A stretch of 64,000 nt of DNA, taken from Escherichia coli. GTDB lineage: Bacteria; Pseudomonadota; Gammaproteobacteria; Enterobacterales; Enterobacteriaceae. Under the pieces are notes generated by a model, which saw only the letters and a list, made by a program, of their open reading frames with translations, did not search any database and was not told the DNA's origin. Shown piece after piece: positions 1 through 64,000 of this stretch. The DNA lies in the NCBI RefSeq assembly GCF_044647545.1, contig NZ_CP172818.1; one strand, 5' to 3'. A program made the translations under genes and the position numbers. How positions within the stretch are numbered: position 1 is the first letter of the stretch; the number at the start of each line of letters is the position of its first letter.

Positions 1-116
1 AGCAATCCGATCACCAGGCCGCCAGCCAGACCGAGGACCGAGATCCACAGGGTCATTTTGGCACCTTCAATCAGAAGCGGAATGGCAGGCCAGATGGCAC
101 TCCAGTCAAACTGCAT
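1..116 (-). CDS. glnP: Glutamine ABC transporter permease GlnP, 5' end only (gene continues beyond window start)
   Basis: Reverse-strand translation from ATG at 116..114 gives [27 protein letters not shown]..., which I recognise as the GlnP N-terminus; lies just downstream of glnH in the glnHPQ operon orientation. Confidence 0.85.
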
Positions 117-254
117 ATGTTGTTCCTGTTACCGTGGTGTAAATAATCAAATTCAGGGTAATTAATGGCCCCGGAGCGGGTTTGCGCCCCTCACCCTAAT
201 CCTCTCCCCAGAGGGGAGAGGGAACTGCCAGTGCGCCTTACAGGCGTAGCGTTA

Positions 255-1016
<762 letters not shown>

Positions 1017-1039
1017 CTATCCACGGGACGATCCCCTGC

Positions 1040-1200
1040 GTGACATTCACATATATGAAAAAATCGTGCCAGTTTTGCAACTCATTGATTTATCGAGATG
1101 CGGTAAAAACGTGATGCACGATTTATAGGGCAATACCCTGAAGATGCACCATTCTGGGGCACCAAACTGGTGCGCTAAAATTGTGCACTCAACACAGTGA
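1040..1200 (-). promoter_or_regulatory. glnH upstream region: sigma54-type promoter (minus-strand TGGCACGattttTTCAT at about 1056-1072) plus NtrC-like TGCACC...GGTGCA half-site repeats at about 1144-1195
   Basis: Motifs read directly from the sequence; glnHPQ is a known NtrC/sigma54-activated operon. Exact site boundaries not verified. Confidence 0.5.
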
Positions 1201-1404
1201 TTATTTAGCGTAAAACCTGATGAAAAAACAATCTTTATGTAACGATTGTGTGATGATGTGGATACAAAAAATTTACTTAATCAGCTGGAGATAGCAGATG
1301 GATGCACTAAATAAGTGCGTTGAGGTGGGCTGCAAAACAAAACGGCCTCCTGTCAGGAAGCCGCTTTTATCGTGTACTAAAGTTCTGCACCATCAGCGAT
1401 GGAT

Positions 1405-2081
<677 letters not shown>

Positions 2082-2206
2082 TTATTTGCTCGCCAGGAAT
2101 TTTCGGAATAAATATGCTTTTGCATAATTCGATATATAAAGACGGTGTAGAGGAAAAGTAGCGAGAAAATCTGCATGGTTATGCATAACCATGCAGAAAT
2201 GTAAAT

Positions 2207-3094
2207 TTAATTTATATCTAATTCTTTTATTTTGCTCTCTTTGCGTACTGTCAGCGTAGAACCCATTGAAGCGGCGATGATAGCGCCGAGCGCCAGCAGC
2301 TGTATGGGTGTCAGTGTTTCTCCGAGGAAAATCATCCCGGAAACGGCAGCCAGCGCAGGTTCCATGCTCATTAGCGTACCAAATGTGCGTGTTGGCAAAC
2401 GGGTGAGGGCAATCATTTCCAGCGAATAAGGCAGAGCGGTCGAGAGAATAGCGACCGCCAGACCCAATGGAATAACCGACCAGTGCCAGAGTGCTTCACC
2501 AGCCTGAAGCGCTCCAATTGGCACGAAAATTAACGCTGCAATCAACGAACCAATTGCCACCGTCGCAGGGCCATGTTCCGCTCCTGCGCGTTGCCCACTT
2601 AAAATGTAAATAGCCCAACAAGCCCCGGCGCCCAGAGCCAGCGCACAGCCGGTTAAATCGACATGGGAAACGTCTTGCCCCAGCGGTAGCAGGAACCACA
2701 GACCAAGAACCGCCAGAACAACCCAGACGAAATCTACCGGGCGACGAGAAGAGAACAGCGCCACCGCCAGTGGTCCGGTGAACTCCAGCGCCACCGCAAT
2801 ACCCAGCGGTACCGTCTGAATAGAAAGATAAAAAAGATAATTCATCCCCCCCAGCGAAACGCCGTAAAACAACAGCGGTAACCGCTGCTCTTTGGCAAAG
2901 CGCAGTCGCCATGGCTTAAAGAACGCGATGAGGATCAGCGTGCCTAATGCCAGACGCAGCGCAGTGACCCCCGGTGCGCCCACCAGAGGAAAAAGTGACT
3001 TAGCTAACGAGGCTCCACTCTGAATAGACGCCATGGCAACGAGCAATATGACTATTGGTAACCAGACCGGCATTTTACGTAATGAACCAGGCAT
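2207..3094 (-). CDS. rhtA: Threonine/homoserine exporter (DMT/EamA family)
   Basis: ORF 2207..3106; the recognised RhtA N-terminus MPGSLRKMPVWLPIV begins at the ATG at 3094; 10-TM EamA-type protein. Confidence 0.9.
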   Translation of the reverse strand: MPGSLRKMPVWLPIVILLVAMASIQSGASLAKSLFPLVGAPGVTALRLALGTLILIAFFKPWRLRFAKEQRLPLLFYGVSLGGMNYLFYLSIQTVPLGIAVALEFTGPLAVALFSSRRPVDFVWVVLAVLGLWFLLPLGQDVSHVDLTGCALALGAGACWAIYILSGQRAGAEHGPATVAIGSLIAALIFVPIGALQAGEALWHWSVIPLGLAVAILSTALPYSLEMIALTRLPTRTFGTLMSMEPALAAVSGMIFLGETLTPIQLLALGAIIAASMGSTLTVRKESKIKELDIN

Positions 3095-3446
3095 CCTTTC
3101 TCCCACAAATATCTAAACCTAAGTAAAGCGTGGAGTGTACTGGATATACCCAATGCTGGTTGAGCATTTGTTGAAAAAATTTTCCCCCGTTTTGACTAAA
3201 ATGCGCCAGGATTGATGGAATCATTAGTCTGGTGATTAGGAATAATCTGGATGAATGACAGGGAAAACATGCGTAATACTTACGCAGTTCTCTGAAAAAG
3301 TGATTTAAATTTAGATGGATAGCGGTGTATGGAAACGTTCTGTTACATGAAATGGCCCGTTAGACATCACAAATCGCGAAGAGTTTCCCATTAATTTTTG
3401 ATATATTTAAAACTTAGGACTTATTTGAATCACATTTGAGGTGGTT

Positions 3447-3962
3447 ATGAAAAAAATTGCATGTCTTTCAGCACTGGCCGCAGTTCTGGCTTTCACCGCA
3501 GGTACTTCCGTAGCTGCGACTTCTACTGTAACTGGCGGTTACGCACAGAGCGACGCTCAGGGCCAAATGAACAAAATGGGCGGTTTCAACCTGAAATACC
3601 GCTATGAAGAAGACAACAGCCCGCTGGGTGTGATCGGTTCTTTCACTTACACCGAGAAAAGCCGTACTGCAAGCTCTGGTGACTACAACAAAAACCAGTA
3701 CTACGGCATCACTGCTGGTCCGGCTTACCGCATTAACGACTGGGCAAGCATCTACGGTGTAGTGGGTGTGGGTTATGGTAAATTCCAGACCACTGAATAC
3801 CCGACCTACAAACACGACACCAGCGACTACGGTTTCTCCTACGGTGCTGGTCTGCAGTTCAACCCGATGGAAAACGTTGCTCTGGACTTCTCTTACGAGC
3901 AGAGCCGTATTCGTAGCGTTGACGTAGGCACCTGGATTGCCGGTGTTGGTTACCGCTTCTAA
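3447..3962 (+). CDS. ompX: Outer membrane protein X
   Basis: 171-aa beta-barrel protein beginning MKKIACLSALAAVLAFTAGTSVA with C-terminal ...GYRF; matches OmpX as I recall it. Confidence 0.95.
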   Translation: MKKIACLSALAAVLAFTAGTSVAATSTVTGGYAQSDAQGQMNKMGGFNLKYRYEEDNSPLGVIGSFTYTEKSRTASSGDYNKNQYYGITAGPAYRINDWASIYGVVGVGYGKFQTTEYPTYKHDTSDYGFSYGAGLQFNPMENVALDFSYEQSRIRSVDVGTWIAGVGYRF

Positions 3963-3975
3963 TCACTTCGGTGAT

Positions 3976-4012
3976 ATAAAAAATCCGCCTCTCGGGGCGG
4001 ATTTTTGTTTTT
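3976..4012. terminator. Rho-independent terminator hairpin between convergent ompX and opgE
   Basis: aaaaaatccgcctctcggggcggatttttgtttt: GC stem flanked by an A-run and a T-run, so it can serve both strands. Confidence 0.7.
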
Positions 4013-5594
4013 AAGGTTTCGGGTCGAAAATATCGGTTCCGAGATGGTTGTAATCTACCTTCTGTAACTGGAAGTTGGTGATGTATATCGGCCCGGCTTT
4101 CTTCTCAGATATAAACGGGTATTTGATGTTAATTTCCTTCGCTTTAATTCCCGTCCACTGGGAGAAAAAACCTAAGAAGTCATTGGCTGAGCGGCGGGCT
4201 TTAATCACCCGATGCGCTTTATCGTCGCTCGAAATGACCATAAAAGGCACCTGGAAATTCTGCTGATATTTATCATCATGGGCAAGGTATTGCACGTCTT
4301 TGCCGCGCTCTTTAAAGGCCAGACCGTGGTCAGAAAAGTAAACCAGCGAGAAGCTGCTGCCGCTGTTGCGTAACTGATCGTACAGCTTACGCAGTAAATC
4401 GTCCGTTTGCGTCATGGTATAGAGATAGCACGACGTTTCTTTCGATTGCACAAAGGTTTCGTATTTGCCTTGTGTCCGGTCGCAGGCCTGCGGATGTGAG
4501 CCCATCAGATGTAAAACAATCAGCTGCGGTTGCGAGTGCTCTTGCGCCAGCACTTGAGCGGTCATATCCAGTAACGCTTCGTCTTTCGTGTTTTTATCTG
4601 CTTCAAAATTACCTTCTTTCAGGAAGTACACTTCATCTGCACGTTTGGCGATGCTGGCGATAGCGGTATCGTATTCGCCGATTTGCCCCTGGTTGGAAAA
4701 CCACCAGGTCTGGAAGCCCGCGCGATTTGCCAGGGTGACAAAGTTATCCTGAAACTGTGGTTTGCCATCGACAACGCGATTGAGCGTTAAGCCAAGCGAT
4801 TTCTGCGTGGAGCCACTGGCGGCAATGTAGTCAGCAAATATCAAACCGTTAACGCTGCTGGCAAACGGGGTATTGTCCCAGTGACCGCCAAAGGCACCGA
4901 GGGCATCGCGACGCGCGCTTTCACCGATCACCACCACATAGGTCTGATACTTCGGCTTAACGGCAGTGACCGTCCAGGTATCTTTCATTCCGGAAAGTTT
5001 TGCCATCCGTTCTTGCTCTTCAATCACCTCGTTATTATTGACGATGACATCCTTAGCAAAACGAAATACCGGATAGCCAGTATCTTTCAGTTTAAATACG
5101 CCGCCCCAGGCCAGGTTTTGCACGGGAGCAACAAAAAATGTCGCCACACTGAATACCAGACACAGGCTGTCGAAGGTATTCCAGCGCGCTTTTTCATTCT
5201 CTTTTTTTCGCCTGATTGCTATTACGCCGAGCGCAAAAATAAATAAGCCGACCAGGTAGCTGTACCACGGAAAAATCGTCAGGATTTCGGTCGACTCTTC
5301 CATATTGGTGGAGTGCAATGCCAGCAATGTATTGAAATTAGGCGCGCCGTAGGCCTGAGCAAAAGGGAAATAACAAGCCGCCACCAGCGAACTGACACCG
5401 ACCAGAACTTTTTGTACGCGAGGCAATGTTCGCCATAGCAAAAGCAAAATAGCCGTAAACGCAGCGGTGTAGAGCAAACTGAAGGGATAACCTAAGCCGA
5501 GGTTAATTAATAGCGACTGTAAAAAGTAGAACGCAGTCCACGGGCTAAATACCCGGCTACGGGTAACAAGCGATTCTTTGAGGGTTAAATTCAT
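4011..5594 (-). CDS. opgE: Phosphoethanolamine transferase (OPG modification), sulfatase-like membrane enzyme
   Basis: 527-aa ORF with N-terminal TM segments and a C-terminal sulfatase/alkaline-phosphatase-like domain; position between ompX and mntR matches opgE (ybiP). Confidence 0.85.
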   Translation of the reverse strand: MNLTLKESLVTRSRVFSPWTAFYFLQSLLINLGLGYPFSLLYTAAFTAILLLLWRTLPRVQKVLVGVSSLVAACYFPFAQAYGAPNFNTLLALHSTNMEESTEILTIFPWYSYLVGLFIFALGVIAIRRKKENEKARWNTFDSLCLVFSVATFFVAPVQNLAWGGVFKLKDTGYPVFRFAKDVIVNNNEVIEEQERMAKLSGMKDTWTVTAVKPKYQTYVVVIGESARRDALGAFGGHWDNTPFASSVNGLIFADYIAASGSTQKSLGLTLNRVVDGKPQFQDNFVTLANRAGFQTWWFSNQGQIGEYDTAIASIAKRADEVYFLKEGNFEADKNTKDEALLDMTAQVLAQEHSQPQLIVLHLMGSHPQACDRTQGKYETFVQSKETSCYLYTMTQTDDLLRKLYDQLRNSGSSFSLVYFSDHGLAFKERGKDVQYLAHDDKYQQNFQVPFMVISSDDKAHRVIKARRSANDFLGFFSQWTGIKAKEINIKYPFISEKKAGPIYITNFQLQKVDYNHLGTDIFDPKP

Positions 5595-5865
5595 ATGCCA
5601 CTATCGTAACAAACGCCATGTGCTTACCCTGGCGTCAAGGGTCAATACCTGCAAGAGTGCGTGGAGAGGGGAAAGGGGTCCGCATCCGCGAGCCGCAATA
5701 TACGCAGGGCTGCAAGAAGATAGAGCGAGCCGCCGTTCAGGTCAACTACTGACGAACAAATCTTTTGCGAAGGGGATTGCAAATCCGACAAAAAGTGGGG
5801 TTTTTCAGACCAAAACGCGTTGTGCCTGCATAAAAGCAGGAGTGAAGCGGCGTACCGCGACGCCG

Positions 5866-5994
5866 CTATTTATCGGAAGGTTTATCTTGCTGCGGTTTGT
5901 TGTTGACCATATCGCACAACATAGAGAGCAGCATTAACCGTACTTTAAAGGGAGAATGACTAAACACGCGCATACACCTCTTGAACTCATTCAT
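5866..5994 (-). CDS. mntS: Small protein MntS (42 aa), manganese homeostasis; within the rybA locus
   Basis: Minus-strand ATG at 5994 translates to MNEFKRCMRVFSHSPFKVRLMLLSMLCDMVNNKPQQDKPSDK with a stop at 5868..5866; below the 60-aa cut-off of the ORF track; sits upstream of and divergent from mntR as in K-12. Confidence 0.8.
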   Translation of the reverse strand: MNEFKRCMRVFSHSPFKVRLMLLSMLCDMVNNKPQQDKPSDK

Positions 5995-6179
5995 AAGACC
6001 TCCTGACTTGCTAATCCCGTCGATCCTTGAGGGATGATTGCATTACATACAGATATAGCACAGGCTATATTATATAGCTATTGCTAAAACGTTAATTTTT
6101 TGTACCTTCGCAACTCTGGTTTACAATGTGCGCACGAAATGAGAACGCTATGTATGCGTCACCATAATGAGGAAGCACA

Positions 6180-6647
6180 ATGAGTCGTCGCGCAGGTACG
6201 CCAACAGCAAAAAAAGTGACGCAGTTAGTGAACGTGGAAGAGCACGTTGAAGGGTTCCGCCAGGTCAGAGAGGCGCATCGGCGCGAGCTTATTGATGATT
6301 ACGTTGAGCTGATTTCTGACTTGATCAGGGAAGTGGGGGAAGCTCGTCAGGTAGACATGGCTGCTCGTTTGGGAGTTTCGCAACCGACGGTGGCTAAAAT
6401 GCTTAAGCGACTGGCAACCATGGGGCTGATTGAAATGATCCCCTGGCGTGGCGTGTTTTTAACGGCAGAAGGAGAGAAGCTGGCGCAGGAAAGCCGCGAG
6501 CGACATCAGATAGTCGAAAATTTCTTGTTGGTGTTGGGCGTCAGTCCGGAAATCGCCCGTCGCGACGCGGAAGGCATGGAGCACCATGTTAGTGAAGAGA
6601 CGCTCGACGCTTTTCGTTTGTTTACCCAGAAACACGGTGCCAAATGA
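6180..6647 (+). CDS. mntR: Mn(II)-responsive transcriptional regulator (DtxR family)
   Basis: 155-aa ORF with a DtxR-type HTH ([17 protein letters not shown]); matches MntR. Confidence 0.95.
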
Positions 6648-7762
6648 GCCTGCCTTTTTTAAGCACGCTGCAAGGCGATCGTTTTTTTCAGTTATTAATT
6701 CTTGTTGGCATCGGATTAAGCTTTTTCGTTCCCTTTGCACCGAAATCCTGGCCTGCTGCTATCGACTGGCACACCATCATCACCTTAAGCGGCCTGATGC
6801 TGCTGACCAAAGGTGTCGAGTTAAGCGGTTATTTTGATGTGCTGGGGCGCAAAATGGTGCGCCGTTTTGCTACGGAGCGTCGGCTGGCGATGTTTATGGT
6901 ACTGGCGGCGGCGCTGCTTTCTACCTTTCTGACCAACGATGTCGCGCTGTTTATAGTTGTTCCGCTGACTATCACGCTAAAAAGACTGTGTGAGATCCCG
7001 GTTAATCGGCTGATTATTTTTGAGGCGCTGGCAGTCAACGCTGGTTCGCTACTGACGCCAATTGGCAACCCGCAAAATATTCTTATCTGGGGACGTTCTG
7101 GTCTTTCGTTTGCCGGATTTATTGCCCAAATGGCACCGCTGGCTGGCGCAATGATGCTGACACTCCTGCTGTTGTGCTGGTGTTGTTTCCCTGGAAAGGC
7201 GCTGCAATACCATACGGGGGCGCAAACGCCGGAGTGGAAACCGCGGCTGGTGTGGAGTTGTCTGGGGCTGTATATCGTTTTTCTGACGGCGCTGGAGTTC
7301 AAACAAGAGCTGTGGGGACTGGTGATTGTGGCGGCCGGCTTTGCGCTGCTGGCACGTTGCGTGGTGCTCAGTGTGGACTGGACGCTGCTGCTGGTGTTTA
7401 TGGCGATGTTTATCGACGTCCATTTACTGACCCAGCTTCCAGCGTTGCAAGGCGTGTTGGGTAACGTGAGTCATTTATCTGAACCCGGGTTATGGTTAAC
7501 GGCAATCGGTTTATCGCAGGTGATCAGTAATGTGCCGAGCACGATTTTGCTGCTCAATTATGTGCCACCGTCTTTATTATTGGCATGGGCGGTAAACGTA
7601 GGTGGCTTTGGTTTATTACCCGGATCGCTGGCAAATTTGATTGCGTTACGGATGGCGAACGATCGCCGTATCTGGTGGCGTTTTCATCTTTATTCGATAC
7701 CGATGCTGTTGTGGGCGGCGCTGGTGGGATACGTTTTATTCGTTATGCTCCCGGCCAACTAG
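6644..7762 (+). CDS. ybiR: Putative transporter (anion permease / ArsB-NhaD-like fold)
   Basis: 372-aa polytopic membrane ORF overlapping the mntR stop (ATGA); gene order matches ybiR. Confidence 0.85.
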
Positions 7763-7774
7763 GGTCTGGCCAAA

Positions 7775-7808
7775 TAAAAAAGGCGGATGATGAGTCCGCC
7801 TCTGTTTT
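7775..7808. terminator. Rho-independent terminator hairpin between convergent ybiR and ldtB
   Basis: aaaaaaggcggatgatgagtccgcctctgtttt: GC stem with flanking A-run and T-run. Confidence 0.7.
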
Positions 7809-7820
7809 ACGTTTTGACGA

Positions 7821-8741
7821 TTAATTCAGACGAACCGGCATCCCAGAACGATTTTTGATCGCTTCATCAAGAACAACCTGGTCAACATCTGGCTGACCGG
7901 TCACTGTCTGCACGCTCTTCGTCAGGGTAATTGGCACAATTTCCTGACCTTCAAACTGGGCTTCGGTGGTAGACAGCGGATTATGGACTTCAATATAACG
8001 GCTGCCGTCTGGCTCGGTGGTCGCTTTTACCGGCTCATCAATAAACTGCACGCGAGTACCGACAGGCACTTTCTCGAACAGGAATTTAATGTCTTCGTTA
8101 CGCAGACGCACACAGCCATGACTTACACGCAGGCCGATACCGAAGTTGGCGTTGGTGCCATGGATAGCGTACAGGCGACCGATGTAGAGTGCATACAGAC
8201 CCATCGGGTTATCCGGACCTGCCGGAACGACAGCCGGAAGCGGTTCGCCCGCAGCGCGGTACTCTGCGTGCATTTTGGCGGTCGGCGTCCAGGTCGGGCC
8301 TGCTTTCTTACGCTCAACTTTGGTGGTCCAGTTGATAGGCGTGTCTTTGCCTAACTGACCAATGCCGATGGGCAGCACGATAACGGTGTTGCTGCCTTTC
8401 GGATAGTAATAGAGACGCATCTCTGCGCTGTTAATGACAATGCCTTCATGAACGGTATCCGGCAGGATCAGCTGCTGCGGAATGTTCAGTACAGTACCGC
8501 CTTTCGGCAGGAAGGTATCCACACCCGGGTTAGCTTCCATCATGTTGGAAAGACCCATCTGGTACTCGGCGGCAAAATACTCCAGCGGCTGAGTGTTACC
8601 TTCAGGAATGGTGATTACCTGATTCTGACCAACCAGGCGACTCCCGTCGGTTGGCAGAGGATAAGTTACCGCAGAGGCGGTACTGCAAAAGCCGACAACA
8701 GCGAAGGCCGCTGCGAATAATGTTTTCAATTTCATATTCAT
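7821..8741 (-). CDS. ldtB: L,D-transpeptidase (YkuD domain; anchors Lpp to peptidoglycan)
   Basis: 306-aa ORF with signal peptide; catalytic region ...SHGCVRL... is visible; matches YbiS/LdtB. Confidence 0.9.
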
Positions 8742-8959
8742 GTTAAGCGAGATTTTGTGCCTGGCAGGCCATTGGGTTGAGAATATTAGAGTATTGGAAG
8801 CGCATTATAAGTTCATTCCAGCTCACAGTGAAATCAGATGTGTACGAAATCACATTTTTTGCCTTTGGGAAGAGTGTAGACCTTAAGCGGGGGACGGGAT
8901 CTTCTTTCAGACTTATGGCATAATACGCGGTTTGTCATATCTCTTTTCAGGATACGCCT

Positions 8960-10552
8960 GTGTTAGTTTCCAGTAACGTCACCATGCAGTTCGGCAGTAA
9001 GCCGTTGTTTGAAAACATTTCCGTCAAGTTTGGCGGCGGCAACCGTTACGGCCTGATTGGCGCGAACGGTAGTGGTAAATCCACCTTTATGAAGATCCTC
9101 GGCGGCGACTTAGAGCCGACGCTGGGTAACGTTTCCCTCGATCCCAACGAGCGCATTGGTAAGCTGCGTCAGGATCAGTTTGCCTTTGAAGAGTTCACTG
9201 TGCTGGATACGGTGATCATGGGGCATAAAGAATTATGGGAAGTGAAGCAGGAGCGCGACCGCATCTATGCTTTGCCGGAAATGAGTGAGGAAGACGGCTA
9301 TAAAGTGGCCGATCTGGAAGTGAAATACGGCGAAATGGACGGTTACTCTGCGGAAGCTCGCGCCGGTGAACTGTTGCTTGGCGTGGGAATTCCAGTGGAA
9401 CAGCACTACGGCCCGATGAGTGAAGTTGCTCCTGGCTGGAAGCTGCGTGTGCTGCTGGCGCAGGCGCTGTTTGCTGATCCGGACATTCTCCTGCTCGACG
9501 AACCGACCAACAACCTCGACATCGACACCATTCGTTGGCTGGAACAGGTGCTGAACGAGCGTGACAGCACCATGATCATCATCTCGCACGACCGTCACTT
9601 CCTTAACATGGTTTGTACCCACATGGCGGATCTGGATTACGGCGAGCTGCGCGTTTATCCGGGCAACTACGATGAGTACATGACGGCGGCGACCCAGGCG
9701 CGTGAACGTCTGCTGGCTGATAACGCCAAGAAGAAGGCGCAGATTGCTGAGCTGCAATCTTTCGTTAGCCGCTTTAGCGCCAACGCCTCGAAATCTCGCC
9801 AGGCAACTTCGCGCGCGCGCCAGATTGATAAAATCAAACTGGAAGAGGTGAAAGCCTCCAGCCGTCAGAACCCGTTCATCCGTTTTGAACAGGATAAGAA
9901 ACTGTTCCGTAACGCGCTGGAAGTGGAAGGTCTGACCAAAGGGTTTGATAACGGTCCGCTGTTTAAAAATCTCAACCTGCTGCTGGAAGTCGGTGAAAAA
10001 CTGGCGGTACTGGGTACCAACGGCGTCGGTAAATCAACGCTGTTGAAAACGCTGGTGGGCGATCTGCAACCGGACAGCGGCACCGTAAAATGGTCTGAAA
10101 ACGCGCGCATTGGTTACTATGCTCAGGACCACGAATATGAGTTTGAAAATGATCTGACCGTGTTCGAATGGATGAGCCAGTGGAAGCAGGAAGGCGATGA
10201 CGAGCAGGCGGTACGCAGCATTCTCGGTCGTTTGCTGTTCAGCCAGGACGACATTAAAAAGCCAGCTAAAGTGCTTTCCGGTGGGGAAAAAGGGCGGATG
10301 CTGTTTGGTAAGTTAATGATGCAGAAGCCGAACATTCTGATCATGGACGAACCGACCAACCACCTGGATATGGAATCTATTGAGTCGCTGAACATGGCGC
10401 TGGAACTGTATCAGGGCACGCTGATCTTTGTTTCACACGACCGTGAGTTCGTAAGCTCCCTGGCGACCCGTATTCTGGAAATCACCCCGGAACGCGTGAT
10501 CGACTTTAGCGGTAATTACGAAGATTATCTGCGTAGTAAAGGGATCGAGTAA
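8960..10552 (+). CDS. ybiT: ABC-F family ATPase (two ABC cassettes, no TM domain)
   Basis: 530-aa ORF with a GTG start and two Walker A motifs ([18 protein letters not shown]) plus signature motifs; matches YbiT. Confidence 0.95.
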
Positions 10553-10559
10553 CTGTTGA

Positions 10560-11202
10560 TCTCGTTTCCCAGATCCAGCAGCTGCTGAGGTTGTCATAAA
10601 ACAGGCCGAAGCTAAACGTCATTGCGGCGGGTGATGGCTAATGGAATGTGTTGTACAGCGGGTCAGTACTCACGGCGTTGTAGCCCATCGCGTCGAGGTT
10701 ACGCATCTCGTAACGTTTACCGTTGCGTTGCAGGTCGCCGGCTTTATCTCCGAGGCCATAAAAGCGTTCATCTTTACGACGGCTCTGATAGTGCGCCACA
10801 CCGTCACCGTGGGCATTCAGCAGATAAGCGCTGGTCGGTCGGTCATTCACTAACGGCAGCCATTTCGTCTTCGTTGTTACTATAGTGCCACTCCAGCCAC
10901 AGCGGCTGGTGAACGGTGGACCAGTGACTCGGTGGCGATAACCACGGCGTTGTTGTGCTGGTTCAGGTTCATGCGGGCAGGCCAGCCGCTGGACATTTTG
11001 CCGGCCGCGCCCTTCCCGATGGCACATCCTGCTGGAGCAATGCTCCAGGTGCGATCCAGCGCCAGCTCGCCTTTGCGTTTTAACAGCACGCGGAACAGAA
11101 TTCCAGCACGTACAGACGCAATACGCCCGCCATCGACCAGCAGTTCAACGTGGTGGGCAGACTGTTTGAGGTCCAGTTTTTCAGCGTTTCGACGTTGCAC
11201 AT
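10560..11202 (-). pseudogene. Remnant of a glycoside hydrolase family 31 gene (alpha-glucosidase/alpha-xylosidase-like): 5' portion only, frameshifted and truncated at the ybiT junction
   Basis: Minus-strand fragments carry GH31 N-terminal-region signatures (...LDLKQSAHHVELLVDGGRIASV...; ...ERFYGLGDKAGDLQRNGKRYEMRNLDAMGY...), spread over at least two frames, and only about 210 codons remain of a family that is normally about 700-800 aa. Confidence 0.55.
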
Positions 11203-11207
11203 CACTC

Positions 11208-12445
11208 TCAGGCGCGTTTTGCGCGACGTTCAGCAATAAAGGTGACCAGGAAGAAAGCGCCAATCAGGTCAAAGAAGCCCATGGCGATAAACAGGGCTTA
11301 AAGCCGATTTTGTCAGCAGTAACCCCGATAATCAGGGAGAAACAGGAAACTTGCTATCGACGCGGCAGAACCGCGCATGCCGTTACAGTGGCCATCTGAC
11401 CTTTGTCGAGGATTCCACTACTAATGCGCTAAGCATGCAGGAGATGATCTGGTCAACCGAAGCCGCCTATGGAAGATAAGGACGATGGCGATATGGGTTA
11501 TCCAGAAAGGCCATCACCGCCAGCGAAACCATCAGGAATGCGCCACTGACCGATCTATGCGCAATGGAGTTCACACTGACTCAGCCCAAACAGGCGGGTG
11601 TAAAGTTTGGTCAGATAGCCGCTGGCAATACTGCCAAGATCAGCGGCGAAGGAACGGCAACCAGGCGAAAGAGTGCGATCTGCTTCAGGTCGATGCCATA
11701 GGCATCTGGACAGGTATAGCGGAACCCAGAAACTCATCACCGCCCACGCCGGTTCTGCCATAAAGGCTGGGATAGTGATACCGTAAAAGCGTTTATTTTT
11801 GCCCACGGTTTTCAGTGCGGTCAGAAAGGGTAACTTGACCGGGGAGCTTCGTTATCCTGGCGGAGCAACCAGCTTGGCTTCGCTGAAGGTCAGGATGCTT
11901 ATCCGGGTTGCGATAAAACCCACCACAGCACCACCCACAGCATCGCCAGGATGCCAGTGGCATAAATGCGCCCTGCCAGCGAATGAAGCGTGGGCAAAAT
12001 AGATAATCGGTGGGGCCAGCATGGCACCGATGGAGTCTACGTCTGCCCAGCGGCGATCGGGCGTTGCGATTTTGGAAACCATTCACCTCATAGTTTTGGG
12101 GTTTGCCGGGGTGGCCGCGGCTTCCGCACCGCCCGATAAAGAAGCGCAACAGCGCCAGATGTACCCAGTTTCCCGCCCCCGCATGCATCAGACAGGCCAG
12201 CGCCCACAGCCCCTGTGCAGATCAGAAGCCCAGTTTGAGGCCAATGACGTCAATGAGCCACCGCATAACGGTTGAAATAGGGTATAGGCGAGTTGGAAAG
12301 CACCTACAATCCAGGAATATTGTTTTGTGCAATCCCCAGGCTGCTTTTCAACTCGGCGTACACCCAGCGAATTACGTGTGATGTAGTTGACAGTAACACC
12401 GAGCAAAAAAAGGACCAGCATCCACCAACGCAGATTTTTGAACAC
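11208..12445 (-). pseudogene. Decayed MFS transporter gene (N-terminus resembles ExuT/DgoT-type anion:cation symporters), multiple frameshifts
   Basis: ORF 12188..12445 begins MFKNLRWWMLVLFLLGVTVNYITRN (MFS N-terminal TM1 pattern); a C-terminal piece ...ALFIAMGFFDLIGAFFLVTFIAERRAKRA ends at a stop at 11210..11208; the body is broken into ORFs under 135 aa in different frames. Confidence 0.5.
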
Positions 12446-12769
12446 CGGCGTGGTTTACTGGCAGTCATATCAATCGATACCCACTGATATGCACTCCACA
12501 GAATGGTATAGGGGGGCGGCAACGTCAGACGGAGTTGTCACACCACTTTTAACCTTTTGATAAATAAAGTCTTTATTGTCTGTTTTTCCATTGTTCTTGT
12601 ACTGGAAGTTGTTGTCACATTTTTACAGTAAGAGACACTAAAAGCGAAAAAGAAAGCGGGTTTTGTGCACGTTTTTCCATGCGGCCCATACATTACTGAA
12701 ATGGATTTAATGCCAGACAGAATGGGCTTTTTTTGCTCATGAAAATTCTGTCATTTCCGAATTAGAGGA

Positions 12770-13800
12770 CATCAGAAATCGGCAAAGAGCTTAAATTGCC
12801 GATATCGCCGCACGTACCGGATTATCGCCGATACGGTTTCGCGGGTGCTGCTGGCAAAGCGAATACCAGTGCACGCGCTCGCGAACAGGCGCTGGCCTGC
12901 GCGTGAGTTGGGCGCGATGGATGGCATGGCAGCAGGTCATGTTGCTGAATACAACTCATCATTTTGCGCCGCAACGCGCGTTTGACCAACGATCTGATAT
13001 CTTTTATTACCTGGTGTGATCCAGCATCAGCAAAGCGTTATCGCCCGCATGAAGTGCGGCTGCGTTACTGCGTGTTAAGGTAGTTCTACAGCTGATCCCT
13101 GGCGTGATCTGGCGGCATGAATGAAGCAGATACGCAGGCGGCGATCCTGCTGGGGATCGACGATCCGCACATCCATGATCTGGCCGCCGATCGCTAAGCC
13201 TTGCGCTGATCGACTGCTGGTGATGAACGAATGCGCCTCCCGACGATTGCGCCGGACCATCGGTTAATCGGCGTGTCTGCCGCCCGCTATCTGTTTGAAA
13301 TGGGTCACCGGGAGGTGATGAACGTTATGTGCCTGCGCTCGGCCACACTATGGAGCAGCGGTTTGCAGGGATCAAAGAATCATGGCGTCAGCATAATCTG
13401 GCCTTTCACCATGACCGTCATTTGCTGAATATCAGCAGTTTTCTCAGCGCTAAAGAAGCGGAAGAAGGTCGGAGCGCGGCCTGATGCCGCCAATGGCAAT
13501 ACGTTGCCGACGGCGTTTCTGGTCGGCGGGGATTTTTATGGCGGCGGGAACGGTAAATGCGCTACATCGTCGTGGTCTGCGCGTACCACAGGATGTCTCG
13601 GTGATGAGTATCGATGGTCTTCAATCTTGCGGCAATCGAGGATGTTCCCGACGGCTGTGACGTGCCACGCGATCAGCTAAGGGTTAAGTGGTGCAAATGT
13701 TGCAACAGCGGCTGATTCGCCGGATGTCTGCGGTGGGCTCGCTGCTGCTGCACGGACGATTAGCGGTGCGGACGCGCGGCGGTTGCCCAGGAAAAGGGAA
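12770..13800 (+). pseudogene. Decayed LacI-family transcriptional regulator gene, multiple frameshifts
   Basis: HTH-like IADIAARTGLSP continues in another frame as DTVSRVLLAK...ARELG; the C-terminal region contains ...GLRVPQDVSVMSIDG..., typical of LacI/GalR effector domains, but split across frames with stops. Confidence 0.5.
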
Positions 13801-13833
13801 CACCGCCGTGGAACGGGAAGGGCTGTACGACAA

Positions 13834-15102
13834 TCATTCCATTCCCAGCGCTCGCTTACCGTGAATGTTGAGGTCGGCAAGCGTAAAGCGTCCTTCCCAG
13901 TTTGTTTCATAGTCCTCGCGCGGGAAGTCGCCCGGCGATGCGCCTTTTTCCAGTGCGGCCTTCACCTTGTGCGCGTAGGCAAGATTTTTCTCGCACATCG
14001 GTGCCGCAGGAATGTACATCACGTTGCCCCAACCCTGTTGATTTTCAACGGGGGCAACGGAATGGATGACGTCGCAGTGCCACCAGACGGAGTCTCCGGC
14101 TTCGAGTTGTGGAATGCTGGTTAATGCCTCAATCAACAGTGGATGCCATTGCTCTGATACCGGCAACACTCTTCCGGGCGCTACGCCGCACAGTTCATCC
14201 TCCGGCACATCATCAAGCAGCGGACGTAACAGCACGTACGCCATGGCTTCAGGAATGGGCACGACGTGCAGCAGTCCCTGACCAGGCAGCATATCAGAGA
14301 GCGCTGTCCAGCCCTGGAATGTCCGAAACACGGAACATTTGGTGGTGTTGTCCACCGTGTACTCTTCAACTTCTGTACGATGTGCCGCATGCCAGGGATC
14401 ATATTGCGCCAGATTGCCATTAAAGACGTTGGCGAAAACGCGCTGATACGCTGGAAGCAGCCAGCGTTCCAGTGCCCCGGAGTCGGTATGCGCTCCGAGA
14501 CCTTTGGAGGCCGTTCCGGGCGGACGGCGGCGGATACGGTCAGGGTAGATGACGCTCACATCCGGGTTAAACCATTGCTTTCCATCACTTTCAAATGTCC
14601 ACAGACGATTGAGAAACGACTGCGCATTCGCCATTTCTTCACTCTGGCGGGCCTGCATTTGCGCCTGCGACCAGTAGATGGGGTAAATCTCGGGACGTGA
14701 AGCGCTGAGCGTCCCGAAGAAATTATCGCCGGGGCCTTTGTAGACCTCATCAAAGCGGTTGCGGTCCAGATAGTCCAGCATCGACTGATCCCAGCCTAGC
14801 GCTTGTTCGCGGGGGAAATGGCCTTTTATCACCGCACAACCGCGACGTTTAATCTGTTCGCGTTGCTCTGCAGTAACATGACCTGCTTTGATATCGGCAT
14901 AAGACAGCACCGGCCAGACTGCATCGCCCTGTGCTTTGAGTGCGTTGATTTCAGCCACTCGCGTGGCAATGTCATCGCTTAGCTGATTAAAGATCTGCTG
15001 GACGTCGCCAAGCTGCGCCCGCAGCGCGTGCTTCATCTGACGGATAGCTGCTTTGTGATCGGCAGGCAATGTGTTGCTGGTAAAAGTAGAAGCCATAACC
15101 AC
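13834..15102 (-). CDS. ybiU: DUF1479 family protein
   Basis: 422-aa intact ORF matching YbiU; the true start may be a few codons inside (MASTFTS...). Confidence 0.9.
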   Translation of the reverse strand: MVMASTFTSNTLPADHKAAIRQMKHALRAQLGDVQQIFNQLSDDIATRVAEINALKAQGDAVWPVLSYADIKAGHVTAEQREQIKRRGCAVIKGHFPREQALGWDQSMLDYLDRNRFDEVYKGPGDNFFGTLSASRPEIYPIYWSQAQMQARQSEEMANAQSFLNRLWTFESDGKQWFNPDVSVIYPDRIRRRPPGTASKGLGAHTDSGALERWLLPAYQRVFANVFNGNLAQYDPWHAAHRTEVEEYTVDNTTKCSVFRTFQGWTALSDMLPGQGLLHVVPIPEAMAYVLLRPLLDDVPEDELCGVAPGRVLPVSEQWHPLLIEALTSIPQLEAGDSVWWHCDVIHSVAPVENQQGWGNVMYIPAAPMCEKNLAYAHKVKAALEKGASPGDFPREDYETNWEGRFTLADLNIHGKRALGME

Positions 15103-15247
15103 CTCGCATTAACTTTCATTCGAAACTATGCTGATTTGCATGTGACAATATAAGTTATAAATAAGTTAATGCAAGTTTAATGATTTGATGTGATGTACAG
15201 GATGTAAAAAGAAGGGAAAACCGGAGCGCATGGCTCCGGTAGAGAGG

Positions 15248-16063
15248 TCAGCTGTTAAAAGGGGATCTGTTATCCAGCACAGCCTGAATCACGTTCAGCG
15301 CGCCTTCATGATTATTATCATCGGTAGCATAACGGGCGATTTGTTTAATGTTTTCCGCAGCATTGCCCATCGCAAAGGAATAACGCGCCATTTTCAGCAT
15401 CTCCGCATCGTTACCGCTGTCGCCAATCGCTACCACATTTTGCGGTGACAGATCCCAGCGTTTCAGTAACCGCGAAATACCGTTTGCTTTATGTAGACCG
15501 GGAATAATCAGGTCGATAAAGCCAAAACCACTGGTGACGGGTTTCATAATGCCATCCAGCGCTATGTGCAGTTTGTCGATCACTAACGGGATTTGTTCAT
15601 CCGGCAGGTTGAGCGAAAACTTGAACAGTACGTCGTCAATCTCCTGATAATCTTTTACAGGTTTCAGGCGATGGTAGTGTTTTGCCATCAGTGCGACGAA
15701 TGCTTCGGGGGCATTTTCGCTGACATATGCACTTTGCAGACCGCAAGCGACAAAATTGAGTTGCTTATCTTTTAGCAACTCGCCAATAACAATCCGCGAT
15801 TCATGTCGGGTCAGTTCGCCGTGGAACAACTGCTTGCCATGTTCGTAAACCAGTGCGCCGTTTTCCGCGACAAAAGAGATCTCATCCTTTAGCTCAGGAA
15901 AGAACGAAATAAGCTGGTAATACTGATTACCGCTGGCGACAACGAACTCAATGCCGCGCTTTTTCAGTTCCTGATATTGCGCCATAAAACGTGGTTGGTT
16001 GTACGTTTTGGCGTCGTTAAGAAAAGTACCGTCCATGTCTGTGACGATAACTTTTACGCTCAT
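15248..16063 (-). CDS. ybiV: HAD-superfamily sugar phosphatase (Cof subfamily)
   Basis: 271-aa ORF with the HAD motif I (VTDMDGTFL); matches YbiV/SupH. Confidence 0.9.
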
Positions 16064-16208
16064 AGGTGTGCTCCTGGCTCGAAAATGAAACCGTAACAGT
16101 GTAATAACAATGTGACGCAGAGCACAAATTATATTTCGAATGAAAGCGAGGCTGAAATTGATGATGTGAATGATTTAGCCCGGCGACGACGACGCCGGGC
16201 TGAGGAGA

Positions 16209-18641
16209 TTACAGCATATGTTCAGTACGGGCGATGATATCGTCCTGAGCGTCTGGAGAGAGCGCGGTGAAGAAGGCGGAATAGCCCGCGACACGCACTA
16301 CCAGATCGCGGTACTGATCCGGATGTTTTTTCGCTTCCAGCAGCGTTTCGCGGGAAACGATGTTGTACTGAATATGCCAGCCTTTATGCACTTCAAAGAA
16401 GGTGCGTAGCAGGATCATCAGTTTCTGCTTGTCAGATTCGTTCTCCAGCGTTGCCGGATTCAGTTTCTGGTTGAGCAACACGCCGCCGAGAATCGCGGCC
16501 GTAGGCAGTTTACCCACCGAGCCAATGACCGCAGTAGGGCCAAGATGATCAGTACCGGAGGCCGGACTAGCTCCTTCTGCCAGCGGGGTATGCGCTTTAC
16601 GTCCGTCCGGCGTTGCCATCGTCTGCGCGCCAAAGGGTACGTTAGCGGAGATAGATGACGTACCCGCGTAATAATTGCCGCCAACCGGACCACGACCATA
16701 GCGCGGGTTATGGTACTGTTTTAGTTCGTCGATATAGGTCTGATAAGCGCGAGCCAGCAGCGTATCGACAGTATCATCGTCGTTGCCGTACTTAGGCGCA
16801 CCGTTAATCAGCCGCTGACGCAGCTGCTCGTGAGTCAGGCCGTCGAAGTCATCCGCCAGTGCGGCAGCCAGCTGTTGCTGACCAATCGCGCCCTGTTCAA
16901 ATACCAGTTTCTTCACTGCCGCCAGGCTGTTGCCGAGGTTAGCAATGCCGACCTGCAGGCCAGAAACCCAGTCATATTTCGCGCCGCCTTGCTTGATACT
17001 TTTCGCTCGCTCAATACAGTCATCCACCAGCGCCGAGCAGAGAATATCGTGTACGTTCTCTTCCAGCATGGTGTCGACGACATATTCGATTTCGATTGAT
17101 TTACGCGTGTAGTAACGGATTTGCGTATCCCATGCGTCCATTACTTCATCGAAGTTGTTGAAGTTACCCGCTGACAACGCTTTTTCTTGTGGCAGGAACA
17201 CTTTGCCGCTGGTGGCATCACGACCGCCTTCCAGCGCCGCCAGCATCACGCGGGCGAAGTTGATAAAGCTCATGCCGGTACAGCGATAGCCCCATTTGCC
17301 ACCGACGGCGGTTTCGATACAACCAATCGCTGCGTAGTCGTAAGCGTCCTGCGGTTCAATACCGAGTTTAATAAATTCCGGGATGACGATTTCATCGTTG
17401 TTGAACGCCGGCATCCCGAAACCACAGCGGATCACCTGAACACAGGCATCGAGGAAATCGTTACTCATACCCGCATGGTAACGCACGCTGAGGTTAGGCT
17501 GAGTCGAACGCAGGCGACCGCAGGATTCGAGGATCGCATAAGAGAGTGGATTTACCGCGTCCATCGGTTGACCATCAACCAGATTTTGCCCGCCAATGGT
17601 GACGTTCTGATACAGCGGACTTCCCGCAGAGGCTTTTGAGTGTGAGCCGGAGCGGATTTTGTTCACTTCCAGCAATTTCAACCAGCAGCTATGCAGCATC
17701 TCGATGGCGTGTTCGCGATCCAGTGTCTGGTTCAGTTCAACGTCACGGCGATAGTATGGATAGAGATACTGGTCCATACGACCAAAAGATACTGAGTGAC
17801 CGTTAGATTCGATCTGCAATATCAACTGGATGAAGTAACACAGTTGCAGCGCCTGCCAGAAAGTCTGCGGCGGTTGGTGGGCGATAAGATCGCAGTTTTC
17901 TGCCATCGCCAGCAGTTCATCGCGACGGCTTTCGCGGGTTTCGGTCGTGGCCATTTCACGCGCCAGGGCAGCGAAACGTTCAATGTGTTCACTGACTGCC
18001 ACCAGCACGATATCAATCGCTTTCAGGAATTGCTCGCCGTGCAGATCTTCCAGTACCGTCAGATTGATGCGCGAGCGACGTTCCGCCACTTTCTCACGCA
18101 GACCATCAAGCCCTTTTTCCAGCAGTAGCGGGAAATTCACCGCCAGGTGCGCATCGCCGGAGGTCATATTGCCCTCCGCTTTAATGATGCCGGTCGCCAG
18201 CAGACCTTTTTGCTCATCGGTAAACATGCCGTAGCAGCGATCCTGTACCGTCTGACCGCGCCACCACGGGCACACTTCATGCAGAACACGTTTGTTCTCC
18301 TCGCTCACCGCAAAACCAGCACCCGGACGATCTGCCAGATCATCAATCTCTTTTTCGATCCACGAGACGGTATATTCCGGGAAGATCGGCGCGGCGCGAA
18401 CCTCGCTTGCCTGGTTGCCGATGATCAACTCATCGTGCTTGATCCAGATGGTGCGATTCGCCAGGTGATGCGCCAGTGCCAGCGCGCGACGTACCGGGAT
18501 CGGCTTATCGAGATGTTGTTGATACATCTCGGTATAGTGCTGCGCGCGCTCGGTACAGACTGGTGGTTTCACAATATGCACCAGCGCATTTTTGTGCGCT
18601 TTAATGCGGTCGCTGAGCGTGTCCAGTTTCAGTGTGGTCAT
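16209..18641 (-). CDS. ybiW: Glycyl radical enzyme, pyruvate formate-lyase-like, substrate unknown
   Basis: 810-aa ORF with a C-terminal glycyl-radical motif (...VVRVAGYSAFF...) and a PFL-like fold; matches YbiW. Confidence 0.9.
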   Translation of the reverse strand: MTTLKLDTLSDRIKAHKNALVHIVKPPVCTERAQHYTEMYQQHLDKPIPVRRALALAHHLANRTIWIKHDELIIGNQASEVRAAPIFPEYTVSWIEKEIDDLADRPGAGFAVSEENKRVLHEVCPWWRGQTVQDRCYGMFTDEQKGLLATGIIKAEGNMTSGDAHLAVNFPLLLEKGLDGLREKVAERRSRINLTVLEDLHGEQFLKAIDIVLVAVSEHIERFAALAREMATTETRESRRDELLAMAENCDLIAHQPPQTFWQALQLCYFIQLILQIESNGHSVSFGRMDQYLYPYYRRDVELNQTLDREHAIEMLHSCWLKLLEVNKIRSGSHSKASAGSPLYQNVTIGGQNLVDGQPMDAVNPLSYAILESCGRLRSTQPNLSVRYHAGMSNDFLDACVQVIRCGFGMPAFNNDEIVIPEFIKLGIEPQDAYDYAAIGCIETAVGGKWGYRCTGMSFINFARVMLAALEGGRDATSGKVFLPQEKALSAGNFNNFDEVMDAWDTQIRYYTRKSIEIEYVVDTMLEENVHDILCSALVDDCIERAKSIKQGGAKYDWVSGLQVGIANLGNSLAAVKKLVFEQGAIGQQQLAAALADDFDGLTHEQLRQRLINGAPKYGNDDDTVDTLLARAYQTYIDELKQYHNPRYGRGPVGGNYYAGTSSISANVPFGAQTMATPDGRKAHTPLAEGASPASGTDHLGPTAVIGSVGKLPTAAILGGVLLNQKLNPATLENESDKQKLMILLRTFFEVHKGWHIQYNIVSRETLLEAKKHPDQYRDLVVRVAGYSAFFTALSPDAQDDIIARTEHML

Positions 18642-18646
18642 GGTTG

Positions 18647-19573
18647 TTATCCTCGTAAGGTCGCGGTTAACCCTTTCTGGCAGGCGTACTGCTGGGCAAA
18701 GTCGAGCAGTTCTGGCGCATCAAGCGGTTTTTCCGGGGCGTCATAGGGCAGATTAAGTAAGTGATATTTGTTGATGCCCAGCGTGTGGTAGGGCAGAAAA
18801 TGAATTTCGCCAACGTGCAGCTCGTCGGCGGCAAAATCGGTAATGGCTTTTACAGAGGTTTCGTCGGCATTAAAGCCCTGAATCAGCGGTACGCGGATAA
18901 TGATTTTTTTGCCCGCTGAGGCGAGTTTTTTCAGGTTATCCAGCACTCTGGCGGCGTTACCGTCGGTCCACTGTTTAAACGGCGCGTCGGCAACGTGTTT
19001 TAAATCGGCAAGAAACAGATCGATATAGGGCAGAGAAGGGGCGATATATTTCCACGGCACATGCAGACAGGTTTCTACCGCAGTATGAATGCCAGCCTCG
19101 TGGCTGGCTTGCAGTAGCGCCATCGCCATTTCCGGCTGCATAAACGGTTCACCGCCAGAAAGCGTTAAGCCGCCGCCGCTGCGATCGTAAAACGGTTTAT
19201 CGCGCAGAACGGTCGCCATGATCTCCTCAACGCTTTTCACTTCACCACACACGGTTAACGCCTGTGTCGGGCAGCAGTCGGTTAGCGCCGTCAGATGCTC
19301 CGGGGTTAACTTTTCCCGATGAATAAGCAAACCATTCAACGCGCGCTCAATCACGTCCGGCGCGGCCTTAGCGCACAGCTCACAGCCTTCCAGGCACAGA
19401 CGTGGGTCATACAGCAGATCCTGCGTGCGGGCGCGGCTTTCCGGGTTCTGACACCAGCGGCAGCCCAGCGAACAGCCTTTAAGAAATACGACCGTGCGGA
19501 TACCGGGGCCATCATGGGTCGAGTAGCGCTGAATATTGAAAATCATAGTTGCCTCTCTGTTTCGTTCAAACAT
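18647..19573 (-). CDS. ybiY: Glycyl radical enzyme activating enzyme (radical SAM)
   Basis: ORF contains the radical SAM CxxxCxxC cluster ([11 protein letters not shown]) and further Cys-rich ferredoxin-like motifs; lies immediately downstream of ybiW; an alternative start at MIFNIQ (19546) is possible. Confidence 0.85.
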
Positions 19574-19676
19574 TAAAATACTTTCGAATGAAAGTTAGAT
19601 TGATGTGCGTCAACTGTTCAGAGAGTTTTCCCGTGATAGTCTACATTCAGACAAAAAGTACATTTTGAGGATGGTT

Positions 19677-20339
19677 ATGGAACTGTATCTGGATACTTCA
19701 GACGTTGTTGCGGTGAAGGCGCTGTCACGTATTTTTCCGCTGGCGGGTGTGACCACTAACCCAAGCATTATCGCCGCGGGTAAAAAACCGCTGGAGGTTG
19801 TGCTTCCGCAACTTCACGAGGCGATGGGCGGTCAGGGGCGTCTGTTTGCCCAGGTAATGGCTACCACTGCCGAAGGGATGGTGAATGACGCGCTTAAGCT
19901 GCGTTCTATTATTGCGGATATCGTGGTGAAAGTTCCGGTGACCGCCGAGGGGCTGGCAGCGATTAAGATGTTAAAAGCGGAAGGGATTCCGACGCTGGGA
20001 ACCGCGGTATATGGCGCAGCACAAGGGCTACTGTCGGCGCTGGCAGGTGCGGAATATGTTGCGCCTTACGTTAATCGTATTGATGCTCAGGGCGGTAGCG
20101 GTATTCAGACTGTGACCGACTTACACCAGTTATTGAAAATGCATGCGCCGCAGGCGAAAGTGTTAGCCGCGAGTTTCAAAACCCCGCGTCAGGCGCTGGA
20201 CTGCTTACTGGCAGGATGTGAATCAATTACTCTGCCACTGGATGTGGCACAACAGATGATTAGCTATCCGGCGGTTGATGCCGCTGTGGCGAAGTTTGAG
20301 CAGGACTGGCAGGGAGCGTTTGGCAGAACGTCGATTTAA
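19677..20339 (+). CDS. fsaA: Fructose-6-phosphate aldolase 1
   Basis: ORF 19605..20339; the recognised FsaA N-terminus [32 protein letters not shown] begins at 19677 (220 aa). Confidence 0.9.
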
Positions 20340-20491
20340 CCGGACGTTCTGCATCCTCATCAATTGCTGATAACGTTGTGGAGTGCACCAAGCTTCCGCG
20401 CCTGAAATTCGCCCGAACTAGGCAGATAAGGTTACGCCGATTGGGTCTGAGAAAATTATCTGCCGCGACTTATCAGGCCTGGGGCTGGCAG

Positions 20492-21241
20492 TTACTGCCC
20501 GCACACCTCACACCCCGGATTACGCATCAGTTTCATTTCGCGAAACTGACAGGTCATCGCATCGTACATCACGATTTTTCCGCTGGCCGGTTTGCCATAA
20601 CCTGCCAGCAGTTTGATCGCTTCCATTGCCTGCAACGAACCAATTACGCCGATTAACGGTGCCATCACGCCTGCTTCTACGCAGGTTAACGCGTTCTCGC
20701 CAAACAAACGGCTAAGGCAGCGATAGCACGGTTCGCCGTCCTGATAAGTGAAGACCGTGATTTGCCCTTCCATACGAATTGCCGCGCCGGAAACCAGCGG
20801 CACCTTCGCGGCAAAACAGCCTGCGTTCAGTTGATTACGTACTGCAACGTTATCCGTACAGTCGAGCACCAGATCGTGTTTTGCAATCATCGCAGCAAGT
20901 TCAGCGTCATCAAGCAGTGCATTGACTGGCGTAATCGCGATATGTGGGTTGATCCGCGTCAGGGCGTCACGGGCGGATTTCACCTTCGGTTGCCCGACCG
21001 TGGCATCGCTGTGCAGCGTCTGGCGTTGCAGATTCGAGAGCGAAACCGTGTCGAAGTCGAGCAGCGTCAGGTTGCCGACACCGGCGCTTGCCAGATACTG
21101 CGAAGCTGCGCAGCCGAGTCCACCGAGGCCGACGATCAGCACACGAGAATCTTTTAGCGCCTCCTGACCGTCAAAATCAAAACCGCGCAGAATGATTTGC
21201 CGGTTGTAGCGCAGCATCTCCTGATCGCTGAGTTCCGCCAT
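20492..21241 (-). CDS. moeB: Molybdopterin-synthase adenylyltransferase
   Basis: 249-aa ThiF/MoeB-type E1-like ORF (GLGGLGCAASQYLASAGVG nucleotide-binding motif, C-terminal CxxC). Confidence 0.95.
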   Translation of the reverse strand: MAELSDQEMLRYNRQIILRGFDFDGQEALKDSRVLIVGLGGLGCAASQYLASAGVGNLTLLDFDTVSLSNLQRQTLHSDATVGQPKVKSARDALTRINPHIAITPVNALLDDAELAAMIAKHDLVLDCTDNVAVRNQLNAGCFAAKVPLVSGAAIRMEGQITVFTYQDGEPCYRCLSRLFGENALTCVEAGVMAPLIGVIGSLQAMEAIKLLAGYGKPASGKIVMYDAMTCQFREMKLMRNPGCEVCGQ

Positions 21242-22476
21242 TACAGGCCTCCGAACAACGCGTTAAACGGTTCTACTTCCACCCATTCGCCCACTTCCAC
21301 ATTGCCGCGATCGCGTTCCAGCACGATAAAGCAGTTGCCGAGGCTAAAGGAGCTAAATATATGTGAACCCTGATGTCCGGTGGTCGTCACTTCCAGTTCG
21401 CCATCGGCGTTGCGTTGCAGCACGCCGCGCTGGAAATCAAGGCGTCCTGGCGATTTCTTCAGAGGCGATGCCGTGCGCACACGCTGGCGCGCGGGCAGGC
21501 CGCTGGCGGTATTGCCGCTTAGTTTTGCCAGCAAAGGCTGTACCAGTTGATAGAAGGTCAGCGTTGCTGAAACCGGGTTGCCCGGCAGGCCGCAGAACCA
21601 GCTATTGCTGAGTTTACCGAACGCGAACGGTTTACCTGGTTTAATCGCCAGCTTCCAGAAGGCGATCTCCCCCAGCTCTTCAAGAATGGTTTTGGTGTAA
21701 TCCGCTTCACCCACTGAAACACCGCCGGAACTGATCACCACATCCGCCTGGCTGTCGGCTTCAATAAATGCGGCGCGCAGGGCATGGGGATCGTCGCGGA
21801 TAATCCCTAAGTTGATTACCTCGCATCCCAACTGTTCTAACATCAGGTGTACGGCGAGACGGTTGGTATCGTAGATTTGGCCGTCGCCCAGCGGCTGGCC
21901 TGGCAACTGGAGTTCATCACCGGTAGAAAACAGCGCTACACGCACTTTACGAATCACCGGAACTTCGGCAATCCCCAGTGAAGCAATTACTGGCAGCTCT
22001 GCGGTAGTCAGGCGAGTCCCCGCCGGGAAAACAACCGCACCTGCAGAGATATCTTCACCGCGACGGCGAATATTTTGCCCGCTACGCACTTCAGCAGTAA
22101 AACGCACGCCATTGTCCGTTTGTTCAGTCTGCTCCTGCATCACCACCGCTTCGCAGCCTTCCGGCACCGGCGCACCGGTCATAATACGAATGCAGGTACC
22201 CGCAGGCCATTCACCATGGTACGGCTGACCGGCAAAGGATTTACCGGCAACGGGCAGCGGTTGCCCGGAGGCAATATCGGCTAAACGCACCGCGTAGCCG
22301 TCCATAGCGGAGTTATCAAACCCCGGGACATCCAGTGGCGAAACGACATCGCTCGCCAGAATACGACCAAAACACTGAACCAGTGGCAGCGTTTCCTGGG
22401 CGGTCAGTGGGGTAACGCGAGAAAGCATCTCATTAAGCGCGGTGTCGAGCGACATCAATCCGGTGGTAAATTCCAT
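21241..22476 (-). CDS. moeA: Molybdopterin molybdenumtransferase
   Basis: 411-aa ORF matching MoeA; its stop overlaps the moeB start (moeAB operon). Confidence 0.95.
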
Positions 22477-22679
22477 GAAAACACTCCTGCGGAGGCAAAA
22501 TCGAATTTGCCTATTATGTCAGAAAAACGCCACAGACTGTATGCCACCTCGGGCGTAGCGTTGGCTCCTGCCTTTACATGCCATATCCATCTTTCTATAT
22601 TCAAAAATTGAATGAGTAATTCATAAAAATTCTGATATTTATAGCAAAAGTGGCGAGCCACCCTTAATGGACGAATACT

Positions 22680-23645
22680 ATGGGCAAAGCAGTCATTGCA
22701 ATTCATGGTGGCGCAGGTGCAATTAGCCGCGCGCAGATGAGTCTGCAACAGGAATTACGCTACATCGAGGCGCTGTCTGCCATTGTTGAAACCGGGCAGA
22801 AAATGCTGGAAGCGGGCGAAAGTGCGCTGAATGTGGTGACGGAAGCGGTGCGTCTGCTGGAAGAGTGTCCACTGTTTAACGCCGGAATTGGCGCTGTCTT
22901 TACGCGTGATGAAACCCATGAACTGGACGCCTGTGTGATGGATGGTAACACCCTGAAAGCCGGTGCGGTGGCGGGCGTTAGTCATCTGCGTAATCCGGTT
23001 CTTGCCGCCCGACTGGTGATGGAGCAAAGCCCGCATGTGATGATGATTGGCGAAGGGGCAGAAAATTTTGCGTTTGCTCATGGCATGGAGCGCGTCTCAC
23101 CGGAGATTTTCTCCACGCCTTTGCGTTATGAACAACTACTGGCAGCGCGCGAGGAAGGGGCAACAGTCCTCGACCATAGCGGTGCGCCACTGGATGAAAA
23201 ACAGAAAATGGGCACCGTGGGGGCCGTGGCGTTGGATTTAGACGGCAATCTGGCGGCAGCCACGTCCACGGGCGGAATGACCAATAAATTACCCGGACGA
23301 GTTGGCGATAGTCCCTTAGTGGGTGCCGGATGCTACGCCAATAACGCCAGTGTGGCAGTTTCTTGTACCGGCACGGGCGAAGTCTTCATCCGCGCGCTGG
23401 CGGCATATGACATCGCCGCGTTAATGGATTACGGCGGATTAAGTCTCGCGGAAGCCTGCGAGCGGGTAGTAATGGAAAAACTCCCTGCGCTTGGCGGTAG
23501 CGGTGGCTTAATCGCTATCGACCATGAAGGGAATGTCGCGCTACCGTTTAACACCGAAGGAATGTATCGCGCCTGGGGCTACGCAGGCGATACGCCAACC
23601 ACCGGTATCTACCGTGAAAAAGGGGACACCGTTGCCACACAGTGA
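22680..23645 (+). CDS. iaaA: Isoaspartyl dipeptidase / L-asparaginase (Ntn hydrolase)
   Basis: 321-aa ORF with the autoproteolytic GTVGAVALD motif; matches IaaA (YbiK). Confidence 0.9.
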
Positions 23646-25503
23646 TGAACTTGATGCCGGTGATGTGCTGGCGGTTGAAAATCTGAATATTGCCTTTATG
23701 CAGGACCAGCAGAAAATAGCTGCGGTCCGCAATCTCTCTTTTAGCCTGCAACGCGGTGAGACGCTGGCAATTGTTGGCGAATCCGGCTCCGGTAAGTCAG
23801 TGACTGCGCTGGCATTGATGCGTCTGTTGGAACAGGCGGGCGGTTTAGTACAGTGCGATAAAATGCTGTTGCGGCGGCGCAGTCGCGAAGTGATTGAACT
23901 TAGCGAGCAGAGCGCTGCACAAATGCGCCATGTGCGCGGTGCGGATATGGCGATGATATTTCAGGAACCGATGACATCGCTGAACCCGGTATTTACTGTG
24001 GGTGAACAGATTGCCGAATCAATTCGTCTGCATCAGAACGCCAGTCGTGAAGAAGCGATGGTCGAGGCGAAGCGGATGCTGGATCAGGTACGCATTCCGG
24101 AGGCACAAACCATTCTTTCACGTTATCCGCATCAACTCTCTGGCGGGATGCGCCAGCGAGTGATGATTGCGATGGCGCTGTCATGCCGCCCGGCGGTGCT
24201 GATTGCCGATGAGCCAACCACCGCGCTGGATGTCACTATTCAGGCGCAGATCCTGCAATTAATCAAAGTATTGCAAAAAGAGATGTCGATGGGCGTTATC
24301 TTTATCACTCACGATATGGGCGTGGTGGCAGAGATTGCCGATCGGGTACTGGTGATGTATCAGGGCGAGGCGGTGGAAACGGGTAGCGTCGAACAGATTT
24401 TTCATGCACCGCAACATCCTTACACCCGTGCGCTGTTAGCTGCTGTTCCGCAACTTGGTGCGATGAAAGGGTTAGATTATCCCCGACGTTTCCCATTGAT
24501 ATCGCTTGAACATCCAGCGAAACAGGAACCACCCATCGAGCAGAAAACGGTGGTGGATGGCGAACCTGTTTTACGGGTGCGTAATCTGGTCACCCGTTTC
24601 CCTTTGCGCAGCGGTTTGTTGAATCGCGTAACGCGGGAAGTGCATGCCGTTGAGAAAGTCAGTTTTGATCTCTGGCCTGGCGAAACGCTATCGCTGGTGG
24701 GCGAGTCTGGCAGCGGTAAATCCACTACCGGGCGGGCGTTGCTGCGCCTGGTCGAATCGCAGGGCGGCGAAATTATCTTTAACGGTCAGCGAATCGATAC
24801 CTTGTCATCCGGTAAACTTCAGGCATTGCGCCGCGATATTCAGTTTATTTTTCAGGACCCTTACGCTTCGCTGGACCCACGTCAGACCATCGGTGATTCG
24901 ATTATCGAACCGCTGCGCGTACACGGTTTATTGCCAGGTAAAGAAGCGGCTGCACGCGTTGCGTGGTTGCTGGAGCGCGTGGGCCTGTTACCGGAACATG
25001 CCTGGCGTTACCCGCATGAGTTTTCCGGCGGTCAGCGCCAGCGCATCTGCATTGCTCGCGCGTTGGCATTGAATCCAAAAGTGATCATTGCCGACGAAGC
25101 CGTCTCGGCGCTGGATGTATCTATTCGCGGGCAGATTATCAACTTGTTGCTCGATCTCCAGCGTGATTTCGGCATTGCGTATCTGTTTATCTCCCACGAT
25201 ATGGCCGTGGTAGAGCGGATTAGTCATCGTGTGGCGGTGATGTATCTCGGACAAATTGTTGAAATTGGTCCACGGCGCGCGGTCTTTGAAAATCCGCAGC
25301 ATCCTTATACGCGTAAATTACTGGCGGCAGTTCCGGTCGCTGAACCGTCCCGACAACGACCGCAGCGTGTACTGCTGTCGGACGATCTTCCCAGCAATAT
25401 TCATCTGCGTGGTGAAGAGGTTGTAGCCGTCTCGTTGCAATGCGTCGGGCCGGGGCATTACGTCGCACAACCACAATCAGAATACGCATTCATGCGTAGA
25501 TAA
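23632..25503 (+). CDS. gsiA: Glutathione ABC importer ATP-binding protein (two fused ABC domains)
   Basis: The track ORF 23524..25503 is over-extended; the recognised GsiA N-terminus (M)PHSDELDAG follows a TTG at 23632, overlapping the iaaA 3' end; two Walker A motifs (GESGSGKS, twice). Confidence 0.9.
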
Positions 25504-25522
25504 CATTCAGGCGGAGAATAAA

Positions 25523-27061
25523 ATGGCAAGAGCTGTACACCGTAGTGGGTTAGTGGCGCTGGGCATTGCGACAGCGTTGATGGCATCTTGTGCATTCGCT
25601 GCCAAAGATGTGGTGGTGGCGGTAGGATCGAACTTCACCACGCTCGATCCATATGACGCGAATGACACGTTATCTCAGGCCGTAGCGAAATCGTTTTACC
25701 AGGGGCTGTTCGGTCTCGATAAAGAGATGAAACTGAAAAACGTGCTGGCGGAGAGTTATACCGTTTCCGATGACGGCCTTACTTACACCGTGAAACTGCG
25801 GGAAGGAATTAAATTCCAGGATGGAACCGACTTCAACGCAGCGGCGGTAAAAGCGAATCTGGACCGGGCCAGCGATCCGGCGAATCATCTTAAACGCTAC
25901 AACCTGTATAAGAATATTGCCAAAACGGAAGCGATCGATCCGACAACGGTAAAGATTACCCTCAAACAGCCGTTCTCAGCGTTTATTAATATTCTTGCCC
26001 ATCCGGCGACCGCGATGATTTCACCGGCAGCGCTGGAAAAATATGGCAAGGAGATTGGTTTTCATCCGGTGGGAACCGGGCCGTATGAACTGGATACCTG
26101 GAATCAGACCGATTTTGTGAAGGTGAAAAAATTCGCGGGTTACTGGCAGCCAGGATTGCCCAAACTGGACAGCATAACCTGGCGTCCGGTGGCGGATAAC
26201 AACACCCGCGCGGCCATGCTGCAAACCGGTGAAGCGCAGTTTGCTTTCCCCATTCCCTACGAGCAGGCCGCACTGCTGGAGAAAAACAAAAATATCGAGT
26301 TGATGGCCAGTCCGTCAATTATGCAGCGTTATATCAGTATGAACGTGACGCAAAAGCCGTTCGATAACCCGAAGGTCCGTGAGGCGCTGAATTACGCCAT
26401 TAACCGCCCGGCGCTGGTGAAAGTGGCCTTCGCGGGTTATGCAACGCCAGCTACTGGTGTGGTACCGCCGAGTATCGCCTACGCGCAAAGTTATAAACCG
26501 TGGCCTTACGATCCGGCGAAAGCGCGCGAATTACTGAAAGAGGCGGGATATCCCAACGGTTTCAGTACCACGCTGTGGTCGTCACATAACCACAGCACTG
26601 CGCAGAAAGTGCTGCAATTTACCCAGCAGCAGTTAGCGCAGGTCGGGATTAAAGCCCAGGTGACTGCGATGGATGCCGGACAGCGGGCGGCAGAAGTTGA
26701 AGGTAAAGGGCAAAAAGAGAGCGGCGTGCGGATGTTCTACACTGGCTGGTCGGCTTCAACCGGCGAAGCAGACTGGGCTCTATCGCCGCTGTTTGCCTCG
26801 CAGAACTGGCCACCGACGCTGTTTAATACCGCGTTTTACAGCAATAAACAGGTGGATGACTTCCTGGCTCAGGCATTGAAAACTAATGATCCGGCGGAAA
26901 AGACCCGTTTATATAAGGCGGCGCAGGATATCATCTGGCAAGAGTCGCCGTGGATCCCGCTGGTGGTAGAAAAACTGGTGTCGGCACACAGTAAAAACCT
27001 GACCGGTTTTTGGATCATGCCAGACACCGGCTTCAGCTTTGAAGACGCGGATTTGCAATAA
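25523..27061 (+). CDS. gsiB: Glutathione ABC importer periplasmic binding protein
   Basis: 512-aa ORF with signal peptide; family 5 solute-binding protein; matches GsiB. Confidence 0.95.
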
Positions 27062-27078
27062 GCAACGCAGGGAGTGGA

Positions 27079-27999
27079 ATGCTTAATTACGTTATCAAAC
27101 GCTTGCTGGGGTTGATTCCGACGCTGTTTATCGTCTCGGTGCTGGTGTTTTTATTTGTCCATATGCTGCCCGGCGATCCGGCGCGATTGATTGCCGGGCC
27201 CGAAGCTGATGCGCAGGTTATAGAACTGGTGCGTCAGCAGCTGGGGTTGGATCAGCCGCTGTATCACCAGTTCTGGCACTATATCAGCAATGCTGTGCAG
27301 GGGGATTTTGGCCTGGCGATGGTGTCGCGTCGTCCGGTTGGCGATGAGATTGCCAGCCGCTTTATGCCAACGCTGTGGCTGACCATAACCAGTATGGTCT
27401 GGGCGGTGATATTTGGTATGGCGGCGGGAATTATCGCCGCCGTCTGGCGTAATCGTTGGCCGGATCGATTGAGTATGACCATTGCGGTGTCGGGGATCTC
27501 GTTTCCGGCATTTGCTCTGGGGATGCTTTTAATTCAGGTATTCTCCGTTGAACTGGGCTGGCTGCCTACCGTGGGAGCAGACAGTTGGCAGCACTACATT
27601 TTACCCACCCTGACGCTCGGCGCGGCAGTGGCAGCCGTGATGGCGCGCTTTACCCGCGCGTCGTTTGTCGACGTTTTAAGCGAAGATTATATGCGTACCG
27701 CGAGGGCGAAAGGGGTGAGCGAAACCTGGGTTGTCCTCAAGCACGGGCTACGCAACGCGATGATCCCGGTAGTGACCATGATGGGCTTACAGTTTGGCTT
27801 TTTGCTCGGTGGTTCCATCGTGGTGGAGAAAGTTTTCAACTGGCCCGGACTTGGACGCTTACTCGTTGACTCCGTAGAAATGCGCGATTACCCGGTGATT
27901 CAGGCGGAAATTCTGCTTTTCTCGCTGGAATTTATTCTTATCAACTTAGTGGTGGATGTGCTTTACGCCGCCATTAACCCGGCTATCAGGTACAAGTAA
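27079..27999 (+). CDS. gsiC: Glutathione ABC importer permease
   Basis: 306-aa DppB-like permease ORF; operon position. Confidence 0.95.
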
Positions 28000-28001
28000 G
28001 G

Positions 28002-28913
28002 ATGCGACTATTTAACTGGCGACGTCAGGCGGTGTTAAACGCCATGCCACTGGTCAAACCTGACCAGGTACGTACACCGTGGCATGAATTCTGGCGACGA
28101 TTTCGCCGTCAGCATATGGCGATGACCGCCGCATTGTTCGTTATTTTATTGATTGTGGTGGCCATTTTTGCACGCTGGATTGCTCCCTATGACGCCGAAA
28201 ATTATTTTGATTATGACAATCTGAATAACGGACCTTCTTTGCAGCACTGGTTTGGCGTCGATTCACTGGGGCGTGACATTTTCAGCCGTGTCCTGGTTGG
28301 TGCGCAAATCTCGCTGGCGGCGGGCGTGTTTGCCGTGTTTATCGGTGCGGCGATCGGGACGTTGCTGGGCTTGCTGGCTGGATATTATGAAGGCTGGTGG
28401 GATCGGCTGATCATGCGCATTTGCGATGTGCTGTTTGCCTTCCCGGGTATTTTACTGGCGATCGCTGTTGTTGCGGTGTTGGGAAGCGGCATTGCTAACG
28501 TGATTATCGCAGTCGCCATTTTTTCCATCCCCGCGTTTGCCCGACTGGTGCGCGGCAACACGCTGGTGTTGAAACAGCAAACCTTTATTGAGTCAGCACG
28601 CAGTATTGGTGCCAGCGATATGACCATTTTATTGCGTCATATCCTGCCTGGGACCGTCTCTTCTATCGTGGTGTTTTTCACCATGCGCATTGGTACCTCG
28701 ATTATCTCTGCCGCCAGCCTGTCATTTCTCGGCCTCGGTGCGCAGCCGCCGACACCAGAGTGGGGAGCAATGCTCAATGAGGCACGAGCGGATATGGTTA
28801 TCGCGCCGCATGTCGCTGTTTTTCCGGCCCTGGCTATTTTTCTGACCGTACTGGCGTTCAATTTGTTGGGCGATGGTTTACGCGATGCGCTGGATCCGAA
28901 AATTAAAGGATAG
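28002..28913 (+). CDS. gsiD: Glutathione ABC importer permease
   Basis: 303-aa DppC-like permease ORF; operon position. Confidence 0.95.
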
Positions 28914-29089
28914 TTACGTTTGAATATTGCTTGAAAGGGTAATCACCTCACAGGAAATTATTGCCCTAAGCAAGTGTTGTAACTTTCTGCTGATTTTGTA
29001 GAATCGGGTAATTTGGTTAAAAAGCCGCAGCAAGGGACTATTTTGCAGCGGCACAGCGTTCAGACAGTTATTTTGTTAAATGTATTAAC

Positions 29090-31438
29090 ATGCTGAGTTT
29101 ATACGAAAAGATAAAGATAAGGCTGATAATTTTATTTTTATTGGCAGCACTGTCATTTATTGGTCTTTTTTTCATCATTAACTATCAACTGGTATCGGAA
29201 CGCGCGGTAAAACGTGCCGATAGCCGCTTTGAACTTATTCAGAAAAACGTTGGCTATTTCTTTAAAGATATTGAACGTTCGGCCCTGACATTAAAGGACT
29301 CACTGTATTTATTAAAAAATACAGAGGAGATTCAACGCGCCGTAATTCTGAAAATGGAAATGATGCCATTTTTAGACTCGGTGGGACTGGTACTTGATGA
29401 TAATAAATATTATCTCTTTTCGCGGAGGGCGAATGATAAAATCGTTGTTTATCATCAGGAACAAGTAAATGGACCGCTTGTCGACGAGTCAGGGCGGGTT
29501 ATTTTTGCCGATTTTAACCCATCGAAACGACCGTGGTCGGTGGCTTCAGATGACTCTAACAACAGCTGGAATCCGGCATACAATTGCTTTGATCGTCCGG
29601 GTAAAAAATGTATCTCTTTTACGCTACACATCAACGGCAAAGATCACGATTTGTTAGCGGTGGATAAAATTCATGTCGATTTAAACTGGCGATATCTGAA
29701 CGAGTATCTTGATCAAATCAGCGCTAATGATGAAGTTCTATTTTTAAAGCAAGGTCATGAGATCATTGCTAAGAATCAACTCGCTCGTGAAAAATTGATT
29801 ATTTATAATAGCGAAGGTAATTATAATATTATTGATTCTGTCGATACGGAATATATTGAAAAAACATCAGCGGTGCCAAACAACGCATTATTCGAAATCT
29901 ATTTTTATTATCCTGGTGGTAATTTATTGAACGCATCAGATAAACTTTTTTATCTGCCGTTTGCTTTCATTATTATCGTATTGCTGGTGGTTTATTTAAT
30001 GACCACTCGAGTTTTCCGTCGGCAATTTTCTGAAATGACCGAACTGGTTAATACGCTGGCGTTTTTGCCTGACTCTACGGATCAAATCGAGGCCCTGAAG
30101 ATTCGTGAAGGCGATGCGAAAGAGATTATCAGTATCAAAAATTCGATCGCGGAAATGAAAGATGCTGAAATTGAACGGGCAAATAAATTGCTCTCGCTGA
30201 TCTCTTACGATCAGGAAAGCGGTTTTATTAAAAATATGGCGATTATTGAGTCCAACAATAATCAGTATCTGGCTGTGGGGATCATCAAACTGTGTGGTCT
30301 GGAAGCTGTGGAAGCGGTGTTTGGTGTTGATGAACGCAATAAAATCGTCAGGAAATTGTGTCAGCGAATTGCCGAGAAATATGCGCAATGCTGCGATATC
30401 GTGACATTTAATGCCGATCTCTATTTACTCCTGTGCCGGGAAAATGTACAGACGTTTACCCGTAAGATAGCGACGGTAAACGATTTTGACAGCAGTTTTG
30501 GCTACCGCAATCTGCGCATCCATAAGTCTGCTATTTGTGAACCTTTGCAGGGGGAAAACGCCTGGAGTTACGCAGAAAAGCTGAAACTGGCGATTTCCAG
30601 TATCCGCAACCATATGTTCTCAGAGTTTATTTTCTGTGATGATGCGAAACTCAACGAAATAGAAGAGAATATCTGGATTGCGCGTAATATTCGCCATGCA
30701 ATGGAAATTGGCGAACTATTCCTCGTCTATCAACCGATCGTTGATATTAACACCCGCGCCATTCTGGGCGCGGAGGCGTTGTGCCGTTGGGTGTCTGCGG
30801 AGCGGGGGATCATTTCACCGCTAAAGTTCATTACCATTGCTGAAGATATCGGGTTTATCAATGAGCTGGGTTATCAGATTATTAAAACCGCGATGGGTGA
30901 ATTCAGACATTTTAGTCAGCGTGCGGTCCTGAAGGACGGTTTCTTACTGCATATTAATGTTTCGCCCTGGCAGTTAAACGAACCACACTTTCATGAGCGT
31001 TTTACCACCATCATGGAAGAAAATGGCCTGAAGGCGAACAGCCTCTGTGTTGAGATCACTGAAACCGTGATTGAGCGAATTAATGAACATTTTTATCTCA
31101 ATATTGAACAACTGCGTAAACAAGGGGTACGGATATCGATTGATGACTTTGGCACCGGTTTGTCAAACCTGAAACGTTTTTATGAAATTAATCCAGATAG
31201 CATAAAAGTGGACTCACAATTTACCGGCGATATTTTCGGTACTGCGGGAAAAATTGTGCGCATTATTTTCGATCTGGCACGCTATAACCGGATCCCGGTG
31301 ATTGCGGAAGGCGTAGAGAGCGAAGACGTTGCGCGCGAATTAATCAAATTAGGATGTGTTCAGGCTCAGGGGTATCTGTACCAGAAACCCATGCCGTTCT
31401 CCGCCTGGGATAAAAGTGGAAAATTAGTAAAAGAGTAG
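29090..31438 (+). CDS. pdeI: Membrane-anchored c-di-GMP phosphodiesterase (EAL domain) with large periplasmic N-terminal region
   Basis: 782-aa ORF with an N-terminal TM segment and a C-terminal EAL domain (…[10 protein letters not shown]…, …[10 protein letters not shown]…); matches YliE/PdeI; locally AT-rich. Confidence 0.9.
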
Positions 31439-31445
31439 TTTACGT

Positions 31446-32774
31446 ATGTCCAGAATCAATAAGTTCGTACTTACAGTCAGTCTGCTGATTTTTATCATGA
31501 TTTCAGCAGTTGCCTGCGGGATCTACACTCAAATGGTAAAGGAACGGGTGTATGGCCTGAAACAGTCCGTTATTGATACTGCTTTTGCGGTGGCAAATAT
31601 TGCTGAATATCGGCGTAGTGTGGCAATTGATCTGATCAACACGCTAAATCCTACGGAGGAACAGCTGTTGGTTGGCTTACGCACAGCTTACGCCGACTCG
31701 CTTTCACCCTCTTATTTGTACGATGTCGGTCCTTATCTGATTTCCAGTGACGAATGTATTCAGGTAAAGGAGTTCGAGAAAAATTATTGTGCAGATATTA
31801 TGCAGGTTGTGAAGTATCGACATGTCAAAAATACAGGGTTTATCTCTTTTGATGGTAAAACCTTCGTCTATTACCTCTATCCGGTAACTCACAATCGTAG
31901 TCTGATATTTTTGCTTGGTCTGGAACGTTTTTCTTTACTGTCAAAATCGCTGGCGATGGATAGCGAGAACCTGATGTTCTCCCTGTTTAAGAACGGTAAA
32001 CCGGTGACCGGTGATGAATATAACGCTAAAAACGCCATCTTCACCGTTTCGGAAGCAATGGAGCACTTCTCCTATTTGCCGACCGGATTGTACGTATTTG
32101 CGTATAAAAAAGACGTTTATTTTCAGGTATGTACATTGATTATTTTCTTTGCCGCATTGGTGGCAGTGATATCGGGTGCCAGTTGCCTCTATCTGGTACG
32201 CAGAGTGATTAATCGTGGTATTGTGGAGAAAGAAGCCATTATTAATAACCATTTTGAACGCGTCCTGGATGGCGGGCTTTTCTTTTCGGCTGCCGATGTC
32301 AAAAAACTCTACAGTATGTATAACTCGGCATTCCTGGACGATCTGACCAAAGCAATGGGCAGAAAATCCTTTGATGAAGATTTAAAAGCCCTGCCGGAAA
32401 AAGGCGGCTATTTGTGCCTGTTTGACGTCGATAAATTCAAAAACATTAACGACACCTTCGGTCATTTGCTGGGCGATGAAGTGTTGATGAAAGTGGTGAA
32501 AATCCTTAAATCACAGATCCCGGTAGATAAAGGTAAAGTCTACCGCTTCGGCGGTGACGAATTTGCGGTGATTTATACTGGCGGCACGCTGGAAGAGTTG
32601 CTATCGATTCTAAAAGAAATCGTTCATTTCCAGGTGGGAAGCATTAATTTAAGTACCAGTATCGGTGTAGCGCATTCAAATGAATGTCCTACCGTCGAAC
32701 GCTTGAAAATGCTGGCGGATGAGCGGCTGTATAAGAGTAAGAAAAACGGCAGGGCACAGATTAGCTGGCAGTAA
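31446..32774 (+). CDS. dgcI: Membrane-anchored diguanylate cyclase (GGDEF domain)
   Basis: 442-aa ORF with a GGDEF active-site motif ([12 protein letters not shown]); matches YliF/DgcI. Confidence 0.9.
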
Positions 32775-32779
32775 TTAGA

Positions 32780-33700
32780 ATATTATACCCCTTAATCAAG
32801 GGTACTAATGAATTGGTAAATCATTTCAAACATTTTACTTTGCAAAAACTTCCGGCCCTTTTATTCCAATGTATTCAAAAAACGCAATGCCGGCCCCTTC
32901 TTTTTTTTTCTTTTCCTCCCCTTTTCTAAAACTTTTTTTTTTAAATTCCCTTTTGTTCCAAAACCGGGTGGATGCCCCGTCCGGCGGGCCTTTTTCTCTT
33001 CTCCCCCCTTTGTTTTTGTTTTGCTTATGGGCCGCACTCTCGGGTTTGTGACTTAAGGGGAAGGACAAACTTCCAAACAACAAACAGACCCACATTTCTT
33101 TCCTTTCTTTTCAATTTAATTTTTTTTTTTTTCTCCCAAAAAAAAAACAAATTCAAAAAAAATCTTTTTTTATTGCTAAAGGCCAGAAATGCATTTGCCA
33201 TTTTTTTGTAGGCCGCCAGTTCATCATCTTCGATTTCTTTGGTTCCTTTACTACTTAGACCACTCTTGGACCAACCATCATAAAAAAACACATGATTTGC
33301 TGATTTAAAAAAAATAATTTTTTTGCCTCCCCCTCTTTCTTTTTGAGGGGGAAATTTTTTTTAAGAACACCCCAACCTAAATCACCCTCCCATATGCCCT
33401 CCATCACTTCTCCAGCGCAAGCCATAAAAATTTTATATTAAAAACCAAGTTTTTTTTGTTTTGCGGAATCTTTCCCTTATACACACCCATACACCCATCT
33501 TTTGTTATTGTTTATATTATAAAAATTATTCTTTTTTAAAAAAAATTGAAAAAAAAAATTTATTTTGGAAAAAAAAAGGAGGGTTGCCCGAAGGTTTTTT
33601 TTTTTTTGATTTATGGGGGGGATTTTTGGGAAGGAAAGGAAAGGGGGGAGGGAAGGAGAGGAAGAAAAAAAAAAAATTAATTTAGATTTCTGCCTTAAGA
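32780..33700. other. Low-complexity, homopolymer-rich non-coding tract between convergent dgcI and rimO; origin unclear (possible assembly artefact or foreign/synthetic insert)
   Basis: Runs of at least 10 T, at least 10 A and 7 G, plus GA-rich and CT-rich blocks (e.g. ggaaggaaaggaaaggggggagggaaggagagg); only short Lys/Phe/Gly-rich ORFs; unlike the surrounding E. coli sequence. Confidence 0.6.
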
Positions 33701-33704
33701 TTAA

Positions 33705-35030
33705 TTAAACCCGGCTACCCCACAAATCGTACTCATCGGCGTGCTCGACTTTCACACGCAGGATATCACCCGGCTTAACGTTGGTTTCACCATTGAGATA
33801 AACCGCGCCGTCGATTTCCGGTGCATCTGCCATGCTGCGACCAATCGCACCTTCTTCGTCCACTTCGTCGATAATCACCAGAATTTCACGGCCCACTTTC
33901 TCTTGCAGGCGCTCGGCGGAAATCTGCTGCTGCAACTGCATGAAACGGTTCCAGCGTTCTTCTTTCACTTCTTCCGGAACCTGGTCAGGCAGGGCATTGG
34001 CGTCTGCACCTTCAACCGGGCTGTATTTAAAGCAGCCAACGCGATCCAGACGTGCTTCTTTCAGGAAGTCGAGTAGCATCTGGAAATCTTCTTCCGTCTC
34101 GCCAGGGAAACCGACAATAAAGGTTGAGCGTAGGGTCAGTTCCGGGCAGATTTCGCGCCACTGTTTGATGCGCGCCAGTTGGCGATCTACAGAACCCGGA
34201 CGCTTCATCAGTTTGAGAATGCGCGGGCTGGCGTGCTGCAACGGAATGTCCAGATACGGCAGGATTTTGCCTTCTGCCATCAGTGGGATGACGTCGTCCA
34301 CATGCGGATAAGGGTAAACGTAGTGCAGACGTGTCCAGATCCCCAGTTTCGATAACTGTTCGCACAGGCTGACCATGCTGGTTTTTACCGGCTCGCCGTT
34401 GTGGAAGCCAGTACGATGTTTAACATCAACGCCATAGGCGGAAGTATCCTGCGAGATCACCAGAATCTCTTTAACGCCCGCATCAACCAGACGTTTCGCT
34501 TCACTTAACACTTCGCCAATAGGACGGCTCACCAGGTCGCCGCGCATAGACGGAATAATGCAGAAGGTGCAGCGGTGATTACAGCCTTCAGAAATTTTCA
34601 GATAGGCATAATGACGCGGCGTCAGTTTCACGCCTTGTTCTGGCACCAGGCTCAGGAATGGGTTGTGTTTCGGTTTTGGCACGTAGTGATGAACGTGCTC
34701 CAGAACCTGCTCATAGCTATGAGGCCCGGTGATTTCCAGCACTTTCGGGTGGACTTCGCGGATCTGATCTTCTTTTGCCCCCAGACAACCGGTCACAATT
34801 ACCTTGCCGTTTTCATTCAACGCTTCACCAATGGCTTCCAGTGATTCTTGTACCGCGCTGTCAATAAAGCCGCAGGTGTTGACGATCACCATGTCCGCAT
34901 CGTCATAGCTCGGTACCACGTCATAACCTTCAGTGCGTAGTTCGGTGAGAATACGCTCTGAATCGACAAGGTTTTTCGGACAGCCAAGGGAAACAAAGCC
35001 GATTTTCGGCTGGGGAGTTACTTTGCTCAT
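33705..35030 (-). CDS. rimO: Ribosomal protein uS12 methylthiotransferase (radical SAM, MiaB family)
   Basis: 441-aa ORF with an N-terminal MTTase Cys triad and a radical SAM CxxxCxxC (CNHRCTFC); matches RimO (YliG). Confidence 0.95.
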
Positions 35031-35242
35031 AGCTTAAAAAATATTCAGTTACAGGAAAGGTCAGGGCAGGGATTCTACAGAGTTCTGGATAAAATTTGTA
35101 TCGCAATCTCATACGCTGGCGGAGGCGAAGGAAATGTAAATTTTGTTAATTCGGCGTGAAGAATTGATCCTGGACAGCATTTTGCTCAAAAAATAGCCAT
35201 ACTATTTAATTGCAACAAGGCTGGAAAGAGGAGGATCGAAGT

Positions 35243-35626
35243 ATGTTCGTTGACAGACAGCGAATCGATCTGCTGAACCGGTTGATCGACGCACGCGTTG
35301 ACCTCGCCGCATACGTGCAACTGAGGAAGGCAAAAGGATACATGTCCGTCAGCGAAAGCAATCATCTACGAGATAACTTTTTTAAACTGAATCGCGAACT
35401 GCACGATAAATCGCTGCGGTTGAATCTTCATCTGGATCAGGAAGAGTGGAGTGCTCTTCATCATGCTGAAGAAGCATTAGCGACAGCCGCAGTATGTTTG
35501 ATGAGTGGGCACCATGATTGCCCGACTGTTATTACCGTCAACGCCGATAAGCTTGAAAATTGTCTGATGAGCTTAACGCTGAGTATCCAGAGCCTGCAGA
35601 AGCACGCCATGCTTGAGAAGGCCTGA
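35243..35626 (+). CDS. bssR: Biofilm regulator BssR
   Basis: ORF 35210..35626; the recognised BssR sequence begins MFVDRQRIDLLNRLIDARVDLAAYVQL at 35243 (127 aa). Confidence 0.9.
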   Translation: MFVDRQRIDLLNRLIDARVDLAAYVQLRKAKGYMSVSESNHLRDNFFKLNRELHDKSLRLNLHLDQEEWSALHHAEEALATAAVCLMSGHHDCPTVITVNADKLENCLMSLTLSIQSLQKHAMLEKA

Positions 35627-35629
35627 AAA

Positions 35630-35672
35630 CTAAGGGGGAGAAAGCGTCTCCCCCTTCATGTTTAAGTTTTTG
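35630..35672 (+). terminator. Rho-independent terminator after bssR
   Basis: aagggggagaaagcgtctcccccttcatgtttaagttttt: G/C stem followed by a T-rich tail. Confidence 0.65.
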
Positions 35673-35736
35673 TAAAAATGAATTTGTTCTCTCCTCCACT
35701 GACTACGCTTTAAGCCAGAGTCAATCCGGAGGCGTT

Positions 35737-36852
35737 ATGCATCGACAATTCTTTTTCCTTGTGCCCCTTATTTGTCTTTCTTCCGCTCTCTGGGCGGCTC
35801 CTGCAACGGTAAATGTCGAAGTACTGCAAGACAAACTCGACCATCCCTGGGCGCTGGCCTTTTTACCCGACAATCACGGTATGTTAATCACTCTGCGCGG
35901 CGGCGAGTTGCGTCACTGGCAAGCAGGAAAAGGATTATCTGCGCCGCTTTCCGGAGTGCCGGACGTTTGGGCGCACGGGCAGGGCGGCCTGCTGGACGTG
36001 GTTTTAGCGCCTGATTTTGCTCAGTCTCGCCGCATCTGGTTAAGTTATTCCGAAGTAGGCGATGATGGCAAAGCCGGAACTGCTGTGGGTTATGGCCGCT
36101 TAAGTGATGATCTCTCAAAAGTGACCGACTTCCGCACCGTCTTTCGTCAGATGCCAAAACTGTCTACCGGCAACCATTTTGGCGGGCGGATGGTATTCGA
36201 CGGTAAAGGTTATCTTTTGATTGCTCTGGGCGAAAACAATCAGCGCCCGACGGCGCAGGATCTGGATAAATTACAGGGCAAACTGGTGCGTCTGACCGAC
36301 CAGGGCGAAATCCCGGATGATAATCCTTTTATAAAGGAATCCGGTGCACGCGCCGAGATCTGGTCTTATGGCATTCGTAATCCACAAGGAATGGCGATGA
36401 ATCCGTGGAGTAAAGCACTATGGCTGAATGAACATGGCCCGCGCGGTGGTGATGAAATTAATATCCCGCAAAAAGGCAAAAACTACGGCTGGCCGCTGGC
36501 AACCTGGGGAATCAACTATTCGGGCTTTAAGATACCGGAAGCGAAAGGGAAGATCGTCGCCGGGACCGAGCAACCTGTTTTTTACTGGAAAGATTCGCCC
36601 GCCGTGAGCGGCATGGCCTTCTATAACAGCGATAAATTCCCCCAGTGGCAGCAAAAATTATTTATTGGCGCGCTGAAAGATAAAGATGTCATTGTGATGA
36701 GCGTCAACGGCGACAAAGTGACAGAAGATGGCCGTATTTTAACGGACAGAGGGCAGCGAATTCGTGATGTTCGCACTGGACCCGACGGTTATTTATACGT
36801 TCTCACCGACGAGTCCAGTGGGGAATTACTTAAAGTTAGCCCACGCAATTAG
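35737..36852 (+). CDS. yliI: Soluble aldose sugar dehydrogenase (PQQ-dependent, beta-propeller)
   Basis: 371-aa ORF with signal peptide; matches YliI. Confidence 0.9.
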
Positions 36853-37475
36853 CTAACGGGAATCATCACCACTTTGCGCACTGCGGGGCGTTCAGTGAGT
36901 TGCTGATACCAGCGTTGCAGATTTGGACGCGGTGTCCAGGTCAGGCCAACATTAAACAAATTGTAGATGAACGGTGCGATAGCGATATCGCCCACACCAA
37001 ACTCGTCGCCGGAGAACCATTTTACTTTTGCCAGTTCCGCATCGAGCAGGGCAAACAGGGCGTCGCACTCTTTACAACTGGCATCAATGGCGGCCTGATC
37101 GCGCTCTTCCGGTGGTGTTCTGACTAATCCCATCAGGATCCCGCGATGGGCATTACTGAGCGTCTGGTTTGCCCAGTCCATCCATTTTTCTGCTTCCGCA
37201 CGACGTGCCGGTGAGTCGATCCACAGGCGTTTTTGCCCGTACTGTGCCGCCAGATAGCGGACAATGGCGTTTGATTCCCAAAGAATGAGATCACTTTCGT
37301 CGTCACGCAACAATGGCACCAGCCCGTTAGGGTTCATCGCCAGAAAATCAGCATCGTGATTTATCCCAAACTCACGGCCCGCGAGAATTTGCTCATAAGG
37401 TAGTTCCAGTTCTTCGAGCGTCAGCAATACTTTTTTTACGTTGGTTGAATTATTCCGACCCCACAGCGTAATCAT
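36849..37475 (-). CDS. gstB: Glutathione S-transferase
   Basis: ORF 36849..37481; the recognised GstB N-terminus [16 protein letters not shown] begins at 37475 (208 aa). Confidence 0.9.
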
Positions 37476-37721
37476 ACTCACCCCTTTTCCGACAGGCAGC
37501 CACAGGCTGAACAGGACTTTGATGGTGAAGTAAAGTTAACTTTTAAGCAACAGCTGGCAAAAAAATGACAACAGAAGCAGCGAAGCGGCAGGATATTGCA
37601 TAAACTTTAAAAACTTTACCAACTTACGGTTTCTTTAAGTTTGTGTGTGCGTTATTAATCACCGAACTTATCATACGGCGATATAACGTATTTTTTTTGA
37701 ATGGATACTCGGGTGGCATTT

Positions 37722-38924
37722 ATGACGCAATACTCCTCTCTCCTTCGTGGTCTTGCAGCGGGTTCTGCATTTTTATTCCTTTTTGCCCCAACGGCATTCG
37801 CGGCCGAACAAACCGTTGAAGCGCCGAGCGTGGATGCGCGTGCATGGATTTTAATGGATTACGCCAGCGGTAAAGTGCTGGCAGAAGGCAATGCGGATGA
37901 GAAACTGGATCCCGCGAGCCTGACTAAAATCATGACCAGCTATGTGGTTGGGCAGGCGCTTAAGGCCGATAAGATTAAACTCACCGATATGGTGACGGTC
38001 GGTAAAGATGCCTGGGCGACGGGAAATCCGGCACTGCGTGGTTCATCGGTAATGTTCCTCAAACCGGGCGATCAGGTTTCGGTGGCAGACTTGAACAAAG
38101 GTGTGATTATCCAGTCCGGTAATGACGCCTGTATTGCGCTGGCCGATTACGTTGCCGGGAGCCAGGAGTCATTTATTGGTTTGATGAATGGTTATGCCAA
38201 AAAACTGGGTCTGACCAACACTACCTTCCAGACGGTGCACGGTCTGGATGCGCCGGGGCAGTTCAGTACCGCGCGCGATATGGCATTGCTGGGTAAAGCA
38301 TTAATCCACGATGTGCCGGAAGAGTATGCCATTCATAAAGAGAAAGAGTTCACCTTCAACAAAATTCGTCAGCCTAACCGTAACCGTCTGCTGTGGAGCA
38401 GCAATCTGAATGTTGATGGCATGAAGACAGGAACCACTGCAGGCGCGGGATATAATCTGGTTGCTTCGGCTACCCAGGGTGATATGCGTTTAATCTCCGT
38501 AGTGCTGGGGGCGAAAACTGACCGTATCCGTTTTAATGAGTCTGAGAAATTATTGACCTGGGGTTTCCGCTTCTTTGAAACCGTGACGCCAATTAAACCT
38601 GATGCCACCTTTGTGACTCAGCGCGTCTGGTTTGGTGATAAGAGCGAAGTGAATCTCGGGGCAGGCGAAGCGGGCTCAGTGACCATACCGCGTGGGCAGC
38701 TGAAAAACCTGAAAGCGAGCTACACGTTAACGGAACCGCAGCTTACCGCACCGCTGAAAAAAGGTCAGGTTGTCGGGACCATTGATTTCCAGCTTAACGG
38801 TAAATCCATTGAGCAGCGTCCGCTGATCGTGATGGAAAATGTGGAAGAGGGCGGATTCTTTGGTCGGATGTGGGATTTCGTGATGATGAAATTCCATCAG
38901 TGGTTCGGCAGCTGGTTCTCTTAA
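37722..38924 (+). CDS. dacC: D-alanyl-D-alanine carboxypeptidase PBP6
   Basis: ORF 37701..38924; the recognised start is [14 protein letters not shown] at 37722; signal peptide and the SxxK active-site motif (SLTKIM) are present. Confidence 0.95.
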
Positions 38925-38970
38925 TTTTGTGATAACCGGATGGCGCGAAACGTCATCCGGTTATACGTCA

Positions 38971-39729
38971 TTAATACATCAACTTAATACGCTGCGTCTG
39001 CGCGTACTTCACATACTCATCTTCCGGGCAACAATCGCTCACTACAATATCAAAGCGTTTCAGGTCACCCATGCGTGCCGGACGCACCTTGCCAAATTTA
39101 CTGTGGTCGACAACCAGCACATGCTTTTGCGCCATCGACATGGCCCAGTGTTTTACCGGCAACTCTTCAAGATTAAAACAGGTAGCGCCCTTACTGACAT
39201 GCACCCCCGCCGCGGAATAAAAAGCGATATCCGGGCAAAAATTATTCAGCGTTTGCTGAAAATCGATGGGTTTGAAAATGGCGTTGCTGGCGTGAAATTC
39301 ACCACCGCAAAGAAACGCGCGGCAATGAGGTTTCTCTTTCAGTGCCAGAAAGGTATTTAGCGAATAACAAACGGCGGTGAAAGGGATTTCATTATCAATC
39401 GCTTCAATAATCCACGGTGTGGTGGTGCCACAGTCAAAAAAGAGGGTCTGATCGGGTTCTACCAGCGTCGCAGCCAGTTTTGCCGCCCGGCGTTTTTCTT
39501 CCACCAGGCGGGATTTTTGATCGCTTAGCAGGTAATGGCTGGCGCTGCGCGGTTCCAGAACAATATAGCCGCCGAGCAAAACGACGGGCGCACTGTGGTT
39601 GTTCAGATCGCGACGAATCGTCATCTCCGAAACCCCAAGCAGGGCGGCGGCGTCTTTAAGATGTAACTTATCGCTGCGTTTTAATTCTTGCAGCAGCTGC
39701 CCGATACGCTCTTCGCGACGTGTTTCCAT
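38971..39729 (-). CDS. deoR: DeoR transcriptional repressor of the deo operon
   Basis: 252-aa ORF with an N-terminal HTH and a DeoR-type C-terminal domain; matches DeoR. Confidence 0.95.
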   Translation of the reverse strand: METRREERIGQLLQELKRSDKLHLKDAAALLGVSEMTIRRDLNNHSAPVVLLGGYIVLEPRSASHYLLSDQKSRLVEEKRRAAKLAATLVEPDQTLFFDCGTTTPWIIEAIDNEIPFTAVCYSLNTFLALKEKPHCRAFLCGGEFHASNAIFKPIDFQQTLNNFCPDIAFYSAAGVHVSKGATCFNLEELPVKHWAMSMAQKHVLVVDHSKFGKVRPARMGDLKRFDIVVSDCCPEDEYVKYAQTQRIKLMY

Positions 39730-39786
39730 AATCCCTCTGAATAGTTATTGAAGCGAGCCGCTCAATACTACACTTTTTAGCAGAGA

Positions 39787-40383
39787 TCAGTCACGCACCC
39801 AGCCTTTGCGGATCGGTAATGCAAAACAGAAGCGATACCACGATTGCAGACGTTGATAGAGTTTATGCCCCATCGCTTGCCAGATAATCTGGGCGCTAAG
39901 GCAGCCAATCATACCTGCCAGCAATCCACCGAGCATATCCAGCGGCCAGTGGACGCCAAGATAAACGCGCGACCAGGCAATGACGACGGCCAGCACCATT
40001 AAAAGTGAGCCGGACCACAGGCGATGCCAGCATAAAAATGCCAGTGCAAAGGTGAAAATCACCGTACCGTGATCGCTCGGGAATGAGTCATCCGCCGCAT
40101 GATGCAGGAAGTTATAGCCGATATTTTCGACAAAGGGTCGGTCGTGCGGAAAAAGATGTCCCATCGTCCAGGACACCAACAGGCTGACCGCCAGCGCGAT
40201 AGCGATTTTTATCACCAGTTGCCGTTGTGCTGTAAGCCCCCACAACCAAAGTACCGCGGCCAGCAGCGGCACCACGGTAATCAAATCTTTAGCAATAAAA
40301 ATCGCCAACGAGATCATCCACGGCGCAGAGTCTGGCGTCGCGTTAATAAGAGAGAATAGAGAGAGATTCAAATTTTCCAGCAT
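39787..40383 (-). CDS. ybjG: Undecaprenyl-pyrophosphate phosphatase (PAP2 family)
   Basis: ORF 39787..40398; the recognised start is MLENLNLSLF at 40383; PAP2 motifs (PSDHG, SRVYLGVHWPLD). Confidence 0.9.
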   Translation of the reverse strand: MLENLNLSLFSLINATPDSAPWMISLAIFIAKDLITVVPLLAAVLWLWGLTAQRQLVIKIAIALAVSLLVSWTMGHLFPHDRPFVENIGYNFLHHAADDSFPSDHGTVIFTFALAFLCWHRLWSGSLLMVLAVVIAWSRVYLGVHWPLDMLGGLLAGMIGCLSAQIIWQAMGHKLYQRLQSWYRFCFALPIRKGWVRD

Positions 40384-40667
40384 AACTTCCCGACGCAAAG
40401 TGATTAAAAGGGAGCCAATACAGGCAAGTCGTTGAGAATAAAGTGCAGGTTAAACTGGGTAAAGCGGCATCGTCTTATTTCCCTCAAGCGGCCTGTTTAC
40501 GGTGGGTGATTGTAACGGGCATAGGTTAAATAAAACTTAAAGAAAGCGTAGCTATACTCGCAATAATGTAAGAATGTGCTTAACCGTGGTTTCAGCTACA
40601 AAATTTGCTTTCTCGTTAGCTGCGCTTTTATTAAACTTTGCGCGATTATTATTGGCGAAGAAATTGC

Positions 40668-41900
40668 ATGCAAAATAAATTAGCTTCCGGTGCCAGGCTT
40701 GGACGTCAGGCGTTACTTTTCCCTCTCTGTCTGGTGCTTTACGAATTTTCAACCTATATCGGCAACGATATGATTCAACCCGGTATGTTGGCGGTGGTGG
40801 AACAATATCAGGCGGGCATTGATTGGGTTCCTACTTCGATGACCGCGTATCTGGCGGGCGGGATGTTTTTACAATGGCTCCTGGGGCCGCTGTCGGATCG
40901 TATTGGCCGCCGTCCGGTGATGCTGGCGGGAGTGGTGTGGTTTATCGTCACCTGTCTGGCAATATTACTGGCGCAAAACATTGAACAATTCACCCTGTTG
41001 CGCTTCTTGCAGGGCATAAGCCTCTGTTTCATTGGCGCTGTGGGATACGCCGCAATTCAGGAATCCTTCGAAGAGGCGGTTTGTATCAAGATCACCGCGC
41101 TGATGGCGAACGTGGCGCTGATTGCTCCGCTACTTGGTCCGCTGGTGGGCGCGGCGTGGATCCATGTGCTGCCCTGGGAGGGGATGTTTGTCTTGTTTGC
41201 CGCATTGGCAGCGATCTCCTTTTTCGGTCTGCAACGAGCCATGCCTGAAACCGCCACGCGTATAGGCGAGAAACTGTCGCTGAAAGAACTCGGTCGTGAC
41301 TATAAGCTGGTGCTGAAGAACGGTCGCTTTGTGGCGGGGGCGCTGGCGCTGGGATTCGTTAGCCTGCCGTTGTTGGCGTGGATCGCCCAGTCGCCGATTA
41401 TCATTATTACCGGTGAGCAGTTGAGCAGCTATGAATATGGCTTGCTGCAAGTGCCTATTTTTGGGGCGTTAATTGCGGGTAACTTGCTGTTAGCGCGTCT
41501 GACCTCGCGCCGCACCGTACGTTCGCTGATTATTATGGGCGGCTGGCCGATTATGATTGGTCTGTTGGTCGCTGCTGCGGCAACGGTTATCTCATCGCAC
41601 GCGTATTTATGGATGACCGCCGGGTTAAGTATTTATGCTTTCGGTATTGGTCTGGCGAATGCGGGACTGGTGCGATTAACCCTGTTTGCCAGCGATATGA
41701 GTAAAGGTACGGTTTCTGCGGCGATGGGGATGCTGCAAATGCTGATCTTTACCGTCGGTATTGAAATCAGCAAACATGCCTGGCTGAACGGGGGCAACGG
41801 ACTGTTTAATCTCTTCAACCTTGTCAACGGCATTTTGTGGCTGTTGCTGATGGTTATCTTTTTAAAAGATAAACAGATGGGAAATTCGCACGAAGGGTAA
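40668..41900 (+). CDS. mdfA: Multidrug efflux MFS transporter MdfA (Cmr)
   Basis: ORF 40638..41900; the recognised start is [20 protein letters not shown] at 40668 (410 aa); 12-TM MFS protein. Confidence 0.95.
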
Positions 41901-41940
41901 AAAAATGCCTGATTGCTTTGTGCGATCAGGCATTCTCAAA

Positions 41941-42225
41941 TTAATGGTGATGGTCGTCAATCTGGTGTTCGATAACCATCCCTTCACCTACGCTGGCAAG
42001 ATGGCGAACATAAGGATGCGGGCGGTAAGCCGGAGCTGGCGCAGGAGCCACATAGACGGTTTGCGGCACAGTCGCGACGCTGACCGCTTGTGGAACACTG
42101 ACTGAATCAGGAACCACAACCACTTTGTATCCACTCGGCACATCGACGGTGACACTTTGCGCCATCGCCACACCAGTAAAGCCCATTAAAAGCGCGCCCA
42201 ACAGTAGACAATTTTTCATAATCAT
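41941..42225 (-). CDS. ybjH: Small secreted protein of unknown function (DUF1471-like)
   Basis: 94-aa ORF with a signal peptide (MIMKNCLLLGALLMGFTGVAMA); position matches ybjH. Confidence 0.8.
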   Translation of the reverse strand: MIMKNCLLLGALLMGFTGVAMAQSVTVDVPSGYKVVVVPDSVSVPQAVSVATVPQTVYVAPAPAPAYRPHPYVRHLASVGEGMVIEHQIDDHHH

Positions 42226-42310
42226 TTCGCCTGAAATAATGCAGCGGGTTAATTTCCGCGAATTATGCAGCCTTCATTCAGGCATTGTGTTGCCGGGCGT
42301 GCTGCCGTTT

Positions 42311-43126
42311 TTATTGGTTAAATGGCGCTTCGTGTTTAAGAACTTTATCGATCACATCCAGTACGCCTTCACGGTTATTGGAGCCTGCCCGGTATTTTGC
42401 TGCTGCGACGACCGCGCTGCCGGCATTTTCCATTGCAAAACTAAAGCCTGCCTGACGCAGCATCTCAATATCGTTACCGCCATCGCCAAAGACCACCACT
42501 TCGCTGTCGTCTATTCCCCATAATTTCTGCAGTTGGCGAAGGCCATTGGCTTTATGTACGCCGGGGATAATCAGATCGATGCTGCCGTTGCCGGTGTGGA
42601 CCGGCACCATAATATCGCCGATGGCCTCATGTAATGCTTTTTGTACTTGTGGAATCAGTTCATCAGAAAGATTCAGGCCAAACTTAAAGAAGATATCTTC
42701 TAAGTTGTCAAAGTTATCGACGTATTCCAGACGGTGATAATACATTTCCGCCACCGTTTTCATGGCATCGTCATATTTTTTGAGGGTATAGGCGCTATTT
42801 TTTCCGCAGGCAATAATTTCCACTTCCGGGCGCGTCAGCAAATGTTCCACGACAGTAGCAAACGCATCTTTCGACAGCTCGCCATTAAAAACATCTTTGC
42901 CTTCGCTCACTACCCAGCCGCCGTTTTCAGCCACAAAGGCAATTTCATTAGCAATTTCAGGGAAGAAAGAGATCAACTGATAATATTGATTCCCGCTGGC
43001 GACCACAAAGCGAATGCCTTGTGCTTTCATTTGCTGATACTGAGCCATAAACCGCTCACGGTTATAGGTTTTTTGATCGCTTAAGAAAGTACCATCCATG
43101 TCTACCGCAATTAATTTAATGCTCAT
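42311..43126 (-). CDS. ybjI: HAD-superfamily phosphatase (Cof subfamily)
   Basis: ORF with the HAD motif I (IAVDMDGTFL); paralogous to ybiV in this window; matches YbjI. Confidence 0.9.
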   Translation of the reverse strand: MSIKLIAVDMDGTFLSDQKTYNRERFMAQYQQMKAQGIRFVVASGNQYYQLISFFPEIANEIAFVAENGGWVVSEGKDVFNGELSKDAFATVVEHLLTRPEVEIIACGKNSAYTLKKYDDAMKTVAEMYYHRLEYVDNFDNLEDIFFKFGLNLSDELIPQVQKALHEAIGDIMVPVHTGNGSIDLIIPGVHKANGLRQLQKLWGIDDSEVVVFGDGGNDIEMLRQAGFSFAMENAGSAVVAAAKYRAGSNNREGVLDVIDKVLKHEAPFNQ

Positions 43127-44334
43127 CAACTATTCTCCATCGCCGTCTGCGTTTTGGTATCGGGTTTGGCGACGGCTTTCGCGACAATAGCCGCGAGAAT
43201 AACCAGCGCCAGTACAACCATCATTGCACTACGTAATCCATAATGTTCGCCGAGATAGCCCAGCAGCGGCGGCCCGACGAGGAAAGCCAGATAACCGGTC
43301 GTAGCTACCACGCTGACGCGGGTTGGTGCATCGGGGCCGGTATCGCTGGCGGCAGAAATGGTCAGAGGGAAGCCCAGCGAGGCACCCAGTCCCCAAAGTA
43401 CAACAGACACCCCAGCGACCCAGGCGCTATCGACAAAAATAATCAGGCCAATACCCAACGCTCCCATTAGTGCACTGGCCCGAACCACGGCAACGCGACT
43501 GTAACGGTCGATGAACCAACCGCCGGTAAAGCGTCCAACAGTCATCCCCAGGGTAAAACCGGCATAAATCAGCGAGCCGGAAGTAGGGCTAAAACCGTGA
43601 CCGTCAACCATTAATAAGGGTAACCAGTCGTTGGCAGAACCTTCGGCAAAGGCCATCGCCAGCACCACAACACCAATCAGCAGCAACTGGATATCCCGAT
43701 AAAAAGGTACGCCTTTTTCACCATGCTGGGTGCCATCGGCAGCATTTTTGCCCGTACCGTCAGGGATTGCCTGAATGGCGATATAAATAGGCGCGATGCC
43801 TACCAGCGCCGCCAATAAAATGTGCACCGTTGCCGGAACGCCAAAGGCCGTCAGTGCCATCCCGACACCAGCGCCTGCCAGCGTGCCCAGGCTATAAAAA
43901 CCGTGCATCATCGGCAAAACCGTCTTATTCATTTCTCGCTCAACGGCAGCACCTTCAACGTTTATCGCCACTTCCGCAGAACCAAAACTTGCCCCAAAGA
44001 CGCCGAGACCAACCGCGAAGAGCAGGGGCGATGTCAGCCAGAGTGCCAGGCTTAGTATCATCATCCCAATCAATGCGCAGGACATCGTCACAAGGATGAC
44101 ATTACGCGTCCCAAAGCGTTTCACTAACCACGCCGAGCAGAGAATACCGCTCATCGAACCGATCGACAGACCAAAGAGAACACCGCCCATTTCAGCGATC
44201 GAGACAGAGAGAATATCGCGGATAGCAGGCGTACGGGTTGCCCAGGACGCCATTAACAGGCCTGGCAAAAAGAAGAACATAAACAGCGCCCAGGTTCGGC
44301 GTTTCAATGCATTACGTGAAGAATTTACGGTCAT
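43126..44334 (-). CDS. ybjJ: Putative MFS transporter
   Basis: Track ORF 43126..44397; the likely true start is [21 protein letters not shown] at 44334; polytopic membrane protein; matches YbjJ. Confidence 0.85.
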
Positions 44335-44417
44335 AGACCACGTCAAAATAAGAAGAGGGAAGACAACATTAGCAAGATTGTGTACATTTGTACACAATTG
44401 TAGAGAGAGGAAATGAC

Positions 44418-44954
44418 ATGCGTCGCGCTAACGATCCGCAACGGCGAGAAAAAATTATCCAGGCCACGCTGGAGGCGGTGAAACTTTATGGAATACATGC
44501 TGTTACACACCGCAAAATTGCTACCCTTGCCGGGGTACCGTTGGGATCGATGACTTACTATTTTTCAGGAATTGATGAGTTGTTGCTGGAGGCGTTCAGC
44601 CGTTTTACTGAGATCATGTCCCGGCAATATCAGGCATTTTTTAGCGATGTTAGTGATGCTCCGGGCGCATGCCAGGCTATCACCGATATGATCTACAGCT
44701 CACAGGTTGCAACGCCGGATAACATGGAGCTGATGTACCAGCTCTACGCGCTGGCTAGCCGAAAACCGCTATTAAAAACGGTAATGCAAAACTGGATGCA
44801 GCGCAGTCAGCAAACGCTCGAACAATGGTTTGAACCCGGAACCGCCCGCGCGCTTGATGCGTTTATTGAGGGGATGACGCTGCATTTTGTCACCGACCGT
44901 AAGCCGCTATCGCGCGAGGAGATTTTGAGGATGGTTGAGAGGGTTGCAGGGTAG
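44418..44954 (+). CDS. rcdA: TetR-family transcriptional regulator RcdA
   Basis: Track ORF 44388..44954; the recognised start is [19 protein letters not shown] at 44418; TetR-type HTH. Confidence 0.9.
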
Positions 44955-44973
44955 TAGATAAATTTCAGGCAAC

Positions 44974-45052
44974 AAAAAACCCACCAACCTTGAACCGAAA
45001 TGGCGGGGTTGATGGGCTCCACAAAATGGGGACATCAAAGAAAAGCAGTGGC
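44974..45052 (-). ncRNA. rybB: RybB small RNA (sigmaE-dependent, Hfq-binding; represses outer membrane protein mRNAs)
   Basis: The reverse complement reads gccactgcttttctttgatgtccccattttgtggagcccatcaaccccgccatttcggttcaaggttggtgggtttttt, matching RybB as I recall it, including the terminator hairpin and U-tail; located between rcdA and ybjL as in K-12. Confidence 0.85.
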
Positions 45053-45128
45053 ACTAATTAAGACTGATGCCCTGCGGAAAAGTTCTGCGGTTGTGCAAAA
45101 AAATTTCATTTTCAGGGCAACTTCAGTT

Positions 45129-46814
45129 TTATCCTAATCCTGGCCATACCATGACGATGATTGTCCCTGCTAGCGTCAGCAGGACGTTGGCGATTGCATA
45201 GGTGCCCGCATAGCCCAGCGCCGGGATGTTACTGCGAGCTGTATCACTGATGATCTCCATTGCCGGCGCGCAGGTGCGTGCGCCCATCATTGCGCCGAAC
45301 AACAGTGCGCGGTTCATTCGCAATACATAAGCACCGAACAAGAAGCAGATAACCACTGGCACCAGACTGACAATCAATCCGGCAATCAACATTTGACCGC
45401 CAATCGCGCCCAGGCCGTTATTAATACCGCTACCGGCGCTCAGACCAACGCCTGCCATAAACACCATCAAGCCGAACTCTTTCACCATGCTTAATGCACC
45501 TTGCGGAATGTAACCGAAGGTCGGGTGGTTAGCACGCATAAAGCCCAGCATAATTCCGGCGAATAACAACCCGGCAGCGTTCCCCATGCCGAAACTGAAT
45601 GTGCTGAACTGGAAGGTGATCATCCCGATCATCAGCCCAATAACAAAGAAGGCGCAGAATGCCAGCAAGTCAGTGACCTGGCTGTGAATCGAGATAAAGC
45701 CGATGCGATCGGCGATGGTTTTTACGCGACGGGCATCGCCGCTGACTTGTAAAACGTCACCTTTGTTAAGCACGACGTTGTCATCAATCGGCATCTCAAT
45801 CTGGCTACGAATGACGCGGTTAAGGAAGCAACCGTGATCGGTCAACTTCAGTTGTGCGAGACGTTTGCCTACAGCGTTATGGTTTTTAACGACCACTTCT
45901 TCAGTGACGATACGCATGTCGAGAAGGTCACGATCGAAAACTTCTTTGCCATTACGGAAACTGGGATCGAGTCGGGCGTGGGCGTCGGGGTAGCCTACCA
46001 ACGCTATTTCATCGCCCATTTGTAGCACGGCATCACCGTCTGGATTTGCCAGAATCCCGTTACGCCGAATACGTTCAATGTAACAGCCAGTTTGTCGATA
46101 AATACCCAGTTCACGCAGATTTTTGCCGTCGGTCCAGGCCACCAGCTCCGGGCCGACGCGGTAGGCGCGGATCACCGGTAAATAAACCTTACGGTTGGCA
46201 TCAGTGTCCAGGCCACGTTCGCGGGCGATTTGCTGGGCGCTGGTCTGTAAGTCCTGATGCTGCAATTTCGGCAAGTAACGCGCACCAACAATCAAACTCA
46301 CCAGACCGATTAAATAGGTTAAGGCATATCCGAGGCTCAGATTATCCAGCGCCAGTGAGAGCTGCCTGCTTTCCATACCGGAATGACGCAGTGTATCGCC
46401 AGCACCGACCAAAACCGGTGTTGACGTCATAGAGCCTGCTAACATACCGGCCGTCAGGCCAATATCCCAGCCAAACAGCTTACCTAACCCTAAGGCGATG
46501 ACCAGCGCACTGCCAACCATCACCAGTGCTAACATTAGGTAATTTTTCCCATCGCGAAAAAAAATGGAAAAAAAGTTCGGTCCGGCTTCGACCCCGACGC
46601 AGAAAATAAACAGCATAAAGCCAAGATTAAGCGCGTCGGTGTTAATGCTGAAATGTTGTTGGCCTAATAACAGCGATACGACTAAAACGCCAATGGAATT
46701 ACCCAGTTGGATCGAACCAAGTCGTAATTTCCCGAGACATAGCCCAAGCGCGAGGACCACAAATAATAACAGAATGTAATTCCCATTTAACAATTCGGCG
46801 ACGTTTATATTCAC
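45129..46814 (-). CDS. ybjL: Putative transporter with duplicated membrane domains and central TrkA-C/RCK-C domains (AAE family)
   Basis: 561-aa intact ORF; matches YbjL. Confidence 0.9.
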
Positions 46815-47083
46815 GGAGGCTAACTTCTTGTTTACTAGTAAGCTGTTGAAAGAAATGGTAATTTACGATAATGTTTTTTACCAGAATTCAGGGCGCAGAT
46901 TCATTCAGCGCACCTAAACGATAGTAAAGTAACAATATATTTTACTAGTGTAATCACATTAGGTATCAACGGCTATATGAATTGCGTTGGCCTATATTAG
47001 CATGGAATGCGAAGCGGCTTTATCTTACTGAACGCCACACTGGCGAAAAATGTGTTCGATAGACGCAGTGTCAGGAGGAACGA

Positions 47084-47461
47084 GTGAAACATAAACAACG
47101 TTGGGCGGGGGCAATCTGCTGTTTTGTCCTCTTCATTGTGGTGTGCCTTTTTCTGGCGACGCACATGAAAGGCGCTTTTCGGGCTGCCGGGCATCCTGAA
47201 ATCGGCTTGCTGTTTTTCATTCTTCCTGGAGCAGTTGCCAGCTTCTTTTCACAGCGTAGAGAAGTCCTGAAACCTCTGTTTGGCGCAATGCTGGCGGCAC
47301 CCTGTTCAATGCTTATTATGCGGCTGTTTTTTTCACCGACGCGCTCATTCTGGCAAGAGCTGGCATGGTTATTAAGTGCGGTGTTCTGGTGTGCGCTGGG
47401 GGCACTGTGTTTCTTATTTATCAGTAGTTTGTTTAAACCACAGCACAGAAAAAATCAATAA
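47084..47461 (+). CDS. ybjM: Inner membrane protein YbjM
   Basis: 125-aa hydrophobic ORF; position matches ybjM. Confidence 0.85.
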   Translation: MKHKQRWAGAICCFVLFIVVCLFLATHMKGAFRAAGHPEIGLLFFILPGAVASFFSQRREVLKPLFGAMLAAPCSMLIMRLFFSPTRSFWQELAWLLSAVFWCALGALCFLFISSLFKPQHRKNQ

Positions 47462-47485
47462 AGCCCTCAACGCGAGGGCTTGTCA
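47461..47485. terminator. Hairpin terminator between convergent ybjM and grxA
   Basis: aagccctcaacgcgagggctt: perfect 8-bp stem with a 5-nt loop, sitting between the two stop codons. Confidence 0.6.
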
Positions 47486-47490
47486 GACGA

Positions 47491-47748
47491 TCAGGCGTCC
47501 AGATTCTCTTTCACCCATGCAGCAAAATCGGTATAGCCGCCGATATGTTGCTGATCGACAAAAATCTGCGGCACGGTTTCTACGGGTTTACCTGCCTTTT
47601 GTTGTAGATCTTCTTTAGTGATCCCTTCCGCACGAATATCTACATACTGATACTGAAAATCATCGCGTTCATTGCTCAATTTCTCAGCCAGATCTTTTGC
47701 ACGCACACAGTAAGGGCAACCCGGACGACCAAAAATAACGGTTTGCAT
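47491..47748 (-). CDS. grxA: Glutaredoxin 1
   Basis: Track ORF 47491..47763; the recognised start is MQTVIFGRPGCPYCVRAK (CPYC active site) at 47748; 85 aa. Confidence 0.95.
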   Translation of the reverse strand: MQTVIFGRPGCPYCVRAKDLAEKLSNERDDFQYQYVDIRAEGITKEDLQQKAGKPVETVPQIFVDQQHIGGYTDFAAWVKENLDA

Positions 47749-47907
47749 TATTTCTCTCCTCATAGATTTATGCCTGTAATGATCACGCTAAAATGTATTC
47801 GCTGAAAGTAGGTTTAACCTGTTGCATTAATTGCTAAAAGCTATAACTGTTAAACACAATACGGTGAAAAGTTTTAGACTGAAGGCTCATTTTGCAGAGG
47901 GAAGCGT

Positions 47908-48195
47908 ATGCGCGCGATCGGTAAATTGCCTAAAAGCGTGTTGATACTGGAATTTATCGGAATGATGTTGCTGGCGGTGGCGCTGCTGTCGGTAAGCGGC
48001 TCCCTGTCGCTGCCTGAGCCATTTTCTCGGCCAGAAGTGCAGATTCTGATGATTTTTCTCGGTGTTTTGCTCATGCTTCCCGCTGCGGTGGTGGTTATTC
48101 TTCAGGTGGCAAAACGTCTTGCCCCACAGCTGATGAACCGCCCAACGCAATATTCACGTTCAGAAAGAGAAAAAGATAATGACGCCAACCATTGA
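47908..48195 (+). CDS. ybjC: Small membrane protein YbjC (co-transcribed with nfsA)
   Basis: 95-aa ORF with two predicted TM segments; overlaps the nfsA start. Confidence 0.85.
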   Translation: MRAIGKLPKSVLILEFIGMMLLAVALLSVSGSLSLPEPFSRPEVQILMIFLGVLLMLPAAVVVILQVAKRLAPQLMNRPTQYSRSEREKDNDANH

Positions 48196-48901
48196 ACTTA
48201 TTTGTGGCCATCGCTCCATTCGCCATTTCACTGATGAACCCATTTCCGAAGCGCAGCGTGAGGCGATTATTAACAGCGCCCGTGCGACGTCCAGTTCCAG
48301 TTTTTTGCAGTGTAGTAGCATTATTCGCATTACCGACAAAGCATTACGTGAAGAACTGGTGACGCTGACCGGCGGGCAAAAACACGTAGCGCAAGCGGCG
48401 GAGTTCTGGGTGTTCTGTGCCGACTTTAACCGCCATTTACAGATCTGTCCGGATGCTCAGCTCGGCCTGGCGGAACAGCTGTTGCTCGGTGTCGTTGATA
48501 CGGCAATGATGGCGCAGAATGCATTAACCGCAGCGGAATCGCTGGGATTGGGCGGGGTATATATCGGCGGCCTGCGCAATAATATTGAAGCGGTGACGGA
48601 GCTGCTGAAATTACCGCGGCATGTTCTGCCGCTGTTTGGGCTGTGCCTTGGCTGGCCTGCGGATAATCCGGATCTTAAGCCGCGTTTACCGGCCTCCATT
48701 TTGGTGCATGAAAACAGCTATCAACCGCTGGATAAAGACGCACTGGCGCAGTATGACGAACAACTGGCGGAATATTACCTCACCCGTGGCAGCAATAATC
48801 GCCGGGATACCTGGAGCGATCATATCCGCCGAACAATCATTAAAGAAAGCCGCCCATTTATTCTGGATTATTTGCACAAACAGGGTTGGGCGACGCGCTA
48901 A
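48179..48901 (+). CDS. nfsA: Oxygen-insensitive NADPH nitroreductase A
   Basis: 240-aa ORF matching NfsA (MTPTIELICGHRSIRHFTDEPISEAQREAII...). Confidence 0.95.
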   Translation: MTPTIELICGHRSIRHFTDEPISEAQREAIINSARATSSSSFLQCSSIIRITDKALREELVTLTGGQKHVAQAAEFWVFCADFNRHLQICPDAQLGLAEQLLLGVVDTAMMAQNALTAAESLGLGGVYIGGLRNNIEAVTELLKLPRHVLPLFGLCLGWPADNPDLKPRLPASILVHENSYQPLDKDALAQYDEQLAEYYLTRGSNNRRDTWSDHIRRTIIKESRPFILDYLHKQGWATR

Positions 48902-48961
48902 AACCGCCACGTCGATGTATGATACGCGGGCTTTTGACCAGGTCTGAAAGAGAGGTGCAGG

Positions 48962-49864
48962 GTGAAAATTGCCATATTGTCCCGGGATGGAACGCTCTAT
49001 TCGTGTAAGCGGCTGCGTGAAGCCGCTATACAGCGTGGTCACCTGGTTGAAATTCTTGATCCGCTTTCTTGCTACATGAACATAAATCCTGCGGCGTCTT
49101 CTATTCACTACAAAGGCCGCAAGTTACCCCATTTTGACGCTGTGATCCCGCGTATTGGTACCGCCATTACCTTTTATGGGACGGCGGCACTGCGCCAGTT
49201 CGAGATGCTGGGGAGCTATCCGCTCAATGAGTCGGTCGCCATTGCCCGGGCGCGTGACAAATTGCGTTCCATGCAACTGCTGGCGCGTCAGGGCATCGAC
49301 CTGCCTGTCACGGGCATTGCGCATTCGCCGGATGATACCAGCGATTTAATCGACATGGTCGGTGGTGCGCCGCTGGTGGTTAAGCTGGTTGAAGGTACGC
49401 AGGGAATTGGTGTCGTGCTGGCGGAGACGCGTCAGGCGGCCGAAAGCGTGATTGACGCTTTCCGCGGTCTGAACGCGCATATTCTGGTGCAGGAATATAT
49501 CAAAGAGGCGCAAGGGTGCGATATCCGCTGTCTGGTTGTTGGCGATGAAGTGGTCGCTGCGATTGAACGGCGGGCGAAAGAGGGCGATTTTCGTTCCAAT
49601 TTGCATCGTGGCGGCGCGGCAAGCGTCGCCAGTATCACACCACAGGAGCGTGAAATCGCGATAAAAGCCGCGCGAACGATGGCGCTGGACGTTGCTGGTG
49701 TAGATATTTTGCGTGCTAATCGCGGGCCATTGGTGATGGAAGTGAATGCGTCGCCGGGGCTGGAAGGAATAGAAAAAACCACCGGTATCGACATCGCGGG
49801 TAAAATGATCCGCTGGATCGAACGCCACGCAACGACGGAATATTGCCTGAAAACGGGTGGTTAG
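48962..49864 (+). CDS. rimK: Ribosomal protein bS6 glutamate ligase (ATP-grasp)
   Basis: 300-aa ORF with a GTG start ([18 protein letters not shown]...); ATP-grasp fold; matches RimK. Confidence 0.95.
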
Positions 49865-49951
49865 TCGCAATCACATTACTGATCATGGTTTTGCCTGCGC
49901 TTTTTGCGTAAGCTGTGCCGGTCTTTTTATCGAAAGAGGTTGTACAAAATT

Positions 49952-50428
49952 ATGACATCGCTGGTCGTTCCTGGTCTGGATACGTTGCGTCAATGGCTCG
50001 ATGACCTGGGGATGAGTTTTTTTGAATGTGATAACTGTCAGGCTCTGCATCTGCCCCATATGCAGAATTTCGACGGTGTCTTTGATGCCAAAATCGATCT
50101 GATCGATAACACGATCCTGTTTTCTGCCATGGCGGAAGTCCGACCTTCAGCCGTATTGCCGCTGGCGGCGGATTTATCTGCCATCAATGCCAGTTCGCTG
50201 ACCGTGAAAGCATTTCTTGATATGCAGGATGATAATCTGCCAAAGCTGGTGGTTTGCCAGTCTTTATCCGTTATGCAGGGCGTAACCTATGAGCAGTTTG
50301 CATGGTTCGTGCGTCAGAGCGAAGAGCAGATTTCGATGGTCATTCTTGAAGCTAATGCCCATCAACTGCTGTTACCGACTGACGATGAAGGGCAAAACAA
50401 CGTTACTGAAAACTATTTCCTCCACTGA
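49952..50428 (+). CDS. ybjN: YbjN (putative sensory transduction regulator family)
   Basis: Track ORF 49904..50428; the recognised start is MTSLVVPGLDTLRQWLDDLG at 49952 (158 aa). Confidence 0.9.
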   Translation: MTSLVVPGLDTLRQWLDDLGMSFFECDNCQALHLPHMQNFDGVFDAKIDLIDNTILFSAMAEVRPSAVLPLAADLSAINASSLTVKAFLDMQDDNLPKLVVCQSLSVMQGVTYEQFAWFVRQSEEQISMVILEANAHQLLLPTDDEGQNNVTENYFLH

Positions 50429-50778
50429 TAACTCCTTTCGAGCACGCAGTCACTGCGGCAGCGACTGCGTGCTGCAAAATTATCTGCTGTTTTTAACCTT
50501 TTCTTAAAGATTGTTTCACTTCTCTTGTGCCGATTTGGCTTTATCACATAGAGCAAATACGCATAAAAATTTGTTAAATACCGTTTTTTAATCCGAGCTA
50601 TAGTCTCAAACCCTGGCTAAAGTTATTCTTGCGATGCTTTTATATAGCGAGCAGTGCTGGCCGGGAGAGAGTTCTCTTTTCTTACACCGCGCCGATAAAA
50701 AATATGCACGTTTATTGCATATCTTTCAGTGTGACAACTTTTGTTCGTTTGTTAACGAACTTTCAGAAGGAAAGAGAT

Positions 50779-51891
50779 ATGACCGCCTTAAATAAAAAAT
50801 GGCTATCGGGTCTGGTTGCGGGTGCTCTGATGGCCGTCTCTGTCGGCACGCTCGCGGCTGAACAAAAAACACTCCACATTTATAACTGGTCTGATTATAT
50901 CGCCCCGGACACGGTGGCCAATTTTGAAAAAGAAACCGGTATTAAAGTCGTCTACGATGTTTTCGACTCTAACGAAGTACTGGAAGGCAAATTAATGGCG
51001 GGTAGCACCGGCTTTGACCTGGTGGTGCCGTCAGCAAGCTTTCTTGAACGCCAGTTGACTGCGGGAGTTTTCCAGCCGCTGGACAAAAGCAAATTGCCGG
51101 AGTGGAAGAATCTCGACCCGGAGCTGCTGAAGCTGGTCGCCAAACACGATCCCGACAATAAATTTGCTATGCCCTATATGTGGGCGACGACCGGGATTGG
51201 CTATAACGTCGATAAAGTCAAAGCGGTGCTGGGCGAAAACGCGCCCGTCGATAGCTGGGACTTGATCCTCAAACCTGAAAATCTGGAAAAACTGAAAAGC
51301 TGCGGCGTCTCTTTCCTTGATGCACCGGAAGAAGTGTTTGCTACCGTGCTGAATTATCTCGGTAAAGATCCCAACAGCACTAAAGCAGATGATTACACCG
51401 GACCGGCAACCGATCTGCTGTTAAAGCTGCGCCCGAACATTCGTTATTTCCATTCATCTCAATACATTAACGACCTGGCAAACGGCGATATCTGCGTCGC
51501 TATTGGCTGGGCGGGCGATGTCTGGCAGGCGTCAAACCGCGCGAAGGAAGCGAAGAATGGCGTTAATGTCTCGTTCTCGATTCCGAAAGAAGGGGCGATG
51601 GCGTTCTTTGATGTCTTCGCCATGCCTGCGGATGCCAAAAATAAAGACGAAGCCTATCAGTTCCTGAATTACCTGCTGCGCCCGGATGTGGTGGCGCATA
51701 TTTCCGACCATGTGTTCTATGCCAACGCGAACAAAGAAGCTACGCCGCTGGTAAGCGCGGAAGTGCGTGATAATCCAGGGATTTATCCTCCGGCGGACGT
51801 TCGTGCGAAGTTGTTCACTCTGAAAGTGCAGGATCCAAAAATAGACCGTGTGCGCACCCGCGCGTGGACCAAAGTGAAGAGCGGAAAATAA
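50779..51891 (+). CDS. potF: Putrescine ABC transporter periplasmic binding protein
   Basis: The track ORF is over-extended from 50629; the recognised start is MTALNKKWLSGLVAGALMAVSVGTLA at 50779 (370 aa). Confidence 0.95.
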   Translation: MTALNKKWLSGLVAGALMAVSVGTLAAEQKTLHIYNWSDYIAPDTVANFEKETGIKVVYDVFDSNEVLEGKLMAGSTGFDLVVPSASFLERQLTAGVFQPLDKSKLPEWKNLDPELLKLVAKHDPDNKFAMPYMWATTGIGYNVDKVKAVLGENAPVDSWDLILKPENLEKLKSCGVSFLDAPEEVFATVLNYLGKDPNSTKADDYTGPATDLLLKLRPNIRYFHSSQYINDLANGDICVAIGWAGDVWQASNRAKEAKNGVNVSFSIPKEGAMAFFDVFAMPADAKNKDEAYQFLNYLLRPDVVAHISDHVFYANANKEATPLVSAEVRDNPGIYPPADVRAKLFTLKVQDPKIDRVRTRAWTKVKSGK

Positions 51892-51985
51892 TCCGCAGTC
51901 GTAGATGCCGGACGGGCGCACCACACCCGCCGGCAATTCGCACCATTATGGTGCGCTTGCACACATTCAATGCCGGAGAGCAGCC

Positions 51986-53119
51986 GTGAATGACGCTATC
52001 CCTCGCCCGCAGGCGAAAACCCGTAAGGCGCTGACGCCGCTATTAGAAATCCGCAACCTCACCAAATCCTACGATGGTCAACATGCGGTGGATGATGTCA
52101 GCCTGACCATCTACAAAGGTGAAATCTTCGCGCTGCTGGGCGCATCCGGCTGTGGCAAGTCCACGCTGCTGCGTATGCTGGCAGGTTTCGAACAACCTTC
52201 TGCCGGACAGATAATGCTTGATGGCGTCGATTTGTCACAGGTGCCGCCTTACCTGCGCCCCATCAATATGATGTTTCAGTCTTATGCGCTGTTTCCGCAT
52301 ATGACCGTGGAACAGAACATCGCTTTTGGCCTGAAACAGGACAAACTACCGAAAGCGGAAATTGCCAGCCGGGTCAATGAGATGCTCGGCCTGGTGCATA
52401 TGCAGGAGTTCGCCAAACGCAAACCGCATCAGCTTTCCGGTGGTCAGCGACAGCGTGTGGCCCTGGCCCGAAGCCTTGCCAAGCGCCCGAAACTATTACT
52501 GCTCGATGAGCCGATGGGCGCGCTGGATAAAAAGCTGCGTGACCGGATGCAGCTTGAAGTGGTGGATATTCTGGAGCGCGTCGGTGTGACCTGCGTGATG
52601 GTTACTCACGATCAGGAAGAGGCGATGACCATGGCGGGGCGTATCGCCATTATGAATCGTGGGAAATTTGTCCAGATTGGCGAACCGGAAGAGATCTATG
52701 AGCATCCGACCACCCGCTATAGCGCTGAATTTATCGGTTCGGTTAATGTCTTTGAAGGTGTACTCAAAGAGCGTCAGGAAGATGGTCTGGTACTTTATTC
52801 GCCGGGACTGGTGCATCCACTGAAAGTCGATGCGGATGCTTCAGTGGTCGATAACGTGCCGGTGCATGTGGCGCTTCGCCCGGAAAAAATCATGCTTTGC
52901 GAGGAACCGCCCGCCAATGGTTGTAACTTCGCGGTGGGGGAGGTGATACACATTGCCTATCTCGGCGATCTTTCGGTGTATCACGTTCGTCTGAAAAGTG
53001 GGCAGATGATCAGCGCCCAGCTACAAAACGCCCATCGTCATCGTAAAGGGTTACCGACCTGGGGCGATGAAGTGCGTTTGTGCTGGGAAGTGGACAGCTG
53101 TGTGGTGCTGACGGTTTAA
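51986..53119 (+). CDS. potG: Putrescine ABC transporter ATP-binding protein
   Basis: The track ORF is over-extended from 51905; GTG at 51986 gives (M)NDAIPRPQAKTRK...; Walker A GASGCGKST; 377 aa. Confidence 0.95.
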   Translation: MNDAIPRPQAKTRKALTPLLEIRNLTKSYDGQHAVDDVSLTIYKGEIFALLGASGCGKSTLLRMLAGFEQPSAGQIMLDGVDLSQVPPYLRPINMMFQSYALFPHMTVEQNIAFGLKQDKLPKAEIASRVNEMLGLVHMQEFAKRKPHQLSGGQRQRVALARSLAKRPKLLLLDEPMGALDKKLRDRMQLEVVDILERVGVTCVMVTHDQEEAMTMAGRIAIMNRGKFVQIGEPEEIYEHPTTRYSAEFIGSVNVFEGVLKERQEDGLVLYSPGLVHPLKVDADASVVDNVPVHVALRPEKIMLCEEPPANGCNFAVGEVIHIAYLGDLSVYHVRLKSGQMISAQLQNAHRHRKGLPTWGDEVRLCWEVDSCVVLTV

Positions 53120-53128
53120 GGAGCAAAA

Positions 53129-54082
53129 ATGAGTACACTTGAACCTGCTGCCCAGTCGAAACCGCCGGGCGGATTTAAGCTGTGGTTGTCGCAGCTGCAA
53201 ATGAAGCATGGGCGCAAACTGGTGATTGCGCTGCCGTATATCTGGCTAATCCTGCTGTTTCTGCTGCCATTTCTGATTGTCTTTAAAATAAGCCTGGCGG
53301 AGATGGCGCGCGCTATTCCACCTTATACCGAACTGATGGAGTGGGCTGACGGGCAACTTTCCATCACTCTTAATCTCGGTAATTTTCTGCAACTGACTGA
53401 CGATCCGCTCTATTTCGATGCTTATCTCCAGTCGTTACAGGTGGCGGCGATTTCGACTATTTGCTGTTTACTGATCGGCTATCCGCTGGCGTGGGCGGTG
53501 GCGCACAGTAAGCCTTCGACCCGTAATATCTTATTGCTACTGGTGATCCTGCCGTCGTGGACCTCGTTTCTGATTCGCGTTTATGCCTGGATGGGAATAT
53601 TAAAAAATAACGGCGTACTGAATAATTTTCTGCTGTGGCTGGGGGTTATCGACCAGCCGCTGACCATTCTGCATACCAATCTGGCCGTTTATATCGGCAT
53701 TGTTTATGCCTACGTGCCGTTTATGGTACTGCCGATTTATACCGCGTTGATTCGTATTGATTATTCGCTGGTGGAAGCGGCACTGGATCTCGGTGCACGA
53801 CCGCTGAAAACGTTCTTTACTGTGATCGTGCCGCTGACCAAAGGCGGGATTATTGCCGGATCGATGCTGGTGTTTATCCCGGCTGTGGGCGAGTTTGTGA
53901 TCCCTGAACTGCTCGGTGGCCCGGACAGCATCATGATCGGGCGCGTGCTGTGGCAGGAGTTCTTTAACAACCGCGACTGGCCGGTGGCCTCAGCGGTAGC
54001 GATCATCATGTTGCTGCTGCTAATTGTGCCGATAATGTGGTTCCACAAGCATCAGCAAAAAAGCGTGGGAGAACACGGATGA
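53129..54082 (+). CDS. potH: Putrescine ABC transporter permease
   Basis: 317-aa permease ORF; operon position. Confidence 0.95.
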   Translation: MSTLEPAAQSKPPGGFKLWLSQLQMKHGRKLVIALPYIWLILLFLLPFLIVFKISLAEMARAIPPYTELMEWADGQLSITLNLGNFLQLTDDPLYFDAYLQSLQVAAISTICCLLIGYPLAWAVAHSKPSTRNILLLLVILPSWTSFLIRVYAWMGILKNNGVLNNFLLWLGVIDQPLTILHTNLAVYIGIVYAYVPFMVLPIYTALIRIDYSLVEAALDLGARPLKTFFTVIVPLTKGGIIAGSMLVFIPAVGEFVIPELLGGPDSIMIGRVLWQEFFNNRDWPVASAVAIIMLLLLIVPIMWFHKHQQKSVGEHG

Positions 54083-54924
54083 ATAATTTACCGGTAGTTC
54101 GTTCGCCCTGGCGGATTGTGATTTTGCTGCTGGGCTTCACCTTTCTCTACGCGCCAATGCTGATGCTGGTGATCTATTCATTCAACAGCTCGAAGCTGGT
54201 GACGGTGTGGGCCGGCTGGTCAACGCGCTGGTATGGCGAATTATTGCGCGATGACGCGATGATGAGTGCGGTTGGTTTAAGCCTGACAATTGCGGCCGGT
54301 GCGGCGACGGCGGCGGCGATCCTCGGGACGATTGCGGCGGTCGTGCTGGTGCGCTTTGGCAGGTTTCGCGGATCAAATGGTTTTGCCTTTATGATCACCG
54401 CGCCGCTGGTGATGCCAGATGTCATCACGGGCTTGTCGCTATTGTTGCTATTCGTCGCGCTTGCTCATGCCATTGGCTGGCCTGCGGACCGCGGTATGCT
54501 CACCATCTGGCTGGCGCATGTCACTTTCTGTACGGCTTATGTGGCGGTCGTTATTTCTTCAAGATTGCGGGAGCTGGACCGTTCCATTGAAGAAGCCGCG
54601 ATGGATCTTGGTGCGACGCCACTGAAAGTGTTTTTCGTCATTACGCTACCGATGATCATGCCCGCGATCATTTCTGGCTGGTTACTGGCTTTTACTTTGT
54701 CGCTTGATGATCTGGTGATCGCCAGCTTTGTTTCCGGGCCGGGAGCCACCACGTTACCGATGCTGGTCTTTTCTAGCGTGCGGATGGGAGTGAATCCGGA
54801 AATCAACGCCCTGGCAACATTGATCCTCGGTGCGGTCGGAATTGTCGGATTTATCGCCTGGTATCTGATGGCGCGCGCAGAAAAACAGCGGATACGCGAT
54901 ATCCAGCGTGCAAGACGTGGCTGA
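54079..54924 (+). CDS. potI: Putrescine ABC transporter permease
   Basis: The recognised start MNNLPVVRSPWRIV at 54079 overlaps the potH stop (ATGA); 281 aa. Confidence 0.95.
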   Translation: MNNLPVVRSPWRIVILLLGFTFLYAPMLMLVIYSFNSSKLVTVWAGWSTRWYGELLRDDAMMSAVGLSLTIAAGAATAAAILGTIAAVVLVRFGRFRGSNGFAFMITAPLVMPDVITGLSLLLLFVALAHAIGWPADRGMLTIWLAHVTFCTAYVAVVISSRLRELDRSIEEAAMDLGATPLKVFFVITLPMIMPAIISGWLLAFTLSLDDLVIASFVSGPGATTLPMLVFSSVRMGVNPEINALATLILGAVGIVGFIAWYLMARAEKQRIRDIQRARRG

Positions 54925-54983
54925 AGACACTAAAATTTGCCAACCTGGCTACATAATGCCGCGCATGTCGCGGCATTGTTTTC

Positions 54984-55472
54984 ATGGAAGACGAAACGTT
55001 GGGATTTTTTAAGAAAACATCTTCATCTCATGCTCGCCTGAATGTGCCTGCGCTGGTGCAGGTAGCGGCGCTCGCCATTATTATGATCCGTGGCCTCGAC
55101 GTGCTGATGATTTTCAATACGCTGGGCGTGCGCGGTATTGGCGAGTTCATTCATCGCAGCGTACAAACCTGGAGTTTAACGCTGGTCTTTTTAAGCAGTC
55201 TGGTGCTGGTTTTCATTGAGATCTGGTGTGCGTTTTCACTGGTGAAAGGGCGTCGCTGGGCGCGCTGGCTGTATCTGTTGACACAAATCACGGCCGCAAG
55301 TTACTTGTGGGCGGCTTCGCTGGGGTATGGTTATCCGGAGCTGTTCAGCATTCCCGGTGAATCAAAACGTGAAATCTTCCATAGCCTGATGCTGCAGAAG
55401 CTGCCGGATATGCTCATCCTGATGCTGCTGTTCGTTCCCTCGACCAGTCGGCGGTTCTTCCAGTTGCAATAA
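54984..55472 (+). CDS. ybjO: Inner membrane protein YbjO (DUF2593)
   Basis: 162-aa ORF with hydrophobic segments; position matches ybjO. Confidence 0.85.
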   Translation: MEDETLGFFKKTSSSHARLNVPALVQVAALAIIMIRGLDVLMIFNTLGVRGIGEFIHRSVQTWSLTLVFLSSLVLVFIEIWCAFSLVKGRRWARWLYLLTQITAASYLWAASLGYGYPELFSIPGESKREIFHSLMLQKLPDMLILMLLFVPSTSRRFFQLQ

Positions 55473-55512
55473 TGTGTATAATCGTCGCCCCTGATGATGT
55501 GAAGGTCAATGT

Positions 55513-56640
55513 ATGCAGTGCGCACTTTACGACGCGGGTCGCTGTCGTTCCTGTCAGTGGATAACGCAGCCGATTCCAGAGCAACTCTCCGCTAAAACCG
55601 CCGATCTTAAAAATCTGCTCGCCGACTTTCCGGTTGAGGAATGGTGCGCGCCGGTGTCAGGCCCGGAACAAGGGTTTCGTAATAAAGCCAAAATGGTGGT
55701 GAGTGGTAGCGTTGAAAAACCACTGCTCGGTATGCTGCATCGAGATGGTACACCGGAAGACCTTTGTGACTGCCCGCTTTATCCAGCCTCATTTGCGCCC
55801 GTTTTTGCGGCGCTAAAACCCTTCATCGCCCGTGCGGGTTTAACACCTTACAACGTGGCGCGTAAACGTGGTGAACTGAAATACATTCTGCTGACTGAAA
55901 GCCAGAGCGATGGCGGCATGATGCTGCGTTTTGTACTGCGTTCTGATACCAAACTGGCGCAACTGCGTAAGGCGCTGCCGTGGTTACAGGAACAATTACC
56001 GCAGCTGAAAGTTATTACCGTCAATATTCAGCCGGTACATATGGCGATTATGGAAGGGGAGACGGAGATCTACCTGACCGAACAACAGGCGCTGGCAGAG
56101 CGTTTTAATGACGTACCGCTGTGGATCCGTCCGCAAAGTTTCTTCCAGACTAATCCGGCGGTCGCCAGCCAGCTTTACGCCACCGCGCGCGACTGGGTAC
56201 GACAGCTGCCGGTTAAACATATGTGGGATCTGTTCTGCGGTGTGGGGGGCTTTGGTTTACACTGCGCGACGCCTGACATGCAGTTAACCGGGATCGAAAT
56301 TGCGCCAGAGGCCATTGCCTGTGCAAAGCAGTCAGCCGCTGAACTGGGCTTAACGCGTTTGCAATTTCAGGCGCTGGACTCCACGCAGTTTGCCACTGCT
56401 CAGGGGGAGGTGCCGGAGCTGGTGCTGGTTAACCCGCCGCGCCGCGGCATTGGTAAACCGCTGTGTGATTATCTCTCAACGATGGCACCGCGTTTTATTA
56501 TCTACTCCAGCTGTAACGCCCAAACCATGGCGAAAGATATCCGCGAACTGCCAGGTTACCGCATCGAACGGGTACAGCTTTTTGATATGTTCCCGCACAC
56601 CGCGCACTATGAAGTGCTGACGCTGCTGGTGAAGCAATAA
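55513..56640 (+). CDS. rlmC: 23S rRNA (uracil747-C5)-methyltransferase
   Basis: 375-aa ORF with an N-terminal Cys cluster ([14 protein letters not shown]...CDCPLY) and a SAM-dependent MTase domain; matches RlmC (RumB). Confidence 0.95.
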
Positions 56641-56664
56641 AAAAGCCGCAGGTGCGGCTTTCTG
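56638..56664. terminator. Hairpin terminator between convergent rlmC and artJ
   Basis: aaaaaagccgcaggtgcggctttct: GC stem flanked by an A-run and a T-run. Confidence 0.65.
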
Positions 56665-56668
56665 AATC

Positions 56669-57400
56669 TTACTGTGGGAACCACTGGTCATTGATTTTCT
56701 GATATGTACCGTCAGCTTTAATTGCTGCCAGCGCATTATTCAGTTTTTCCAGCAGAGCTTTGTTATCCGGACGTACAGCGATACCTAGGCCGGTGCCGAA
56801 GTATTGCGGATCGGTCACTTTTTCAGTCGCAACGCCCAGTTGCGGATTGGTTTTCAGCCATTCGTTTACCACTGCGGTGTCACCAAATACGCCATCAATA
56901 CGGCCATTTTTCAGATCGATAAAGGCATTCTGATAACTGTCATAGGAGACAGTTTTCACTTCCGGGTGCTGATCCTGAATATATTTCTGGTGCGTGGTGC
57001 CGTTTTCCATCCCAATACGTTTGCCTTTCAGATCGGCAAACGTTTTGTAGGTATCTTTTTTGGCAATCACGACGGCTGAGTTTTCGTAGTAGGGCGTGGT
57101 AAACGATACCTGTTTGCTACGCTCCGGCGTGATATCCATTCCGGAGATTACGGCGTCATATTTTCTGAATTTCAGTGACGGGATCAGGCTGTCGAACGCG
57201 TGATTCGTAAAAGTACATTCTGCCTGCATTTGTTTGCACAAGGCTTTTGCCAGATCGATATCAAAGCCGACAATCTCATTATTAGCACCTATAGATTCAA
57301 AGGGTGGATAGGTGGCTGAAACGCCAAAATTGATTTTCTCTGCGGCAGAAGCACCGAAAGTAAAAGAAGCAAGTAAAGCGGCAAGAACTAACTTTTTCAT
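56669..57400 (-). CDS. artJ: Arginine ABC transporter periplasmic binding protein ArtJ
   Basis: The track ORF extends to 57451; the recognised start is MKKLVLAALLASFTFGASA at 57400 (243 aa). Confidence 0.95.
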   Translation of the reverse strand: MKKLVLAALLASFTFGASAAEKINFGVSATYPPFESIGANNEIVGFDIDLAKALCKQMQAECTFTNHAFDSLIPSLKFRKYDAVISGMDITPERSKQVSFTTPYYENSAVVIAKKDTYKTFADLKGKRIGMENGTTHQKYIQDQHPEVKTVSYDSYQNAFIDLKNGRIDGVFGDTAVVNEWLKTNPQLGVATEKVTDPQYFGTGLGIAVRPDNKALLEKLNNALAAIKADGTYQKINDQWFPQ

Positions 57401-57574
57401 GATGGAACTCCCGTCTGTCAATCTTATGATTTTTGGCCGTGTCTGCGGCATGGGATAACAATGCCATCAAGTGAATTTATATGCAATAAATATGATTAAA
57501 TAATTTAAATGAAATAAAAAAAGACGGACAGCTTAGTGAGTTGCCCGTCTTCATTATAAGAATTTATGCACTAT

Positions 57575-57612
57575 GTAGGCCGGATAAGGCGTCCACGCCG
57601 CATCCGGCATCA
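57575..57612. repeat. REP (repetitive extragenic palindromic) element
   Basis: tgtaggccggataaggcgtccacgccgcatccggcatc: the classic E. coli REP palindrome (GCCGGATAAGGCG...CGCCGCATCCGGC) in the artJ-artM intergenic region. Confidence 0.8.
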
Positions 57613-57624
57613 GACGCAGCCAAA

Positions 57625-58293
57625 TTAATTCCTTCGCTCAAACGCCAGTGCTTTACGCTCGATCAGACGCATCATCAGCGTCAGCAGACCGTTAACAATC
57701 AGGTAAATAATCCCTGCCGCACCGAACACCATGACATCGTAGGTGCGTCCGTACAACAACTGGCTGTATCCCATCACTTCCATCAGCGTAATGGTGTAAG
57801 CCAGAGAAGTACTTTTGAACACCAGCACCACTTCGTTGGAATAAGAAGAGAGCGAGCGTTTAAACGCGTACGGCAGCAGGATCGCCAGCGTATCTTTTTT
57901 GCTCATTCCCAGGGCGCTACAGGACTGCCACTGACCTTCCGGGATCGCGCGAATGGCACCGTAAAACAGCTGCGTGGTATACGCTGCACTGTTCAGCGAC
58001 AACGCAATCAGCGCACATAACCACGGTTCTGACAACAGATGCCACAGTGCCGGATACTCCTGCAACGTCGGGAACTGACCCGGTCCGTAATAAATCAGGA
58101 AGATCTGCACCAGCAGCGGCGTACCGGTAAACAGCGTGATATAGCCCCGCACCAGCCACACCAGCACCGGCGTTTTCAGCGTCAGGATGATGGTAAAAAT
58201 CAATGCCAGAATCAGTGCCACAATCAGCGAGGCAACGGTTAGCGTCAGGCTGGTGTGCAGCCCTTTCATCAGTTCGGGTAAATACTCAAACAT
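57625..58293 (-). CDS. artM: Arginine ABC transporter permease
   Basis: 222-aa permease ORF; operon position. Confidence 0.95.
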   Translation of the reverse strand: MFEYLPELMKGLHTSLTLTVASLIVALILALIFTIILTLKTPVLVWLVRGYITLFTGTPLLVQIFLIYYGPGQFPTLQEYPALWHLLSEPWLCALIALSLNSAAYTTQLFYGAIRAIPEGQWQSCSALGMSKKDTLAILLPYAFKRSLSSYSNEVVLVFKSTSLAYTITLMEVMGYSQLLYGRTYDVMVFGAAGIIYLIVNGLLTLMMRLIERKALAFERRN

Positions 58294-59009
58294 TAGCTGG
58301 GCCTCCGCTCAAAACGTGTCGCGCGCAGGTCAATGCGTTTGAGAATGTACTGACTGAGCAGGGTGATCACCAGGTAAATCGCCGCCGCCACAATGTACCA
58401 GGTAAACGGTTCCTGGGTACGGGTAGCGATGCTTTTGGTTTGTAGCATTAAATCATTCACGCTTATCAAACTGACCAGCGCGGTATCTTTCAGCAGCACC
58501 AGCCACTGGTTACCGAGACCAGGCAGCGCATGACGCCACATCTGCGGCATCACCAGACGGAAAAAGATAGCCGATTTCGACAGCCCCAGCGCCTGTCCGG
58601 ATTCCCACTGGCCCACCGGCACCGCTTTCAACGCGCCGCGCAGCGTTTGCGAGGCATAGGCGGCATACAGCAGCGACAGAGCGATGACACCACAAAGGAA
58701 CGGGCTAACGTCGAAGTTCTCAATGTCCATCTGCACCGGGATCTGCACGAACCCAAGATTGATAGTGAAGCCATCCGAAAGCGTCAGCAGCAGCTGCGAG
58801 GAGCCAAAATAGATAAACAGCACCACCAGAATTTCTGGCAGGCCGCGCAGAACCGTCACCAACGCTGAACCTGCCCACGCGACGGGACGCCATTTTGCAG
58901 ACTCCCATACCGCAAAGAACATCGCCAGCGCCAGCCCGACAATCAATGCACAAACGGCAAGGCCGACGGTCATCCCGGCGGCGCTTGCTAAAGGAAAAAA
59001 TTCATTCAT
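58293..59009 (-). CDS. artQ: Arginine ABC transporter permease
   Basis: 238-aa permease ORF; its stop overlaps the artM start. Confidence 0.95.
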
Positions 59010-59015
59010 CAGGAA

Positions 59016-59747
59016 TTACTTCTGGAACCATTTGTTGTAGATGGTTTCGTAAGTGCCATCTTTCTTCACTTTTTCCAGCGCAGTGTTGAGTTTCTGCTGC
59101 AGTTCAGTGTTGCCCTGACGTACCGCGATGCCGAGACCAGTACCGAAGTAATCTTTATCGGTCACTTTATCGCCCACTGCCGCCAGTTTCGGGTTGTCTT
59201 TCAGCCACTCGGTGACCACTGCGGTGTCACCGAATACGCTGTCGATACGACCGTTTTGCAGATCCAGTTTTGCGTTCTGGTAGCTGTCATACGGAACGGT
59301 GGTGATTTCCGGGTGCTTATCCATAATGAACTTCTGGTGTGTCGTCCCGTTCTGAACGCCGACTTTTTTGCCTTTCAGCTGATCAACACTGGTGTATTTA
59401 CCCTGCTGACCCACAAACAGGGCAGAGTTGTCATAGTAAGGGGTGGTAAACAGCACCTGCTTTTCACGTTCTGGGGTGATATCCATCCCGGCCATCACCG
59501 CTTCCACGCGACGGAATTTCAGGCTTGGGATCAGGCTGTCAAATGCCTGGTTGGAGAAAGTGCAGGTTGCATCAATCTCTTTACACAGCGCTTGTGCCAG
59601 GTCGACGTCAAAACCAACGATCTGGTTGTTTGCATCAATCGATTCAAACGGAGGATAGGAGGCTTCGGTAGCAAAACGAATAGTTTCGGCAGCTGTGGCG
59701 GAAAGACTAAAACCTGCAATTAACGCGGCAATCAGAACTTTTTTCAT
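59016..59747 (-). CDS. artI: Arginine-binding periplasmic protein ArtI
   Basis: 243-aa ORF with signal peptide; paralogue of ArtJ. Confidence 0.95.
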   Translation of the reverse strand: MKKVLIAALIAGFSLSATAAETIRFATEASYPPFESIDANNQIVGFDVDLAQALCKEIDATCTFSNQAFDSLIPSLKFRRVEAVMAGMDITPEREKQVLFTTPYYDNSALFVGQQGKYTSVDQLKGKKVGVQNGTTHQKFIMDKHPEITTVPYDSYQNAKLDLQNGRIDSVFGDTAVVTEWLKDNPKLAAVGDKVTDKDYFGTGLGIAVRQGNTELQQKLNTALEKVKKDGTYETIYNKWFQK

Positions 59748-59764
59748 TGTTGTTATCCCGAATA

Positions 59765-60493
59765 TTAGTGAGAGAGATAGTTTTTAAATGCTTCGGTTTG
59801 CGGCTCGGTAAAGCAGCTCGCGTCGCCTTGTTCTACGATATGACCGTTTTCCATATACACCACTCGGCTGGCGGTTTTACGCGCCACTTCAACTTCGTGG
59901 GTGACGATCACCTGGGTAATATTCGTTTCTGCCAACTCACGAATGATGCTGACGATTTGTGCCGTAATTTCCGGGTCCAGTGCGGCGGTCGGTTCATCGA
60001 ACAGCAGTACCTGCGGTTCCATCATCAACGCACGGGCAATAGCAACACGCTGCTGCTGACCACCAGAAAGATGCAGCGGGTAACGATCGCTATAAGGTTT
60101 GAGACGCAGACGTTCCAGCAGTTTTTCTGCACGGGCCAGCGCCTGATCTTTGCTCAACCCCAGTACACGGCAGGGCGCTTCAATCAGGTTTTGCTGCACG
60201 GTCAGATGCGGCCACAGGTTGTATTGCTGAAACACCATGCCAACGTTACGACGCAAATCGCGAATCGCTTTGTCAGAGGGTGTTTTGGTGAAATCGAAAT
60301 GGTTGCCTGCAATGTTGAGCGTACCGGAGCGCGGCATCTCAAGCAGATTGAGTACACGCAGCAGCGAGCTTTTCCCCGCGCCGCTGGGGCCAAGTAACAC
60401 CAGCGTTTCGCCCTGTGGGCAATCCAGCGTGATATCGAACAGCGCCTGATGCGCGCCGTAGAAGCAATTAATGCCGTTTAATTGAATACTCAT
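59765..60493 (-). CDS. artP: Arginine ABC transporter ATP-binding protein
   Basis: The track ORF extends to 60592; the recognised start is [18 protein letters not shown] at 60493 (242 aa); Walker [10 protein letters not shown]. Confidence 0.95.
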
Positions 60494-60710
60494 TGACACT
60501 CGTATACTGGCAGTCTGATAGCTATTGAGGTCGAAGATAGTACCTTTGACAGAATAATTATGCAATATTTCTGCTTTAAAAGTTAAAAGCAAAGCGCATT
60601 ATTCAATAAACATAGCACAAAATAACGGGGGCGGTGGTCGGCGAGCATAAATGTCGGCATTCCTCACGAAATGCCGGACAATTTACGGGGTTTATTGGTT
60701 GATCAAGGCG

Positions 60711-61226
60711 TTAGCGATTCTCGATGGACTGACGGAGCGTACCCGCTGTGGCATGAACGCTACCGCCTAAGTAGCGCACATCGTCGATGACCCAACACTG
60801 GCCTTCCTGAATCATTAACACTTCATCCTGCCAGCCCTGGTCACCCTGTTTGAGATCCACGCGCAATGGAATGTTACGGGCATCACGATTAGGGATAGTC
60901 GATGCACTGGCAACGTGGGCGCTGTCTGGCAAGGTGGTTCGACTGGAGAACGGATCGCTGCTTAACAATTCACGATGACTATTATCGCGGCTGGCATCGC
61001 TAAGTAGGGTTGCCAGTTTGTCACTCAAATAGGGGCGCAGGGCGGTAATGTCATTGCTACGATGTTGAATGCGGTAGTCATAGAATTGTTGAGCCACGCT
61101 GTCAGGGCCACCCTGGACACAGGAACCGGTGCGGGGGCCGTTATCTTTATAAGCTGGCGTGACGGTGGTACAGGCACTCAGCAGCAGTGCACATGGAATA
61201 AGTAGAGATAGTGAACGGTAGCGCAT
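60711..61226 (-). CDS. ybjP: Putative lipoprotein YbjP
   Basis: ORF with a lipoprotein signal peptide and lipobox (LLSACT); the likely start is MRYRSLSLLIPCALLLSAC at 61226. Confidence 0.85.
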   Translation of the reverse strand: MRYRSLSLLIPCALLLSACTTVTPAYKDNGPRTGSCVQGGPDSVAQQFYDYRIQHRSNDITALRPYLSDKLATLLSDASRDNSHRELLSSDPFSSRTTLPDSAHVASASTIPNRDARNIPLRVDLKQGDQGWQDEVLMIQEGQCWVIDDVRYLGGSVHATAGTLRQSIENR

Positions 61227-61305
61227 AATCATTTCCTTATTAGCTTGTTCTGAAAAATGGCGTTATACGATAATAGATGATATCCTTTCAATACCATCTT
61301 AAAAG

Positions 61306-61569
61306 CACAAAACAATACTTTATATTATAATAATAAAAATATATACTAATAATTAAAAAAATTAACATATACAACACATAATAAAAAAAAATAATAATTT
61401 AATATAAAAAAATAATTAAAAATTCTAAAAAACTTTAAATAATTTTAATAACAATCAAAATTATTAAATATTAAATCAAAAAAAAAAATTTTTAAAATAA
61501 AAAAAAAACAAATAAAAAAAATAATAATAAAACTATTAAATTATAAAAAAAAACAAATAATATTAAAAA
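61306..61569. other. Extreme A/T tract with no G on the + strand for about 264 bp, between ybjP and ybjQ; origin unclear
   Basis: Composition read directly: from about 61306 to 61569 the + strand carries no G and only sparse C; A/T-only repeats such as aataat, attaaa and A8-10 runs. Confidence 0.6.
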
Positions 61570-61629
61570 TGGCATATCAGTCCGATAATGCTTTAGAGAT
61601 CGAAGGCTTAACAAACAAGGAGATCGATC

Positions 61630-61953
61630 ATGCAATTTTCTACAACCCCAACTCTGGAAGGCCAGACCATCGTCGAATATTGCGGTGTGGTGACCGGCGA
61701 AGCGATTTTAGGTGCCAATATTTTCCGTGATTTCTTTGCTGGTATCCGCGATATCGTTGGCGGACGCTCCGGGGCTTATGAAAAAGAATTGCGTAAAGCG
61801 CGGGAGATCGCCTTTGAGGAGCTCGGCGATCAGGCCCGGGCGCTGGGGGCCGATGCCGTAGTCGGTATTGATATCGACTATGAAACGGTCGGGCAAAACG
61901 GCAGTATGCTGATGGTTAGCGTCAGCGGTACGGCGGTGAAAACGCGTCGATGA
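61630..61953 (+). CDS. ybjQ: UPF0145 family protein YbjQ
   Basis: 107-aa ORF ([28 protein letters not shown]...); matches YbjQ. Confidence 0.9.
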
Positions 61954-62780
61954 GAAGAGTCTTCTGGCTGGTCGCCGCCGCTCTGTTACTGGCAGGGTGT
62001 GCCGGCGAAAAGGGCATTGTCGAGAAAGAGGGATATCAGCTTGATACCCGACGCCAGGCGCAGGCGGCGTATCCGCGCATTAAAGTGCTGGTGATCCACT
62101 ACACCGCAGATGATTTTGATAGCTCGCTGGCGACACTGACCGATAAGCAGGTCAGCTCGCATTATCTGGTCCCTGCGGTACCACCGCGATACAACGGTAA
62201 ACCGCGCATCTGGCAACTGGTGCCGGAACAGGAACTGGCCTGGCATGCGGGGATTAGCGCCTGGCGCGGGGCAACGCGCCTTAACGACACCTCTATTGGC
62301 ATTGAGCTGGAAAACCGTGGCTGGCAGAAATCAGCCGGAGTGAAATATTTTGCCCCGTTTGAACCGGCACAGATTCAGGCGCTTATTCCACTGGCGAAAG
62401 ATATTATTGCCCGTTATCACATCAAGCCGGAAAACGTAGTGGCACATGCGGATATCGCCCCGCAGCGCAAAGACGATCCGGGGCCATTATTTCCCTGGCA
62501 GCAACTGGCGCAGCAGGGGATTGGTGCCTGGCCGGATGCGCAGCGGGTGAACTTTTACCTTGCCGGGCGCGCGCCGCACACACCGGTAGATACCGCGTCA
62601 TTGCTGGAGCTTTTGGCGCGCTACGGTTATGACGTTAAACCTGATATGACACCGCGCGAGCAGCGGCGCGTGATTATGGCGTTCCAGATGCATTTCCGCC
62701 CGACGTTATACAACGGCGAAGCGGATGCAGAAACTCAGGCGATTGCCGAAGCGTTGCTGGAGAAATACGGGCAGGATTAG
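61950..62780 (+). CDS. amiD: N-acetylmuramoyl-L-alanine amidase AmiD (lipoprotein; amidase_2/PGRP fold)
   Basis: 276-aa ORF with a lipoprotein signal (LLLAGCAG); overlaps the ybjQ stop; matches AmiD (YbjR). Confidence 0.9.
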
Positions 62781-63790
62781 CGCGGCAGTTTTCCGTGGTC
62801 GCGTAGCCAGGCGGCAGTTTTCTCGATACCTTCATCCAGGGTGAGGACTGGTTGATAACCTAACTCTTCCTGCGCACGCGTAATATCTAGCGTAAAGTCA
62901 AAATTCAACTTGGAGACGCCGTAGTGGGTCAGCGGCGGCTCTTTTGCTGACTTGCGGCCTAAACGCTCCATGCTGCGGGCGATCATATCCAGCATCGGGT
63001 AGGGGACGGAACGAATACGACAGTCAATATTCAATTCGTCGATCAGCTTCTGCACGATGCTGCGCAGTGTGCGATGTTCGCCGTTGGTGATGTTGTACAC
63101 ACGCCCGGAAGGTAGCTTATCGCAGGCTTCCTGGCTTGCCAGCCACATGGCGTGCACGGCATTTTCATAGTAGGTCATATCCACCAGCGCACTGCCGCCG
63201 TGCGGTAACAGAATGCTGCCATAGTGGTGCATCATATGCGCCAGACGGGGAATAAAGACTTTATCGTGCGGTCCGAACAGACTTTGTGGGCGCAGAATAG
63301 TAAAGCGCGTTTGTGGATTCGCCTGCGAAAGCATATTGATCACCTCTTCGCTGGCTGCTTTGCTGCGGGCAAACTCGTTGGCGAAGCGGTGAGGGCGAAA
63401 ATCTTCTTTAATATCGCGATGGTGGTGATAATCGAAGTACAGGGAGGGGGAAGAGATATGAATAAAGTTACGCACACCCCAGGCGACAGCCCATTCACCC
63501 AGGCGGCGAGTGGCGCGAACGTTAGCCAGATCGAAAGCCTGTTGTGTCCCCCAGGGCGAGGTAAAGCTGGAGCAGTGCCACAGCGTATCAATGCCCGCGA
63601 GCATCACTTTAGCTTGTGATGAGACCAGCTCGGTCAGATCCGCCGGAACAAACTCTGCGCCCATTTTTTCCAGCAATTTACCCATTGCCTCGTTGCGACC
63701 GGTCGCTCGCACGCTGATGCCTTTCTGGCATAAAAACTCTACCGCGTTTCGACCTAAGCCGCTGGTGGCGCCGGTAACCAGTACCTTCAT
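62777..63790 (-). CDS. ybjS: NAD(P)-dependent epimerase/dehydratase family protein
   Basis: The track ORF extends to 63853; the likely start is [20 protein letters not shown] (Rossmann GxxGxxG) at 63790. Confidence 0.85.
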
Positions 63791-63888
63791 ATCAATCCAC
63801 TGTTGTTGAGAAAATGACGTGCGCATTCTTCCGTGATTTCCCCCATGATGCAATGGGAAACATGAAAGAATAACGCAGGTTTTGTCGA

Positions 63889-64000
63889 TTAATCTGTGCT
63901 TTGTTCTGCCAGTCTGGCGATTTGTTTTGCCATTCCGCGAAAAATAAACAGATGCGCGGGGATCATCAATAACCAGTAAAACAGCCCCGGCATACCGTGC
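63889..64000 (-). CDS. ybjT: 3' end of ybjT-like gene (partial; continues beyond window end)
   Basis: Minus-strand translation of the window end gives ...[36 protein letters not shown] with a stop at 63891..63889; assignment to ybjT is from gene order only. Confidence 0.5.

Follow-up and report, generated by a model that had tools for sequence, protein, structure and literature searches.

The control region upstream of glnH in the stretch of Escherichia coli DNA analyzed here (64,000 nucleotides, hereafter the window) is almost certainly glnHp2, the sigma-54-dependent, NtrC-activated and IHF-assisted promoter of the glutamine ABC transporter operon glnHPQ. This promoter and its architecture are already known: since 1991 glnHp2 has served as a model for IHF-assisted activation at a distance, and it recurs in genome-wide maps of sigma-54 and NtrC. 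Its recovery here makes it a useful positive control, in which a real sigma-54 promoter and its enhancer were located from sequence alone to within a few bases. Our own results concern the elements, their geometry relative to the published transcription start (+1), the identity of the core motif with a ChIP-seq motif, and conservation; the biochemical steps are those of the literature.

The window begins in a part of the E. coli chromosome that is collinear with that of K-12 (glnP, glnH, dps, rhtA, ompX and opgE, as found in the ORF listing and by megablast), and adding 847,003 to a window position gives the coordinate in NC_000913.3. The K-12 glnHp2 (Claverie-Martin and Magasanik, 1991; ChIP-seq site OS06) is the same locus as the glnHp2 of the window. 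Between positions 1040 and 1200 the two sequences differ by only four single-base substitutions (at 1084, 1092, 1104 and 1166), none of them at a consensus position; two lie in spacers, 1084 in the N4 of the IHF core and 1166 in the N3 of the promoter-distal NtrC dyad. The sigma-54 17-mer, both NtrC dyad half-sites, the IHF core and the distance to glnH are identical. The features of the region are collected in Table 1.

Table 1. Features in and around the glnH control region, in window coordinates, with distances given relative to the glnHp2 start
Feature	Position	Strand	Sequence	Basis or remark
glnH CDS, periplasmic glutamine-binding protein	255..1001	-		ORF listing; E. coli genome annotation
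glnH Shine-Dalgarno	1007-1012	-	AAGGAA	
Predicted stem-loop, 5' end of glnHp2 transcript (first 26 nt)	1019..1044	-	GUCACGCAGGGGAUCGUCCCGUGGAU	fold prediction
glnHp2 transcription start, +1	1044	-	G	derived from construct and primers of PMC1865078
glnHp2 sigma-54 core promoter	1056..1072	-	CTGGCACGATTTTTTCA	sequence; PWM; ChIP-seq motif identity; conservation
IHF core site	1078..1090	-	AATCAATGAGTTG	exact match to WATCAANNNNTTR; centered near -40
Conserved block	1113..1133	-	TTGC-N10-GTGCA	-89 to -71; between NtrC dyads and IHF site
Promoter-proximal NtrC dyad	1145..1161		TGCACCATTCTGGGGCA (written as + strand)	center 1153 = -109; 1 mismatch, best match in window
Promoter-distal NtrC dyad	1158..1174		GGCACCAAACTGGTGCG (written as + strand)	center 1166 = -122; 2 mismatches, joint second-best in window
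Third, degenerate dyad	1171..1187		TGCGCTAAAATTGTGCA (written as + strand)	center -135; 3 mismatches
glnHp1	1195..1231	-		start about 1195, placed from CRP site at -61.5
glnHp1 -10 hexamer	1202-1207	-	TAAATA	read from sequence
glnHp1 -35 hexamer	1226-1231	-	TTGTTT	read from sequence
Degenerate CRP site of glnHp1	1246..1267	-	ttgTATCCacatcaTCACAcaa	sequence quoted in PMC1865078, located in window

Core promoter and transcription start of glnHp2

On the minus (glnH) strand, the sequence TGGCACGATTTTTTCA at 1056-1071, preceded by a C at 1072, forms a sigma-54 core with GG at 1070/1069 and a -12 element, TTTCA at 1060-1056, in which T replaces the consensus G. Read in the GG-N10-GC frame, the site has the GG and carries TC rather than GC as its -12 dinucleotide; -12 elements without GC also occur among validated sigma-54 sites, including those of pspA (TTGTA) and hydN (GTGAA) (PMC4591121). 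The first-pass annotation, which was made from the sequence, had proposed a TGGCACG-N4-TTTCA element here as the sigma-54 promoter of glnH, and that proposal stands: the 17-mer CTGGCACGATTTTTTCA is identical to the glnH sigma-54 ChIP-seq site OS06 of K-12, which bears a 'C' in the EcoCyc column of the published table (PMC4591121), and the OS06 motif center, 847290, converts exactly to window 1064, the center of 1056-1072.

We scanned the window with a sigma-54 position weight matrix (PWM) trained on 39 ChIP-validated intergenic sites (PMC4591121), from which the three sites that lie in the window (glnH, potF and rcdA) had been left out. The glnHp2 site scored 16.58 bits (training median, 16.42) and was the top match on either strand of the 64 kb. 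Taken by itself, however, the core motif is within chance expectation. At no more than one mismatch to the sigma-54 consensus, 2.05 matches are expected per shuffled window and one was found, and a score of 16.58 bits was reached somewhere in 32% of simulated 64-kb sequences. Because these single-motif statistics are not significant, we rely on the joint architecture and on conservation, as described below.

The published start fits the element closely. A fusion construct spanning '-289 to +63 of glnHp2' was reported together with both of its primers (PMC1865078); these map to window positions 1333 and 982, which delimit a 352-bp fragment, and each end independently places +1 at 1044. A 'distance 44' entry for the site (PMC4591121), as we read that column, fits a start at most 1 nt from 1044. 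Counted from this +1, the GG occupies -26/-25 and the -12 dinucleotide TC occupies -14/-13, and the start falls 12 nt downstream of the end of the -12 element at 1056. The mapped start is thus consistent with the proposed element.

Many of the sigma-54 sites detected by ChIP have not been shown to be promoters (PMC4591121), and the glnH site might accordingly be imagined as poised or non-productive, or as served by an enhancer-binding protein other than NtrC. We give this reading practically no weight. Overexpression of sigma-54 raises glnH, one of only five genes so affected that have an upstream intergenic sigma-54 site (PMC4591121), and the glnHp2 start itself has been detected by primer extension (PMC1865078). 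With respect to the activator, the dyads fit the NtrC consensus and NtrC binds in vivo and in vitro, as detailed in the next section, and regulation of glnH is attributed to NtrC in the same sigma-54 study (PMC4591121). The site is therefore best read as the productive, NtrC-activated core of glnHp2.

Enhancer dyads, IHF site and their joint occurrence

A search with the 17-bp NtrC consensus TGCACCA-N3-TGGTGCA matched three dyads in a 13-bp register upstream of the core promoter, and a repeat finder gave the same 13-nt register. The promoter-proximal and promoter-distal dyads overlap by 4 bp, with their centers 13 bp apart (direct repeat D1, 13-nt spacing). The run of dyads extends from 74 to 116 bp upstream of the -24 element, close to the 80-130 bp or so at which tandem NtrC-like palindromes had been placed when the sequence was first annotated. 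The third dyad probably does not represent a conserved functional site: in an alignment of 40 upstream regions, conservation of its upstream half did not extend beyond Escherichia. The centers of the other two, which we derived from +1 = 1044 as -109 and -122, agree with the NtrC site positions reportedly given by Claverie-Martin and Magasanik (1991).

Published binding data place NtrC on this region. ChIP-seq of nitrogen-starved K-12 cells gave a 74.8-fold NtrC peak at glnHPQ (PMC4066584), and genomic SELEX (gSELEX) with K-12 DNA gave peaks of both RpoN and NtrC between glnH and dps, the latter at 87% (PMC8743547). The NtrC ChIP-seq and gSELEX peaks convert to window positions of about 1035-1136, at a resolution of tens of base pairs; the ChIP-seq interval (1035-1115) is centered nearer to the core promoter than to the dyads, an offset that lies within the resolution of the method. 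Dyads with one and two mismatches in our scan and published NtrC peaks over the region thus both agree with the original assignment of these repeats to NtrC.

Two features go beyond that annotation, namely an IHF site and the sigma-70 promoter glnHp1 (discussed in the last section). The IHF core lies between the NtrC dyads and the promoter, on the promoter strand. Exact matches to the IHF consensus number 7 in the window, compared with 2.9 expected. The literature states that glnHp2 depends on IHF and needs the bend that it introduces (PMC2709558), and the IHF sequence of glnHp2 has been used in a construct, reported with no coordinates for the site (PMC8899819); a further paper, likewise with no site coordinates, cites Claverie-Martin and Magasanik (1991) for glnHp2 (PMC4740811).

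Considered together, these elements are far less common than any one of them. NtrC-like dyads with at most two mismatches number 6 in the window when both strands are counted, compared with a mean of 0.65 in simulated windows. We defined the joint architecture as a sigma-54 match of at least 12 bits with at least two NtrC-like dyads (at most two mismatches) 60-200 bp upstream of it, and found it once in the real window and in none of 1000 windows simulated from a first-order Markov model. This result bears on the possibility that the motifs are chance resemblances and that the sigma-70 promoter glnHp1 is the sole source of glnHPQ expression. The statistics of the sigma-54 match by itself (2.05 expected, 32% of simulations) are what such a reading would predict, whereas the joint architecture is not, and neither are the published sigma-54 and NtrC occupancy, the start detected by primer extension, or the conservation of motif, spacing and dyads across Enterobacterales against diverging flanks. 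Given the simulation result, the conservation and the occupancy data from the literature, we consider chance resemblance excluded for practical purposes.

As described in the literature, activation of glnHp2 would proceed as follows. RNA polymerase containing sigma-54 would bind at 1056-1072, forming on the -24/-12 element a closed complex that is unable to open by itself. Upon nitrogen limitation, NtrB would phosphorylate NtrC, and dimers of NtrC-P on the overlapping dyads at -109 and -122 (1145-1174) would assemble into the active oligomer. IHF bound at about -40 (1078-1090) would bend the 60-bp spacer, allowing the enhancer-bound ATPase to touch the polymerase and drive formation of the open complex, after which transcription would begin at window position 1044.

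glnHp2 and glnAp2 of E. coli share a tandem arrangement of a p1 promoter (sigma-70, CRP-activated) and a p2 promoter (sigma-54, NtrC-activated), with NtrC sites in the p1 region. The strong NtrC sites of glnAp2 are about 32 bp apart, whereas the glnHp2 dyads overlap at 13 bp. Moreover, glnAp2 has no obvious IHF site and is transcribed well in vitro without IHF, in contrast to the IHF requirement of glnHp2 (PMC2709558), and its -12 sequence is TTCGCT, compared with TTTCA at glnH (PMC4591121), whose core is weak. glnHp2 resembles IHF-dependent sigma-54 promoters such as Klebsiella nifH/nifU, Pseudomonas Pu and E. coli pspA, at each of which the enhancer lies some 100 bp or farther upstream, the loop contains an IHF site, and the bend assists a weak closed complex (PMC2709558). 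The activators there are NifA, XylR or PspF rather than NtrC, and the enhancer sequences differ.

Conservation upstream of glnH in Enterobacterales

Searching with a degenerate pattern taken from glnH coding DNA, we retrieved 120 loci, among which tblastn split orthologues from distant homologues. A sigma-54 motif was present upstream of glnH in 42 of the 44 Enterobacterales loci, in 38 of these at 50-59 nt from the ATG, and at least one NtrC-like dyad centered between -126 and -95 accompanied it in 37 of the 42 (two dyads in 22). Among the 44 loci surveyed, the motif was absent upstream of glnH in Pectobacterium and Brenneria; it was also absent at the glnH homologues of Pseudomonas and of alpha- and beta-proteobacteria. 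Outside the Enterobacterales, Acinetobacter boissieri has a glnH homologue with only 52% identity, and a strong sigma-54 motif (TTGGCATGTGTATTGCA, 18.1 bits) stands 53 nt from its ATG; no NtrC-like dyad was detected upstream of that gene.

A genera-level alignment of 40 upstream regions showed sharp footprints between diverged flanks. At the enhancer, the conserved positions comprise the distal half-site GCACCA (-129 to -124), G.GC.CC in the middle that is common to both dyads, and the proximal half-site GTGCA (-105 to -101). At the core promoter they comprise the blocks TGGCA, GATT and TTTCAT. The IHF site is conserved as AAAACAA..TTG.AAA in Enterobacteriaceae.

The departure from consensus at -12 is itself conserved: 40 of the 42 loci have a non-consensus element (TTTCA, TTCCA or TTTCG), and TTGCA occurs only in two Rahnella loci. 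glnHp2 has been reported to be a weak promoter, and we infer that the conserved T-for-G substitution keeps it weak, hence reliant on its own enhancer and on IHF. Retention of this weakness in so large a share of the loci suggests that it is the product of selection and not an accident.

In the orthologous glnH promoter of Salmonella Typhimurium (STM0830), the sigma-54 site, TGGCATGATTTTTTCATT, differs from that of E. coli by a single base of the -24 element (C to T), a variant also found in several genera. This site is bound in ChIP-chip, and the operon depends on rpoN, with glnHPQ expression 7.1-fold higher in the wild type than in a delta-rpoN strain. Together with the NtrC peak in nitrogen-starved cells and the induction by sigma-54, this dependence supports the view, also voiced when the sequence was first annotated, that expression of glnHPQ is nitrogen-regulated.

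glnHp1, candidate additional sites and other features of the window

glnHp1 is described as a weak sigma-70 promoter ('binds very weakly'), with a CRP site centered at -61.5 (PMC1865078). A scan of 990-1420 returned no strong sigma-70 consensus promoter, which fits a weak glnHp1 and gives it no independent support. The TCACA half of the CRP site is conserved, as are GATTGTTTT and TAAA in the glnHp1 region. Overlapping the -35 hexamer at 1228-1249 is an inverted repeat, ACAATC-N10-GATTGT, whose conservation reaches Serratia, Rahnella and Hafnia and which looks like a candidate binding site for a regulator.

glnHp1 is situated immediately upstream of the enhancer. Relative to its placed start, the NtrC dyads are at about +30 and +43, so that NtrC binding may also hinder transcription from glnHp1; by analogy with glnA, NtrC may dampen this promoter. 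Taken further, the same geometry, which follows from a start at about 1195 as set by the CRP site at -61.5, would make the dyads mainly an operator, with NtrC blocking glnHp1 and activation of glnHp2 secondary, and the glnH promoter architecture does resemble that of glnA, where NtrC sites overlap p1 (PMC3870243). This reading predicts poorly what is observed, and we think it very improbable: glnHPQ is induced, not repressed, both by nitrogen limitation and by overexpression of sigma-54, and the spacing between the dyads and the sigma-54 core is the canonical one for an enhancer. Any repression of glnHp1 would, moreover, add to activation rather than replace it. We thus regard the dyads primarily as the enhancer of glnHp2.

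Two further stretches of the control region resemble NtrC sites. The first is the conserved block at 1113-1133, in which TTGC (1133-1130) and GTGCA (1119-1115) are the conserved parts. Within it, GATGCACGATT at 1113-1123 is a copy, 30 bp away, of the half-site GATGCACCATT of the proximal dyad (1143-1153; direct repeat D2), and the block is possibly a weak NtrC site. The repeat finder also gave inverted repeat I3 here, and 9 nt of the block (1116-1124) are an exact complement of 1061-1069 in the -24 element. The second stretch is a TGCAC-N7-GTGCA palindrome at 1303-1319 (minus strand, CGCACTTATTTAGTGCA), at about -267 and between the dps terminator and glnHp1. Conserved across Enterobacteriaceae, the palindrome recurs at the corresponding alignment position in genera that include Citrobacter, Enterobacter, Kluyvera, Cedecea, Siccibacter, Pluralibacter and Hafnia. 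In these it departs from the NtrC consensus by 2-3 mismatches, compared with 4 in E. coli, and the sequence on either side of it is not conserved.

That the glnH control region holds NtrC-type sites beyond the two classical ones, with candidates at about -267 and about -80, seems to us a rather unlikely but conceivable reading of these resemblances. If both candidates bind NtrC, the region would contain a four-site array, which might aid assembly of the oligomer or govern or repress glnHp1 or glnHp2. No description of additional NtrC sites at glnH was found in the accessible literature, including a search for 'glnHp1'; databases may record them.

The 5' end of the glnHp2 transcript can be folded into a stem-loop (1019-1044), with a minimum free energy of -8.8 kcal/mol that is no better than that of shuffled sequences (z = -0.66). 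At this position CGCAGGGGAT.GCCCCGTGGAT is conserved in Enterobacteriaceae, and more distant genera have hairpin-capable sequences of different composition in the same place. RNAalifold kept only 3 pairs in the stem-loop region, with negligible covariation energy, and an Rfam search of 900-1500 gave only sub-threshold matches, all around the dps terminator and none for the 5'UTR. We put the hairpin forward weakly, as an observation of conserved sequence with a predicted structure.

Next to the glnH region, dps (1405-1907, minus strand) has a 1-nt deletion relative to K-12, with a run of five rather than six Ts at 1823-1827, that shifts the reading frame after codon 26. Of 5,421 complete E. coli genomes, only that of strain CUVET20-PYO4 (dog endometrium, Bangkok) was 100% identical over 401 bases spanning dps and shared the deletion; dps is annotated there as a frameshifted pseudogene. 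The frameshift may reflect a genuine loss of Dps, or else a sequencing error in the homopolymer.

Other sigma-54 and NtrC motifs occur farther along the window. The known sigma-54 site of potF, TATGCACGTTTATTGCA, is at 50703-50719, 61 nt upstream of the potF ATG. In the potF-potG spacer, a near-perfect NtrC-like palindrome with 2 mismatches (CGCACCATTATGGTGCG, 51939-51955) fits the position of a strong NtrC gSELEX peak (95%) listed for that spacer (PMC8743547). The known sigma-54 ChIP site OS07 (TTGGCGAAGAAATTGCA) is found at 40652-40668, about 4 kb beyond its K-12-collinear position, which indicates that the window has about 4 kb of extra DNA relative to K-12 somewhere between the end of the aligned stretch, at about 3.2 kb, and 40.6 kb.

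Follow-up and report, generated by a model that had tools for sequence, protein, structure and literature searches.

Identity, coding constraint and promoter architecture of mntS, a 42-codon gene divergent from mntR in Escherichia coli

Several enterobacterial membrane transporters are modulated by small proteins, examples being MgtS and MgtR (MgtA/PitA), AcrZ (AcrB) and KdpF (KdpABC). MntS resembles these modulators in being shorter than 50 amino acids, in being induced by stress and in binding a larger membrane transporter while having no catalytic function. It differs from them in its unrelated sequence, in being described as largely soluble, in acting as the inhibitor of an exporter and in its unusual origin from a signal peptide.

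Repression of mntS by manganese-bound MntR is published, and manganese represses a PmntS-egfp reporter only in cells that have MntR (PMC9806134). Overproduction of MntS increases the Mn content of the cell and mimics the loss of MntP, an effect that is abolished by frameshift alleles at F11 or F16 and is independent of Hfq, which identifies the MntS protein as the active agent; a tagged form of the protein has also been detected (Martin et al., PMC4361602). The Mn sensitivity caused by MntS is lost when mntP is swapped for the unrelated exporter mneA, binding between the K-12 proteins MntS and MntP is seen both by two-hybrid and by reciprocal pull-down, and MntS associates with itself only at high Mn (Wright et al., bioRxiv 10.1101/2023.06.02.543501). 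According to the same preprint, all genomes with MntS also have MntP, and the proposed ancestor of MntS is a SitA signal peptide encoded in an operon that stood beside mntR as its partner (bioRxiv 10.1101/2023.06.02.543501). At the transcript level, seven RNAs that share a 5′ end and measure 205 to about 400 nt have been described (PMC4361602).

The DNA analysed here, referred to as the window, is a 64,000-nucleotide stretch of the chromosome of a non-K-12 E. coli strain. A sequence-only reading had placed at positions 5866-5994 a minus-strand ORF of 42 codons, opened by an ATG at 5994, and had taken its product for MntS. The plus strand indeed reads CAT at 5992-5994, and translation of the window from there gives MNEFKRCMRVFSHSPFKVRLMLLSMLCDMVNNKPQQDKPSDK followed by TAG at 5868-5866, so that coordinates, strand and peptide all proved exact. 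The same reading had proposed a compact manganese-homeostasis unit formed with mntR on the other strand, and had named a database match of the peptide and an MntR operator upstream as the points to be checked; both were found, as set out below. The features of the locus are collected in Table 1.

Table 1. Features of the mntS-mntR locus (window positions)
Feature	Position	Strand	Description and basis
mntS CDS	5866..5994	-	42 codons + TAG stop; translation, NCBIfam, RefSeq, pN/pS
Shine-Dalgarno AGGAGG	6000..6005	-	5-nt spacer to ATG; 5/6 columns invariant (8 genera)
RybA/mntS transcript	5722..6061	-	rybA b4416 transferred from K-12 by collinear offset; 67-nt leader + ORF + 3′ region
GC-rich hairpin AGCGGCGU-6-ACGCCGCU	5846..5867	-	Overlaps stop codon; -13.8 kcal/mol, z=-2.1
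Leader block ATCTGTATGTAATGC	6040..6054	-	RybA +8..+22, directly downstream of O1, outside both MntR palindromes
mntS -35 element TTAACG	6090..6095	-	17-nt spacer to TAATAT; 100% invariant (8 genera)
mntS -10 element TAATAT	6072..6067	-	Overlaps perfect TATAAT 6074..6069; between both operators; Python scan
Putative MntR operator O1	6055-6068		Perfect palindrome ATAGCACAGGCTAT; spans transcription start; 13/14 columns invariant
Putative MntR operator O2	6074-6087		ATAGCTATTGCTAA, one mismatch; between -35 and -10; 12/14 columns invariant
Candidate mntR promoter TTGTAC-16-TACAAT	6100..6127	+	Consensus scan only; back-to-back with mntS -35
mntR	6180..6647	+	Mn(II)-responsive DtxR-family regulator; NF008273 269.1 bits (cutoff 153); RefSeq
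ybiR	6644..7762	+	CitMHS-family putative anion transporter; start overlaps mntR stop by 4 nt

The length of the ORF carries little weight. In 5.5 kb there are 56 ORFs of at least 30 aa, so a length of 42 codons is insignificant alone and the case for a gene rests on other evidence. The peptide matches the NCBIfam profile NF033226 (small_MntS) with 96 bits against a cutoff of 36 (E=6.3e-28), residues 1-39 aligning to profile positions 1-40 out of 41. Homologues retrieved from 5.8 billion proteins form 136 clusters, from Escherichia/Shigella, Salmonella, Citrobacter, Klebsiella, Enterobacter, Kosakonia, Kluyvera, Trabulsiella and relatives, and every cluster named by its source is called MntS; together with the equivalog match, this bears out the assignment of the peptide. 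A local Pfam-A scan of the peptide returned no family, while PF26599 (MntS) is listed for homologues and contigs in precomputed tables, a discrepancy that probably reflects the library version or the threshold of a short model and not biology.

The genomic record is equally consistent. The 1.1 kb between 5600 and 6700 has an exact (100%) counterpart on many RefSeq chromosomes of E. coli annotated with mntS, mntR and ybiR, and on such nucleotide-identical chromosomes RefSeq/PGAP annotates mntS at exactly the same coordinates. Similar sequence to this segment occurs in 5421 of 5426 complete E. coli genomes. In K-12 MG1655 the counterpart is mntS b4705, lying within the ncRNA rybA b4416 (852725..853064). 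Compared with K-12, the rybA span of the window differs at only two bases of the 3′ region, 5822 and 5832, and hence the ORF, the leader, the promoter and both operators are identical. The neighbours are also the same, namely ompX, opgE, mntS, mntR, ybiR, ldtB and ybiT. Nothing of substance separates the mntS locus of this strain from that of K-12.

Coding constraint was assessed by aligning the window with orthologous DNA from seven other lineages, giving eight genera in all. Over the first 36 codons, variable sites fall at codon positions 1, 2 and 3 in the numbers 16, 6 and 28, and pN/pS relative to E. coli ranges from 0.11 to 0.25 across the genera. The mntS ORF is thus under purifying selection. 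The predominance of silent changes reported earlier for mntS (PMC4361602) is reproduced by the present alignment. On the opposite strand, a 119-aa ORF at 5578-5937(+) was considered and rejected: it is annotated nowhere, and the substitutions follow the mntS frame.

At the protein level, a 20-sequence alignment shows residues 1-22 to be nearly invariant and the C-terminal tail to vary in both sequence and length. The residues that are invariant throughout are M1, N2, E3, K5, R6, C7, V10, F11, H13, S14, P15, F16, V18, R19, L20, L22, K33 and P34. The peptide displays the hallmarks of MntS, that is, an N-terminal MNEFKRC, the SHSPF (PF) motif, a VRLML helix and a length of about 40-45 residues, and an AXA signal-peptidase site is absent from it; the PF motif and the loss of AXA are the features by which Wright et al. 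recognise MntS (bioRxiv 10.1101/2023.06.02.543501). With the alignment as input, AlphaFold2 gives a model of mean pLDDT 78 that has helices at residues 2-13 and 16-31, a break at S14-P15 and a disordered tail, in agreement with the bihelical, Pro15-kinked model of the 2023 preprint (bioRxiv 10.1101/2023.06.02.543501).

The 5′ end of the transcript at 6061 is taken from the K-12 annotation, and the TTAACG-17-TAATAT promoter was identified by a relaxed scan combined with that 5′ end, the built-in promoter scan having made no call for mntS. Its -10 element precedes the annotated 5′ end of RybA by 6 nt, and orthologues carry TAAAAT or TATAAT at this position. The upstream operator sought by the sequence-only reading takes the form of two palindromes of the type ATAGC-N4-GCTAT over the core promoter, with centres 19 bp apart, bracketing the -10. 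In the 64-kb window as a whole this pattern, allowing at most one mismatch, has 6 matches against 1.67 expected by chance. Elsewhere in the K-12 genome, mntH has a perfect copy of the palindrome 17 bp upstream of its start codon, and mntP has one perfect and one one-mismatch copy upstream of its leader, where chance would provide about 0.15 matches per locus.

Conservation of this segment is concentrated where these elements lie. Across the eight genera the block 6105-6041 is 82% invariant, compared with 22-26% in the remaining intergenic DNA, and within it the -35 reaches 100%, O1 93% and O2 86%. A perfect O1 together with an O2 exactly 19 bp upstream was present in all of the 12 related loci examined, and a search of those loci, 5-8 kb each, revealed no further palindromes with up to one mismatch. 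At the level of sequence, the mntS promoter belongs among those with MntR operators. Binding of O1 and O2 by MntR itself is likely, judging from these motifs and from secondary citations, and their geometry points to repression by promoter occlusion.

Combined with the published work, these elements suggest the following sequence of events. At high cytoplasmic Mn(II), Mn-loaded MntR dimers would occupy O1 and O2; lying over the -10 and the transcription start, they would exclude RNA polymerase, presumably by steric occlusion, and switch mntS off. When Mn is scarce, MntR would leave the DNA, and the leader with its strong AGGAGG would be translated to yield the two-helix, 42-residue MntS. The small protein would then bind the inner-membrane Mn exporter MntP and block export, conserving the Mn that is imported by MntH. 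On a return to high Mn, self-association of MntS is proposed to free MntP, alongside repression of mntS. Within this scheme, MntR-dependent repression, the protein-level phenotype and the binding of MntS to MntP are taken from the literature.

The regulator gene lies divergently on the plus strand, as the sequence-only reading had it, 185 bp from the mntS ATG. Besides the NF008273 match of Table 1, its product contains the domains PF01325 (Fe_dep_repress) and PF02742 (Fe_dep_repr_C), which together place it in the MntR family. The candidate mntR promoter has conserved GCACAA and CATTGTAA motifs, and 6139-6168 is an alternative to it. Downstream, the 4-nt overlap between the mntR stop and the ybiR start makes co-transcription of the two genes probable, and 7 orthologous loci likewise have mntR paired with ybiR. 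The divergent pairing of mntS with mntR recurs in each of the 10 independent contexts examined, also where the flanking genes differ, so that the proposal of a compact manganese-homeostasis unit holds. The gene for the exporter, mntP, is not within the window and is present in K-12.

The relation of MntS to SitA can be followed in the same material. MntS and SitA signal peptides share the core FSHSPF-x-(V/L)RLML, a similar length, a divergent mntR and the O1/O2 pair. The window's MntS departs from SitA signal peptides in having no AXA site and a more polar second helix (…CDMVNNKPQQDKPSDK). Compared with a SitA pre-protein, it stops after 42 codons and is followed by opgE with no binding-protein domain downstream, which sets it apart from SitA itself. 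At E<=0.001, the 34 hits of a single-pass profile search of 1.84 billion representatives were all small proteins or fragments, with no full-length SitA among them. Since full-length SitA was not reached in this way, the homology rests on the iterative searches of the published study and on the context of one distant locus, L014.

In L014 a hit to MntS (P0145, MENGRHILKLFSHSPFRLRLMLVGMIVALITGNAQAADQ…) lies directly 5′ of an ORF of the ZnuA/SitA family, an ABC ATPase and two permeases. Genes resembling sitBCD follow it, as expected of a SitA signal peptide; in addition, an mntR homologue is divergent and the same O1/O2 pair is present. The MntS-like ORF of 50 aa (…FSHSPFRLRLMLVGMIVALITGNAQA/AD…) reads through a frameshift in an A-run into the mature SitA/ZnuA-family protein. 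On the contig itself, which is metagenome-derived (Logan SRR18067521; L014:1859-2811), the 50-aa ORF and a 267-aa ZnuA/SitA ORF overlap by 4 nt, with the junction …SKEKK/KFKVVTTF…. Either an assembly error has split a SitA pre-protein whose signal peptide resembles MntS, or the arrangement is a natural intermediate in the emergence of mntS. The locus independently supports the published model of a SitA origin. Furthermore, the divergent mntR and the operators accompany two other distant MntS-like genes whose surroundings are otherwise unrelated, which shows the mntS-mntR-operator unit to be the conserved module.

The RybA transcript has features of its own at both ends. At the 3′ side, 7 of 8 genera conserve the hairpin that overlaps the stop codon; after it comes a U-rich UUCAUUUU in the genera other than E. 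coli and UUCACUCC in E. coli, where a terminator scan called no canonical intrinsic terminator at this site. The shortest transcript (~205-220 nt) probably ends or is terminated at this hairpin. Further downstream, a conserved promoter-like element, TTGACC-17-TATCTT, occupies 5745-5717(-) upstream of opgE and is most simply taken as the opgE promoter. The annotated 3′ end of the 340-nt RybA (5722) falls inside this element, so that the longer mntS transcripts would extend into the opgE promoter or past it.

At the 5′ side, the leader block ATCTGTATGTAATGC is invariant or nearly so in the eight genera, unlike the rest of the leader, which drifts; it is only partly kept at sitA-linked loci and absent at the most distant locus. 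Downstream of it, RNAalifold finds a weak 5-bp leader hairpin (-2.9 kcal/mol) with 2 compensatory pairs. A Fur box was considered as the reason for the invariance of the block and rejected, no match being found at up to 3 mismatches and no link to Fur appearing in PMC4676285.

A rival account is that the locus acts mainly, or additionally, through RybA as a regulatory sRNA with the ORF secondary, for example on aromatic amino-acid genes under peroxide stress. The K-12 annotation does draw a 340-nt ncRNA across the locus, and repression of aroF/aroL by RybA, independent of Hfq and dependent on TyrR, was reported by Gerstle et al. 2012, as cited in PMC11878033. Martin et al. also regard an sRNA role in other contexts as compatible with their data (PMC4361602), and the first ~22 nt of RybA are invariant across genera, as is typical of sRNA seed regions. 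This invariant 5′ end, however, overlaps the DNA operator, so that part of its conservation is already accounted for. The 340-nt span shows no excess of folding over shuffled sequence (z=0.07), and Rfam, searched at a permissive E-value over the locus and at gathering thresholds over the whole window, gave no RybA family and at the locus only a chance snoRNA match (E=0.61). Conservation of the ORF follows the codon pattern measured by the pN/pS values above, the 3′ region past the hairpin is only 12% invariant among the eight genera, and the Mn phenotype is Hfq-independent and abolished by frameshifts (PMC4361602). Nothing computed here supports an RNA-level role of RybA, and this account of the locus appears unlikely. 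That RybA is instead a dual-function RNA, whose 5′ end at 6061-6040, and especially ATCTGTATGTAATGC, serves as a base-pairing seed or post-transcriptional element besides encoding MntS, seems decidedly doubtful; the conservation of ATCTGTATGTAATGC could come equally from extended MntR contacts or from constraints on the initially transcribed region.

Granted an active protein, its mode of action might still be other than inhibition of MntP. In the original proposal MntS was a cytoplasmic manganese chaperone delivering Mn to enzymes, and it helps to activate Mn-dependent enzymes under Mn scarcity (PMC4361602). Potential metal ligands are available in E3, C7 and H13, all invariant, and in the largely conserved C27 and D28, and self-association of MntS requires Mn (bioRxiv 10.1101/2023.06.02.543501). 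Set against this, the overproduction phenotype vanishes once an unrelated exporter replaces MntP, MntS binds MntP directly, and improved metallation of enzymes is explained by the raised cellular Mn. The chaperone role has, moreover, been tested and disfavoured in the literature (PMC4361602) and is very improbable. The last reading to be weighed is that the ORF is a chance frame, or a relic of a sitA signal-peptide exon, from which no functional protein is expressed. It could draw on the shortness of the ORF, many of this size arising by chance, and on the evolutionary derivation from the SitA signal peptide. It is contradicted by the strong purifying selection, by the nearly invariant Shine-Dalgarno sequence, by retention of the gene in all but five of the E. 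coli genomes counted above, by the match to a curated equivalog HMM, and by the published detection of a tagged protein and of a protein-dependent phenotype (PMC4361602). The conservation statistics and the published detection of the protein effectively refute it, leaving it hardly any probability.

It is thus almost certain that 5866-5994(-) is mntS, carried on the RybA transcript, that 6180-6647(+) is the repressor gene mntR, and that the two serve the Mn-dependent inhibition of MntP described above; no finding speaks against this account. The identity of the gene, its coding constraint, the architecture and conservation of its promoter and operators and its synteny are matters of observation.

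Other parts of the window were compared by BLAST with NZ_CP033850.1, with an offset and indels between the two sequences. The first 10.5 kb of the window equal strain FDAARGOS_497 save for one 1-bp gap. In this part, a 1-bp deletion within an A/T run at ~1828 interrupts dps, which occupies about 1405-1908 on the minus strand; the N-terminal part meets a stop and the remainder forms a separate 136-aa ORF. The split allele is 100% identical over 141 bp in at least 5 complete genomes and is either a real, recurrent frameshift or a homopolymer sequencing error shared among them.

Between ybiT and ybiU, 10553-13840 contains a decayed accessory islet with a GH31 glycosidase, an MFS transporter and a LacI regulator. 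About 1.9 kb of the GH31 gene is missing, and what remains of the islet matches the best carriers listed at 92.2% identity; the 577 complete E. coli genomes with the GH31 islet all lie in the 90-95% identity band. It has accumulated 127 substitutions and about 100 mostly 1-bp indels, and a single ORF of 150 aa or more survives. Against the same genomes the flanking core genes show 100% identity, and the boundaries of the block coincide with the ends of core genes. A second such block, at 32774-33687 between dgcI and rimO, holds a decayed RelE/ParE toxin and HTH antitoxin module whose best-matching records are about 83-85% identical; relative to FDAARGOS_497 it has 93 substitutions and 36 small indels in 914 bp, with intact core genes exactly at its bounds. 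In the intergenic region between fsa and moeB, a 66-bp patch (20396-20461) shows 18 small deletions and 1 substitution relative to FDAARGOS_497 and is probably a variable repeat or intergenic element. Taking all altered blocks together, 44% of the substitutions are transitions and few indels lie in homopolymers, a pattern that looks like neither ordinary polymorphism nor typical sequencing error.

Towards the far end, the sRNA RybB is found at full length at 44971-45049(-) (RF00110, 104 bits, gathering score 40), the only Rfam match at gathering threshold in the window; no tRNA genes were found in the window. FDAARGOS_497 carries a P2-like prophage adjoining rcdA, with an integrase, DUF4041, CI, a DUF262 cargo gene, portal and terminase. 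Past about 44984 the window has no match to this prophage stretch and continues with other strains at 100% identity and 98% coverage, in 2 pieces, through ybjL, potFG, rlmC and their neighbours.

Nothing at the mntS locus is new: publications and RefSeq annotation already cover mntS/rybA and mntR, the MntR operators and the mechanism by which MntS acts on MntP. The mntS call serves as a quality control, a functional 42-codon gene below the threshold of the ORF track having been recognised from the letters of the DNA. The comparative analysis arrives independently at three published claims, on the constraint of the coding sequence, the arrangement of the operators and the connection with the SitA signal peptide. 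MntS provides a good teaching example both of the control of a membrane transporter by a small protein and of the birth of a gene from the remnant of a signal peptide.

Follow-up and report, generated by a model that had tools for sequence, protein, structure and literature searches.

A frame-shattered sugar-utilisation island between ybiT and ybiU of an Escherichia coli chromosome is best explained as a sequencing or assembly error

The segment separating ybiT from ybiU in this Escherichia coli sequence is very probably an intact accessory island whose letters were corrupted by sequencing or assembly error, and not one that decayed in evolution. The frame-shattered regulator, transporter and hydrolase genes at 10553-13833 are a real observation. 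Because the same island is intact in closely related E. coli, these apparently decayed genes reflect a data-quality problem and not a biological relic; with the damage being technical, the frameshifts and stops are features of the file and not of the bacterium, and the truncation of the GH31 hydrolase is probably a feature of the file as well. Throughout the window, by which we mean the whole 64,000-nucleotide stretch analysed, the conserved backbone is essentially error-free, whereas the stretches that an ST648-type genome has in excess of a K-12-type one are garbled, shortened or replaced by junk.

Results

The segment as written

The gap between ybiT and ybiU measures 3,281 bp and contains no open reading frame above 155 aa, in agreement with an earlier note that had described, from the letters alone, about 3.3 kb with no ORF over about 155 aa. 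That note had also taken the segment to be extra relative to K-12, which is borne out, although the K-12-type spacer is 240 bp and not the roughly 100 bp given there. The gene identities proposed (LacI-family regulator, MFS transporter, GH31 glycosidase) and their layout, a regulator divergent from a transporter-hydrolase pair, agree with the annotation of intact copies (Table 1). Five of the six peptide motifs quoted were located exactly, at 10680-10769(-), 11211-11240(-), 12795-12830(+), 12830-12859(+) and 13574-13618(+); the sixth (MFKNLRWW...) corresponds to a GTG-started ORF at 12188-12445(-). The peptide quoted as the N-terminus of the MFS transporter does not mark the true start, which is found 16 codons further upstream, at 12488. 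The hydrolase does stop at the ybiT boundary, with position 10554 corresponding to codon ~220, and is 3'-truncated in the sequence as written.

Querying the window by tblastn with the intact proteins of a relative recovered residues 1-227 of 787 for GH31, 431 of 433 for MFS and 361 of 367 for LacI, with the matches of each protein scattered across all three frames of its own strand. The GH31 gene therefore lacks both an uninterrupted ORF and a complete catalytic (beta/alpha)8 domain, only residues 1-227 being represented. A single ORF of ~430 aa for the transporter is likewise missing (its longest ORF is 131 aa, and reading it through would need switching among three frames), and the HTH and effector-domain motifs of the LacI/GalR regulator lie in different frames, so that HTH and C-terminal sugar-binding domain are not joined in one ORF. 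As the earlier note had concluded, the sequence as written is unable to encode functional proteins.

The ybiT gene ends in GAG-TAA, as in K-12-type genomes, compared to GAC-GGT-TAA in the ST648 type. Beyond it, the true island would continue with 1,892 bp that are absent here, comprising the ybiT-GH31 spacer and the 3' two-thirds of GH31. On the other side, the last 31 bases of the LacI gene overlap the 3' end of ybiU, and the final error falls at 13840. The YbiU C-terminus reads ...ALGME* in the window, versus ...ALGIDS* in the ST648 type and ...ALGMDV* in the K-12 type. Damage thus reaches the last codon(s) of both ybiT and ybiU.

Table 1. Coordinates of the features discussed, in window positions. 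Substitutions and indel events for the GH31, MFS and LacI genes and the intergenic region were counted against the intact ST648 island.
Feature	Position	Strand	Remarks
ybiT (ABC-F ATPase)	8960..10552	+	100% identical to ST648-type allele up to base 10548
Left junction	10549..10553		ST648 alignment breaks exactly at K-12/ST648 homology breakpoint
GH31 glycoside hydrolase 5' fragment, corrupted	10554..11193	-	Codons 1 to about 220 of 787; 26 substitutions, 15 indel events
MFS (anion:cation symporter / D-galactonate-type) transporter, full-length, corrupted	11208..12488	-	43 substitutions, 33 indel events
MFS-LacI divergent intergenic (promoter/operator) region, corrupted	12489..12777		12 substitutions, 10 indel events
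LacI-family regulator, corrupted	12778..13864	+	45 substitutions, 38 indel events
ybiU (DUF1479)	13834..15102 (13834..15096 as the 420-aa variant)	-	100% identical to ST648 allele except last codons
Second patch: REP-like element, fsa-moeB spacer	20396..20461		99 bp extra in ST648 vs K-12
Third patch: HTH + RelE/ParE toxin-antitoxin island, dgcI-rimO	32774..33687		996 bp extra in ST648 vs K-12
Fourth patch: ybjP-ybjQ spacer	61248..61565		Stands in place of 2.55-kb ST648 insert

The island is intact in other E. coli

A search for an intact homologous cassette and its distribution, proposed in the earlier note, found the island in 577 of 5,426 complete genomes (about 11%). Of the 30 matches listed, 29 had an intact copy, as did all four relatives inspected; FDAARGOS_497 and other ST648-type genomes carry the same island undamaged. 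None of the 5,426 genomes matched the window copy at more than 92.2% identity. The intact unit encodes a GH31 protein of 787 aa (WP_000854254.1), an MFS transporter of 433 aa (WP_000077533.1) and a LacI-family regulator of 367 aa (WP_001571153.1). The island is a lineage-specific accessory sugar-utilisation unit, ordinarily intact in ST648-type and other E. coli. Of the suggestion that the segment might be a strain-specific island remnant, the lineage-specific accessory nature stands; the unit is intact elsewhere and is not a remnant. A literature search for a GH31 island at ybiT-ybiU returned nothing relevant.

Rates and spectrum of the damage

Outside the patches, the flanks differ from FDAARGOS_497 by one substitution and one one-base indel over 40,712 bp, whereas the 3.3-kb island shows 127 substitutions and 98 indel events against the ST648 copy, with 1.9 kb absent (Fisher tests: substitutions p ~1e-142, indels p ~1e-109). 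Per base, substitutions amount to 3.8%, deletions to 3.0% and insertions to 1.2%, or ~8% in total. The flanks have therefore not diverged in proportion to the island, although those of a genuine pseudogene relic would have done so: if 20% of sites were neutral, ~309 flank substitutions would be expected against the one observed (P ~1e-132). The damaged copy also belongs to the same allele that genomes with identical flanks carry in intact form: of 58 sites that distinguish the alleles, 56 show the ST648 state. Its changed columns, roughly 300 in number, are all private to the window copy; just two sites are common to the second natural island allele, and allele mixing was dismissed on this ground.

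The spectrum is equally atypical of natural divergence. Gap and substitution columns stand at 116:183 in the window copy, compared to 2:66 between natural alleles (p ~1e-10), an approximately 20-fold excess in the ratio. The transition/transversion ratio is 1.4, versus 2.7 for natural alleles, and no third-codon-position excess was found among the island substitutions. Pyrimidine transitions on the plus strand outnumber purine transitions by 60:15 (4:1, p ~2e-7), while natural divergence is symmetric (24:24), and the asymmetry keeps its direction in both gene orientations (34:8 in the minus-strand genes, 21:6 in the plus-strand gene). With 98 indel events to 127 substitutions, the spectrum is neither substitution-dominated nor strand-symmetric, whereas that of a relic would be both, and the error profile of the island matches raw long-read error, not mutation. 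The earlier note was right to flag the indel density as abnormal for an E. coli pseudogene.

Several other sources of damage were considered and rejected. Transcription-linked or deaminase-type targeted mutagenesis fails because the strand bias is not flipped by gene orientation and the 98 indel events would be unaccounted for. Homopolymer-driven indels are not the main cause, as 1-bp deletions are just mildly enriched in runs, which is not the pattern of simple homopolymer error. Low-complexity or neighbour-copy corruption was also discarded for the island, which matches the true sequence in complexity, GC content and homopolymer content, and in which substituted bases are not copies of adjacent ones; low-complexity collapse is confined to the toxin-antitoxin and ybjP-ybjQ patches.

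The damage is clustered. One run of 212 bp within the island is free of errors, and the toxin-antitoxin patch retains a perfect core of ~190 bp; both exceed the longest clean run (146 bp) obtained in 2,000 simulations of a uniform 8% error model. A single raw read throughout is therefore too simple an account, which has to be supplemented by polishing of some parts or by read quality that varied.

Corruption elsewhere in the window appears to follow a reference

The corrupted patches correspond one-to-one to the segments that ST648 has in addition to a K-12-type genome, 4 of 4 in the window. In the fsa-moeB patch there is one substitution, and small deletions occur at 18 places, at 15 of which a single G/C base is lost. 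The toxin-antitoxin patch has 78% identity to the true sequence and is collapsed to low-complexity runs. The ybjP-ybjQ patch begins with a piece of the K-12-type empty-site spacer (61248-61293), after which come 272 bp of junk with 64% A and a GC content of 7.7%. In addition, the loss of one T from a homopolymer (T6->T5) breaks dps in two.

Alignment to a K-12-type genome, also advised in the earlier note, placed the edges of the damage at K-12/ST648 homology breakpoints: at 6 of 8 patch edges the damage lies 0-11 bp from the breakpoint, and the remaining two (where the island adjoins ybiT, and where the ybjP-ybjQ patch starts on its left) are alignment breaks lying on breakpoints. A 15-mer of the empty-site spacer that has no match in ST648 is present in the window, denoting a K-12-type junction state. 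Two observations speak against a K-12-type backbone: the 240-bp ybiT-ybiU spacer of that type is not kept, and the window rightly lacks two segments specific to K-12 (153 bp and 65 bp). Single-base indels between ST648 and K-12 were too scarce to bear on the matter. Together, the fate of all four ST648-extra segments and the K-12-type bases at the junctions indicate that the location of errors is set by presence or absence in a reference, and the three further patches and the dps frameshift provide comparable corruption at unrelated segments.

The anomaly belongs to a single record

The YbiU variant in the window (420 aa) is identical to WP_400165218.1, whose sole occurrence is on one NCBI contig of 4,499,902 bp. 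Among ~15 billion proteins, this YbiU and a garbled 129-aa ORF were each found on one contig. Neither the 5,426 complete genomes nor the protein look-up revealed lesions common to related isolates; the anomaly is unique to one record with clean relatives.

The record was of sufficient quality to receive RefSeq protein accessions, an observation that speaks against an artefact.

Discussion

How the corruption may have arisen

Most probably, the chromosome was rebuilt on a reference or backbone without these insertions, with the shared sequence supplied by accurate small-variant or consensus calls and the insertions filled from long reads that had not been polished, in effect from a single read of one strand. 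Such a route may have resembled the pasting of a structural-variant caller's raw INS sequence into a reference, and long or AT-rich insertions would have been truncated or degenerated along the way. Sniffles reports as the sequence of an insertion that of one arbitrarily chosen read, and insertions called from ONT data had a mean identity to truth of 91.6% (bioRxiv 10.1101/2021.05.27.445886).

Alternative explanations

A mixed account, which we consider unlikely, holds that a real 1.9-kb deletion fused the truncated GH31 gene to the end of ybiT, leaving the island truly dead, and that sequencing error was laid on top. Accessory-gene deletions are frequent in E. coli, and the missing 1,892 bp form one uninterrupted block that begins precisely where ybiT ends. 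Yet about 89% of the ybjP-ybjQ insert is lost from this assembly too and every other patch is shortened, so that the truncation looks like a systematic technical effect. The left edge moreover coincides with a K-12/ST648 breakpoint bearing a K-12-type ybiT stop, which a backbone effect explains better than a random deletion, and the truncation occurs in none of the 577 island-bearing complete genomes.

It appears improbable that the sequence is synthetic, with a simulator or generative sequence model having rewritten or altered the segments outside the core. A neural sequence model whose output degenerates could look like the low-complexity toxin-antitoxin patch and the junk of 7.7% GC, the junctions revert to the majority (K-12-type) state, and severity follows how rare the true segment is and its GC content. 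However, a neural basecaller or polisher given poor signal could yield the same junk, the island itself has a raw-read-like profile with single-strand asymmetry and undiminished complexity, and NCBI lists proteins exactly matching the corrupted sequence, encoded by an E. coli contig of 4.5 Mb and with a RefSeq WP accession.

A genuine relic, in which an island inactivated long ago decayed neutrally through substitutions, small indels and a 1.9-kb deletion, is very hard to sustain. It would account for genes that are each broken many times, a truncated hydrolase, and preserved composition and complexity, but it is contradicted by the near-identical flanks, the intact copies of the same allele, the indel excess, a strand asymmetry that does not follow gene orientation, and the confinement of the damage to one assembly, in which three unrelated loci are equally or worse corrupted, A/T junk included. 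The first option offered in the earlier note, an old relic, is thereby refuted, and the evidence favours its third, error-laden sequence.

Import of a diverged and already decayed copy by homologous recombination, whether the donor was a different Escherichia lineage or a species related to it, deserves almost no credence: the ~92% identity falls within the range of inter-species divergence in Enterobacteriaceae, but the ST648 state prevails at the informative sites, at most two changes are common to the second natural allele, error-free stretches are identical to ST648, the endpoints lie exactly at the island edges with no divergence in the flanks, and an imported orthologue would differ mostly by synonymous substitutions and not by 98 indel events. 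That the sequence is true to the cell, with a process in an ST648-derived strain selectively scrambling or eroding acquired non-core DNA and sparing the core, is scarcely conceivable; the signature proposed for it comprises dense small indels, one-strand-biased transitions and collapse to A/T runs.

Implications

Read as a corrupted rendering of an intact island, the segment has no biological significance, the island being already known as an ordinarily intact accessory sugar-utilisation unit. Its importance lies in the record: in a public E. coli chromosome with RefSeq-accessioned proteins, accessory segments appear systematically garbled or truncated, in contrast to a perfect core. Anyone using that record to count pseudogenes, to call pan-genome presence/absence or to infer genome reduction would obtain wrong results, and singleton variants such as WP_400165218.1 are artefacts spreading into protein databases. 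A reusable flag for such records combines clean flanks around private, indel-rich, strand-asymmetric damage with damage edges at reference homology breakpoints and singleton status.

Comparison with known systems

The window copy shares site, gene order, orientation and allele with the intact ST648-type island (e.g. NZ_CP033850.1, NZ_CP008697.1), and its flanks are 100% identical; it differs in lacking 1,892 bp and in 225 private differences that break every frame. The intact GH31 protein aligns over residues ~121-754 to the catalytic region of characterised GH31 alpha-glucosidases (E-values 1e-79 to 1e-31), a set comprising ER alpha-glucosidase II (PDB 5f0e), a bacterial GH31 (PDB 6jr6), archaeal MalA, and E. 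coli YicI and YihQ. Against these enzymes, the window retains only residues 1-227, mostly N-terminal to the catalytic barrel. Assignment of a specific substrate to the intact GH31/MFS pair was abandoned because every NCBIfam equivalog scored far below its cut-off (MalA, 305 bits vs 800), and the label is accordingly held at 'alpha-glucosidase-like hydrolase plus anionic-sugar-type MFS'.

In host-restricted Enterobacteriaceae such as Shigella and Salmonella Typhi, carbohydrate-utilisation operons are broken by frameshifts, stops and deletions. Real pseudogenes of this kind carry few lesions per gene, mainly substitutions, which are common to related isolates and accompanied by proportionally diverged flanks; none of these four properties holds for the window copy.

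A further likeness is to raw long-read INS calls, such as those of Sniffles before Iris refinement. The clustered errors and long perfect runs, suggestive of some polishing, set the window apart from plain calls of this type, and its junk patch and 1.9-kb loss require extra assumptions. What the window has in common with raw calls is a sequence ~8% off truth in which small indels dominate and deletions exceed insertions; placed in a reference consensus, such calls also share with it single-strand errors, breakpoints at reference homology edges, reference-type junction bases and accurate surrounding sequence.

Broken sugar-utilisation genes between ybiT and ybiU

As written in the window, the ybiT-ybiU gap spans 3,281 bp and holds no ORF longer than 155 aa; GC across the segment is an unremarkable 52-59%, AT-richer only at the divergent spacer near 12.4-12.8 kb. 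The earlier note had read this segment as a decayed cassette of a LacI-type regulator, an MFS transporter and a GH31 glycosidase. As a description of the text this holds: the same three genes are annotated in intact islands, and all six quoted peptide motifs are present. Using three intact proteins from one relative as tblastn queries, we recovered residues 1-227 of 787 for GH31, 431 of 433 residues for MFS and 361 of 367 for LacI, each split over all three frames of its strand. Two details needed correction: the real start codon of the MFS gene is found 16 codons upstream of the N-terminal peptide quoted, and the K-12-type ybiT-ybiU spacer, given in the note as little more than 100 bp, measures 240 bp.

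We searched the segment against the RefSeq 'complete genome' set of E. coli (5,426 genomes, with the window's own record outside that set). It matched 577 genomes, always on the chromosome and full-length in 576, with a maximum identity of 92.2%. At the same site the island-bearing genomes carry a regulator-transporter-GH31 cassette, as a 5.2-kb island that was intact in 29 of the 30 hits listed and in all four relatives inspected. Its GH31 protein is alpha-glucosidase-like (best solved relatives, ER alpha-glucosidase II and bacterial GH31 6jr6) and scored far below the cut-off of all NCBIfam equivalogs, and its MFS protein is of the D-galactonate/anion:cation-symporter type. The intact island thus joins a regulator to a transporter-hydrolase unit, whose substrate may be an alpha-glycoside, possibly an anionic one. 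A literature search on the ybiT-ybiU GH31 island found no paper.

The LacI-family gene runs tail-to-tail into ybiU, sharing 34 bp with it in intact genomes and 31 bases (13834-13864) in the shortened copy of the window. Because the island boundary falls within the last codons of both ybiT and ybiU, the protein C-termini differ between island-bearing and island-free E. coli (YbiT, ...GIDG vs ...GIE; YbiU, ...GIDS vs ...GMDV).

Genes at the ybiT-ybiU site, proteins of the intact island and further corrupted patches
Feature	Window position	Strand	Size or state
ybiT	8960-10552	+	
ybiU	13834-15102	-	
GH31 protein, intact island		-	787 aa
MFS transporter, intact island		-	433 aa
LacI-family regulator, intact island		divergent	367 aa; 3' end overlaps ybiU 3' end
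REP-like element, fsa-moeB spacer	20396-20461		27 bases lost; 18 small deletion events, 15 of single G/C bases
HTH + RelE/ParE toxin-antitoxin island, between dgcI and rimO	32774-33687		78% identical to true sequence
ybjP-ybjQ spacer patch	61248-61565		K-12-type empty-site spacer piece, then 272 bp junk

Clean flanks around a damaged island

The surrounding sequence is nearly perfect. Against FDAARGOS_497, an ST648-type genome with the intact island, window 1-10548 shows 0 mismatches and 1 gap, and many ST648-type genomes match ybiU-ybiV at 100% identity. Over 40,712 bp of window 1-44984, corrupted patches excluded, we counted 1 substitution and 1 one-base deletion. Within window 10554-13840, alignment to the intact allele shows 127 substitutions plus 62 deletion and 36 insertion events, and the window lacks 1,892 bp of the island (island vs flanks, Fisher tests: p ~1e-142 for substitutions, ~1e-109 for indels). 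With just 20% of flank sites changing at the rate seen in the island, ~309 flank substitutions would be expected; 1 was observed.

In a three-way alignment, the window copy carries the ST648 allele at 56 of the 58 sites separating the two natural alleles; its ~300 changed columns are all private. Judged by these sites together with the identical flanks, the window copy is the same recent allele that is found intact beside identical flanks in other genomes. Such allele sharing excludes recombinational import of the island copy, and a true relic is excluded by flank identity together with private, indel-rich and strand-biased damage. The old decayed cassette is thus wrong as a biological reading.

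Damage sites coincide with DNA absent from a K-12-type genome

When the whole window was compared with FDAARGOS_497 and with CP008697.1, a colinear ST648 genome, three further corrupted patches emerged (see table); searches against complete genomes gave no good match for any of them. The toxin-antitoxin patch has collapsed into homopolymer-like runs (same-base dinucleotides 0.51 vs 0.31 and GC 0.34 vs 0.415 in the true sequence) and keeps a perfect core of ~190 bp. The ybjP-ybjQ junk is 7.7% GC and 64% A; in ST648 genomes this site is occupied by an AT-rich insert of 2.55 kb that includes a pentapeptide-repeat pseudogene. Severity tracks the GC of the true segment: 54% GC left 92% identity, 41.5% left 78%, and at 33% the segment was destroyed.

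Over this region, alignment of ST648 to a K-12-type genome gave exactly four ST648-extra segments (5,236, 99, 996 and 2,548 bp), corresponding one-to-one to the four patches. At six of eight patch edges the distance between the start or stop of the damage and the homology breakpoint is 0-11 bp; at the other two (the island's ybiT side and the left of the ybjP-ybjQ patch) the alignment breaks directly on the breakpoint. The window's ybiT ends GAG-TAA as in K-12-type genomes, not GAC-GGT-TAA, its dgcI stop is the K-12-type TAA, and it contains the empty-site spacer 15-mer GATATCCTTTCAATA, absent from ST648 genomes. Where K-12 has 153 bp and 65 bp that the ST648 lineage lacks, the window follows ST648. 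It is also clean across the empty site (~44984) of a P2-like prophage at rcdA-ybjL, matching other ST648 genomes perfectly; the prophage, present in FDAARGOS_497 (L006 28450-48501) and absent from most other ST648-type genomes, is an ordinary strain polymorphism. Damage that depends on another strain's missing DNA is impossible for in-cell mutation and expected of reference-anchored reconstruction.

Smaller differences were also noted. Window 29603 reads A6, as in FDAARGOS_497, where CP008697.1 has A7 and its pdeI (L007 32048-34001) is annotated as frameshifted, probably a homopolymer error of that reference. The artJ-artM spacer differs from CP008697.1 by two intergenic 1-bp indels (A6->A7 and a C deletion, window 57516 and 57614), the C deletion adjoining the 65-bp K-12-specific segment. 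In NZ_CP168949.1 (strain IH5; L005 1-10978), a partial island match lies within a mosaic of truncated genes drawn from unrelated loci, including bla, aadA5, phage capsid, casA and acfD; this stretch of the assembly appears to be chimeric or of low quality.

The damage resembles read error

In the three-way alignment, 66 substitutions and 2 gap columns separate the natural alleles, to which the window copy adds 183 columns with substitutions and 116 with gaps (odds ratio 21, p ~1e-10). Substitutions at codon positions 1/2/3 (GH31 15/4/7, MFS 18/7/18, LacI 14/12/19) show no third-position excess, and ts/tv is 1.4 for the window damage vs 2.7 for the natural alleles. Pyrimidine transitions outnumber purine transitions on the + strand by 60:15 (p ~2e-7), a direction that holds for the genes on the minus strand (34:8) and for the one on the plus strand (21:6) alike; between natural alleles the two classes are equal (24:24). 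A one-strand bias without regard to transcription direction is expected from errors of a single sequenced strand, and by this profile the damage looks like read error rather than mutation. The conserved core gene dps (~1405-1950, -) is likewise split into two ORFs, by a T6->T5 deletion at window 1828 (T6 in both ST648 references) that is probably a long-read consensus error and points to such error in the record.

Origin of the corrupted sequence

Together, the read-error-like profile and the four patches at K-12 breakpoints support error-laden sequence, one of the alternatives listed in the earlier note; the decayed-cassette segment is not a real biological feature. That a real 1.9-kb deletion underlies a layer of sequencing error we consider improbable, at about one chance in ten. 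Deliberate in silico generation of the non-core segments is also unlikely: the junk resembles degenerate neural output, but window-encoded proteins are on record at NCBI. By exact-sequence look-up, the window-specific YbiU (ending ...ALGME; WP_400165218.1) and a garbled 129-aa ORF (10641-11027, -) each occur on one NCBI contig of 4,499,902 bp, which shows the window to be a genuine public record. The source chromosome, at 4.50 Mb, is ~0.5 Mb short of four ST648-type comparators (5.06-5.23 Mb), a deficit that would fit systematic loss of accessory DNA.

Because the damage sites are set by what a K-12-type genome lacks, we favor reference-anchored reconstruction. The chromosome would have been built on a backbone without the strain's insertions; sequence common to the backbone would have been called accurately at depth, and insertions filled from unpolished long-read sequence, with long inserts shortened and AT-rich ones degenerated. 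Since a 212-bp perfect run in the island and the perfect core of the toxin-antitoxin patch are longer than a uniform error model permits, some polishing or uneven read quality has to be assumed. What the analysis usefully leaves behind is a data-quality flag for the source assembly, together with a diagnostic that can be applied again. Per base, the island carries 3.8% substitutions, 3.0% deleted and 1.2% inserted; for ONT, a read error of ~8% has been reported, and Sniffles, which copies an insertion sequence from one arbitrary read, gave ONT insertion calls with a mean identity to truth of 91.6% (Jasmine/Iris preprint, bioRxiv 10.1101/2021.05.27.445886).

What the first reader, a model, noticed from the sequence alone, without database searches (positions are those of the whole stretch)
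16209..19573. Glycyl radical enzyme with its activase (ybiW-ybiY), facing fsaA
YbiW carries the glycyl-radical fingerprint (…VVRVAGYSAFF…) and YbiY the radical SAM CxxxCxxC ([11 protein letters not shown]) plus extra Cys clusters. This is a complete anaerobic radical enzyme pair whose physiological substrate is, to my knowledge, not firmly established. Fructose-6-phosphate aldolase (fsaA) is immediately adjacent and divergently transcribed, and HAD sugar phosphatase (ybiV) lies on the other side, which hints at a sugar or sugar-phosphate related role.
Basis: partly seen in the sequence, partly recalled or inferred. Interest (0 to 1): 0.35.

Follow-up and report, generated by a model that had tools for sequence, protein, structure and literature searches.

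The report
Known E. coli anhydroglucitol-phosphate radical enzyme pair

Summary
Window 16209-18641 (-) encodes an 810-aa glycyl radical enzyme with G786 in RVAGYSAFF and C441/E443 in GCIE. Directly upstream is its radical-SAM activase. fsa is transcribed divergently, and ybiV and ybiU lie downstream. The stretch is 100% identical to several E. coli genomes and is present in 5425 of 5426 complete genomes. YbiW differs from K-12 YbiW at 4 of 810 residues.

The claim that the substrate is not established is out of date. Ma et al. (JACS 2024, cited in PMC12441222) showed that YbiW cleaves 1,5-anhydroglucitol-6-phosphate to 1-deoxyfructose-6-phosphate. Crystal structures of E. coli YbiW exist (8id7, 8yjn).

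One correction: the activase most likely starts at 19546 (299 aa), not 19573.

- An exact 13-mer, CTTTCATTCGAAA, sits upstream of ybiY/fsa, ybiV and ybiU. These are the genes derepressed in a yciT deletion (PMC8464067).
- The 13-mer is conserved in four other genera. In three of them a YciT orthologue lies next to the cluster.
- A conserved FNR-like box lies at about -41.5 relative to a putative -10 element of ybiY.

Verdict: already known, low interest.

The parts
16209..18641 (-). ybiW: glycyl radical enzyme, 810 aa. In K-12 it is the 1,5-anhydroglucitol-6-phosphate ring-opening C-O lyase. Radical glycine G786; catalytic C441 and E443.
   Evidence: It is 806/810 identical to K-12 YbiW, and the top PDB hits are 8id7 and 8yjn, 'Probable dehydratase YbiW'.
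18647..19546 (-). ybiY: radical-SAM activase for the glycyl radical enzyme, 299 aa. The radical-SAM motif uses C25, C29 and C32. Four more invariant cysteines (C51, C55, C58, C92) probably hold an auxiliary cluster. The open frame continues to 19573, but that start is unlikely.
   Evidence: The stop codon lies 5 nt before the ybiW ATG.
19677..20339 (+). fsa (fsaA): fructose-6-phosphate aldolase, 220 aa, with Schiff-base Lys85 present. It cleaves the YbiW product 1-deoxyfructose-6-phosphate.
   Evidence: NF009296, 449 bits; 1 aa difference from K-12. The pathway role comes from my recollection of Ma et al. 2024; the review PMC12441222 only says the product is 'further metabolized'.
19582..19594 (-). 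Copy 1 of the exact 13-mer CTTTCATTCGAAA, in the ybiY/fsa divergent intergenic region. It lies between the FNR-like box and the -10-like hexamer of ybiY. Inferred to be a YciT (DeoR-family) operator.
   Evidence: It occupies the same position in Yersinia, Mixta, Brenneria and Kosakonia.
16134..16146 (-). Copy 2 of the 13-mer, upstream of ybiV and directly abutting a TATAAT hexamer.
   Evidence: A one-mismatch variant is present upstream of ybiV in Kosakonia.
15113..15125 (+). Copy 3 of the 13-mer, in inverted orientation, 17-29 nt upstream of the ybiU start codon.
   Evidence: Copies also lie upstream of ybiU in Kosakonia and, with one mismatch, in Mixta.
19600..19613 (.). FNR-like box TTGACGCACATCAA as read on the minus strand, matching 9 of 10 consensus positions. 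Its centre is at -41.5 if TTTAAT (19577-19572) is the -10 hexamer of ybiY.
   Evidence: The box is a perfect TTGAT-N4-ATCAA in Yersinia and Brenneria. This is a prediction; no transcription start site is known.
16177..16201 (-). A 9-bp G+C-rich hairpin starting 8 nt after the ybiW stop codon, with no U-tract. It probably marks the 3' end of, or stabilises, the ybiYW transcript.
   Evidence: -20.5 kcal/mol, z = -5.9 against shuffles.
15248..16063 (-). ybiV: Cof-type HAD-IIB sugar phosphatase. It has the same candidate operator as ybiY.
13834..15096 (-). ybiU: DUF1479/Gig2-like protein of unknown function. It has the same candidate operator and is the most strongly expressed of the genes derepressed in the yciT deletion.
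   Evidence: PDB 2dbi, 2csg; log2FC 7.0.

Best explanation
The locus is the E. coli core-genome operon ybiY-ybiW together with its divergent partner fsaA.

Enzymology. YbiY is a radical-SAM activase. It uses a [4Fe-4S] cluster and S-adenosylmethionine to abstract a hydrogen from Gly786 of YbiW, leaving a stable, oxygen-sensitive glycyl radical. During turnover the radical passes to Cys441. The thiyl radical abstracts H from C2 of 1,5-anhydroglucitol-6-phosphate, and Glu443 acts as the base. The resulting ketyl radical expels the ring oxygen from C1. This is a spin-centre-shift beta-elimination, the same chemistry as in glycerol and propanediol dehydratase-type glycyl radical enzymes. The C1 radical then takes the H back from Cys441, giving 1-deoxyfructose-6-phosphate. 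FsaA cleaves that product by retro-aldol reaction through Lys85 into glyceraldehyde-3-phosphate and hydroxyacetone.

Regulation. The DeoR-family repressor YciT holds ybiYW, fsaA, ybiV and ybiU off. I infer that it binds the 13-mer CTTTCATTCGAAA. I predict that an FNR class II site confines ybiYW expression to anaerobiosis.

Status of each step:
- Shown here: gene identity, catalytic motifs, near-identity to the characterised K-12 proteins, the conserved cis-elements, and synteny.
- Shown in the literature: the substrate and product, YciT binding, and derepression in the yciT deletion.
- Inferred: the step-by-step radical mechanism, the assignment of the 13-mer to YciT, and FNR control.
For: Identity and conservation:
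- The stretch is 100% identical to several E. coli genomes and present in 5425/5426.
- YbiW has 4 substitutions out of 810 residues relative to K-12, YbiY has 4 of 299, and FsaA has 1 of 220.
- The best PDB hits are E. coli YbiW, 8id7 and 8yjn.
- G786, C441 and E443 were read. The GC(I/V)E and RVAGYSAFF motifs are shared with PflD at 38% identity.

Function: PMC12441222, citing Ma et al. 2024, states that YbiW and PflD cleave 1,5-AG6P and 1,5-AM6P into 1-deoxyfructose-6-phosphate in a glycyl-radical-dependent reaction, and that this lets E. coli grow on 1,5-AG anaerobically.

Regulation:
- PMC8464067 reports YciT ChIP-exo peaks at ybiV and at ybiY/fsaA.
- The yciT deletion derepresses ybiY (log2FC 7.7), ybiU (7.0), ybiW (3.5), ybiV (2.2) and fsaA (1.8).
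- Three exact 13-mers lie upstream of exactly these transcription units.
- The 13-mer and the FNR-like box are conserved in five genera.
- YciT orthologues (59-65% identity) lie next to the cluster in Yersinia, Mixta and Brenneria.

Expression: YbiW protein increased in vivo in the anaerobic gut in Shigella.
Against: - The primary paper (Ma et al. 2024) could not be read here. The roles of FsaA, hydroxyacetone and GldA rest on my recollection of its abstract, because the review only says the product is 'further metabolized'.
- The four YbiW substitutions relative to K-12 (K184E, T232A, R474H, E769D) were not mapped onto the structure. I infer they are neutral only because they fall in segments that vary or are gapped against PflD.
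- The ChIP-exo peak coordinates listed in the supplement do not land on the 13-mers. After conversion from NC_000913.2 to .3 they lie about 100-155 nt away, so the operator assignment is indirect.
- No transcription start site is known, and no paper in the library links ybiY to FNR.
- fsa is absent from this locus in Kosakonia.
Confidence: 0.9

Rival explanations
1. YbiW is a pyruvate formate-lyase isoenzyme (formate C-acetyltransferase) and YbiY is its activase. This is what the older annotation and some papers say.
For: K-12 RefSeq still names it 'putative pyruvate formate lyase'. Older papers group ybiW with pflB, tdcE and pflD. It shares the PFL-like fold.
Against: The PFL equivalog models are far below their cut-offs: TIGR01255 scores 161.9 bits against 994.2, and NF007437 scores 579 against 1109. 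The Cys loop is G-C441-I-E443, with one Cys plus a Glu as in eliminating glycyl radical enzymes. It is not the adjacent Cys-Cys pair of PflB (sequence; the PflB C418/C419 pair is from my own knowledge). The closest non-YbiW structure is the B12-independent glycerol dehydratase 1r8w (E 1e-163), whereas PflB 1h16 scores E 1e-43. A different substrate has been shown experimentally.
Confidence: 0.02
2. YbiW is mainly a small-diol or glycerol dehydratase, or acts physiologically on another anhydro-sugar or sugar phosphate, and 1,5-anhydroglucitol-6-phosphate is only a side substrate.
For: The GCxE eliminase motif and about 40% similarity to glycerol and propanediol dehydratases. A sugar phosphatase (YbiV) and an uncharacterised enzyme (YbiU) are co-regulated, which the published pathway does not need. 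A 54%-identical homologue sits with a ROK kinase, a lyxose-isomerase-like cupin and a HAD phosphatase rather than with fsa.
Against: The review reports that the pathway supports growth of E. coli on 1,5-AG. From my memory of Ma et al., a substrate-bound crystal structure exists, and entry 8yjn is in the PDB. The downstream enzyme for the C6 product is encoded divergently, and this arrangement is conserved in four genera.
Confidence: 0.06
3. The repeated 13-mer is not a YciT operator. It is either a promoter element or the site of another factor, and YciT binds elsewhere in these regions.
For: The listed ChIP-exo peak coordinates are 100-155 nt from the 13-mers after coordinate conversion. The published motif logo could not be read.
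Against: Three exact copies in 64 kb, where about 0.002 are expected for an exact 13-mer, all lie in the promoters of the genes derepressed in the yciT deletion. The orientation is reversed at ybiU, which argues against a -35/-10-type element. A copy lies upstream of the yciT orthologue itself in Yersinia. CTTTC-type repeats are typical of DeoR-family operators (my own knowledge).
Confidence: 0.15

Closest known systems
E. coli K-12 YbiW/YbiY (b0823/b0824): the 1,5-anhydroglucitol-6-phosphate-cleaving glycyl radical enzyme and its activase (Ma et al., JACS 2024; PDB 8id7, 8yjn)
   Same: Same species and same chromosomal locus, with the same neighbours ybiU, ybiV, fsaA and moeB. YbiW is 806/810 identical and YbiY 295/299 identical. 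All catalytic motifs and all three 13-mer copies are identical.
   Different: Only allelic substitutions: K184E, T232A, R474H and E769D in YbiW. In addition, this strain carries remnants of a GH31/MFS/LacI island between ybiT and ybiU that K-12 lacks.
E. coli PflD/PflC (b3951/b3952): the 1,5-anhydromannitol-6-phosphate-cleaving paralogue (PDB 8yjo)
   Same: Same fold, the same GC(I/V)E and RVAGYSAFF motifs, and the same reported product, 1-deoxyfructose-6-phosphate. It is also linked to an FSA-type aldolase, fsaB.
   Different: Only 38% identity. It is embedded in the frw PTS operon, next to ptsA-fsaB-gldA. No copy of the 13-mer lies in that 17-kb region at up to 2 mismatches. The substrate is the C2 epimer.
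B12-independent glycerol dehydratase (PDB 1r8w) and related eliminating glycyl radical enzymes: propanediol dehydratase 5i2a, HypD 6vxc, CutC 5fau
   Same: The PFL2/glycerol dehydratase subfamily TIGR01774, a single catalytic Cys plus Glu, an activase with an auxiliary-cluster insert, and radical 1,2-elimination chemistry.
   Different: The leaving group in YbiW is the ring ether oxygen of a phosphorylated anhydro-hexitol, so the reaction opens a ring rather than releasing water or an amine. The equivalog models for these enzymes all score below their cut-offs.
Pyruvate formate-lyase PflB/PflA
   Same: The ten-stranded barrel fold family, the glycyl radical domain, and radical-SAM activation.
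   Different: PflB uses two adjacent cysteines and performs C-C cleavage. YbiW scores 162 bits against a 994-bit cut-off on the PFL equivalog model. PflA lacks the Cys-rich insert that YbiY has; it aligns only from YbiY residue 110 onward.

Membership tests
Glycyl radical enzyme superfamily | PFL-like barrel domain plus a C-terminal glycine-radical domain | tested here: met
   PF02901 E 4.7e-209 and PF01228 E 1.6e-32. TIGR01774 scores 1407 bits against a cut-off of 678.
Glycyl radical enzyme superfamily | RVxG fingerprint carrying the radical glycine | tested here: met
   VVRVAGYSAFF with G786. The motif is identical in PflD.
Glycyl radical enzyme superfamily | Catalytic cysteine on the Cys loop | tested here: met
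   C441 in GCIET, aligned with GCVEL of PflD.
Glycyl radical enzyme superfamily | Formation of a glycyl radical (EPR doublet) on activation | not testable with these tools
   Requires anaerobic biochemistry.
YbiW-type 1,5-anhydroglucitol-6-phosphate C-O lyase (anhydroglycolysis pathway) | Orthology to the characterised K-12 enzyme | tested here: met
   806/810 identical, at the same locus with the same gene order. PDB 8id7 and 8yjn are the top hits over the full length.
YbiW-type 1,5-anhydroglucitol-6-phosphate C-O lyase (anhydroglycolysis pathway) | Eliminase-type Cys-x-Glu dyad | tested here: met
   C441 and E443.
YbiW-type 1,5-anhydroglucitol-6-phosphate C-O lyase (anhydroglycolysis pathway) | Genetic link to an FSA-type aldolase that cleaves the product | tested here: met
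   fsa is divergent here and in Yersinia, Mixta and Brenneria. It is absent at the Kosakonia locus.
YbiW-type 1,5-anhydroglucitol-6-phosphate C-O lyase (anhydroglycolysis pathway) | Conversion of AG6P to 1-deoxyfructose-6-phosphate by this allele | not testable with these tools
   Reported for K-12 in the literature only.
Pyruvate formate-lyase (formate C-acetyltransferase) | Score above the curated equivalog cut-off | tested here: not met
   TIGR01255 scores 161.9 against 994.2. NF007437 scores 579.1 against 1109.
Pyruvate formate-lyase (formate C-acetyltransferase) | Two adjacent active-site cysteines | tested here: not met
   The Cys loop reads IGCIETA, with a single Cys. The Cys-Cys requirement is from my own knowledge of PflB.
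Activases of glycyl radical enzymes (radical SAM) | N-terminal CX3CX2C motif and a family model score above the cut-off | tested here: met
   C25, C29 and C32 in 299-aa numbering. TIGR02494 scores 368.5 against 174.35.
Activases of glycyl radical enzymes (radical SAM) | Cys-rich ferredoxin-like insert for auxiliary cluster(s) | tested here: inconclusive
   Four cysteines (C51, C55, C58, C92) are invariant across YbiY orthologues and PflC. That is enough for one cluster. The cluster content cannot be determined from sequence.
YciT (DeoR-family) regulon | YciT binding at the promoters, and derepression in a yciT deletion | tested here: inconclusive
   Binding and derepression are reported for K-12. 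Here I found three exact conserved 13-mers at those promoters and yciT orthologues adjacent to the cluster in three genera. The listed peak coordinates do not coincide with the 13-mers.
FNR class II-activated promoter | TTGAT-N4-ATCAA centred near -41.5 | tested here: inconclusive
   The box matches 9 of 10 consensus positions in E. coli and all 10 in Yersinia and Brenneria, at a conserved position. The spacing depends on an assumed -10 hexamer, because no transcription start site is known. About 2.7 such matches are expected by chance in the window.

The most novel reading that the evidence does not exclude
The published pathway needs only YbiY, YbiW and FsaA, plus GldA elsewhere. Yet ybiU (a DUF1479/Gig2-like protein of unknown function) and ybiV (a HAD sugar phosphatase) carry the same exact 13-mer. 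Both are derepressed together with ybiYW in a yciT deletion, and both travel with the cluster in Kosakonia and Mixta. A YbiV-like HAD also sits beside a 54%-identical YbiW homologue.

The most novel reading not excluded is that these two genes are uncharacterised members of the anhydro-sugar regulon. YbiU could be an oxygen-dependent counterpart of the oxygen-sensitive YbiW: hydroxylation of AG6P at C1 would give glucose-6-phosphate directly. YbiV could be a relief valve that dephosphorylates AG6P, as G6PC3 does in humans. Nobody appears to have tested either idea.
Probability: 0.2. Interest if true: 0.5.

Novelty: already known. Interest (0 to 1): 0.13.

Why it matters
The gene pair itself adds nothing new. 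It is a core E. coli locus whose substrate, product, structure and repressor have all been published. The review of 1,5-anhydroglucitol metabolism notes the medical angle: gut bacteria degrade 1,5-AG through this enzyme, but probably too far down the gut to lower host levels in GSD Ib or G6PC3 neutropenia.

The modest value added here lies in three points:
- A concrete candidate operator sequence and a predicted FNR site. These would let the logic "anaerobic and anhydro-sugar present" be tested with simple reporter fusions.
- The observation that ybiU and ybiV belong to the same regulatory unit but have no assigned role in the pathway.
- A corrected start codon for ybiY.

Tried and rejected
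- The primary paper (doi 10.1021/jacs.4c07718) is not held, so pathway details beyond the review's summary rest on my memory.
- Literature searches for ybiY with FNR, for DUF1479/YbiU function, for 'anhydroglycolysis' and related terms and for the Gig2 structure gave nothing useful.
- I tried to place the published YciT ChIP-exo peak coordinates on the 13-mers. They do not coincide under either NC_000913.2 or .3 numbering, so the link stays indirect.
- I looked for the 13-mer in the K-12 frw-pflDC/ptsA-fsaB-gldA region and upstream of yciT. No convincing copy was found, so the PflD branch appears to be regulated separately.
- A weak-hit Pfam scan of YbiU, meant to connect it to a 2OG-oxygenase family, found nothing beyond Gig2-like.
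- I considered a collection-wide scan for the 14-mer operator but did not run it. Thousands of chance hits are expected in 298 Gb.
- I considered that the neighbouring GH31 gene might be an anhydrofructose-forming glucan lyase feeding the pathway. In this window the gene is largely deleted and scrambled, so I did not pursue it.
- More distant YbiW homologues (44-46% identity) sit in unrelated or uninformative contexts and were not used as evidence.
Full report
**Observation.** The two ORFs exist exactly as described, at 16209-18641 (-), 810 aa, and 18647-19573 (-), 308 aa.
- The larger protein carries Pfam PFL-like (E 4.7e-209) and Gly_radical (E 1.6e-32) domains. It scores 1407 bits on NCBIfam TIGR01774, the PFL2/glycerol dehydratase subfamily, against a cut-off of 678.
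- The quoted fingerprint VVRVAGYSAFF is present with the radical glycine at G786. The Cys loop reads G-C441-I-E443-T.
- The smaller protein matches the activase subfamily TIGR02494 (368 bits against 174) and carries CSLGCRWC.
- fsa lies divergently at 19677-20339 (+). ybiV lies at 15248-16063 (-) and ybiU at 13834-15096 (-).
- The 4-kb stretch is 100% identical to several E. coli chromosomes and occurs in 5425 of 5426 complete genomes. It is a core locus, not a chance feature.

**Correction to the coordinates.** RefSeq annotates YbiY as 299 aa, starting at window 19546. Orthologues in Mixta, Brenneria and Kosakonia are all 299 aa and start with MIFNIQRYS. That ATG is preceded by AGAGAGG at a 5-nt spacing. 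The ATG at 19573 has no Shine-Dalgarno sequence and lies inside a conserved -10-like hexamer. The ybiY stop is 5 nt from the ybiW ATG, which is consistent with coupled translation.

**What it is.**
- Against K-12 MG1655, YbiW differs at 4 of 810 residues (K184E, T232A, R474H, E769D). YbiY differs at 4 of 299, FsaA at 1 of 220 and YbiV at 3 of 271.
- The best PDB matches are 8id7 and 8yjn, both named 'Probable dehydratase YbiW'. The paralogue PflD has also been solved (8yjo).
- The review PMC12441222 summarises Ma et al., J. Am. Chem. Soc. [quoted passage not shown] 1,5-Anhydroglucitol and 1,5-anhydromannitol are phosphorylated by a PTS. YbiW and PflD cleave the 6-phosphates into 1-deoxyfructose-6-phosphate in a glycyl-radical-dependent, oxygen-sensitive reaction. 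This lets E. coli and many gut bacteria grow on 1,5-AG.
- I could not read the primary paper. From my recollection of its abstract, FsaA and FsaB cleave 1-deoxyfructose-6-phosphate to glyceraldehyde-3-phosphate and hydroxyacetone, and GldA reduces the latter to 1,2-propanediol. That FSA accepts hydroxyacetone as an aldol donor is established biocatalysis knowledge.
- The window's FsaA retains the Schiff-base Lys85, read directly from the sequence.

**Mechanism.**
- The single Cys plus Glu in the Cys loop is the signature of eliminating glycyl radical enzymes such as glycerol and propanediol dehydratase, HypD and CutC. These are the closest non-YbiW structures (1r8w at E 1e-163). PflB is far more distant (E 1e-43).
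- The PFL equivalog models fall far below their cut-offs, at 162 against 994 bits. The old name 'pyruvate formate lyase' fails a membership test.
- The inferred sequence of steps is as follows. YbiY generates G786•. The radical moves to C441. H is abstracted from C2 of AG6P, and E443 assists deprotonation. The C1-O5 bond breaks by beta-elimination. H returns to C1, giving the 2-keto, 1-deoxy product.
- Only the substrate and product are documented. The individual steps are inferred by analogy.

**Regulation (added here).**
- The exact 13-mer CTTTCATTCGAAA occurs three times in the 64-kb window and nowhere else. About 0.002 exact copies of a 13-mer would be expected by chance.
- The copies lie at 19582-19594 (-) in the ybiY/fsa intergenic region, at 16134-16146 (-) upstream of ybiV abutting a TATAAT, and at 15113-15125 (+) just upstream of ybiU. 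K-12 has the same three copies.
- Gao et al. 2021 (PMC8464067) reported ChIP-exo peaks of the DeoR-family regulator YciT at ybiV and at ybiY/fsaA.
- In their yciT deletion, ybiY (log2FC 7.7), ybiU (7.0), ybiW (3.5), ybiV (2.2) and fsaA (1.8) were all derepressed. These are the same transcription units that carry the 13-mer.
- In Yersinia pseudotuberculosis, Mixta calida and Brenneria, the fsa/ybiY-ybiW arrangement is conserved. A DeoR-family gene 65%, 59% and 62% identical to E. coli YciT lies beside it.
- In all four additional genera, CTTTC[A/T]TTCGAAA sits about 40-50 nt upstream of the ybiY start. In Yersinia a variant with G at the degenerate position (CTTTCGTTCGAAA) lies upstream of the yciT orthologue itself. 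Kosakonia and Mixta have copies upstream of ybiU, and Kosakonia also has a one-mismatch copy upstream of ybiV.
- I therefore assign the 13-mer to YciT, with one caveat. The peak coordinates in the paper's supplement fall 100-155 nt from the 13-mers after coordinate conversion. I could not see the published motif logo.

**FNR prediction.**
- The five-genus alignment shows a conserved FNR-like box 5 nt upstream of the operator. It reads TTGACGCACATCAA in E. coli (window 19613-19600, minus strand) and is a perfect TTGAT-N4-ATCAA in Yersinia and Brenneria.
- If the conserved TTTAAT (19577-19572) is the -10 hexamer, the box centre is at -41.5. That is the class II FNR geometry. The operator would then occupy the -35 and spacer region, where a repressor excludes RNA polymerase.
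- This remains a prediction. No transcription start site is known, about 2.7 boxes of this quality are expected by chance in the window, and no paper in the library links ybiY with FNR.
- It agrees with the oxygen sensitivity of the enzyme and with the in-vivo rise of YbiW in gut-grown Shigella.
- A 9-bp G+C hairpin without a U-tract follows the ybiW stop (z = -5.9). ybiYW, ybiV and ybiU therefore look like separate, co-regulated transcription units.

**Distribution.**
- Close orthologues (86-93% identity) are found across Enterobacterales, including Yokenella, Phytobacter, Kosakonia, Mixta, Pantoea, Yersinia, Brenneria and Erwinia.
- In the 50%-clustered library the next clusters are 54%, 46% and 43-44% identical.
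- The 54% homologue sits with a ROK kinase, a DeoR-family regulator and a YbiV-like HAD phosphatase, but without fsa.
- The 44-46% homologues sit in unrelated or uninformative contexts.
- In Kosakonia the order is moeA-moeB-ybiY-ybiW-ybiV-ybiU-LacI-MFS-GH31, with no fsa between moeB and ybiY.

**Comparison, novelty and verdict.** This is the known YbiW/YbiY system, not a relative of it. The premise that the substrate is open has been obsolete since 2024. Novelty: already known. Interest: low (0.13).

**Residual open point.** ybiU and ybiV share the operator and the derepression, and in some genera the synteny, but have no role in the published pathway. An oxygen-dependent or detoxifying branch of anhydro-sugar metabolism is possible but untested. 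My recollection that YbiU has a clavaminate-synthase-like fold was not tested here. Its solved structures are 2dbi and 2csg.

**Seen in passing.** The window is essentially identical to E. coli FDAARGOS_497 over core genes, but two strain-variable modules are scrambled.
- The GH31/MFS/LacI island between ybiT and ybiU (10554-13840) carries a 1.9-kb deletion, 144 substitutions (transitions/transversions about 1) and 133 indel positions.
- The HTH/RelE toxin-antitoxin pair (about 32500-34000) is similarly affected.
- No complete E. coli genome matched the queried stretch containing the first tract (window 7000-15200) better than 96.8% overall. I have no natural explanation for flanks that are 100% identical around tracts about 8% divergent and rich in indels.

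Noticed in passing
window 10554-13840: The tract runs from just after the ybiT stop to the ybiU stop. It is a scrambled remnant of a GH31 glycosidase / MFS transporter / LacI-regulator island. Relative to E. coli FDAARGOS_497 it has a 1.9-kb deletion, 144 substitutions (73 transitions, 71 transversions) and 133 indel positions, spread evenly. Both flanks are 100% identical to that genome. No ORF of 160 aa or more remains. No complete E. coli genome matched the queried stretch containing it (7000-15200) better than 96.8% overall. This is unexplained: it could be an edited or noisy sequence, or an imported decayed allele. It changes the last 2-3 residues of YbiU.
   Followed up: partly
window ~32500-34000: A second tract of the same kind, with 93 mismatches and 40 gap positions plus an unaligned piece at 32950-33170. 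It corresponds to the HTH-antitoxin / RelE-ParE toxin pair between dgcI and rimO in FDAARGOS_497. Surrounding core genes are identical.
   Followed up: partly
window 13834-15096 (ybiU) and 15248-16063 (ybiV): ybiU (DUF1479/Gig2-like, structures 2dbi and 2csg, function unknown) and ybiV (HAD sugar phosphatase) each have their own exact copy of the 13-mer found at ybiY. Both are derepressed in a yciT deletion, yet neither has a role in the published anhydroglucitol pathway.
   Followed up: partly
L008 (Kosakonia sacchari) 13085-18140; L001 (E. coli FDAARGOS_497) 4790-9865: An intact LacI-MFS-GH31 module lies directly beside ybiU in Kosakonia and in about 576 E. coli genomes. K-12 lacks it. Whether it feeds or relates to the ybiUVWY genes is unknown.
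   Followed up: no
L003 (Yersinia pseudotuberculosis) 7098-7996: The ybiY orthologue is split into two ORFs (135 and 164 aa) by a frameshift. The activase may therefore be a pseudogene in that strain, although ybiW is intact.
   Followed up: no
window ~20340-20500: A 25-nt indel relative to FDAARGOS_497 in the fsa-moeB intergenic region.
   Followed up: no
window 44985-64000: Downstream of rcdA the window stops aligning to the fetched FDAARGOS_497 stretch, which carries a P2-like prophage there. The window's content in this part was not examined.
   Followed up: no
protein P0007: A 1047-aa database protein combines YbiW with HAD (YbiV-like) domains. It is probably a read-through or frameshift artefact of the adjacent ybiW and ybiV genes.
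   Followed up: no

Follow-up and report, generated by a model that had tools for sequence, protein, structure and literature searches.

The junction between iaaA and gsiA in Escherichia coli raises two connected questions, namely at which codon the translation of gsiA begins, and whether the short overlap that follows from this start means that translation of the second gene is coupled to translation of the first. We examined them in a stretch of 64,000 nucleotides of E. coli DNA (contig NZ_CP172818.1), called the window below, and all positions refer to this window. The upstream gene iaaA (22680-23645, plus strand) encodes an isoaspartyl / beta-aspartyl peptidase of 321 aa that ends in ...GDTVATQ with the stop codon TGA at 23643-23645, and gsiA (23632-25503, plus strand) encodes the fused double ATPase of the glutathione ABC importer, 623 aa long when counted from a TTG. 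IaaA matches the NCBIfam equivalog NF007589 over its full length (1-321 of 321; 711.8 bits, cutoff 567) as well as identical or near-identical PDB chains of EcAIII (2zak, 1jn9, 1k2x and 7qq8; residues 1/2-178 and 179-321), and the N-terminal peptide of K-12 IaaA is reported in a section of a published N-terminomics data set (PMC13245402). The operon context is supplied by gsiB (25523-27061), gsiC (27079-27999) and gsiD (28002-28913), which lie downstream of gsiA in the same orientation. A sigma-70-like promoter match (TTTACA-17-TATATT, 22573-22601, plus strand; 10/12 matches in a consensus scan) in the moeA-iaaA spacer is a candidate operon promoter, from a scan whose match count in this region is no higher than in shuffled sequences. 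We consider that the junction is very probably an ordinary one between the first two genes of an iaaA-gsiABCD operon. As a side observation, about 67 of 80 loci, some of Burkholderiales and Rhizobiales among them, have iaaA as the immediate upstream neighbour of gsiA. The segment 23300-24000 is 100% identical to E. coli FDAARGOS_497, and the rest of the window differs from this genome only in three patches rich in indels and in a missing prophage.

The question of the start arises from the reading frames. The frame of gsiA opens after a TAA at 23509-23511 (i.e. it is open from 23512) and its first ATG is at 23524, from which a mechanical open reading frame of 659 aa runs to 25503 and exceeds the 623-aa gsiA by 36 codons. 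We regard this 5' extension (23524-23631, plus strand) as non-coding in the gsiA frame and coding in the iaaA frame only. Direct reading of the sequence places the codon starts of iaaA at 0 mod 3 and those of gsiA at 1 mod 3, so that the 14 shared nucleotides (23632-23645, plus strand) are read in different frames, as ...V-A-T-Q-stop in iaaA (frame 0) and as fM-P-H-S-D in gsiA (frame +1). The initial annotation had placed the end of iaaA at 23645 and the TTG of gsiA at 23632, with a 14-nt overlap in different frames, and all of these coordinates are correct.

Five in-frame ATG, GTG or TTG candidates between the upstream stop and Val12 were compared with respect to their ribosome-binding sites. 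The TTG at 23632-23634 (plus strand) has the Shine-Dalgarno (SD) sequence AAGGGG (23620-23625, plus strand), within the iaaA codons Lys-Gly-Asp, about 5-6 nt ahead of it, and the corresponding anti-SD duplex of -7.8 kcal/mol is the best among the in-frame candidates. The other four have values of -1.5 to -4.8 kcal/mol, and the site at -4.8 and one of the two sites at -3.0 kcal/mol have unusable spacings (0 and 2 nt, respectively). A calculation of ribosome-binding strength upstream of 23632, which the initial annotation had proposed as a check, thus leaves the TTG as the only one of the five candidates with a good SD. In the whole window, both strands included, an SD of -7.8 kcal/mol or lower at 4-9 nt is found for only 46 of 5883 ATG/GTG/TTG triplets (0.78%), so the signal in front of the TTG goes beyond what is expected by chance. 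AAGGAG or AAGGGG is kept at the homologous place across Enterobacteriaceae. A crude thermodynamic estimate of the initiation rate classified the TTG as a weak site, and we give it no weight as it ranks gsiC and gsiD poorly in comparison with published INRI-seq data.

The comparative material consists of 80 gsiA loci from 80 species found in a genome scan, 83 loci being analysed in all. In 26 species-level loci, including an E. coli genome identical to the window, the start with the best SD in front of it falls at the shared position, 33 nt before Val12, and the homologous codon is TTG (8 loci), GTG (9) or ATG (9) and never a non-start codon. The TTG-bearing loci belong to Escherichia, Citrobacter, Superficieibacter and Pseudocitrobacter. 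The residues P-H-S-D-E-L that follow the start are conserved with synonymous third-position changes, also in species in which gsiA does not overlap iaaA. Upstream of the start the pattern is that of the other gene: in the stretch of 40 iaaA codons up to 23618 there are 11, 12 and 38 variable columns on iaaA positions 1, 2 and 3, respectively, and since the third positions of iaaA vary most, it is the second position of the gsiA frame that is most variable there. Identity drops to 31-64% when this region is translated in the gsiA frame, versus 75-97% in the iaaA frame. A stop codon 42-48 nt upstream of Val12, i.e. 3-5 codons before the start, interrupts the gsiA frame in Enterobacter, Lelliottia, Cedecea and Siccibacter. 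Within the species, at least 5129 of 5425 complete E. coli genomes carry the 61-mer 23600-23660, with SD, TTG and TGA, unchanged.

Family models and existing annotation point to the same codon, even though both the annotation and the NCBIfam model depend to some degree on the start that people had earlier chosen for K-12. Positions 1-623 of the NCBIfam equivalog NF007613 align to residues 37-659 of the long open reading frame, i.e. from the TTG codon onward (1377.4 bits, cutoff 1077). Solved ABC ATPase domains align with GsiA from residue 9-13 onward, and their chains add only 3-4 residues ahead of this point, so a lead of 11 residues fits this family while a lead of 47 residues does not. RefSeq starts gsiA at the TTG in all four E. 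coli genomes sampled, under four different protein accessions; in the matching genome the coordinates are 23632-25503, those of iaaA agree as well in this genome and in the next two, and in the fourth genome the TTG is the same and iaaA is one codon shorter, which gives an overlap of 11 nt. In K-12 (NC_000913.3) iaaA begins at 866568 (966 nt) and gsiA at 867520, which gives the same overlap of 14 nt, and the INRI-seq oligo for b0829 carries the TTG 30 nt into the insert (PMC9825163). The pair b0828 iaaA / b0829 gsiA is listed at a distance of -14 in the supplementary gene-pair table of Huber et al. 2023 (PMC10666635). The TTG start and the overlap with iaaA are therefore already known from RefSeq, from K-12 and from a published catalogue; a direct statement on the start codon of gsiA was not found in our literature search. 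From the SD, the interchange of start codons, the frame-specific substitutions, the boundary of the family profile and the existing annotation we conclude, with a probability of about 0.9, that gsiA starts at the TTG at 23632 and that the open reading frame from 23524 is over-extended; both had been proposed in the initial annotation, and the same lines of evidence speak for both.

The comparison of junctions suggests how the overlap came about. In Leclercia, Enterobacter, Lelliottia, Phytobacter, Superficieibacter, Pseudocitrobacter, Siccibacter and related MAGs, the alignment and the junction table show iaaA ending in GIYRE followed by TAA-GG(A/G)G. The stop codon of iaaA is in these genomes the first part of a TAAGGAG or TAAGGGG ribosome-binding site, and gsiA begins +9 to +13 nt later. 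Escherichia and Citrobacter have AAA at this place (23619-23621, plus strand; Lys314 of iaaA in the window), where most other Enterobacteriaceae have the TAA stop, and as a consequence iaaA is longer by eight codons (KGDTVATQ) and stops only at a TGA inside gsiA codons 4-5. Other Enterobacterales have iaaA-gsiA junctions of -1, -4 or -8. Escherichia and Citrobacter are sister clades in a neighbour-joining tree of GsiA and are surrounded by lineages with TAA, and one stop-loss event would be enough for the sampled taxa, its direction being given by parsimony. Salmonella and Klebsiella are absent from the 80 loci, so that the single-event stop loss rests on incomplete sampling. Salmonella IaaA, which we take to be 313 aa long, would retain the TAA, and this would complicate a single-event history.

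The added tail of IaaA appears to be under little constraint. In E. coli 23CRST011 a CAG to TAG change, synonymous in the frame of gsiA, ends IaaA at 320 aa and leaves an overlap of 11 nt, i.e. the tail of iaaA is free to vary while the codons of gsiA are kept. The beta chain of PDB entry 2zal is listed only to residue 315, which is compatible with a dispensable tail and is no demonstration of one. The overlap in Escherichia and Citrobacter is, as judged from these sequences, a derived and probably neutral feature: it is accounted for by a single stop-codon change, and selection for coupling is therefore not needed to explain it. On this view a stop codon embedded in a ribosome-binding site turned into a sense codon in one lineage and left the 14-nt overlap as a by-product, which is a small evolutionary addition to what is known of this locus.

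The initial annotation had further taken the overlap to imply translational coupling of iaaA to the glutathione importer operon, which the overlap alone does not show. The two genes are co-directional and their coding sequences overlap, leaving no room between them for a terminator or a promoter. No plus-strand terminator-like site was found at the junction, the nearest plus-strand matches being inside iaaA near 22880 and 23215. The overlap guarantees co-transcription through the junction; it does not guarantee coupling, and the distance of -14, an ancestral junction of the presumed independently initiating class and the sufficiency of the stop-codon change weigh against reading coupling from it. 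Distances of -8 to +10 are treated as predictive of termination-reinitiation (PMC10666635), and the stop-start distance of -14 lies outside the short window for efficient reinitiation (-8 to about +6/+10). According to the same study the common overlaps are -4, -1 and -8, longer ones are several-fold rarer, with the -8/-11/-14 phase commoner among them, and junctions of +9 to +12 with an SD in the spacer are thought to initiate independently; 203 gene pairs of K-12 belong to this '+10 nt' class, with the SD in a spacer of 9-12 nt (PMC10666635). Under these classes the ancestral iaaA-gsiA junction falls into the independent class and the derived -14 junction falls outside the efficient window. 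Coupling has moreover been described, with reference to Tian and Salis, as becoming progressively weaker with longer overlaps between -4 and -25 nt (PMC12548453). No reporter-fusion data on a dependence of gsiA translation on iaaA were found in the literature search.

In the mechanism that we propose, initiation of GsiA at the TTG would be guided by the AAGGGG at 23620-23625 in the last codons of iaaA, while iaaA terminates at the TGA at 23643-23645. Initiation of gsiA would be mainly SD-directed, and ribosomes that finish iaaA may add a modest contribution, either by stepping back a few nucleotides and reinitiating or by opening up local structure. The weak TTG together with the local structure may keep GsiA synthesis low. 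Some coupling is plausible, and we expect it to be partial at most.

The strongest competitor of SD-directed initiation is obligate coupling, in which GsiA synthesis would depend largely or wholly on ribosomes coming straight from iaaA, and we consider it unlikely. It could work by two routes, i.e. reinitiation 11-14 nt back from the TGA, or melting of a stem by iaaA translation. This predicted 10-bp stem (23600-23609 with 23653-23662; 23600-23662, plus strand) belongs to the minimum-free-energy fold and encloses the SD and the TTG, so that a weak start codon would lie in a fold that is predicted to be stable (-23.7 kcal/mol for -35..+35 and -9.7 kcal/mol for -30..+15). The z-score of the fold is, however, only -1.89, with 7 of 200 shuffled sequences folding as well, and the 10-bp stem is not conserved in E. 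albertii, Citrobacter or the others compared. Its significance is thus doubtful as far as folding predictions can tell, and a conserved RNA structure as a coupling device was dismissed on these two grounds. A second argument for obligate coupling is that the two genes are closely spaced throughout Enterobacterales (-14, -8, -4, -1 or +9 to +13), and that the -8/-11/-14 phase is the commoner one among long overlaps; on the other side, -14 is beyond the -8 to +10 window, the efficiency of coupling drops with overlap length and is absent at -25 (PMC12548453), and the ancestral +10 class is considered an independent initiator. A strong SD is kept in every lineage, which suits de novo initiation, and the iaaA/gsiA pair is marked as not forming a complex (PMC10666635), i.e. 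IaaA and GsiA are not subunits of one assembly.

The third argument comes from published experiments. In INRI-seq the isolated initiation region of gsiA (-30 onward) gave 0 CPM in five of five replicates, and the in vivo Ribo-RET signal at the gsiA start was also 0 (PMC9825163 Table S2), while gsiB, gsiC and gsiD were detected by INRI-seq (PMC9825163). A gsiA region that is silent when separated from iaaA is what obligate coupling would predict, and the zeros of both methods also count against the TTG start itself. Nevertheless, INRI-seq confirms about 70% of the annotated starts and misses about 30%, including secA, thrB and leuA (PMC9825163), which makes the null result for gsiA weak. The section of the N-terminomics table mentioned above (PMC13245402) has no GsiA entry. 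gsiA is probably poorly expressed or poorly initiated under the conditions of these data sets.

One may also speculate that the stop loss itself had a regulatory consequence. By placing the ribosome-binding site of gsiA inside translated iaaA, and in combination with the lineage-specific stem of E. coli, it could have allowed iaaA translation to gate GsiA synthesis by unmasking or occluding the site, unlike in the relatives with +10 junctions, and the zero in vitro would then be a real consequence of this arrangement. We find this idea improbable, more so than obligate coupling.

The remaining alternatives concern the start codon itself and survive far less well than those above. A start at the GTG at 23665 (Val12) or at the ATG at 23698 (Met23), neither of which would overlap iaaA, is very improbable. 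The GTG is located exactly where homology to other ABC ATPases begins, and the codon is GTG in 53 of the 83 loci; in the other 30, one Escherichia and two Citrobacter among them, the Val12 codon is GTA, GTC, GTT, GCC or AGC, and its SD is poor (-3.0 kcal/mol, spacing 2). With the ATG as start, GsiA would lack the first beta-strand of its ATPase domain, a strand that can be aligned to solved structures. Both are at odds with the conservation of residues 2-8 (PHSDELD) with synonymous changes, also where these lie outside iaaA, and with INRI-seq, which gave no alternative start for b0829 despite both codons being present on the oligo (PMC9825163).

Weakest of all is an N-terminally extended gsiA from the ATG at 23524 (659 aa) or the ATG at 23533 (656 aa), with the TTG as an internal Leu codon: in its favour, ATG is preferred over other start codons, no stop interrupts the frame from 23512 onward, and both codons are absent from the INRI-seq oligo and hence were outside the in vitro assay, but neither has a usable SD (23524: -1.5 kcal/mol, spacing 16; 23533: -4.8 kcal/mol, spacing 0), the ATG at 23524 is missing in E. 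albertii, Leclercia, Enterobacter and others, the NF007613 profile does not reach 23524-23631, an internal Leu codon would not switch among TTG, GTG and ATG alone, and, on the sequence comparison, the stop codons that close the frame just before the TTG position in several genera and the substitutions that strike second positions of the gsiA frame most already contradict an upstream start, which we hold to be the least probable of the readings. The GTG at 23614, considered together with these two ATGs, was rejected as well, as all of them have no SD or the wrong spacing and vary already within Escherichia, and stop codons close the frame in several genera.

Two further readings of the region were discarded. 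An IaaA-GsiA fusion by +1 frameshifting, conceivable as 40 codons without a stop precede the TTG in the gsiA frame, would need a slippery motif, and none is present in the right frame; the frame relation is not conserved, Enterobacter and Lelliottia having a 1-nt indel and a stop, and 40 stop-free codons in an alternative frame are not unusual (roughly 15% by a rough estimate). A minus-strand terminator-like hairpin at 23644-23627 is a chance match that needs a minus-only G-U pair, in a scan with match counts near the shuffle expectation.

As far as its practical meaning is concerned, the TTG start shows that a track which simply takes the longest ORF makes gsiA 36 codons too long, and that comparative evidence supports the start in the databases well, which matters little beyond housekeeping. 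Coupling, if true, would bear on the co-expression of IaaA and the importer ATPase in sulfur limitation, and no open question hinges on it. The junction is a clean example of why an overlap by itself is no evidence for selected translational coupling.

It is instructive to compare the iaaA-gsiA junction with known systems. Firstly, the b0828/b0829 junction of K-12 (NC_000913.3, RefSeq, EcoCyc) has the same TTG start, a GsiA of 623 aa, an IaaA of 321 aa and the 14-nt overlap, and differs from the junction described here in strain-level substitutions elsewhere only; at residue 11, for instance, GsiA has Asp here, where E. coli B and K-12 have Asn. Secondly, the short overlaps that are associated with reinitiation (-4 ATGA, -1 TGATG/TAATG, and -8; Huber et al. 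2019, 2023; Brown and Wade 2025) share with iaaA-gsiA the co-directional genes on one transcript, the start codon inside the end of the upstream gene and the SD within the upstream coding sequence, and iaaA-gsiA is in the same phase as the -8/-11/-14 overlaps. The difference is that its overlap is 14 nt long, that the stop and the start codon do not touch, and that the products do not belong to one complex. Thirdly, the '+10 nt' junctions of E. coli resemble iaaA-gsiA as it is found in most Enterobacteriaceae, with a gap of +9 to +13 and the TAA inside TAAGGAG. The SD and the start of E. coli gsiA are homologous to those of this arrangement, and what differs is that the stop reads AAA in Escherichia and Citrobacter and the spacer has turned into eight codons of iaaA. 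Finally, overlaps formed by loss of the upstream stop codon, i.e. by 3' extension, are a commonly described route to short overlaps on one strand, and the same appears to hold here, where a one-base difference between TAA and AAA explains the whole overlap. As in other overlaps of this origin, the tail added to iaaA is short, variable and absent from the relatives, and in this respect there is nothing unusual about the locus.

The 14-nt overlap of iaaA (22680-23645) and gsiA (23632-25503, TTG start) has no parallel among the other same-strand junctions annotated nearby, which lie at distances of -4 (mntR/ybiR) and -1 (moeA/moeB and ybjJ/ybjI). Since these are the usual values, the -14 of iaaA-gsiA is locally the odd one. 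A longer overlap, of 34 nt, is found in the annotation of the reference strain FDAARGOS_497 in the region corresponding to 13806-13839, where a LacI-family gene and ybiU are convergent. As regards initiation in the neighbouring genes, in-vitro mapping in K-12 by INRI-seq gave peaks at two alternative ATT starts, one in frame and 15 nt inside iaaA (22694 in the window, K-12 866582), the other out of frame and 8 nt inside gsiD (near 28009, K-12 871897), and the annotated ATG of iaaA was not detected in 4 of 5 replicates (PMC9825163).

The comparison with FDAARGOS_497 also revealed differences elsewhere in the window. Between ybiT and ybiU there is a decayed island remnant (10553-13833) with traces of a GH31 glycosidase, an MFS transporter and a LacI regulator, which contains no ORF longer than 155 aa. 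The remnant is 92% identical to its FDAARGOS_497 counterpart and 1.9 kb shorter, the differences including evenly scattered indels of 1-5 nt (54 deletion runs, 32 insertion runs), and its best match among 5426 complete E. coli genomes does not exceed 92.2%. On either side of the remnant the window matches FDAARGOS_497 at 100% identity, and such a pattern of small indels between identical flanks is not what ordinary divergence yields. Many small deletions and substitutions also set the fsa-moeB spacer (around 20395-20470) apart from FDAARGOS_497, which has a REP-like palindromic element there, again within sequence that is otherwise 100% identical. The HTH antitoxin/RelE-ParE toxin pair between dgcI and rimO (around 32800-33700) is 78% identical to that of FDAARGOS_497, with 78 gap positions, and its ORFs are truncated to 86 and 88 aa, as compared to CDSs of 330 and 387 nt in the reference strain. 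Finally, the P2-like prophage (integrase, CI, CII, Fil) located next after rcdA in FDAARGOS_497 is missing from the window, which from about 44984 onward carries the core genes ybjL, potFGHI and rlmC instead, at 100% identity to other strains.

The iaaA-gsiA junction itself varies among the gsiA loci compared. E. coli 23CRST011 carries a natural CAG to TAG change at the site corresponding to 23640-23642, which shortens IaaA to 320 aa and the overlap to 11 nt, and is synonymous (His) in gsiA. In Enterobacter sp. BIGb0383 (L009) and in a MAG (L046), iaaA is absent or fragmentary 5' of gsiA, the fragment in the MAG comprising residues 275-316 only. Both loci keep the final iaaA codons, the SD and the gsiA start, therefore the junction outlasts the loss of iaaA. 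In about 67 of the 80 species loci (L004-L083) a same-strand iaaA homologue lies immediately 5' of gsiA, and this adjacency, present in Enterobacterales, extends as far as Burkholderiales (Achromobacter, Bordetella, Paraburkholderia and Variovorax) and Rhizobiales. The conserved linkage of peptidase and importer is thus far broader than the E. coli operon by itself would suggest.
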